The notes: generated by a model not told the origin, from the sequence alone. DNA of 40,613 nucleotides from Folioceros fuciformis (GCA_049999805.1 JBNGIO010006223.1:286743-327355); one strand, 5' to 3'; shown: positions 1-40,613, counted from the stretch's first letter. Program-made: numbers and translations.

Positions 1-791
1 GAGACCTTCTTCGTTGTAACACCTTTGAGCTTTGTCACTTGAGTGAAAGGTGAATCATAAGAGTGATTGTCCTTGGATGTAGAAGGAGGAGTAGGGCCTC
101 TAACATGAGTTGTAGGGGTGGGATGTAAGAGGAGGAGAAGAGGCAGGAGGAGAGCTTGCTGGTGGGTTGTGATTGTGTGATGACTCACACACACCTTCAA
201 ACATCCCAGATGCCACACCTTCACAAATATGCGTTTCAGCTAAATCTACAAAGCCTGGGTCATGCGAGTTAGGCATTCCTACCACCTTTGGATTGTTCGA
301 CATGAAGGAATGCAGGGCTTCCCAAAAAGCCCACTCAGAAGCATACACTCCCGTGCCAAGCCTTTTGGCCTCTTGCTTATATTGCTTCATGAGGGAGTCC
401 ATTTTGTTGCGACATTGCAGACCTTTTGGCACAAATCCCATACAAGAGGATGAAATCTTGATTGCAATAGCGTCCCAATGGTGGGAGGCAAGGTTCCCTT
501 TGTGAAGATGGTTGACATACACCTCCTCCTCGTACGCTGAGATGAGAGCATGAGTGCTGTCTCTTGTCTATGCAACGACATTCTAGTTTCAAAGCCTAGG
601 AATCAACTTGTAGCCCAGATGCGTTTGGGACAAGTGCTAGTTGTGTTGCCAACATGCTGTATTGGGACAGCGGATCCATGGGGAACAGATTGGGCAACTT
701 CACGAACACTGTCCAGCACAAACAACGAAGAGTGAAGGAACCGTCCCCCACATACAGCGAAGGAAGAAGATGAGCCGGTGGTCACATGCAC
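1..791 (-). pseudogene. Myb/SANT-like (trihelix) DNA-binding protein, ORF1 of a PIF/Harbinger transposon; disrupted
   Basis: ORF 100..522 contains HWDAIAIKI...QCRNKMDSLMKQYKQE...SEWAFWEALHSFM, a trihelix Myb/SANT pattern. The upstream part is broken by a stop or frameshift, and the gene lies divergent to a Harbinger nuclease. Ends are approximate and it may continue off-window. Confidence 0.7.
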
Positions 792-1452
792 CCGAGATAT
801 ATCTTGGGTGCTTAAAAAAAAACATATGTCAAATGTTACGGGAAGGCCGCTCTGACATATACAGAGCTCTGTCCGTTAAAAGTAGGGTTGTTCCCTACTT
901 TTAATAGACGAAGCTCCATTTCCTTTTAAAAGATCATTCTGTGGACTACATGACGGACAGAGGTGTTCCAATATTTAATGTAAGTAGCCCTACAAACGTC
1001 ATTCCAGAGGCAGATTCAAGTGGTTGGCCACCTTCTTCATTTTGTTTCGAATTTTGCATCCGATTTGATAAGTAAGATCGGATTTTCCTTCACTATGATT
1101 AGTAGCCACATTCAGACTTGTAGACGGCAATAGCCGTATGGTGATTTATCGCATTCTCCCCCACAGGACCAGGCATCTCAACCATACATGTTGGGATAGA
1201 CAACTAAATGCTCTATCTAGTTTGACAGTTAGGTGGTTGATAGTGGCAGGCTTAGAACCAGTTCGCATGAGTCTCAACTCGGACTCGGCTAATTTGCTCG
1301 GGTCAGAGTTCGGGTGTTCACATCTATTACAAAATCTGGACCCGTCTAAACGCCATATGCTGGTCTCATAGTATGTCAACCGGAATAGCAGGTTTTGGAG
1401 ATGTGAGACAAACTTTCTGTTCTTGTCCGTGAAGGTGTAAGAGCACCGAGCT

Positions 1453-2530
1453 ATGGATGCATCTATGCTGGAAACAATACTACCATTTTTGGTCCCTGTT
1501 ATAGCTGCACTCGTAACTATGCTTGAAGATCTAAAGCGCCTTCCAGATTTGGATGATACTACTTGGGTTACGTCCAATTTGGTAACTCGACAACTAGAGG
1601 TCATGAATTTAGAGGTTCAGGCAACAATCCTTGGACTGAATGGCTGCATAGGACTTCTTGCCTCCTTCCATAGAATCCCTCCAAGCTTGTGGTATGGATT
1701 GGAGTATGATGCCTACTACATCAAGCCTCATGTCAAGGATTTTTCGCTTTTGTATGAAGGTGTTGTTGCTGTTATAGATGAAGCTAGATTCAAGCGGTTT
1801 GTTTGATTCAAGCCAAGCTCATTCACGTACATCTATGGATTGGTAAGTCTTGAGATGCTCACTCAACGAGTTGATGGGTTCGGCAGCATACCAGATAGAA
1901 TCCTGGATATTGATAAACAGGCTGTTGTGGCTATACAAAGATAAGCAATTGGAGATAGTTACTTCAGTTTGGGTGAATTGTTTGGTCTTGGCACTAGCAC
2001 TGTTCACAATGTTTGCATGAGATTTGTGAGGGCCCTTCTCATTTGTGGTAAAGTCCACTTGGCATGGCCTAGTGACCAAGGTCTGACTTTGGTCAAAGAA
2101 GGGTTTCTCAGAATGCATGGAATTCCAAATTGCTGAAGAGCCATCGATGCTAATCACTTTGAGGTGGAACTTGGAGCTCAGAAATTTGACAAAGATTGGT
2201 ATGGAAGGCACAACATTTACACTATGGCTATGCAAGCCATTGAAGGACCTGATAGGCAGTTTTTAGATATCGTAATTGGCTGGCCAGGTAGTGTGAATGA
2301 CGCTTGAATTTTCAGGAACTCTAGCTTTTACAAAGCTATCTTTTGTGGTACAAGATTGCATAGGCCTGCAATTTTTTTGCCACGTGGGTTTGTGCGGGAA
2401 TTTCTTTAAGGAGATGCCAACTACCCTGATATGCCTTGGCTGATCACACCAGTACCAAAACGAGGATTGAATACAAAGTGTGATCTATTCAATTACAAGC
2501 AGTCCTCGAAATGGTCTTCTGAAAGTCACT
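1453..2530 (+). pseudogene. PIF/Harbinger DDE transposase (DDE_Tnp_4/HARBI1-like) pseudogene
   Basis: Read-through translation gives ARFKRFV*F...GDSYFSLGELFGLGTSTVHNVCMRFVRAL...HGIPNC/AIDANHF...MQAIEGPDRQFLDIVIGWPGSVNDA*IFRNS...GDANYPDMPWLITP...FNYKQSS. These are the Harbinger GxIDxTH, GWPGSxHDxRV and GDxxYP motifs, with several in-frame stops and frameshifts. Confidence 0.85.
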
Positions 2531-3229
2531 GATTCTTTTGTAATATGTGAAGAGAGCCTCTTACTTGTTCTGGCATTGGGTAGCTGTCCGAGTGACACCG
2601 TGACCGAGGCACTGGGCTGCCTAACGTTTGGCTCCCAGTTAGGTCCTCTCTTTGCTCCCTCCAGCCTGATATTTGTCCATATCATTCCTTCTTGCAGGTT
2701 GCAATACTACCAATTCTTCCGTTCTCTAATGCCTATGCGATTTCTTGGGAGGCCGATGTGACAGATCTTGTGAGAATGGTTGGCCTAGATCGAAGTGCGG
2801 CTGAGAAAATGATACATTAGACAGATTGCTAGGCTATGGCAGCTCAGATCCATTTCTGGTTGTAGAAGGAGATATGAAATTCGTACAAGACACAAACAGG
2901 GAAGACATTTCGAAGTGTGCACGATTCTACAAGAAGGCACAAAGGAAATGAATGTGAATGAGCATGAAACTAAGAGCCTGGGAGAGGGAAGGAAGAGAGA
3001 GATACTTGACCGGCCAAGCCAAAATCTGACTTGGAACTCCAATACGGTAGCATTAAAAAAAAAACCTTGTTCTGTAAATGGGGAACTTGGCCTCAACTAC
3101 TTTTTTTGGGTGGTTGGGTAATTCACGTTTCGTTGTTTACCATAGCCCGGATCTAGGCTCACGCTAAATTGCCCTTAGCATGTAAGCTTTCATAGGATGT
3201 CTAAACTAGACCAAAGGAGTTACATGTAA

Positions 3230-3720
3230 GGTCCATGGGAGGATTGGAGTGCCTACGGCCCTCTTAACGTAGAGTGTAAGGATTAGGGTTCTTGGAAGCT
3301 CTAGGAGCCTAGAGGGAGAGGATTGGGGAACCTATTGGGGGGGATTGGGGTGCCTATAGGCTCAAGGGACCATAAAGTGCGAGGATTGAGGAGTACAGAG
3401 TACAAGGATTGAGGAGCACATAGTACAACGATCATAGGTGATAGAATTGTGAAGATCGGAGTATTTACAAGCTCTAGAATGGTGGAGTGTGAGAATTACG
3501 GTATGTATAGGCTTTGAGAGCATAGTTTAGAGTATTAGGACTGAATGAATGTAAGGTGTGGGAGACTAGAGTATAAGGATTAGGGCCCTTGAAAGGGTTT
3601 GTGGAGGTGATTGATGGAAGAAAGCTAAGCTTATGGCTTCAGTAAAGGTGAGGGATTGAGGTGCTTGAAAGGGTTTGTGGAGGAGATTGATGGAAGAAAG
3701 TTAAGCTTATGCCTTAGGTA
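3230..3720 (+). repeat. Degenerate purine/G-rich tandem repeats, including a ~47-bp direct duplication
   Basis: Recurrent GGATTGG(A/G)GTGCCTA and AAGGATT motifs. TTGAAAGGGTTTGTGGAG(G/A)..TTGATGGAAGAAAG(C/T)TAAGCTTATG occurs at ~3589-3635 and ~3665-3711. Confidence 0.55.
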
Positions 3721-4618
3721 AAGACAAGGAGGTCTTTTAATCTCTTGTACACTTAGGGACTCTATGTGGAATGAAGAGCAATTCTATGGCTTATGGACTC
3801 TATATGGAATGAAGAGCTATTCCACGTAGAGTCGATAAGCTACAAATGTGCTAAACTTATGCCTTCTTCAGAAGATTGGATCATTTGGAGACTTGGTGAC
3901 ATAGGGGTTATCACTTTTAATCACGCATTTGATCTTTCTAGCTGTGAAGAAATGTCACTCATAGATGGAGTTTACAATGTAATTTCAAAGTACGTAACCT
4001 TGTGCAATTCAACTCTTAAGCAAGAGGGAGATAGAGGTCATGCAGAAGGGCCGAGAGCAAGCCAAAGACCAACACAAGGAAAAATGTATGGTGGTGGAAA
4101 AAAAATATGGTGTCTTGGGGATATGTCTAAGGGGTTGTGCAAGAACCTAACCCTTGGTCGAACATGAAACCTACATAGATATTGTTTGCCCATGAGGGAA
4201 CACTCTCACTTCGAAGTCCCCGGACGGAGAGAAACAAAAGGGCCCCTTGGCCGGCCTCGGATAAGGAACCCCTTGCAAGATAACTAAACAAATAGAGATT
4301 AAAGTACTAAGTAGCATGAAGGAAAACTCCATTCCCAATTGAGCGCAATATAGGTACTTTTCTTTCTTCTGTATCACAGCCATCCACGTCACCAACGATG
4401 CCTTGATGGCTGTGGATAAAATATCTATGTGGTAGCAGAGCTTGTGTGGGCAAGCACTCCAAGGTTATGTGAGTTTCTAGTGGCTTCCAGTAGGTGCTGC
4501 CAACAAGGAACAAGGAACAAGCAAGCACATCTCCGTATACAGGCCTGGCGAAGAAGTTGTGAGTGCAACTCATTGTGCTCGAGTGATCGCTTTCTAGGGA
4601 CACGATTACAGGCGAGGT

Positions 4619-5444
4619 ATGGCTTCGGCTATCGTGGCTGCGTCTGTGCGTTTGGGGCTCACGGGTGGAACAGGAACAGGGGCACCCGCATTGCGGGTGC
4701 CGTCTAGTCAGCGGTGCGACAATCACAGGGCCGGATCTCCCGTCATGGCCACCTGCTCCATGGGGTCAGGGGATAATGAGAGCGCACAAGGCAGTAGTGG
4801 CAGGTGGGGGATGCTTGGCTGAGTGTGGATTGCATTCGCATGCGCAGTCGAGAGGTGGCAAGGTTGCACAATTGACAGGTCACACTTCATTTGCCCCTGC
4901 AGTGTCAGCAGACCGTGCGACATCCTAGGGAGGACTGCTTTTGCGGCTGTGGCAGCTGCGCTGCTGCTCGTTTCTCCTGGCGATGCACTAGCTGCCACTG
5001 GTGGTCGTGTGGGGGGATCGACTGTCAAGTCGTCGCAAAGATCGGCGCCCCCTCCCTCCCGGACTTACAACAGTTCTTCTAGGTCAATCAAAATCGTTGA
5101 GATGCGTATGGTCACTGCCCGTGGTGTGACTTGCCAAGGCTGATGTCACTGGGACACTGGTACTGAAGCTGCTGCTGGCAATGGCATGCAGGACGAACAT
5201 CTACATCCAGCCTCCCCCTCTGGTCGGTCCGCCACCCGTAGTGATCGCTCCTCCAGCCTATGGCTACGGCTTTGGCTTTGGTGGATTCGGCGTCCCCTTC
5301 TTCAGCCCTGCACCGCCGGTTGTGGTTGCCCCATCCTTAGCTATCGGGTTCAGTTTGTTCGACTTGCTGCCCTTTGTTGTGTTCCTTGCCGTGATCGGCA
5401 TCGTATCAAGTTTGTTCAGGCGAAGGAACGACTACGACGATTGA
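4619..5444 (+). CDS. Small plastid-targeted Gly/Pro-rich membrane protein, At5g57345 (OxR)-like / DUF1517 N-terminus-like; 3 exons
   Basis: Exons 4619-4803, 4903-5082 and 5192-5444 join in frame via GT-AG introns. The product has a transit-peptide-like N-terminus (MASAIVAASVRL), ALAATGGRVGGS, RTNIYIQPPP, GYGFGFGGFG, a C-terminal TM helix and an acidic RRRNDYDD tail. Confidence 0.8.
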
Positions 5445-6534
5445 ATAAAGCAAATAGTTGCTCTGAAATCCTGCTTTCTCTGCGTCCCGTGCCTGTTCTG
5501 CAGCAGCTCTCTCGAACTAGTGTCAAGCATTGTGAAACCGTGAGCCACTGGTTGCACCAATAGCGGCTACTCGACCGCGTCTTGCTGCCCCGAACCAAAG
5601 CGCGCCTGTCCCCCGACGATCGAGCCTACCGATTTCATCCACGCTTACCCAGCCCGGGGCTCAGCATGTGGTGTAGCACCGAGCAACAAGGTTGTCAACA
5701 TGGTTCCACATCTGCTTGCAACCTTTTTCCAACACATCGCAGTGAACTGCTGCACCGCCATTCCTGGAAGCCGCTCCCTGGCCAGAAGGAGCAACCGCTC
5801 TTCAAGCTTACTTGCGTCACAGAATTGCAGGCAAGGTCGCAGCTTCGAAGGCTCCCTCCACGTAGGTGCTGCTACGATGGAAGCAGCCGACGTGGCTGCA
5901 ATACCCTGACGCCAACGATGAACAGAGAGAGACGGAGAGGATCCGTGTTGCGTAGCGTAGCGTAGCGGTACAGGTACCAACACACCACACCGGCCGGAAT
6001 ATCTCTAACCGGAGCACCTTCCGGTTCAGGTACGCAAACCTTCCCCGGCCTGGGTAAGGTTGGATAAGCTTAAAGAGGGGTGAGAAGGGGAGGCGGAGGC
6101 TCGCACTCATGCCAAGTCACGGGTCGGGTTGGGGTAAAAGCAACCGGAATTGCCCGGTAGTGTGGTGGAGCTACGTTTCCCTTTTTCCAGAACTCGCGTG
6201 GCGCTGTGGGGCTAACTTGTTTTTCGCTTCCCCAGATACATGTGTACACATCCTATAAATCTACCGTCGCACCTACACCTGCCGCAGTGGGTAGGGACTG
6301 TGACGAGCGCCGGCGCTGCCGAGGTATCTCCCTTCCTGCCTCACGGCTGCCTCACCTCAACGTTGCACCTCTCGCCTCGTAGTCGTGACTGCGCACCACT
6401 TTGTCGATTCGGTGTGTGTGTATTGCGTTAGGGTGGCCGCAATCCACCTTGCTTTCAACTCTTGTTTCCGTGTGTGCGCAGGAATGAGCGGCTGCTGAAC
6501 ACTACAGCACCATCACCGCACTCGGTGAACAAGC

Positions 6535-9500
6535 ATGGCCGCCGCACTGCAGCACTCGGCGGCGCTTTCTGCCGGACCGGCTGGGCTTTACCGCGGGGAC
6601 GTCTCCCGGAGTATGACCACCTCTGTGGCTACCACGTCCAGAGCTTCTCACCATATGCTGTCCCAGCCGTCCTTGTCCATTGCCCAGGGTGTGAGGGCTC
6701 ACCATGGCCCCAGGACGCTCTCAGGCGGGCGCCTCAACAAGCAAGTTAGGTCTTTTGCCAAGGCCTGGTGTTCCTCCCCTGCCTCCTCCATGCAATCGTT
6801 CTCAGGTATGCACCGGACCACACTTGTGGATACCCTAGGGGGCCGGAAGGAGAAGGATTTTCATGCCACTGTCGCCGCCCACGTCGCTGCCCCCGCTGGT
6901 CTGGACGGATCCCACCGTGGAGTTGTGGTGGCCATGTTTGAGCGCTTCACCGAGAAGGCCATCAAGGTCATCATGCTGGCGCAAGAGGAAGCTAGACGCT
7001 TGGGGCACAACTTCGTCGGGACCGAGCAAATTTTGCTTGGTTTGATTGGCGAAGGTACGGGGATTGCTGCCAAAGTCCTCAAGTCGATGGGCGTGAATTT
7101 GAAGGAAGCCCGGGTTGAGGTTGAGAAGATCATCGGACGTGGAAGTGGATTTGTTGCTGTGGAGATTCCTTTCACCCCCCGTGCGAAGCGTGTCCTTGAG
7201 CTGTCCCTAGAGGAGGCCCGGCAGCTAGGTGTGCCTTTCTTAACTCTCTAGATTTGTAGGCTGTTTTAATCTTCGTTTAAACCCTCTCTCACGTTGTGCC
7301 TTCCGCATCCTGGCAGGCCACAACTACATTGGTACAGAACATCTCTTGCTCGGCCTGCTGCGTGAAGGAGAGGGTGTGGCCGCCAGAGTTCTAGAGAACC
7401 TGGGAGCAGATTCTGGCAACATCAGAACTCAGGCAATTACTTGCCTGCTCTATGAACTAGATGATCAGAGTCTTCCTTCTCTTCCTCACGTGTGAACCAC
7501 GTCGGTCGTCTCCCTGCAGGTAATCAGAATGGTTGGAGAGAGCACTGAGGCTGTCGGCGCTGGAGTGGGACCTGGGAGCAGTGGCAGCACCAAGATGCCG
7601 ACTTTGGAGGAGTATGGAACTAACTTGACCAAGCTTGCCGAAGATGTGAGCCCTTTCACACTGTCTCTTACCGTGCACATTTTTTAACTCTCGCCATTGC
7701 ATTCGCTGCGCTACTCACACTCCAGGTCACGTGCAGGGTAAGCTCGATCCTGTTGTTGGAAGGCAAGCTCAGATCGAGCGAGTGACCCAAATTCTGGGTC
7801 GTCGGACCAAGAACAATCCTTGCCTCATTGGTGAGCCTGGCGTGGGTAAGACGGCTATTGCAGAAGGCCTGGCTCAGCGAATTGCGTCTGGGGATGTGCC
7901 GGAAACGATTGAGGGGAAAAAGGTTCATGTGATACGCCTTCTTCTTTGCGGTTGTCATTTTCTTCTTATTTTTTGTGCCTAACTGTCAGGTATGTTCAGG
8001 TTATCACCCTGGACATGGGGCTTCTTGTGGCCGGAACTAAATATCGAGGAGAATTCGAGGAGAGGCTGAAGAAGTTGATGGAGGAGATCAAACAAGCTGA
8101 TGACATAATCCTCGTCATTGATGAGGTGCATACGCTTATTGGTGCTGGTGCAGCCGAAGGCGCAATCGATGCTGCCAACATTCTAAAGCCTGCCCTTGCC
8201 CGAGGAGAACTCCAGGTAATTGTTGATCTGGTCTTGAAAAGATGTGGTCCTCCCATTGGCAATGGTGCATTCCTGGTGTATTCATTGTTGACTCATGTTG
8301 CAACACGCTGATATCTGTCTCCACAGTGTATTGGTGCCACCACTTTGGACGAATACAGGAAACATATTGAGAAGGATCCTGCATTGGAGCGGCGATTCCA
8401 GCCTGTCTTAGTTCCGGAACCAAGCGTTGACGAAACTATACAGATCTTGCACGGCTTACGAGAACGCTATGAAATCCATCATAAGCTCAGATATACTGAC
8501 GAAGCCCTAGTGGCAGCTGCCCAGCTTTCTTACCAATATATCAGGTTGATTGATAGATCTGTTATAGAATTTACCACTGTTTTGACTTCATACAAATTCC
8601 CTGCCTAAAACTGTGAAGCCATTGTCCAGTGACCGGTTCCTACCAGATAAGGCTATTGACCTTATTGATGAAGCTGGTTCACGGGTCCGACTGCGCTATG
8701 CACAGGTTAGCTGCTTTTTTGGGGTTTGTTTGCATGACTTGTCTCAGTATGCAAGTTAGTACGAGAAGACTTTGAGCAGAGGTAGTGCAGCCTTGTTTTG
8801 TGGGGGGAGCCTCGCTCGCAGGGCTTGACGAGTGTGCTATGGTCTCTGCATAGTGTCACTGACGTAAATTTAATGTGTATGCCGACAGCTCCCAGAAGAA
8901 GCTAGAGAGCTCGACAAAGAGCTGAGACAGATCACGAAGGAGAAGAATGAAGCTGTTCGTGGTCAAGATTTTGAGAAGGTACTGTTAAAGCTCTTTACAT
9001 GCTGTATACCATGTGTATCAAATATTGCATACTGATTTCTGCTGGGGTGTTGCAGGCAGGAGAGTTGCGAGATCGGGAAATGGAGTTGAAGGCCCAAATT
9101 TCAGCTATTACTGAGAAAGGCAAGGAGAAGTCAAAGGCTGAGAGTGAAGCTGGTGACACTGGCCCAACTGTCACAGAGGCAGATATCCAGCATATTGTTT
9201 CAGCATGGACTGGAATTCCTGTGGAAAAGGTTTCCACTGATGAATCCGACAGGCTGTTGAAGATGGAGGAAACTCTCCACCAGCGTGTTATAGGCCAGGA
9301 TGAAGCAGTGAAGGCAATCAGTAGGGCCATTCGCCGTGCTCGTGTGGGTCTGAAGAATCCCAACCGCCCTATTGCAAGCTTCATTTTTTCAGGTCCTACT
9401 GGTGTTGGGAAGTCTGAGCTTGCGAAGGCTTTGGCCTCTTATTACTTCGGTTCAGAAGAAGCCATGGTCAGGCTTGATATGAGTGAGTTTATGGAGAGGC

Positions 9501-10243
9501 ATACAGTGTCAAAGCTGATTGGATCACCTCCAGGTTATGTTGGTTACACGGAAGGAGGGCAGCTTACGGAAGCGGTTCGCAGACGCCCATACACAGTCGT
9601 GCTCTTTGATGAGATAGAAAAGGCTCACCCAGACGTCTTCAATATGATGTTGCAGATCTTAGAGGATGGAAGATTAACCGACAGCAAGGGCCGTACTGTC
9701 GACTTTAAAAATACCCTGTTGATAATGACTTCGAATGTCGGAAGTAGTGTGATTGAGAAGGGTGGTGGTGGAATTGGGTTCCAGCTGGATTATGGGGAGA
9801 AGGATAGCAGCTATAACAGGATCAAAAGTCTGGTGAATGAGGAACTGAAGCAGTATTTCAGGCCAGAGTTCCTGAATCGTCTGGATGAGATCATTGTGTT
9901 CCGCCAACTGACCAAGATTGAAGTCAAGGAAATTGCGGATATTATGCTGAAAGAGGTGTTTGAGCGGTTGAAAAAGAAGGAAATTGATTTGCAGGTGACT
10001 GAAAGGTTTAGAGACAGGGTTGTGGACGAAGGTTACAGTCCGAGTTATGGAGCTCGGCCCCTGCGTAGGGCAATCATGAGGCTTTTGGAGGACAGTATGG
10101 CAGAGAGAATGTTGGCAGGGGAGATCAAGGAGGGGGACTCCGCAATTATTGATGTTGATGCCGAAGGTGGTGTCATCGTGCTGAATGGGACCACCGGAAC
10201 ATCCTCAAGTACGTCCATCGAGGCTCCAGCTGGTATTGCATGA
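6535..10243 (+). CDS. clpC: Chloroplast ATP-dependent Clp protease chaperone subunit ClpC (Hsp93); 9 exons
   Basis: Transit peptide followed by [32 protein letters not shown], with Walker A motifs GEPGVGKT and GPTGVGKS and the [10 protein letters not shown] motif. Exons: 6535-7228, 7317-7432, 7520-7645, 7737-7922, 8000-8215, 8327-8544, 8630-8705, 8889-8978, 9056-10243. Confidence 0.97.
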
Positions 10244-11189
10244 GTTAACTGATAGGGAATCTATGTGTTCTTGTGCAGAGGGTTTGGCCAGCTTTGTAAA
10301 ACAGGTTGCTGTAGTGGTACTTTCCTAGGGGGGCCTGCTGCGTTTGTGATAAGTCAAATCATGGCTACCTGTAGTTTGACGTGATAAAGCAAAGGTAGGG
10401 TGTTATCATCCGCTTGTTGAGTAGGATGGCTTCTGGGATTGTTTTGCCTAACTAGGTAGCGGCAAGGAGCTGTCAAATCATTGCAGCATGATCCTTGTGT
10501 GGTTTATGATTGTAGATCTGCGGATGGTCAGACTGTAGACACGGAGACCGTTTGTGGCCTCGATTGTATTGGTACCAATTTTGGTATCCTTGGACAGAAA
10601 GACTGTCGTATCTCCTAGCAGGTTATTTGATATATACTGATCCCATGCAGAGGGGCCATTTTCTTGTCTCATTTGCACTGCGTTAACATATTGCTCCCGT
10701 ACAGAGAAGAGACTGCACTTTTGCGTCGCACGCCTCATCAAGAATAAAGAACAGATATACAAATGAGATGGAATACTTATCTCCCTTAAGTGATTCCGAA
10801 GAATCGGAAGAAGACGAATAATTTGGAGAGGGTCGAAAGTAAAACTAGTTCGAGACAGTTCCTTCGGGAAGCGCCAGGCCGAAAGTCAATGAAAAGAGGA
10901 ATTTTCCTCAGAAAGGGCAGGGCCGGAAGAAAAGTAATAATGGTTAGAAAAAAGGAGTCTCTCTGAATTTGAAAAGGATGGGTCAAAANNNNNNNNNNNN
11001 NNNNNNNNNNNNNNNNNNNNNNNNNNNNNNNNNNNNNNNNNNNNNNNNNNNNNNNNNNNNNNNNNNNNNNNNNNNNNNNNNNNNNNNNAGAAAAAAGGAG
11101 TCTCTCTGAATTTGAAAAGGATGGGTCAAAATAAAACTGATTTGGGTCGAATCTTTCCAAGTCCAAAAGAAAATGGTCGAATCTTTTCA

Positions 11190-12785
11190 AGGCCAAAAGA
11201 AAACTAACAAGAGGCATCTCTCTAGAAAGGGCTGGGCTGAAAGAAAACTATCAAGAGGGATCTCCTCTGAAAAAGGCCGGGCTCAAAGAAAACTATCAAG
11301 AGGCATATCCCCGAAAAAGGTCGGGCTTAAAAAAAATTGTCCAGAGGGATCTCCTTGGAAAAGGTCAAGCTCAAAGAAAACTATCCAAAGGGATCTCCTC
11401 CAAAGGGGCAATCCAAAGGGATCTCCTCCAAAGGGGCATGGCCCAAAGAAAACTATTAAGAGGATTACTATGAAAAAGGCCAGGCTGAAAAAAAAAACTA
11501 ATAAGAGGGGTCTCCATGGTGAAAGCTGGGCTGAAGACAAGACCTAAAGAGCTTCAAAGAAAAAAACTGGAGAGGGTTGAAAAAAAATAATCAAAAAAGG
11601 ATAATACATGAAGGGATGAGACTCTTAAAGGGTTGAAAAAAGAGACCCATAGAGGGTTGAAAGAACATAATCAAAAGGGGATAAGACATGAGGAGATGAG
11701 ACTCTTAGAGGGTTGAAAAAAAATAAACAAGAGGAATACGATTTCAAGGGAGGGGATTCTTAGAGGGGTGAAATAAAATAAACAAGAGGATAAGACCGGA
11801 GGGGACGGAGACTCGGAGAGGGTTCAAAGAAAGTAAACAAGAGAGGATAAGACTCAAGGGGACAAGACCCAAGGAGTATTGAAAAAAAATAAACAAGAAG
11901 GGATACATTCTTGGAGAGGGTTAGGTTGAAAGAAACAAACAGGAGGGGGATGAGACCCAGAGAGGACTAGGCAAACAGAAAATTAACAAGATGGGACGAG
12001 ACGTGGAAAGGGTTGCAAGAAAATAAACAACAAGGATGAGTTTTGAGGGACAAGACCTAAAGAGGCCTAGGTCGGAAAAAACAAACAAAAGGTGGACTAG
12101 ACTTGGGGAGGGCTAGGGCCAAAGAAACAAATATGGGAGAGGAGACTTGAGTGGGCAAGACTCTACGAGGGCTGAGTCGGAAGAAACAAATAAGAGATGG
12201 GCAGGGCTGAAGGAAACAAATAAGAGGGGGATAAGACCCAAAGAGGGTTGGGCCAAAGAAACAAACATGAGGCGATGAGACCCAAAGAGAGTTGGGCCAA
12301 AGAAGCAAATAGGAGGGCAATGAGACCCAAAGAGGGCGGGCCAAAAGAAACAAACAAGAGGAAGATGAGACCTAGAGAGGGCCAAGTTAACAAAAAAATA
12401 ATAGAAGGGTATGAGACCTGGAGAGGGTTGAAAGAAAATAAACAAGAGGGGATGAGACTCGGAGAGGGTTAAAAGAAAATGAACAAGAGGGATGAGACTC
12501 TAGGGGACACTAATAGGAGGGCACGAGACCCAAAAGGTTTAAAGAAAACAAACATGAGGGGATGAGACTCCATGGGACAATACCTAGAGAGAGTTGGGTA
12601 GGAAGACACAAACAAAAGGGGTACAACACCCGAAGGGGGTTGAGCAAAAAAAACAAAACAAGAGGGGACCACACCTAGAGAGGGTTGGGTTGAAAGAAAC
12701 AAACAAGAGCAAGATGAGAACAGAAGAGGGTTGGGCTAAAAGAAACAAACAAAAGAGGGATAGACTCGGAGAGGGTTGGGCCGCC
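11190..12785 (+). repeat. Degenerate tandem array of ~44-46-bp purine-rich units (roughly 35 copies)
   Basis: Left units resemble AAAGAAAACTATCAAGAGGGATCTCCTCTGAAAAAGGCCGGGCT. These grade into AAAGAAACAAACAAGAGGGGATGAGACCCAAAGAGGGTTGGGCC on the right. The ORFs here are repeat artefacts. Confidence 0.85.
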
Positions 12786-13668
12786 ACTAGAGAAAAATGT
12801 TAAAGAGAAAATAATGTTACTATTTTCTATGTTTCATAATAAAAATATAAATGACTTTTTTCCGAGTGGCTTTGCTTTACATCTACGATATAGAGTCTCC
12901 CTTCCCAAAAAGAAAAATAATATGTTTGTGAAGCAACCGCTATAGTGCTTTGAAAAATGGATTGTGATGCGCAATGTTGTGGGGGAGAGACTAGGTATAT
13001 CACTCTAATATATCGTACAAAAATACCCTCATATCCCTATGTAAGAGATACCAGGAAAAAAAGGGCTTAGCCTCATAGCTCTGGCATACTCCGACTGTAC
13101 TCTTGCATGCAGGATGGTTCGGGGGCACAGAAACTCCCCTAAAGCCCTTGTGCCCATCTGGTAAATTCATCGATCATAGGAGCGTGGTTGCTTCCATTCA
13201 GGAAGACTTCGCGCCATGCTTCATTCGCTATGACATTGTGGCACTTAGGGGAGCCAAAGGTGGTTGCTCGACGTGCCTGGATTGTCTTACCTTGCCACCA
13301 GAGGGGGAGTAGCCATGCTCTGTAAGGATGTGGAAGTTGTGAACCGTCTGTTGAAGGACTCAACACACTCGGCTAGTAGTGGGTACGTCTTGCAAGGGAG
13401 CATGTCGATACCACACACTCGCGTGTCAAGCAATCCGGGTCAGATTTTGACGTTCGACTTCTGGTGACAGCGGACTCAGGAGGGTCGCCTGCGTCATGCA
13501 CTCAAATTCCCTACTCCACTAAGCATCCACTCAGAAGCTCTCTTCGTTTGAAACTCATATGGGATCAAATAACGTTAAGGAGTGCTGCGAGGACGGGCAA
13601 ACCAGTGTCCTAAGAAAAGATAGACTCGACGGTCTGTGTGTTGTTCGCCATGACTTAACACATGACAG

Positions 13669-14513
13669 TCAGGTCTCAAACTTGCCAGCTTCGGCTCTGA
13701 AGAAAATGCCAGCGAGAGGTGGCCCGAGGTTGTAAGTGTTGATGAGATCACGGGTACTGAAAAGTAGGCGACTTGGGGGGGCCTTTACGCTTATCTTATG
13801 CGAGCCCTGCGCGCCACGAAACACACGAACATAATTCACGTGAAACTTCAGAGCTCGGTACCTATGAACATTGGTACGTATGTATCCCTAGACCTAGGCT
13901 ACCCTGCTAGGCAGTTATTAGTCTGACCTGGGTGAAGAGGAGAACGTAATAGCGGTGGACTCCCTCGGGTGGACTAGGCCCCACGTATGATACCACTTCG
14001 TCGCCCAGAAGGTGGATCTCTGTGTTCCGGTACGGGTCCAGAATGAAGCGGTGAAGCGGCAAGCAAATGCGGCATGCGCATCTACGCAGTAAGGACATAG
14101 AACTAGCCTGCGTACATACCTTGGGATTTTTTGATGGAGCCGGGAATGTTGGTTACCAGCCAATGCAACACATTGGAACGCTCAGGGTTGGTGGCACTGG
14201 GAGCGTCCGGATCCACCATGATCACCGTGAAGAAATCTCCGTCCGCAATGGCGCTGCCCTTGAAGTTGACATGAGGCTTACTCTGTGTCGCGTTTAACCC
14301 GTAAATGCGGCCCATTTTGAGCTGGTGTCCATGGAAGTAGACTTTCACCCTGGCGGAGGGAGCCCCGTACTTATCTAACCAGGGCGCCACCACCGTCTCC
14401 GACTCCACTTCCTGCACACGCAGATATTCAAACTTCGCTGCGCCCCCAGACTGACTGTAGAGTAGTAGACAGAGGACAGCCAGGAGGACACCGAGCAGCT
14501 TCCAGGAAGCCAT
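13669..14513 (-). CDS. Phosphatidylethanolamine-binding protein (PEBP) family member with an N-terminal signal peptide; 3 exons, 207 aa
   Basis: Exons 14513-14120, 14019-13928 and 13806-13669 join in frame (GT-AG). Motifs: FTVIMVDPDAPS, LHWLVTNIPG, YVGPSPPEGVHRYYVLLFTQ, FSTRDLINTYNLGPPLAGIFF. The leader is hydrophobic (MASWKLLGVLLAVLCLLLYSQSGGA). Confidence 0.9.
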
Positions 14514-15374
14514 GGCTGTCGGGAGCACACCTCCTGCTCTTGCTTTGGCGGACTGTCTCACGAGCATTCTTCAGCCTTCGTTCACTTATCCGACGACGCA
14601 AGTGACTAATATACTGTCATTGCACAATTCACACCTGTCCGGTACACAATACTGCACCTAATATAGCAGTCAGAATAAGGAGGAGGAATTTTATTTTCCC
14701 TTAGGACGGATTTCCGCCCTGGGACTGAATGGATTTTAGTACAATTTTCAGCTTCCACATCATAGGATGGGGACAAAAAGTCCGTCTCAGGGAGCTAGAG
14801 GTTATCGAGCGGCGATACACATCGTCCTCAGCCTCACGATGGCCCAACAGCATCGTAGCCCCCCTAGCTTCAAACTCGACAGATCGGACCCGTGCCTCAC
14901 CTGCAAGATGCGATAAAATCAGATCAGAACAGAGCCGGGATATGACACTATGCGCAACCCATTTTGGGTATCGTGCATACCATTCTGGCAACCATGATGA
15001 AGTCTCTTCGGGTCCAGGTAAGTTCAAGCTCAAGGACGCGGGTACCTGCATACACTTGAGGACGTGCTTGCTTGCCTGTCGAACAAAGGTCAGCGAGGAA
15101 GTCCGCACATATGATAATACCCAACCCCAACGATTCGGAACCCAAAAGCAGCACCAGGGCTCAGAGTCTATATCTATACCTCTGGTGCCGAAGCACTAGT
15201 GCCACACGTGCAAGACTTCAACGAGATAAATTTTGATCTGAATTCCTAACCAAAAACATTTTCCATCAGAAATTACCAAATCCATATACTAAGTACAGCA
15301 AAATGTGAGAAATATGCATACCGTAAGCCCTCAGCGACCACGACAGCGCAGCTTGGCAGATTGTCTCCTATGCA

Positions 15375-18300
15375 TCATCCGAGGAGCTCTTGGGAGAGCT
15401 GCTGCAGGAACCGCTGTTCCATTGAAGTTATGTGCGCCTTTCGTATCGCTTGTGGATTATGCACGTTCATCGCTGGATGTTGGAGATAACCAATAAGAGT
15501 GTTGACGCGTGCTTCATCCCCTGCCTTCTCATACATATGGACAAGAAGTTCAAGCAGTGGAACCTGCAAGGCAGAACCAAAACCCAGGCTCAGTTCGTGA
15601 ATCTAACAGATCTGTCCCGGCACGTTCTTTAAAAACGCCAAGAAGGACGTTTTGAGTGCATACCTCCCAGATACATTGGAAATATGCCGCAGCATCCTTA
15701 TCCAAAATAGGAAAATTATCTTGTAAGAAACGAAAAGCGGACTCATAGTCCGGTGGCGTGAGACATTGACACAGAATGGCAGCCTGCAGACCTGCTCCTA
15801 TCGCCCTGCACGCATTTATCATTCTTCTTATCTGTGTAGGCCAAAGAAGAACAATTTTTCAGTTTCTTGACAACACAGCATATACCAGCGACTGCCATGG
15901 TAGAACGTACCACTTCCTGAGTAAAAATGTTGTCCGGCATGCAGGAACTGGAATCACAGTAGTGTGCGCTCCTGATGGCACCTGCCTGCCACAACTTTCC
16001 CACACAATCTGTTAACACGTCACAGAATCTGAACAACATTCCGTCGACCATCGGCAGTTGCTCAGTGTCCAAACAAGGTGAATCATTGGCACTCATATTA
16101 CAGTGAGAGAAGATGGATAGAACACCTGAAGGTAAAGCTGCAAAGCCTTCACATAGAATTCATCTTCATAAGCCAAATCAGCAAGACCTTGCAGCCAGCA
16201 ATGTCCCCTCTCCTTACCTCCTTCCGGTTCTCCTGGCAAAGCCACAATGCCCTCTAACAAAACCCTGAACAAGTCCCTACCAAACTCAGGCGAGACCTTG
16301 GGCAGCACAGGTCGGTAAATCGCAGCAGCATGGGGTAAGGACCCAATAGGAGGAGGCAGCGAAGCTCCTCCTGTCACTGCCGCAAGGACCCCGTACCTGT
16401 CAACAGCTGGGGCCCACGGTGTCAAGCCTGCAGCATTGCATCTCCGAAGCCAACCTGCTGTCAAGCTAGCCAATCTCGTGAGCACTGCTGGATTTTGCAC
16501 CCTTGATAGAAGGGGCACACCTTTTGCACCAGGATATACTGGCTTCAACATGGAATCCTCGCCTCCTTGGATTGAGCTACTAACCTCCACCCCGACAAGA
16601 AGACACAAAAAATCTTCAAAACGTTGCCACAAAGTAGATCCAAATCTGCTTGCCTCCTCGTTAGACTGGTTCCTAGAAGCAGCTGCTTCACAGAGTGGCA
16701 TCAAGTCGCCCAAAGCCGTGGCCACCCTCATTGTTTGTAGTTGCTTCCTGTAGCTAGCTAGCATGTCAGCATGGGCAAACACCATACTAGGATCCCCCTC
16801 TAGGGATACTGTTCGGACTTTGCTTTCTTGTCCCTCACCCTGAAACTTCTGAGGCCCTCGTTCTGGATGTGAAATCTCCTTATGCAGTATTGTACACCAC
16901 TGACAAAACTCCCTTAAGTAAACCCAGAATTCCTTGTCTATAAGACTTAAAATGACGTACTCCACAAGGTGAGAACTAGAAAGAAAACAAGTTTTGAAAC
17001 TTTTAGGAAGCCCTTCACAACGGTTGTCTGTTCCGACACTTTTTGATGGCATCAGCTTCTCCACTAACCATAGCATTACATCACTATCAAAATCACCGGG
17101 ATCACAAACTTTTGCTAATTGATACAACCGCTTTGCTATCCCTACCTCCTTCATATTCTCTAAGGCATCAAACGCTCTCTGCCTCAAGATACCAGCCATG
17201 CTTGCTGTGAGAGTTTCTTGGTTTCCATCAGCTGAATCCCTACACATAGCACAAAGTTCTGTTTCACTACCTTCCTGAAACTGACATGAGCAAGTCATGC
17301 ACTGTTTGCTGAACACCTCATTTTCTGCATTCAAGCGTCCCTTGTTATCAACAGCTTGTGTACTTAAAAACATCTTGGCATCTGATACAATTGCTTCCAC
17401 TTCTAAAAGAGAGTCAGCTTGAACTAGTGCGAACATAACTCGCCCCTTAAAGATATCTGGATCTAAATCTGAAGTCCCAAACCTCAACCTTTCTTGGCTT
17501 GACAATCCACCTGCATCATGCATCTTAGCACCCTGTGGACCAATTGCGGCGCTGTGTTCCCAGTTTTCCACAGAGGTGCTGTCTCCGCACAATCCAGCGA
17601 GACCGTCAGGTAAGGTGAAGCCAATGGAAGTTGCTAACGCCCAGCACCAGGGCTGATCAATAATACAACAAGCGTAGATAGCCAGCTCATCCATCCGCTG
17701 AGCCAGCAAGTTGCCCTCCAAAACTCCCTGTGACATTTCATCTACTCCATGCGTGAGAAACTGCTGTGCTAATCGACCTCCTTTGCTTGCACCCCTTCTC
17801 ACACATCTAACAGTTCTTTTCGAAGGTTTTACTTCCAGCCGTCTTGCAGAGAACACAAGCTTGAGAAAGAACTCCATGCCAACCTCGCTATGTTCAAAGC
17901 GGTTGCTAACACGGAGGAATGACTCCACCGGAGCTCCTTCAAGAACACTGCGTACAATATTACAGCCTGCAAGTTGGCATTGTACGGAGGCTGGAAGGTT
18001 TGGATCCTTTTCGACGGACAGCACGTAGCCCCAAGATAAAAATCCATTGGGAAGGTCCTCCACAAACGTTTGAACAATCTCCTTCCACGCTACTGACTGT
18101 AGGCTCTTGGCAGCACTAAAAGCATCTTTGGTCTCTGGCTGCAATATATTTTGACCCACCCGCTGACTTGTAGCATCTCTCGGATCAACTATATGAGCAA
18201 CTTCAGTCCCCTCTGCTGCTGGACAGGGTACAGGGTGGTCACCCTGACTTTCCTGAGAACATCCAAGAACAGGGCAGCTCACTTCCAAGAAGTCTTCTGA

Positions 18301-20957
18301 CACTTGCCCATCAACTGCACTAGGTGGAGTTCCAGTTACATCTTCCATGTCCCCTGGGCCCTGAGTCTGACTCATCTGGTCTAGTAGCAGCAATTCCAAT
18401 TTCCTCCTCTTAGGCACGGATGTCTCTGACTCCCTTTCATCAGCAGACCTTTTGGTTCTAAAGCCTAATTCCTTGGAAGGTTCAGTCACGGACAGAGGAT
18501 TGTGCAGTCCTTGCTTCTCAGTCGAAAGTCCTCTCCCACTTTCCCTTGCAAGCCATCTACTCTGCTCACAGGCTATGACAGCCAATTGAGAAGGAGTTGG
18601 AGCCCCGAGTTCGGGTAGCGGGGAAGCTGTGATATTTATCGTGCTATCCTTGTCACCGTTTGGAGAGGTTGCTTTAGCCAGCAGCATTCTACAGGCTATT
18701 ATAAAGCCGACCAACCTATCCTCCTGGGCTCCTACCTGTCTTTGCTTGCTAAACCCAATTTGGACATCCGAAGACGATGCAAAAAGCTGTCCACACTTTG
18801 TAAAAATTTCATGAGCTCTTGCAATTCGCCCCCTCATGAAATGAGACTCAGCAACATCGAATAATGCTTTGCATTGGTAATCAATGCTGAAAAACTGCGA
18901 CTTCTTCACAGGACCTCCATTTTCAACATTTGGAGGCTCGTCAACACTATCCTCTTTCAAAGGCTGGATATCACAATGATTCTCATCTTCACAGAAAACT
19001 CGTTCCAAAAAACGAACTGAAAAACTTTCCTCCTCTGTAATGGAATCACCCGTGGCTCTGGTAGACACAAGATCAACAACTCCTGGTCTTGGAGCCTTAA
19101 ACATGTCTGCAAGATCGTCAAATGATTGCAGATTTGCAGCATGCAGTGAGTTGTGGATACGCCACCTATGAAGATTGCACTCATGCACTGGCAATCTGGA
19201 TTGGTCATGCTCCATTAGTGCTCTCAATAAAAGATACTGATGTTGTTGGGAAGATATCAAGGACTCAATATCTGAAAGTGACAGGTTCGCAGCAACAGCT
19301 ACTCTCGCTGATCTTTCACATAACAAGGCCATAGTTTTGACCACAGTTTTACTCGTCCCATTCACTGCAGTCTGGCCATCCTATAACAGAGAACCAACCA
19401 TACGCAAAGTGTCAGGACAATGCAGGTCATGCAGATTCACGCAGTTCAGGGAAGTTTATTTGGTGAAATAATCTGGCATAGGGGTTGATAGCAGCCAGCA
19501 AGGTCACGACGTAAACTCATCCATTCTTTTGGACTCATACATGTACCTCATTCAACATTACCTCGATCCTCCCCATTGACCTACGAGTTGTCACAGATCA
19601 TCAGCATTTAAACCCGACGAAAATAGCAGCATGCAACAATAAGTCAAATTATATGTCAATGATTTTAGATGAAGATTCTGCACTCGACTCGTGCCTGCCA
19701 GACAAATGTGCATGGCCTGGATGAGTCCCCAGCAGCGGGTTCAAAGTTCTTCCCTCCACACCTTGGGCAAACTGCCCAACATACAAGCCATGAAGTGAGA
19801 ATATTGTTCTGACGAAAATCCCAAACCCCTTTCTCAGTGAACGATAATCTCACAAAAAAGCATAACACTGGCAGATAACTGCCAGGATGATGCCGCAGTA
19901 ATCTTGGAGGTAGGGGAATATCCTGGAGTGCGAAAGGTCGACTCCTCGTGGCTCTTCCTCCCCACAAGCCCTTCGGCTTCTCCTGGACATCAAAACTTAC
20001 CTTAGACTCCCATAGCGACTGACAGACACTCTGTAGCGAGAGATTCACAGAATCTAACACTGACTGCTCACAAAAGAGACACGTTATAACCTACCTGTGC
20101 CTTGACTGTCAGCTTGCCAACTGACAATCCTTTTGCTACCAGCAGGTGAACGAGAGGAGAGACATACGAGCAAAATCCTTCTGATAGTGCACGCAATTGT
20201 GCAGTGACTTATCCACACTCTTGTGGAAAAGCTTACAGACTTCGAAAACGAATTTCTGTTGACGAGGACCTTCAGAGCCACAAAGTCAGTTCGCCTGAAA
20301 TTCGCTTAAAGAAACAGGTCTGCGGGGGTGGAAGAAGATGAAAAGACACAGCGGCGGTCACTTTCGTTCTTGTCCTGAGGTTTCACTTCATTTTCCAACA
20401 ATAGAGGCTGAGACGGGAGGCATCAAGGCGACCGGGCACCGTCCCTACCAGCTAGCAAGGAGTTGCGGAGAGCAGAGAGAAGTCCGGAATTGGGGAGCAA
20501 TGGAGACACAGCGGCAGCAGACTAGGATCCGGGAAACTCGCTGGCTAAAAGAGGAAAGGACCGACAGGGGCGGGGTTGAACGAGCAGCTATCAGCACAAG
20601 TTGAATGCAACGTAGAGAAGCAGCAATTTGAAGTAAACAGTGCCGGATCTGCAAGAGGAGGGGAAATGAGGAAGGGAAGGAAATGGCAATGAAGAATATA
20701 AATAACACACATACCCCGTCCTTGGAGACCGAGGAGCCGCTGGCACTGGCAAGTGCCGCCTTGTGGTTGACCAGCACCTGGTCCAAGAACATGGTGATCA
20801 AATCGGCAGGAAGGGGCCCGTCCAGCGAGCCAGAAGCTAGGCCTGCCAAATGGTCCTCCAGCTTGTCGGGGAGGAGAACGAAATCTATCCATAACGACGC
20901 CAATGCGGCGTCTGTCGAGGGTCGAGCGCGGTCGCGATCCCTTTCGCGTTCGCCCAT
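15375..20957 (-). CDS. INTS8: Integrator complex subunit 8 homolog; 5 exons
   Basis: Exons 20957-20715, 19380-16126, 15985-15911, 15831-15664 and 15563-15375, all phase 0. The N-terminal WIDFVLLPDKLEDHL...PLPADLITMFLDQ resembles metazoan WFEFLL..LLEKHL..PAPVQLIVQFLEQ. The C-terminal FTQEVIRRMINAC...AAILCQCL..DYESAFRFLQ...YFQCIWEVPLLELL...MNVHNP...RFLQQLSQ resembles the INTS8 C-terminus (recalled, not searched). Confidence 0.8.
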
Positions 20958-21089
20958 GCTGCCCAGCTTAGGCTCCGCTGCGGTGGATACGAGCAGCTTC
21001 ACGTGTCTGAAAGATCATCAGGCCCTAGCTTTCTGATTCCTTCACCGGACCGGCAAGGGAAAAGGGAAAGGGAATGATGTACAGTCCAC

Positions 21090-21142
21090 CCTCCCTAAAT
21101 GTTACCTGTTGGGCGTAGGGCATTGGGTAACATTTAGGGAGG
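21090..21142. repeat. Perfect 17-bp inverted repeat (19-nt loop) upstream of INTS8
   Basis: CCTCCCTAAATGTTACC (21090-21106) pairs with GGTAACATTTAGGGAGG (21126-21142). Confidence 0.85.
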
Positions 21143-21537
21143 CGTAACAATTAGAGAATTCAAGTATTTATCAAAACTAAAATATTTAAATTTATTTAAA
21201 ATATAGAAATTGTGAAATATAGTTTATATATATTTAATATAAAATATACAATTATTATACGTGATAATATTATAACTTTATAATAAATAAAATAAGAAAT
21301 GAACTTCAAATTGGCCTCAAAAAATGGGTTATTTCTATTTGTTTTAAAAAAGATCTAACCTGATTTAAAACTTCTTTCACAATTTGTTGCAAATTCTTAA
21401 TTGTACACCTCATACCATTTGGTTGTTGGTCAAACAACATGCGTATCTCCTTGAGCATTGACCTAAAATAGGCGTTTCTTGATAATATTTTATAGAAGAA
21501 TTTTCAACATCGATAACTTTATTTTCCGGTGAAGGTT

Positions 21538-24264
21538 ATTTATTTATTTATTTATTTATCATTAGGCGTATGCAGCCGTGAGGCTATAACGCCGAAACTG
21601 AATCCAAAACATGATGGAATGGACACTTTGGGAAAGCGCAAAAGAAAGAGGATTAGAGCAAACAAAATAGCAAAACTAGATAGCTATGTCAATAAGCCTA
21701 AGTTAAGTAATCGCCAATCGCCTTGAAGTAAGAGAGAAGGTTTTCCCTGAGTTTGGGAACACTAAGAAGTTGGCGGATATCGTAATAAGAGCCTTGAAAC
21801 ATCTGGATCCAAGTGTTGCGAGTGGCCATACACTGGCCAAGGATGTGGTGACGAGTTTCTTCCGAAGACCTGCATTTCCGACAAAATGGATCTTCTTCAA
21901 TGTTGAATCTCCTAAAGTAAGCCCTAATAGCCATATGCCCAGTCCGAAGCTAGGTGAGAAATGATAAGAGCTTACGGTCATGGAGACCAAGGCGTTGTAG
22001 CACCGAGACCAAAGGGCCACCAAGCACCACCCTCTTAAGCGCAGAAGCCTTAGTTGAGGAAACCCACCGTAAACGCCACTCATGTAGACTTGCAGCATGA
22101 ATTTGCTGGCGAGCTCTGGACACTGATAGGATCCGGTCTTCGCGGGAAATGGGAAGAAGAGTGGCAGCCTTGGCGGTTACATCTGCATTCTCATTACCAA
22201 CAATATTATGATGGCTCGGAATCCGGTGGAGATTAAGGGAAACCTCTGGATAAGCTACCGAGAAGGCATGGAAAGATGTTCTAGCCTGGAAAGACATGGC
22301 TTGGGCTGGGCGAGCCAAAGTGTCCGTTAAAGACATGATAGCTATTTGATTAGCAAGGAAAATTGTAACTGACGAAATCCTGGGGATGGAAGCAAAGAGG
22401 GTGGGCAAGCATGAAATTGCTTTGACCACAGAGAGGAGTTCTGCCTCATAAACCCCGTAGTATGTTTCTAAACCAAAAGATAATTGATGGACAATATTCC
22501 CTTTGAAGTAGAAAACAGCCATGCCCCCGGCATGACCATTTAGAAGAGAACCATCAGTGTAAATGGCAAGGGCATCAGGAGTCAAAAGATGTAGGGAATA
22601 TGAGGCAATAGCCGAAGTGGGAGATTGTAAAATTACGATGGTTGTGGGTAAAGAAAGAGGAGAGGTACATGGAGGCATGAGTCGAGGAAAAATAGTCTCA
22701 ATAACAGTGGAGGTGGGCAGTCCTAAAGCGGAGTACAGAGTACTAGGGGAAAGGAGTATGAGACGACTGCGGATAGCATTGTGGTAGCGTTTTTTGTAGT
22801 TAGTCATAGGAAGAAAGACTTGATGGATGGGGTGAGAGGGAGGGCAGGAGACGTTGCGGAGGAGAGAACGGAGAGAATGGCGTTAGAGGCTCAACTCCGT
22901 GGGCAGAAGAAAAGCTTCAAATTCCAGGGCATCAGTGGAGGTAGTTCGAAACGCACCAATAATGGCCCTACAGGCAAGACGTTGGACCCGTTGGAAGTGT
23001 TGAATGTGTGTACGACCTCCGTTGAACCTGACATTGCAGCCGTAATCGAGCTTGGGCAGGACGACACTGATGTATAAATGTCGAAGAAGCTTAGTATTGA
23101 GGCCCCAAACTAAATTCCCAAGAGAGATTATAGCTGACAAAGTACGCATTGCGGAAGCCCAAACCTGATGAACATGCGTGTTCCAAGTTAACTTGGAATT
23201 CAAATAGAAGCCCAAAAACCTAATACACTCGGAGAGAGTGATAAGGGAACCATCGGGTAACGAAAGAGTACATTCCTTTGTTGATTCCTTACGCTTCAGG
23301 GAAAAATGAATAAGTTCAAACTTGTTAGAATCGAACTCCACGAGGTGCGTAGAGGCCCACTCCGATGCCACACGAAGCCTGAAGTTCTTTTGGCATGAAG
23401 GAGCAATGACATATGGCCCCATGTCATCAATCCAGCCAGTGCTACCACCCATGGTTTGAAGTTGAGTGATGAGATCAGAAGTGAAGAATAGGAAAAGAAT
23501 AGGCGAGATTGGCGAACCCTGGGGTAACCCACAACTGATGGGAGCAAGAGTGTCAGGTTGACCATCCAGGCAAAGGGACGTCGCCCACTGAGACAGAAAG
23601 TGGAAGACCCAATGGAGCAGCGGAGTTGGAAGGCCTTTTTTGCACATGACAGATAAGAGAATTTGATGGTTAAGTGAGTCATATGCACCTTTGATATCCA
23701 TGAGGAGCAAGGAGAGAACATGTCGTTGACCCCAAGCCCTACAGATATCCTGAACAAGGAGAGCTACTGCATCGCTTGTACTCCGACCCGGCCAACCCCC
23801 CAAATGACTGGAGGGAAGGAGACCATGATTGTTCTCAACCAAGAAGGAGAGACGTGAAGCCATAAAACCCTCCAGGGCCTTGCCTAAGCAATTAAGAAGA
23901 GCAATAGGGCAATATGAGAGGGGTAACGAATAATTGGCCCGATTGAGTTTACGGAGAATGATGGTGAGCGAGTGAAGCCACGTCAAAGAATGATAACCCA
24001 GAGTGGAGCAAGCTTGGAAGATATATAAGTAAAATTGTTTGAGGAGGTCCCAACCCCTCTGAAGAAAACCTGCAGCAATGGTGTCCAGGCCTGCCGCTTT
24101 CTAGGCCATCGTACCAAAGAGAGCCTGCTGCACCTCGTGCAAAGCAGGGGTGGGCCATGGGAAATGGGAAGCAGCGGACGGGGGAAGAGGAGGGGTGTCT
24201 GAAGAAGAGGGAATAAAGCAAAACGGAGGACTGCACACTTGGCAGCATGAGAGTAAGCAAGGTG
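21538..24264 (-). mobile_element. 5'-truncated non-LTR retrotransposon (LINE, Tad/I-like: RT + RNase H + CCHC), decayed, with 16-bp TSD
   Basis: RT motifs: YCPIALLNCLGKALE, LLMDIKGAYD, GLPQGSPISPILF, WIDD, RFLG. RNase H motifs: IYTDGS, YEAEL, IPSHHNIVGNENAD. CCHC knuckle: CRKC...TRHHILGQC. It ends in a (TAAA)n 3' tail, and TTTTCCGGTGAAGGTT flanks it at 21522-21537 and 24265-24280. Stops and frameshifts are present. Confidence 0.93.
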
Positions 24265-24517
24265 TTTTCCGGTGAAGGTTGAATAGAAGCTCATATATCA
24301 TCTGCATCTGGAGTAGAAAAGATAGCACATACATTTGTCACCTCATTAATCAACAAATTTTACACAAATTCTTGTCTAGATATAATAAGGGTCAATCCTA
24401 TTGTTCCAAGTTCCAAATCCCTAAGTTGACAAAGAAGCATTTTTATTTCTACGCGATCTTTACTGAACAAATCTTTACGTGTTGCTTGGTTGACTTGTTG
24501 TTGTTCATCGTCAGCAT

Positions 24518-24621
24518 TCTATGTCTCAAAACTAGGTTGATTCAAGTCAATCTATGTCTCAAAANNNNNNNNNNGGTTGATTCAAGTCAATCTATGTCTC
24601 AAAACTAGGTTGATTCAAGTC
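24518..24621 (+). repeat. 33-bp tandem repeat spanning an assembly gap
   Basis: TCTATGTCTCAAAACTAGGTTGATTCAAGTCAA occurs about three times around the Ns. Confidence 0.75.
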
Positions 24622-25041
24622 GATACCCGACACGCTACCACCTGCTCTCTTGCCATAACCCGTAGTATTTCTAACAATTTGTAATAATGAGTTTAGGGTT
24701 TAAACCCTCTAAACCCTAAATCCATTTTCTCTTTAAAATGCATAAATAAATTATAAGCTTAAATAATAACATGGATAATGTGATGAAAAAAGCTTGGCCA
24801 ATTTATTTCTCTCCCTCCATTGGCTCAAAATGTATGTACCTCCTATTATGCATTACATATGTATTAGGCGTAAATGTAAGAGGTTTTGAGTGTTATAAAC
24901 CTTGGCAAGTTGCTGGTTTTCTGCAGCATCCTGATCCTGCTNNNNNNNNNNNNNNNNNNNNNNNNNNNNNNNNNNNNNNNNNNNNNNNNNNNNNNNNNNN
25001 NNNNNNNNNNNNNNNNNNNNNNNNNNNNNNNNNNNNNNNNN

Positions 25042-25129
25042 GGTCCTTCCTCCAAGGGTTGGTCCTTCCTCCAAGGGTTGGTCCTTCCACTGTTGCCTGA
25101 TCCTGCTTCCAAGGGTTGGTCCTTCCACT
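25042..25129 (+). repeat. 19-bp-unit tandem repeat next to an assembly gap
   Basis: GGTCCTTCCTCCAAGGGTT and variants repeat four times. CTGATCCTGCT also appears before the gap. Confidence 0.7.
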
Positions 25130-25540
25130 ATTGCCTTCATCTGATTGGTGCAAAGCAAAATTGATCATGTTGCCCAAAGAAAAGGGCTCCACGTTCAACC
25201 AGCATCGAAACAGATGCAGAATGCGTCGAACCTTGCACATCTTGAGCCCGGTTTATTAGAAACTGCTGCTTTATTCGCTTTCCTTCCCAGCTGGGGGGGT
25301 GGGGGTCTGGAGGGATCTAGTACCGCTTCAATCCTGGGTGTCGATTCCTGATCTTCCTGTTTTCAGCCTCCACCTTTCGTTTCATCTACTCAATATATGT
25401 ACCTACGTCCCGTTCACTCGGAAAATCCTGGCTCGAGGCATGCGTACTGTGGCCTCAAATGCGCTAAGGACGTAGGCCAATACGATATGGACCGGAGACT
25501 GATCACCACCAAAAGAATACACACATAAATCTGTACACGC

Positions 25541-28056
25541 TTAAGGCGACTCGGAGGCAGTGACCTGCACCTCCTCAATCACATATGGAGCATAGCGCTT
25601 CAGGAGCAGATGTAACCTGTCTTCAAAAGGCCGCACACGATCTGGACCCAGATGTTTTGCCATTTGCTCCCATCGCCGTTTGCAGATGTGTCCCTCCCTA
25701 CACAGAATCTCAGAATTGTCACTCTCCGTGGCCCGTTAATTGCACAGCACACTCATGTTCTTAAACTCACCTGTGCCCGAGAAGGCTATCCCAGTCCACA
25801 GCATCGTCAGAGCATGCACCAGACTCCAGTAACCTGCCAGCAATAGTGCGAAGTTACAAATGATGAGGGGGCCAAAGCTTTTAACGTGGGTGCATTGGCC
25901 ACAACATGCAATGGGCACACCTCTTCAGTAGGAGACAATCATCCACGTTGGCCCACAACCCCTCCGCTACCATGGACGACCGCAACATCCCGTACCTGTT
26001 TTGAGAAACATCATCTCGGTCAAAAACCAACATGGCACAACTGAAAGAAGGGAAAACAGAAGACCTACCAGGCCTTGCAAATTACAGCGTGTGACCGGGT
26101 GCCCAAGGCCTCAGATATGGAGTCCCAGTTGATGTCCTCCCGAATCTGTTGCCACACCAAGGTTATTGTTATTCCTTTGGCGGTTGGTATCCATCCTCTA
26201 GAGCAATCCATGAAAACGAGGCAAATGGATCATACTAATCGACGATCGAATTTCTCGCCCTCCTGAGGCATTTGAGCCTTAGAACGAATGCAAGCATGCA
26301 CCAGACTGGCAACAGTTTCCAATTCACTCTGGAGAAAAGGTCCTGTCATAAAACATGAGTCCACGAGCTTGAGGACTTGATAGCGATGCAATAATTCGAT
26401 CTTGCCTGGCAATCACCACACAGGGAAGGAAACCTTGCTAACCGGTTCGGCGCGTTCCCTTAATCTTTAAATCTCGCCATTTGTCCTTTGCAGCATAGGA
26501 GTATCTCCCCAGCTTCTCTGCAATCTTCGTCCATTTCGACCCGTGTTCAGCATGCAGCCTACACGAGATGCGGGCAAGAGCCTGAGTGACGCAGATTGCA
26601 TTCAAACTGCAGAGAGAGGATTCAAGCACAGTCAATTACCTTATAAGTTCTGCTTCCTCCTCTGCTGACCACTTCCCTAGATGGTTACTTCCATGCAGAA
26701 GCCTTTGTACCCGAGAGTAGATCGCTTTCAGTGATCGGCGTGGAAGACTTTTGCCTGCAAAAGGCAGTAATAGCAAGTCACAACACAAAAGACTTTCTCT
26801 GCTCCTGCAAGCATGTGGTAGGAGTTCCTTCTAAACACTAGGAAGCCCTGATTACCTACGACCGTAACAAAAAAGCAAACGAGGACACACAGACATACCT
26901 ATCTCAACCCAGCAACCAGCACAATGTTTGAGAGTCTTGCCGGATAGGAGCTTCCCTAGACCTTCTTCTTCGCTCCAGCCACTCTCCTGAGAAGAATTTG
27001 GACATACATAGATCAGGCACCCAAACAAAGATCGCGAACACGGTCAGAGGTGGGGATGCTACATACTGCGAAATAGTCACGCACAGCTCGCTTCAAGATC
27101 TCATCCTCTTCTCGGGAGAATCTGCCAAAGAGGACGTCCCTGCGCTTATTATCCTTAAACCAACACTCCCGGACGGGACCAGAAGCATCAGGAATGTCCA
27201 GTAGCGTGTCAGTGTTGGCGTCCTTGTTCTGCCCGTGCCCACAATCTTGTGCCTCACCGGCAGATGTTGGATGATGCAGAATTTCATTAGCTTGTGTCTC
27301 GACCGGATCCTCCTGAAACCTCACTTTCTTCGGCGTTGTTGCTTTGAACTGCTTCACAATGCCGTCGCTCCCTCGCTTCAGTGCGGAGGGTGTCTGAGGA
27401 GCTGCTTGGCCACGTACGGCGGTCACGGAATCCGGAGTTGCAACCTCTGCTGCACCGGAGTCGTCTTTTCGACGCCTCTTCTTCTCACTTGCGTGTTCGG
27501 ATGGCGTTGCAGCGCTGTCCTGAGGAGCAGCAGAGTCTCGAGGCAGTCCGGAGCTGCCCTCCGTAACAGCGGCATCCGCAATTGAAAGGCCTACGCCTTC
27601 GTGCCTGTCGTCCCTGCGCCTCTTCTTGCGAACTGCGGGTTCCAATCGTGGAGCCTCCAGCGGTGCACCCGAGCTGGCCCCTTTCACGACAACCCTAGGT
27701 GCAAGCTTTGCAGCACCGAACTTGGCCTTCCTGCGCCTCTTCTTGTCACCTGCTTGTTCGGATTGAGTAGCCTGCTCCTCGGTGCCATGAAGGTCACACT
27801 CCCTCGATGCGGCTGTGCTGGCTAAATCCCCTCCCTTGCGCATCTTCCGAGACGAACCTGACTCCGGGCCTGTCTTTGAACGTGTCTGTGCCGATGCCTC
27901 GTCGCTTGCTGCCTGCGATGGCGCACAATGTTCGGACCCGAAGAAAAGCTTTCTTCGAGCGTGGCCACTATCATCGCCGGCCAGACTTTGATCAGGCAGC
28001 TTGGTACTGACTTGCCGCCTTCCCTTGATCCGCGCACTGCTTGCTTCTCCTCCCAT
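25541..28056 (-). CDS. Multi-repeat Myb protein, TTF1/Reb1/DMTF1-like (RNA Pol I termination factor-like); 9 exons
   Basis: Exons 28056-27067, 26986-26899, 26754-26640, 26558-26443, 26342-26236, 26145-26069, 25995-25921, 25833-25771 and 25697-25541 join in frame. A low-complexity N-terminus with KKRRR NLS motifs precedes GRFSREEDEILKRAV, WVEIGKSLPRRS, GKWSAEEEAELIRLHAEHGSKWTKIAEKLGR...KDKWR, INWDSISEALGTRS, VDWDSLL and CKRRWEQM. Confidence 0.88.
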
Positions 28057-28194
28057 CCTTTTCGCTCGAGAGCATTGGCAAGACCACTGACGACTTCAAA
28101 AGTTGGAAAACACATACAAGTACAATATACGTATGTACTTGGATGAAAATGTTCCCCCCTTGGGTTACTTCGGTTTATGAAGGAAGGGTATACA

Positions 28195-28252
28195 CATGTA
28201 TTGTATATATGTATGTACGTATATATGTATGTATGTATATATGTGTATGTAT
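28195..28252 (+). repeat. Imperfect (TATG/TA)n microsatellite
   Basis: Read directly from the sequence. Confidence 0.75.
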
Positions 28253-29202
28253 ACAAGCCATCATGGCTTGCCAATTGCGAGGACTCACACACTCATTAAC
28301 CTTGGCTTATGTATGAGGTGAGAGGGAGACCTTGGATACGTAGAGTGCTAGTATTAGAGCACTCATAAAGCTATAATTCACATTCATGGAGTTACAAACA
28401 TGGGCTTGGTGTGGCTACAGGCACTCACCCAATATCAAAAATTCAGCCCGGAGATCTTGTTCTTAATCTTATCTTGATCTTATCAATATACAAATCAATG
28501 CATCACATTAGAACAATTAGCAGGAATGTCCCAAGCACACCAAGCAAGTGGACATCCTGGCTTGCTGTACACACTCAGGGCAAGCTACTGGTGGGGCAGC
28601 CCCTCTATCCCCCCTTCATCAGCTCCAAAAGGGACATCATTGGCATGGATTTCTGGATCCATGGCACCTAAGCAGCAATGAAAACCAAAAACCAGAAACC
28701 AAGTCCTAACATGTTCATGTTATTTGCTAATACATTTTCAAGTGGACAGATCTCAGTGGTCAGAGAAGCAATCACCTGGTAAGAACATCCAACACCCAAA
28801 AACTAAGACAAAAGCAAAGCAATCACCTGGTCAGAACACCCAAAAACTAAGATACGAGCATCTCCTCCAACCAAAAGATAAGCCGTAGAATAGATTTCAA
28901 AAAAGTATGTGGGCAAACTCACTTGCTGAGCCATGTAGCAGTAGGCAGTAGGTAGTCTTCCCAAAGGCACCAGGGTAACAAGGAGTCAACCAAGGAGAGG
29001 GCTAAGGGATCAACAGGAGGGGGAGGGGATGCAAGCTAAGAGTGAAGGACCAACAAATTGTTCTAGGTATAAGAAGAAGAGAAGTTAAGACAAGCTATCA
29101 TGGAGGTACAGATCCCAAGAACCAAGTGTTACACAAGGAGTGCATCATGGGACACAGTTCTTCCTACTGACTAGAACTTTGTGGCAAGAGTGCGTTAACA
29201 AC

Positions 29203-29340
29203 TCCTTAACATCTAAGGAGCCGTCAATTCCATCATTGCGCAACCTTAAAAAATTGAAGCCCTAACCTCTTTAGCATCTAAGAAGCCGTTAATTCCATCA
29301 TTGCGCACCCTTAAAAATTGAAAAATTGAAGCCCTAACCC
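29203..29340 (+). repeat. ~65-70-bp direct duplication in the Myb/PELOTA divergent intergenic region
   Basis: Two copies of TTA(A/G)CATCTAAG(G/A)AGCCGT(C/T)AATTCCATCATTGCGCA..CTTAAAAA..TTGAAGCCCTAACC. Confidence 0.8.
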
Positions 29341-29402
29341 GCTAGCTGGCAATCCATCCAGTGTAAGATGCTTTTATCACATACATACATACCAAAGTAA
29401 GT

Positions 29403-29484
29403 GTATGTATGTATGTATGTATGTATGTATGTATGTATGTATGTATATATGTATGTATGTATGTATGTATATATGTATGTATGT
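29403..29484 (+). repeat. (TATG)n microsatellite
   Basis: About 20 near-perfect GTAT units. Confidence 0.9.
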
Positions 29485-29787
29485 CGCTTGAACGGAACGA
29501 GACTAATACGGATCTTGAATTCAACTCAGTCTCATCAGGCAGGAGAGGACTGGAGCGGGGACACGGCCAGTGGCAACAAGAGACGTTTGCCTGCCGGCGT
29601 TTCTCACAGTTTTGTCGGTGGGCTTTTGAGGATCCCATTCTCCAGTGGCTTTGAATGCGCACAGGGGGCAAAGCCGGCAAGGCTCGTTGTGCCACTGTTC
29701 ATGGATGCAGGGAAGGGTCCAGTGCCACTGACTCTGTGGGCATCCCTTCTACGTCTGAGGTGACGGCCGAGGGCCAAATCCGCAAGC

Positions 29788-32412
29788 ATGAAGCTTGTGA
29801 AACAGGATTTCAGGCCAGGAGAATCTGGCTATGTGCAGGTTACTTTGTACAATATATTTGTGGGCGATTCCGTCTCTGTTTTGCCCTACGATTGCTCGCT
29901 CACGTGCACAGCTTATGCATGCAGGTTTTGCCTGAGGAGTCTGATGATCTATGGCATGTGTACAACTTGATCAACAAGGGGGACGTCGTCTCCGCCGTAA
30001 CAGTCAGGTGAACGAGTGGTAGGGGGGGAAGCTGATATCGTAATCATTTCCATCGTCTGAAATTGTTCAACCCTCACTGACAGGAAGATCCACAAGGAAA
30101 CCTCCTCCGGAGCCAATGACTCGGAGCGTATTCGAATTAGGCTTGGAGTGGAGGTTGAGGTTCGTTGTGCTCTCGAAGGGAGCAAATTGCTTCACTGCCA
30201 GTGACTGCAACCCCTAGAATATGAATTTGAGCAGAGTTCATCTGAATTTTTGCAGAGCGTGGATTACGACAACGTGGCAGCTGTTCTCCGCGTCCGTGGG
30301 AAGAACATCACCGAAAACGATCACGTCAAGGTATGCGAATGCTTAAGGGGCCTGCCTTCCCCTTTCTTGTACGCTGGACCTCTAAGGGAGGTAACATGGA
30401 GTCAAACCTTTTTGCAGCTGGGAGCGTATCATACCCTAGAGATCGAACAAAAACGAACCCTTTCCATACGAAAGGTAGGTTTTAGGTCCGTGGCTTAGTG
30501 CCTTAGCTTTGATTCCTTTTTCTCTCTTGTTTTCTTTTTTTCTTTTTCTGCATGGAAGGGGCCGAAGTGCAGCGTTGCAGTTCAGTACGTGGTATTTGTT
30601 ACATCGCAATCTGTAGGCTGTCTGGGATTCTTTCGCCACAGAAACCCTCACGCAAGCTTGTGGTAAGTTGTTTCTCGTCCCTAGGTCATACACCTCTTGT
30701 GGCCGGGTGGGTATGAGCGTGTTCATTCAGGCGATCCATGCTATGCTCTGATACTGTGCAGATGCTGCGGCCAGTGCCGACTTGGCGGCCTTGATGATGC
30801 AGGAGGGCCTAGCAAACCTGTGTCTTATAGGATCCAGGTACGTTTTGGGAAACAAAACCAGGTATGGATTTTTTTGTTTCTTTCGATTTGTATGATTGGA
30901 TGATGGGTATTATCCCACCTGCCGGCGTTGCCTGTGAGTTTGGCAGTATAACTACTGTGAAAGCTCGAGTGGAAACATCGATACCACGAAAACGAGGCCC
31001 AGCTATTGCGGGTTATGACAAGGTTAGGGATGTACAAGAGGTGGATGTGGTGATGCCTGACAGAGTGGTTAATGGTGTGTGTGTGTGTGTGGCAAATTTT
31101 GTTTGGGCGCAGTAAGTAAGGTGTGGGCTGTTGTTGCCGTTGGCAGGCATTGAGCGGGTTCTTCAAGAATGTACTTCAGGTACAAAAGACTGTGATGAAG
31201 TGATTTGGTTTGCAGGACACGAGAGCAGTGGTGACGATAACAGTGTGACAACAGGCTGTTGTGCTCCACGTGGATTTTGCGGTGGTACGATGTTTGATCA
31301 TAGCAAGTCCAGGGTTCACCAAGGTAGGACACGTTGTGGTAAAGGGTTAAGATGCGGATGCAGGTGCAGTTTGTGTTGGGAAAGTTGAGCAGGAAGGAGT
31401 GTTTGGTGTTGGATGGAAGTTCAGGATCAGTTCTATGAGTATATGCTGTTGGAAGCCTCGAGACGAGATTTGCGTGCCGTGATAGAGAACAAGTCGAAGA
31501 TTCTGTTAAGTCATGCGTCATCTGGCTACAAGTAGGTAGAGCGTGCGTGTGGGGAAGAAAATGATTGGAACAAGAGTTTATTGCAGTATGTGCAGCTGAC
31601 AAGAGAGCAAGAATGTAGCATGGTGAGATGGTGATATTAAGTTGAAGTGTGGAAAACGTGCAGACACGCACTGAAGGAGTTGCTGGCGTCCCCTGCAATC
31701 ATGATGCAGGTGAAGGATACAAAGGCAGCCAAGGAGGTAGAGGCATGGTTGTGGTGTGGTGTGGTGAAAGTTAGGAAGAAAGATGGGAGAGCGAAATGGT
31801 GATCGGCTGAGGAGTGTGTTAATGTGCAGGTGAAGGCACTGGATGATTTCTATAAAATGCTTTCGTCCGTAAGTATTTGTGAAATTGAAAAAGGGGAAGG
31901 GGCGTAGAGGAGAGAGAAAGGGGGGCAAGGTGATAGTGTTGGGAGGGTTGTGGTGGCAGGAACCAAGTCGTGCGTTTTATGGGCCTCGCCATGTGGAGGC
32001 TGCACAGGAGCAGGGGGCGGTGCAGACGTTGCTGATTTCTGACGAGCTGTTGAGGTAAGTATTGGGACAGTGGTCGGTCGGGTTGTGGTGAAAGGAAAAG
32101 GAGGGCAATGAAGTTGCGTAGTGATTTGGAGCGTGTTTTGGTTGGCAGAAACTGTGATGTGGTGACCCGGCGGAAGTATGTGACGCTGGTGGATTCGGTG
32201 AAGGAGCTGGGCGGTGCGGCGTACGTGTTTTCTTCGCAGCATGTGTCTGGAGAACGTAAGTTATTGTTTGAGGAGGAAAGGTTGCAGGGAAGTTGGGCGG
32301 CTGGCCCAAGGTGATTTTGCTTGGGTGGGCTGTGACAGAGCTGGGACAGCTAACGGGCATAGCTGCAATTTTGAGGTTTCCTTTGCCGGATTTGGAGGAC
32401 ATGGAGTTGTGA
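29788..32412 (+). CDS. PELO: PELOTA/Dom34 ribosome-rescue factor (eRF1 family); 16 short exons
   Basis: Spliced translation: MKLVKQDF...[25 protein letters not shown]...[25 protein letters not shown]...[11 protein letters not shown]...IPRKRG...[12 protein letters not shown]...HASSGYKHALKE...RAFYGPRHV...LLISDELLR...[33 protein letters not shown]. Confidence 0.95.
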
Positions 32413-32493
32413 AGGCAGGATTGATGGGGAGGGGGTGCGCGGAAGCCGTAGTGTTATATGGGAGTTGAGGAATGTGGAGGCCTGAGCTGAGCC

Positions 32494-35245
32494 GGGCAGG
32501 GCAGGGCAGGGCAGGGCAGGGCAGGGCAGGGCAGGGCAGGGCAGGGCAGGGCAGGGCCAGCTGACGTGAGGCGAGGGCAGGCGACCCCCGCGGCGAGACA
32601 ACGGGTCTGGTGAGGGCTGCTGGTGAATAGAACTGAAGCTGAGGGTGATTCGGCGTGGGGAGAGAGGAGGTGAAGGGCAGTGTGCAGTGGCCTGGCGCCG
32701 CGTTCCGCCAAGCTTTCCAACGACATCCCAACTCCCTTGCATGTTTCCGTTTCCACGAGCATCCATATCCATCCATCCAGAGACGGACGACGGGGTTCCG
32801 TTGGGCGAGTAGGTTGTGTAGGTAGGTAGGTGAGAAGTTGGCGGTGGCACGCAGGTAGCTAGGGTTTGCTTTGCTTGTAGCTGTAGCTGGATTTGTGAAG
32901 CTGGGTGTGGCTGTGGCTGTGGCTGGGGCTGGTGCTGTGGGTTGTGTGCTCCTGCTTTGGCCAGGCCATTGGTGCCCTGCAAGCAGCGGCTTGCTGCCAA
33001 TGGGAGAGCAGTGTTTGTTAACTTGGCTCCTTTTGCCACAGCACGGGTTGACATTGACGTGGATAACAAGGCAATGGTGGAAGTTGGTGTTAGCAGGCTG
33101 CCTCGGCCCTCCATCCGGAGTCGAGTCCGGCCAGGCAATGGTTGCCTTGGAGTCTGTGCCTGTAGCGTGAAGTGGCCGGGCTCGGCCGGGCCCGGCCTGG
33201 CCTGGCGTGATCTGACCTTTCTGTGCCTCTGCCACGCAAAATCCAAGCTGGCCCCGGCTTGGCCGGATGCAACAGCAAACCATGTGTGTACACGTGTATG
33301 AAAGGTTAGTACGGTACGTCATGGTATGGTAGCGAGCGGAGGGAGAATACTTATGTAATTGTTGTCTAGTTTACGGTACGTATGTATGTTGGCTTGTATA
33401 ACGCTGTGTTAGTGCTAAGTATGGAGGTACATGTACGCATTTCCGATGTTGGAGTAGAATGTGGGAAGGGAATGCAAAGGAGGGGAAAGTGGGTGTAGGT
33501 AGGACATGTACGGTTTCGGAAGGGAAGAAGGAGCGGGGAAAGAGGGTGAAGGGAAGAGGAAGAGGACGAGGAAGAGGAAGAGGGAGAGGGAGAGGGAGAG
33601 GGAGAGGGAGAGGAAGAGGAAGAGGAAGAGGAAGAGGAAGAGGGAGAGGGAGAGGGAGACGGAGGGGGAGGGGGAGAAGGAGAGGGAGAAGGTGCCTTCC
33701 TTTTTGGCCTCAAGGTTGGGTGGTGATGCAAGCCAAGACGGGAATCTTGGAGTGCGGTCTTAGTGGTGGCCCCACAGGCGTTCCGGTTAGTGTCAGACAG
33801 ACATGTGCGGACGAGACGGGACGGGACGAAGCGGAGCGAAAGGGAACGGGACGGGACGGGACGNNNNNNNNNNCGGGACGGGACGAAGCGGAGCGAAAGG
33901 GAACGGGACGGGACGGGACGGAATAGGGATGGGAATGGCGCGAGTTGCCTGTGCCTGGTGTCTGGTGGCTGGCCCTCCTTGCCATGGCCATACCGGAGCC
34001 GGTAATGGCCACACAGAAGAGAAGACACTGGTGCTCGTGCGCACGTGTTTGCGTTCGCAGGGGGACCCGGCTTATCCGGGGCCCCGGGCCCCCTCTGGAG
34101 GCACCCGTCACCGGAAGGAAGGAAGGAGCAGGTGATATATACTGTGTACGGTCACAGTTGGCAAGCCCCAAAGCACAGAAAGCTTACAAGAGAAGCAGAC
34201 CCGGAGGAGACTGGAGCCCCTGCTCTCCTCTTCTCTGCTCGGCGCTGCAGCCGGGAGGAGGGGAGAGGAGAGGCGGGGAGGCCGGGAGGTGGGGAGGCGA
34301 GGAGGCGGGGTGGCCAGGTCTGGGGAGGTGCAGCCTGCAAGTGTCCGCAGCGCAGTGCAGCGCAGCGCAGCGCAGAGAAGTGCAGCGCAGTGCAGTGCAG
34401 TGCGCCCATGCGATGCGATGCGATACCCCTCCTTTGCGATTTATTAGGTAGGTGCAACTGGCAGATCTAGAGTGTCAGTCGGGCCACACATGCGCTGCAT
34501 TAATGGCGGTGCGGCAGGAAACGGGGGCGGGACCCAATGTGACGGAACGGAACACAACACAACTCAACACAACGGCATCCTTACCCGCCTCCCCAGATCC
34601 CGGATCGCTCCCGCTCCTTTCAGACATGCATGCAGCACTCGCTAGTCTGTATGGCCAAAGCGGTGCCTACACACTTCGGATTTCCATTGCCCCACATTTA
34701 CTAGCTTCACCGCCCACGCCCTCGCTACTGTATATGTACATTTGTATATCATCTGTACCTACTGTACATACATAGCTGTGGATGCGTATTTATCGTTATT
34801 CACCGAGAGCCCAGTGGGCGGTGAGCAGAAAAAGGCTGCGTGGCCAGCTCATAAATGCAACTGGTCGGAGTTTTACGCATCTGCGTGAGTGACGCCCAGA
34901 GGCACATGGCCGGACTCGACTTCTGAGTCGCTCCTTTGTTGCCTTGTGCAAGGACGGAGTGGCATGAGGAGGAGCAGCCAGCATCCTTTGAGGTCCCAGG
35001 GCCTATTAGGGGAGTGGGGAGTGGGGAGTGGGGAGTGGGGAGTGGGCACTGGGCGCTGGGCACTGGGCACCGGGACTCCGACTCTCAGAGACTCTCCGAC
35101 TCCGACTCCCCGACTCGGACTCGAACTAGGAGCTGCAGCCGGACCTGGACCTGGGCCTGGGACTGGGACCTACGACCTGGGACCTGCGACCCGGGACCTG
35201 GACCTGGACGGACCCTACTGCTGCCCTGCCCTGCCCTGCCCTGCC
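32494..35245. repeat. Cluster of G-rich and C-rich simple repeats
   Basis: (GGGCA)~12 at 32494-32557; (GAGGAA/GAGAGG)n at ~33553-33690; (GGGAC)n at ~33817-33920; (GCAGT/GCAGC)n at ~34345-34405; (GGGGAGT)5 at 35009-35043; (CTGGGAC/CTGGAC)n at ~35140-35210; (CTGCC)5 at 35221-35245. Confidence 0.9.
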
Positions 35246-35939
35246 AAGCCCACTCCCTCNNNNNNNNNNNNNNNNNNNNNNNNNNNNNNNNNNNNNNNNN
35301 NNNNNNNNNNNNNNNNNNNNNNNNNNNNNNNNNNNNNNNNNNNNNNNNNNNNNNNNNNNCTTCCATCTTCCTTCTCCTTCTGCCTTCTCTTCGTCCTCCT
35401 CCTTCCTCTCTATCCCCCCTTCCTCTTCCTTCCTCTCAGCTCTCTGCAGCGTGTAGCGCTTCGGCACGCGACTTGTAAGGACAACAGTCGCAGCAGGGCC
35501 CCCAACCAAGCCGGATCCGCGCACCGCGGCTGCTGCCCGACCGCTAGATCGCCAGATCTACACCTGCTGCACCGAGCAGCTACCTAACCAGAGGCAACAG
35601 GCAAGAAGCGCGAGGCAAAGAGGTAACGCTTGCACCCCCAAGCTGCTGCATTTGCGCATCCTTTGCTACCTGCTCCTCCTCCCACTGCTCGCCAGCTAGC
35701 ATTGCCATCACTGAGGCTTTCTGCCGCCCTGCTCTGCTGTGCAGATGACCCTGTGCTCCTCCTGCCCCTTCCTCAGCGCGCCTCCAGGTTGCTTCCGCCA
35801 CCATACTCCACGCCCATCCGCGCCATCCAATGCCGCCTGCCGCCCGCACTAGCATAAGATTTGCTGCCTCTGCCTCGGCGCCACACCTCCAGGCTGATTG
35901 CGAGCTTCCGGCGTGGATGCTCCCAATTTGCTGCCGGAG

Positions 35940-38900
35940 ATGGCCACTACGGACGCCAAGCACTCGCAACCGCCTGCAGCTACTGCCATGCACACGCCGC
36001 TGGAGCGCCACTGGATGCCGGACGAGCGGGATGCCTTCATCCTCTGGCTGCGAGGGGAATTCGCCGCTGCCAACGCTATCATCGACGCCCTGTGCCGCCA
36101 TCTGCAGCTCTTAGGCCAGCCCGGCGAGTACGACTTTGCTTTCACCTGCATTCAGCAGCGCCGCTACAACTGGACTGTGGTGCTCCACATGCAGCAGTAT
36201 TATTCTGTGGCCGAGGTTGTCATGGCCCTGCAGCAGGTCCTCTGGCGCAAACAACAGCAACACCAGCACCATCAGCAACAGCAACAGGGCAATAACCCGG
36301 CCGCGCCCGTCACCACCGATCACCATCCCGCCAAGCTGCCCCTTCCCGTGCCCGTACCCGTTCCCGTGCCCCTCTACCTCCATCCCGCTAGCCTCGTCCT
36401 ACCGGATAATCCCCAGCCCGCCATTCCCACTCCTCACCTACCGCACGGAGATCCGCTTGCCCAGGACTCCTCCGATCCGGATTCCCTCCACCCCGCCCCT
36501 CAGGCAGCCCCCGCATCCATCAAATCACCACCTGCTCCTGCCCCTGCCCCTTCTCCAACCCCTACCCCTGCTCTACACGGGGGCGACCAAGTCACCGCCG
36601 TCCAACGGCAACAGGTGGAAGAGCTGGACGTACAGCCACAGGTGCAGGTTGAGCTACAGCCACGACCACAGCCTGACCCGGACCCGGACCCGGACCCGGA
36701 CCCGGACTCCGGCCAGGAGCTCAACAAAACAGCATTCCCATCACCATCTGCATCCGCATCCGCATCAGCGCAGGACACGCCGCAGGAGGATCAAATCACA
36801 GCTACCGCGCTAGTCGATTCCACTACCCCGCCTGCCCTACATCAATCCAACAAGGAACATCTGCACGACAACAACCAAGCGTCGCCTCAAGGTACCTCTC
36901 ATCCCTCAAATCACTACGGAGGGCCATCGGATCTGCCTACTTTCTGCTTTCTGCCCCTGCGCTGCCCCTGGACTCATCAGTGTAAATTAAATCCTGTCCT
37001 GTGTGCCAGAACTCTCTCCGGATCCTCCATGCCAGAACAGTGTGCCACCACACGACAAGCACGCCCCACAACTTCCCTCACCTCCTCCACTCTTGAAAGC
37101 CAAGTCACTTGATGCCTCCCACAATTTTTACGAGCAGCTAGAGCCGACTCAGCACACCAGCGGCAACCCCTCAGGCAAGTACACTGTTCACAGTCTTGAA
37201 GCCCGCTGCTGAGGCTTGCATTTCACTCAATCCTTCGTCCCTCTCTTGCCTTTTTTTTTTGTTTGTTTTCGCATTCGCCAGGCTATTTCCTAGGCGCAGA
37301 GTTTCGATTTTCCTCCACCAATGAAGAAGAGAGACGCCATGCTCTGGTCAAGGCCACAAAGAACTACAGCTGTATTGAAATTATTGAAGGAAAACCTGTA
37401 TGTCTGTCTGTAATGACCGCCTTCTTCTTTGCTTTCTGCATCCACGCCTACATATTCTTCTCACACAGTTTTACCCTGACGCTCAGGTAAACGTGGTGGA
37501 AGGCCTTGAGCTTCATGAAAACGTGTTTGATGACTCGGAGACTTCGCGACTCCTTTCTATTGTTAATGATCTCTTTTCCACAGGCAAGAGAGGTGAATCT
37601 GGCAAGTTCTTCTGTATGGTCTATGCTATTCCCAAGGGCTTTCACCTTATGCAGAACACATTTGGCTCACAACCTGCGAGGACAAACAAGTGGTATTCCT
37701 TGGCTGTACGCATGCAGGGCGAGGACATGGCTTAAAGCGATGGCAAAAGGACAAAGGACGAGAAATACTGCAGTTTGCTCTTCCTAATATGAATGAAGAT
37801 GACAAGCTATCACCCTCCCTCGTCAAAGGTGACTTTTGCTCCTGCTTCTTCATGTTTTTTGCTTCCAACTGCCTGGGTCACGACATCAGGGAACCACTCA
37901 AGGCCAGTCTATTTTTGGACTGTGTACATCTTTGATGGATTAGAAGATGTCATGTCTGCACATCATTCTTCCCTTTAATCTTCCCTACCCAGTTGTTCTC
38001 TCAGTCCTGGGGTCACGTTTAAATTTCCATCAGGCTGGCTATTTTGCACTGTGTTGAGCCTGCGTACTGCTTTTTGTTCAGCTCAACTGTATCAGTCTTT
38101 TTGTCTTTTTGCACAGAGCAACTTGCTTCGTACTATTTTGACATGAGCAGACGTGATTTATCGAGTTTTCGCTCCACTCTTGGTGTGAATCCTAAAAGTC
38201 CAAGCTGCAAAGACGAGGGAGGGACATCATTTGCATCAGTTAACAGCAGGTGTACTTACTGCGCAGATGAGGCAGGAGAATCAGTCATTGGATTTTTCCT
38301 AGCAGTAGTTGAACGACTTTTGCGCTGGCACATAATACCCGCTAGCAAAAGGCCTGACTTTTGTAGCATCAACGTGTCTGAAGAGGTACCCTATCCTCCA
38401 GGAGGCCGACAAGGAAGCCATTCACCAGCTTCTGCTAAGTCTCTTGTCCTTGCTCTGCTTCTATTGAGTCTAATACCTTGTATTGCTGCCATTTTCAGGG
38501 AGAGTATATACGGCCGAACGGAGACCATCACAATTGGGATAGGCCTTTTTGCGCCCTATCAATCTCGACCGAGAGCACGATGGTGTTTGGGCGCTTCCTT
38601 AAAATGGATCGCCCGGGAGAATTTAACGGGCCTTTCAAACTCTCTATTCCATCTGGGTATTTACTCTTTGAGCTCATCCTGTGTACTGATCTGCATGACT
38701 TTATGCTGCGGTGTGAGGCCTGTTGACGGTTAGAACTGGAGTCTCTCATGAGGATAGTGACTGACAAATCCGTTATCTAAGCAAGGCACGATCTCCGGGG
38801 TGTCTTCCATGCAGTTCTGTTGTAGTTTTACAAGGAAACAGTGTGGATGTGGCGAAGTCTGCTATCCCGACCCTGTCAAGTCGAAGAATCTCGATTACTT

Positions 38901-39712
38901 TTGGAAGGAAGCTTGTTAACAAGAGTTCCAAAACGAACCAGTCGCTAGGATCTTCTACCTCGACCTCGTGGACGTCTCCGAGCAGGCAAGGGATAAGCGG
39001 CAGTCCTGGACCCAACAGTGGGTCACCCAACCGTGGGGGATTGACCCCATTCAAAGCCCACAACTTCGCTCCTACATCAGGTGTGTTACCGGTGCCGCCA
39101 ATCAGGCCAACAGCTGCAGTACCTCAAGCATCTGCAGGTATCCAACCTTTGTTTTCAAGTACATCTCCTCACAGTAGTGCTTTCCCTGGTCTACAAGTGT
39201 TGTCCCCGGCTGCCTGGTCGACAGCGAACAGGCCCGCAAGGGCGCCTAGTGCCGGGACAGGAGTTTTTTTCCCATCTAGTGGCTCACCGAGCGGCCCTGG
39301 GCGGCCTGTTCCAGCAGCCAACCAACGTAGGCAAGGACTTGCTGCAGCGCCCGTCCCCACACTACAAAAGACAGCTTCGTCACCTGCGTCCTTCCCTTCC
39401 TTAGATGGGCCACCGCCTTCTTCCCCCTCCCCTCCATCATCTTCATCAGGCAAACCACTGAAGTTGACAGGGTCAGGTTCTAGTACTCCTCAAAGTCCAG
39501 AGGTACTCGTCTCACCTACTTATGATGGAGCATCCGGTAGCAAGCCAGGTGGCGGCACAGGGGCGCCAGGAGTAGAGACGACTGTGAAGTCGGAATCCAA
39601 CGGCACTCGAGCAGGTAAAGAGGAACACGGTGGTCGCTCTGTTCGCCCCAAGTCCGTTTCCGTCAGCAGAGTTCCAATAGTTTTGGTCAGCTCTCAATCC
39701 CAGGCCAGTTGA
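35940..39712 (+). CDS. ALKBH9/ALKBH10-family AlkB (2OG-Fe(II) fold) RNA demethylase-like protein; ~8 exons
   Basis: The N-terminal DERDAFILWLRGEFAAANAIIDALCRHL...GEYD...IQQRRYNW..VLHMQQYYSVAEV is the ALKBH10-type domain. Later motifs: VNVVEGLELHE, KGREILQF, PDFCSIN, RPFCALS, GSVVVLQGNSVDVAK, RRISITF. Exons approx. 35940-36891, 37010-37174, 37282-37397, 37487-37601, 37718-37828, 38267-38385, 38499-38656, 38815-39712. Confidence 0.88.
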
Positions 39713-40613
39713 TACTGCTGCTTTCAACGGGGCACCTCCGATAGATGTTTCAGCGATACTCGTGCCGCCTGGAATTGGTCCATGTTGAGTTTGGTTTGAA
39801 GAGTGACGGATAAAGGTTGTTCGACCGGCACCTCCACGAAGAAGGTAACTCGTCTCTGCTTGCTCTAGTAGTTGAGAGGCTTCTCTGACCCTCCCGGCAC
39901 AGCTTAGTTATGATTTGGGTTACGTAGCATACAGCAGCTCTTATCTATTTCACCTGTGGACGCAGTGTCTGTCGGGAAGGAGATGAGCAGTCGCACTGAC
40001 CGCTGCGCCTCAGGGATTTCTACCCTCTTTCTTGGAGGGATTGGGCCTCCAAAGAGGACTCACGAACTGGGAAGCGTTAAGGGAATGGGACACACATGGA
40101 ATAGGATAGTAGAATAGGATTAGGAAGCAACCCTAAGGGAGACGGGGTGGTAGGGCACATCAGCAAATGAGCATCTTAGGTTGGGATTCACGGCACCACG
40201 GTGATTCTTCCTTGCGCAGTAACGCCACCATTAATTCTTTCAAAACCCTCTTTCTGCCGATAGAAGGAAAGTCGGCATCGTCTTAAACGCCTTGCCTGTA
40301 GTCGGTTGGCACTTGATTCATTCCAGGTGGTGTGGAGGATAATGACATCCCGGCGCTAGTAGGCACAGAGTAACGACACTCGCATAGTGCCCGAGTCCTG
40401 TCTGGCGTCCAGGGCTTCCCAGCTCTCCCGACGTCCAAGCCGTCCCCCATGCGTGCTCTGAATTATTGAGTATTGTAGTTTTGTGGGCCAAAATAAAGAA
40501 GGGCATGAATAAAGTGCAATTCCGATTCAGAGTGTAAAGAAACACGAGGGATTCATTGTCAAAGGAACATAAGAAAGATTCAATGTTAAAAGAAAATAAA
40601 GAAATTTGATTCT

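Follow-up and report, generated by a model that had tools for sequence, protein, structure and literature searches.

INTS8 is a scaffold of transcription control that is best known from animals, in which Integrator-PP2A acts as a central brake on Pol II early in elongation. In plants, no Integrator is known to have been described other than a reduced one oriented to snRNA. As far as the accessible text of the animal studies goes, PP2A is bound and positioned by INTS2, INTS5, INTS6, and INTS8 (PMC11062913), INTS5 is the main co-purifying partner of INTS8 (PMC7980224), and the association of Integrator with PP2A falls when INTS8 is depleted (bioRxiv 10.1101/2020.07.12.199372). Changing the WFEF motif of INTS8 to alanines mimics the loss of INTS8 or PP2A (review PMC8091971, available portion).

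The Arabidopsis DSP1 complex is the same cellular machine by homology. It comprises DSP1, DSP2, DSP3, and DSP4, which are the homologues of INT7, INT3, INT4, and INT9, respectively, plus CPSF73-I; in the available text of the DSP1 paper, the names INT8, INTS8, INT5, and INT6 have 0 occurrences (PMC5079582), in line with what a first, sequence-only reading of the locus described below had said about INTS8. The complex has been termed a "smaller version" of Integrator (PMC10533338, available portion). In their accessible portions, the plant Integrator papers deal with snRNA processing and short promoter-proximal RNAs and leave phosphatase unmentioned (PMC5079582, PMC7244574, PMC10533338), and NELF is given as absent from plants (PMC7244574, PMC8091971). 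Literature searches, mostly at the level of title listings, returned nothing on plant INTS8 or a plant Integrator-PP2A complex.

The locus described here includes an INTS8 gene. The window is a stretch of 40,613 nucleotides of Folioceros fuciformis DNA (GCA_049999805.1 JBNGIO010006223.1:286743-327355). As read from the sequence, the gene lies on the minus strand (20957..15375) and has five exons with an intact ORF. The CDS of 3930 nt encodes 1309 aa and has one stop codon, at its end, and all four introns have GT..AG borders and are in phase 0. The features are as follows.

20957-20715, minus strand: exon 1, 81 aa, with the ATG at 20957, the donor GT at 20714-20713, and the conserved N-terminal block
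20778..20894, minus strand: extended N-terminal block LWIDFVLLPDKLEDHL...PADLITMFLDQ, residues 22-60, aligned to 14 plant/algal orthologues
20880..20891, minus strand: WIDF, residues 23-26 (TGG ATA GAT TTT), which corresponds in position to human WFEF
20714-19381, minus strand: intron 1, 1334 nt, inside which lie an exon of alternative use (20269-20095) and, before 19982, an alternative acceptor
19380-16126, minus strand: exon 2, 1085 aa, the body of helical repeats, with long inserts of low confidence (stop-to-stop ORF 16093-19380)
15985-15911, minus strand: exon 3, 25 aa (AGAIRSAHYC...), flanked in both X1 and X2 by joints that skip 140 and 79 nt
15831-15664, minus strand: exon 4, 56 aa, contributing to the TPR_INTS8 domain
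15563-15375, minus strand: exon 5, 62 aa followed by TGA, with which the TPR_INTS8 domain ends at its C-terminus, reached by a 100-nt joint in X1 and X2

Here X1 is a sequencing run of the same organism (7/7 aligned pieces at 99% or more) and X2 is a run of a related organism; both are inferred to be RNA-derived because spliced joints are present. In X1 contigs, introns 2, 3, and 4 are spliced out (140, 79, and 100 nt skipped, with CT..AC ends on the plus strand). Exon 1 is covered by an X1 contig (20713-21038), and another (16125-19981) is identical over exon 2. The clean five-exon ORF of about 1,300 aa claimed at first reading was recovered, and its coordinates are exact. The gene is not only spliced but also selectively constrained: third codon positions account for 26 of the 37 coding differences listed when the window is compared with the X2 relative (binomial p 5e-6), the listing covering the first 40 differences out of 330. 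The identity to liverworts and mosses is 48-53% in exon 1 (75-79 aligned residues) versus 34-38% in exon 2.

Is this gene truly INTS8? Stop-to-stop frames holding the exons were compared with Pfam, taking the gathering score as the threshold. The exon 4 frame (15550-15858) matched PF25756 TPR_INTS8 at E 4.1e-15 (55.9 bits, cut-off 27; profile 374-430/488), and the exon 5 frame (15375-15602) matched it at E 4.9e-8 (32.6 bits, cut-off 27; profile 429-486/488). The C-terminal block, whose resemblance to INTS8 the first reading had noticed, is the INTS8-specific TPR domain. Five plant/algal relatives also hit PF25756, with E between 8.8e-23 and 4.5e-37 (81-128 bits). Canonical TPR families were absent from the Pfam matches of five window pieces at E up to 1, and in the relatives TPR_2/7/12 appeared only below threshold (16.7-18.4 bits against cut-offs of 27-30). 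When the PDB was searched with the Riccia orthologue P0004, one distinct sequence was matched, that of human INTS8 (E 5e-26); with a seven-sequence bryophyte profile, human INTS8 was again the sole distinct match (E 2.1e-31). These matches run collinearly in four stretches that span residues 1 to 991, with P0004 and the bryophyte profile, not the spliced window protein, as the queries. Outside the C-terminal 160 residues the similarity to human INTS8 is weak, single stretches having E of 0.5 to 620. Exon 1 alone gave only chance matches in the PDB (frataxin, E 0.95); it takes full-length orthologues to reveal the homology of the N-terminus. Through the orthologues, HMMER also aligned exon 3 with "LQAGAVCSDFF" of human INTS8. 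The profile matched 334 library proteins, and the organism-named ones among them are either annotated as INTS8 or carry TPR_INTS8.

The fold search pointed the same way. In an AlphaFold2 model, exon 2 consists of helices only (mean pLDDT 63.1, pTM 0.44, 411 residues under 50). With this model as the query, the five top-ranking Foldseek matches are all chains from Integrator entries (probability 1.00, E 1.3e-5 to 2.5e-2), taken as INTS8 by chain letter and length except for 7cun_H, while the sixth match has an E of 0.044 and a probability of 0.47; the TM scores of the Integrator matches are low (0.19-0.26). A search of the ESM Atlas with exon 2 was uninformative, the best score of 0.77 belonging to a cluster without a name. 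On its profile, alignment, and fold matches, the locus evidently encodes an INTS8 orthologue of a bryophyte-grade land plant, as the sequence-only reading had proposed.

Human INTS8 (PDB 7CUN chain H; identical sequence in 7PKS, 7YCX, 8RBX, 8RBZ, 8RC4, 8YJB, and 9EOF) shares with the window protein, in collinear order, an N-terminal W-x-[D/E]-F-L-L...H-L...L-I-x-x-F-L-[E/D]-Q, a central "aCN.VR..leG", and the C-terminal TPR_INTS8, and the two probably have the same all-helical repeat fold, Integrator-entry chains being the best structural matches of the model. They differ in length (995 aa versus 1309 aa here) and in the motif (WFEF versus WIDF here). The closest described plant proteins are those of Riccia, Marchantia paleacea, Calypogeia, Sphagnum, Ceratodon, Physcomitrium, Selaginella, and Diphasiastrum, with the same architecture and length class (970-1465 aa), the same WIDF/WIDY/WIEF block, the same precomputed Pfam pair (PF25756 and PF26725), and 31-38% overall identity to the window protein. 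In UniRef they are automatically named "INTS8 TPR repeats domain-containing protein"; no experimental study of them was found in the literature searched. Since INTS8 proteins of bryophytes have already been named automatically in databases, the gene is a further member of a known family, an ordinary conserved gene of housekeeping type.

A FastTree tree was built from 25 chosen rows and rooted at the midpoint, with several long branches flagged. In it, the window protein pairs with P0002 on a separate branch (support 100), and the liverworts are the sister clade of this pair (support 95). The window protein therefore falls in none of the named genera, and the expected early land plant origin agrees with this grouping with the bryophytes. 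P0002, the closest relative with 45% identity, is a predicted protein without the N-terminal block. It starts just before the LLCERAARVAV block; it stems from a 4.9-kb contig and may be cut short.

The N-terminus of the window protein reads ...ASLWIDFVLLPDKLEDHL..., and the WIDFVL..KLEDHL of the first reading is present as claimed. HMMER aligned the bryophyte "WIDFLLLP.KLEEHL" with "WFEFLLEESLLEKHL" of human INTS8, and the extended block corresponds to roughly residues 20-58 of the human protein ("...VQLIVQFLEQA"). Aligned through the orthologues, WIDF matches WFEF in position; two of the four residues differ from the animal form (I for F, D for E), a point against the PP2A role considered below. 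WIDF or WIDY occurs in 14/14 plant/algal aligned sequences having an N-terminus. More broadly, W-x-[DE]-[FYW]-hydrophobic-hydrophobic lies within the first 120 aa of 70 of the 89 homologues of at least 800 aa (WFEF 35, WIDF 12, WIDY 8, others 15). For this motif, 200 shuffles averaged 0.14 and never exceeded 2, and beyond residue 120 the long homologues had no match in 82,801 residues. The alignments show the W-x-[D/E]-[F/Y]-L-L...L-E-x-H-L...L-I-x-x-F-L block to be family-wide, with the animal WFEF as one variant. Common to amoebozoan, ichthyosporean, algal, plant, and animal-type homologues, the motif is the ancestral INTS8 N-terminus and no special trait of this lineage.

What would such a protein do in a plant? 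By analogy with the animal complex, plant INTS8 would pair with INTS5 in the Integrator core. The N-terminal block, together with INTS2, INTS5, and INTS6, would position a PP2A A/C core lacking the B subunit, and the positioned PP2A would dephosphorylate the Pol II CTD and oppose release into productive elongation. If so, an INTAC-like attenuation arm would exist in this lineage next to the nuclease module that processes snRNA. I consider this orthologue role, with INTS5 pairing and N-terminal PP2A positioning, to be the probable one, with a fair margin of doubt. The subunit that recruits PP2A in animals has stayed under selection in non-seed plants, its N-terminal motif intact.

The protein may instead be a true INTS8 that serves only as a structural subunit of Integrator, for example in snRNA 3′-end formation or termination, with the W-x-D-F block stabilising the fold and recruiting no PP2A. 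The motif lies at the very N-terminus, inside a longer hydrophobic-periodic segment conserved over its entire length, and its conservation could reflect helix packing and not PP2A contact. The focus of the plant Integrator papers cited above fits this, as does the lack of NELF, owing to which animal-style pause control need not apply in plants. On the other hand, homologues from amoebozoans to animals keep the motif at one fixed position, conservation is higher in exon 1 than in the protein body, and animals need the same four residues for PP2A-dependent repression (PMC8091971, available portion). A purely structural INTS8 seems less likely than not.

The evidence for intron 1 is weaker than that for introns 2-4. 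The canonical join (20715|19380) occurs in one 57-nt X2 contig only, with 25-26 letters per side, below the 31-letter criterion; in addition, the exon1/exon2 junction aligns without a gap to annotated bryophyte proteins, and intron 1 is supported by this homology. A missing exon inside intron 1 was considered and rejected because of the same gap-free junction. The X1 contigs leaving exon 1 use only the alternative splice sites: 20715 is joined to 20269 and 20095 to 19982, and the sequence then runs unspliced across 19380. In this form a stop codon follows after 188 aa and a separate ORF of 1212 aa lies downstream, so that the WIDF exon is uncoupled from the rest of the protein, which counts against the PP2A reading. 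Is the main product, then, one without the WIDF exon, either started at the downstream Met (MALLCERS..., 1212 aa) or lost to a mostly stop-containing transcript, with the motif irrelevant in this species? The P0002 protein of the nearest relative begins at a similar point, but it may simply be cut short on its small contig. Moreover, contigs show presence and not absence, and unspliced pieces across introns 1 and 2 (two records) indicate that immature RNA or DNA is present in run X1. Given the strong conservation of exon 1, its in-frame, gap-free junction with exon 2 against the orthologues, and the canonical join in the relative, a product lacking the motif is improbable as the main one.

The alternative of a generic TPR or helical-repeat protein without a link to Integrator, to which the lack of a Pfam match for exon 2 (best DUF7575, chance-level E 0.23) and the low TM scores might point, was rejected as very improbable, because the INTS8-specific family exceeded its threshold twice and generic TPR families never did, human INTS8 is the only PDB sequence matched, and the organism-named profile matches all belong with INTS8.

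The organism-named homologues come from green algae, bryophytes (mosses and liverworts), lycophytes, protists, and animals. In the protein searches, no fern or seed-plant INTS8 was found among them; the angiosperm orthologues that would have spoken against the first reading did not appear there. Tentatively, INTS8 and the PP2A-recruiting arm of Integrator may have come from a eukaryotic ancestor, been kept from green algae through bryophytes to lycophytes, and been lost no later than the time when seed plants arose; I regard this scenario as possible, though short of an even chance. If it is true, the "smaller" Integrator of Arabidopsis is a derived state, and non-seed plants run an animal-like Integrator-PP2A attenuation despite the absence of NELF. 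The seed-plant absence is thus a lead worth following: was the phosphatase arm lost in that lineage? The orthologues of Marchantia and Physcomitrium offer tractable systems for a role of Integrator-PP2A in the absence of NELF.

The low-pLDDT inserts of the model lie at exon-2 residues 288-417, 517-552, 593-633, and 682-717, where the identity to orthologues is 16-26%. As modelled, the roughly 300 residues beyond human INTS8 are poorly conserved, low-confidence inserts between the helical blocks.

Sequence reading and coordinate assembly placed the five exons of the gene assigned to INTS8 (Integrator complex subunit 8) as follows.

20957-20715, minus strand: INTS8 exon 1
19380-16126, minus strand: INTS8 exon 2
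15985-15911, minus strand: INTS8 exon 3
15831-15664, minus strand: INTS8 exon 4
15563-15375, minus strand: INTS8 exon 5
20891-20880, minus strand: WIDF, residues 23-26, aligned with human WFEF through the orthologues

The coding sequence of 3930 nt encodes 1309 amino acids with a single, terminal stop codon, and all introns are GT..AG introns in phase 0. The sequence-only reading had observed this gene, and the observation is confirmed: start, end, exon count, and length all agree with the assembled model, and the N-terminus reads ...ASLWIDFVLLPDKLEDHL... as it had noted.

Is the product a true INTS8 or a generic TPR protein? The TPR_INTS8 family (PF25756) was matched in the frames of exon 4 (55.9 bits) and exon 5 (32.6 bits), against a Pfam gathering score of 27, and no generic TPR family was reported by the Pfam search of the window's exon frames. 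A word-indexed search with exon 2 matched seven proteins, the named ones all from bryophytes (best identity 42%), and a seven-sequence profile matched 16, the new ones including Marchantia paleacea, Diphasiastrum, and Selaginella. In the PDB, human INTS8 was the sole distinct sequence matched, both by the Riccia orthologue (E 5e-26) and by the seven-sequence profile (E 2.1e-31). The likeness to human INTS8 lies in four collinear stretches: one block at the N-terminus, two in the centre, and the C-terminal 160 residues. Modelled with AlphaFold2 on a 23-row alignment, exon 2 is all-helical (mean pLDDT 63.1, below 50 in 411 of 1095 residues; pTM 0.44). Its top five Foldseek matches in the PDB all belong to Integrator entries (chains 9eof_F, 7pks_h, 8rc4_h, 7ycx_H, and 7cun_H; E 1.3e-5 to 2.5e-2, probability 1.00, with low TM values of 0.19-0.26), and the sixth has an E of 0.044 and a probability of 0.47. 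The chain 7cun_H is INTS8 by PDB sequence match, and the other four are probably INTS8 judging from chain letter and length. Thus, the proposed INTS8 homology is upheld by the two family matches, the sole PDB match, and the best folds, and the assignment is firm, close to certain. The protein is a further member of an already known family, whose bryophyte and lycophyte members already appear in UniRef, automatically named 'INTS8 TPR repeats domain-containing protein'. Some metagenome-assembly fragments of moss INTS8 (P0018, P0021, and cluster members), which share 91-96% identity with Sphagnum INTS8, are named 'phage gp36-like protein' in their source, which looks like an annotation error.

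Identity to liverwort and moss orthologues is 48-53% in exon 1, 34-38% in exon 2, and 62-68% in exons 3-5. The locus was also compared with contigs of a sequencing run of the same organism (X1), which matches 92% of the sampled words with an identity of at least 99%, and of a run from a relative (X2), which differs at about 7-11% of compared letters. Among the first 40 listed of the 330 differences from X2, 37 are coding, and 26 of these 37 fall on the third codon position (p 5e-6). This excess indicates that the gene is under purifying selection.

Both runs are labelled 'RNA? (a guess)'. Introns 2, 3, and 4 are joined exactly in X1 and X2 contigs, with skips of 140, 79, and 100 nt that end CT..AC on the plus strand. 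Thus, these contigs derive from spliced RNA. X1 also contains immature RNA or DNA, as shown by pieces that span introns 1 and 2 unspliced. For intron 1 (1334 nt), the canonical join is seen in only one 57-nt X2 contig, whose 25-26 letters on either side of the join fall short of the 31-letter criterion. The exon 1-exon 2 junction '...SVSKDG|DGQTAVNG...' aligns without a gap to annotated bryophyte proteins, which supports the canonical junction. An alternative splice form was found in X1 within intron 1 (19381-20714, minus strand), with joins 20715|20269 and 20095|19982. After 19982, the X1 contigs leaving exon 1 run unspliced through the exon 2 acceptor, leaving it unused. This form has a stop after 188 amino acids and a separate downstream ORF of 1212 amino acids beginning MALLCERS; it would uncouple the WIDF exon from that ORF.

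As had been claimed, the N-terminus has a WFEF-like motif: WIDF matches the position of human WFEF, the PP2A-recruiting motif of animal INTS8, through the orthologue alignments. Is it a peculiarity of this lineage? I surveyed 89 family members of at least 800 amino acids, taken from the best 150 of 334 profile matches, the homologues P0002-P0017 and P0209, and four cluster members. The pattern W-x-[DE]-[FYW]-hydrophobic-hydrophobic lies within the first 120 residues of 70 of the 89 (WFEF 35, WIDF 12, WIDY 8, others 15), whereas shuffled 120-residue segments give on average 0.14 matches, and at most 2, per 89 sequences. It occurs nowhere in the other 82,801 residues of these homologues. Several of the 19 members lacking it are N-terminally truncated or have near-variants. 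Therefore, the motif is the ancestral INTS8 N-terminus rather than something particular to this lineage.

In animals, changing WFEF to alanine equals loss of INTS8 or PP2A in effect (PMC8091971), and Integrator/PP2A association falls upon INTS8 depletion (bioRxiv 10.1101/2020.07.12.199372). INTS5 is the main co-purification partner of INTS8 (PMC7980224), and INTS2, 5, 6, and 8 bind PP2A and position it towards the Pol II CTD (PMC11062913). By homology, plant INTS8 would be a core subunit paired with INTS5, and its N-terminal block may help dock the PP2A A/C core. Alternatively, the block may be a purely structural element. The PP2A-module reading is plausible, with an even or slightly better chance.

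The described plant Integrator, the Arabidopsis DSP1 complex, consists of INT7, 3, 4, and 9 homologues with CPSF73-I; INT8, INTS8, INT5, and INT6 are each named zero times in the paper describing it (PMC5079582). This agrees with the sequence-only reading, which had the complex described without INTS8. In a 2023 review, it is termed a smaller version of Integrator (PMC10533338). Short promoter-proximal RNAs are lower in dsp1 and dsp4 mutants, and NELF is absent from plants (PMC7244574). Literature searches turned up no paper on INTS8 in plants or on an Integrator-PP2A complex there.

How widely is INTS8 distributed in plants? An exhaustive HMMER search with a six-sequence profile (1148 positions, E up to 1e-3) matched 334 proteins (174 at E up to 1e-10, 32 at E up to 1e-30). 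Organisms were looked up for 30 of the best 150, and 13 clusters had a name: Sphagnum, Physcomitrium, and Selaginella (mosses and a lycophyte); the streptophyte algae Mesotaenium, Spirogloea, Closterium, and Chlorokybus; the chlorophyte Cymbomonas; and Pelomyxa, Tieghemostelium, Chromosphaera, one fish, and one annelid. A word search with the Diphasiastrum C-terminus gave 17 proteins, from bryophytes, lycophytes, and Mesotaenium only. No fern or seed-plant INTS8, and so no angiosperm orthologue, was found among the organism-named matches of these searches, and fern and seed-plant proteomes are plentiful in the NCBI and UniRef sources searched. Several intermediate matches (P0014, P0017, P0019, P0022, and others) could be from ferns or hornworts. 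In a FastTree of 25 chosen rows (midpoint root only, long branches flagged), the protein pairs with its closest relative P0002 (support 100), and the pair is sister to liverworts (support 95) and nested in a land-plant and zygnematophyte group. Within plants, INTS8 is apparently restricted to non-seed plants, a point worth pursuing.

A retroelement remnant (21950-24100, minus strand) lies upstream of the INTS8 start codon, roughly 1 kb away, and pieces of a gene for a ClpB/Hsp100-type AAA+ chaperone lie at 6529-10243 (plus strand).

21950-22882, minus strand: RNase_H ORF of the retroelement remnant
22883-24100, minus strand: RVT_1 ORF of the retroelement remnant
6529-7251, plus strand: Clp_N, ClpB/Hsp100-type piece
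8975-10243, plus strand: AAA_2 and ClpB_D2-small, ClpB/Hsp100-type piece

Directly downstream of INTS8, an ORF at 14103-14570 (minus strand) matches the PEBP (phosphatidylethanolamine-binding protein) family (PF01161, E 1.3e-8) and has a hydrophobic N-terminal leader. A purine-rich block at 11145-12760 consists of degenerate tandem repeats whose periods range from 28 to 110 nt; the skews at 11-13 kb are 0.44 (AT) and 0.30-0.37 (GC). The region 31000-37000 is GC-rich (0.57-0.62 from 32 kb onwards), and its GC skew reverses strongly. It has long ORFs on either strand, none with a Pfam match, and simple repeats (GGGCA x12.8 at 32494 and AGAGGG x24.5 at 33541).
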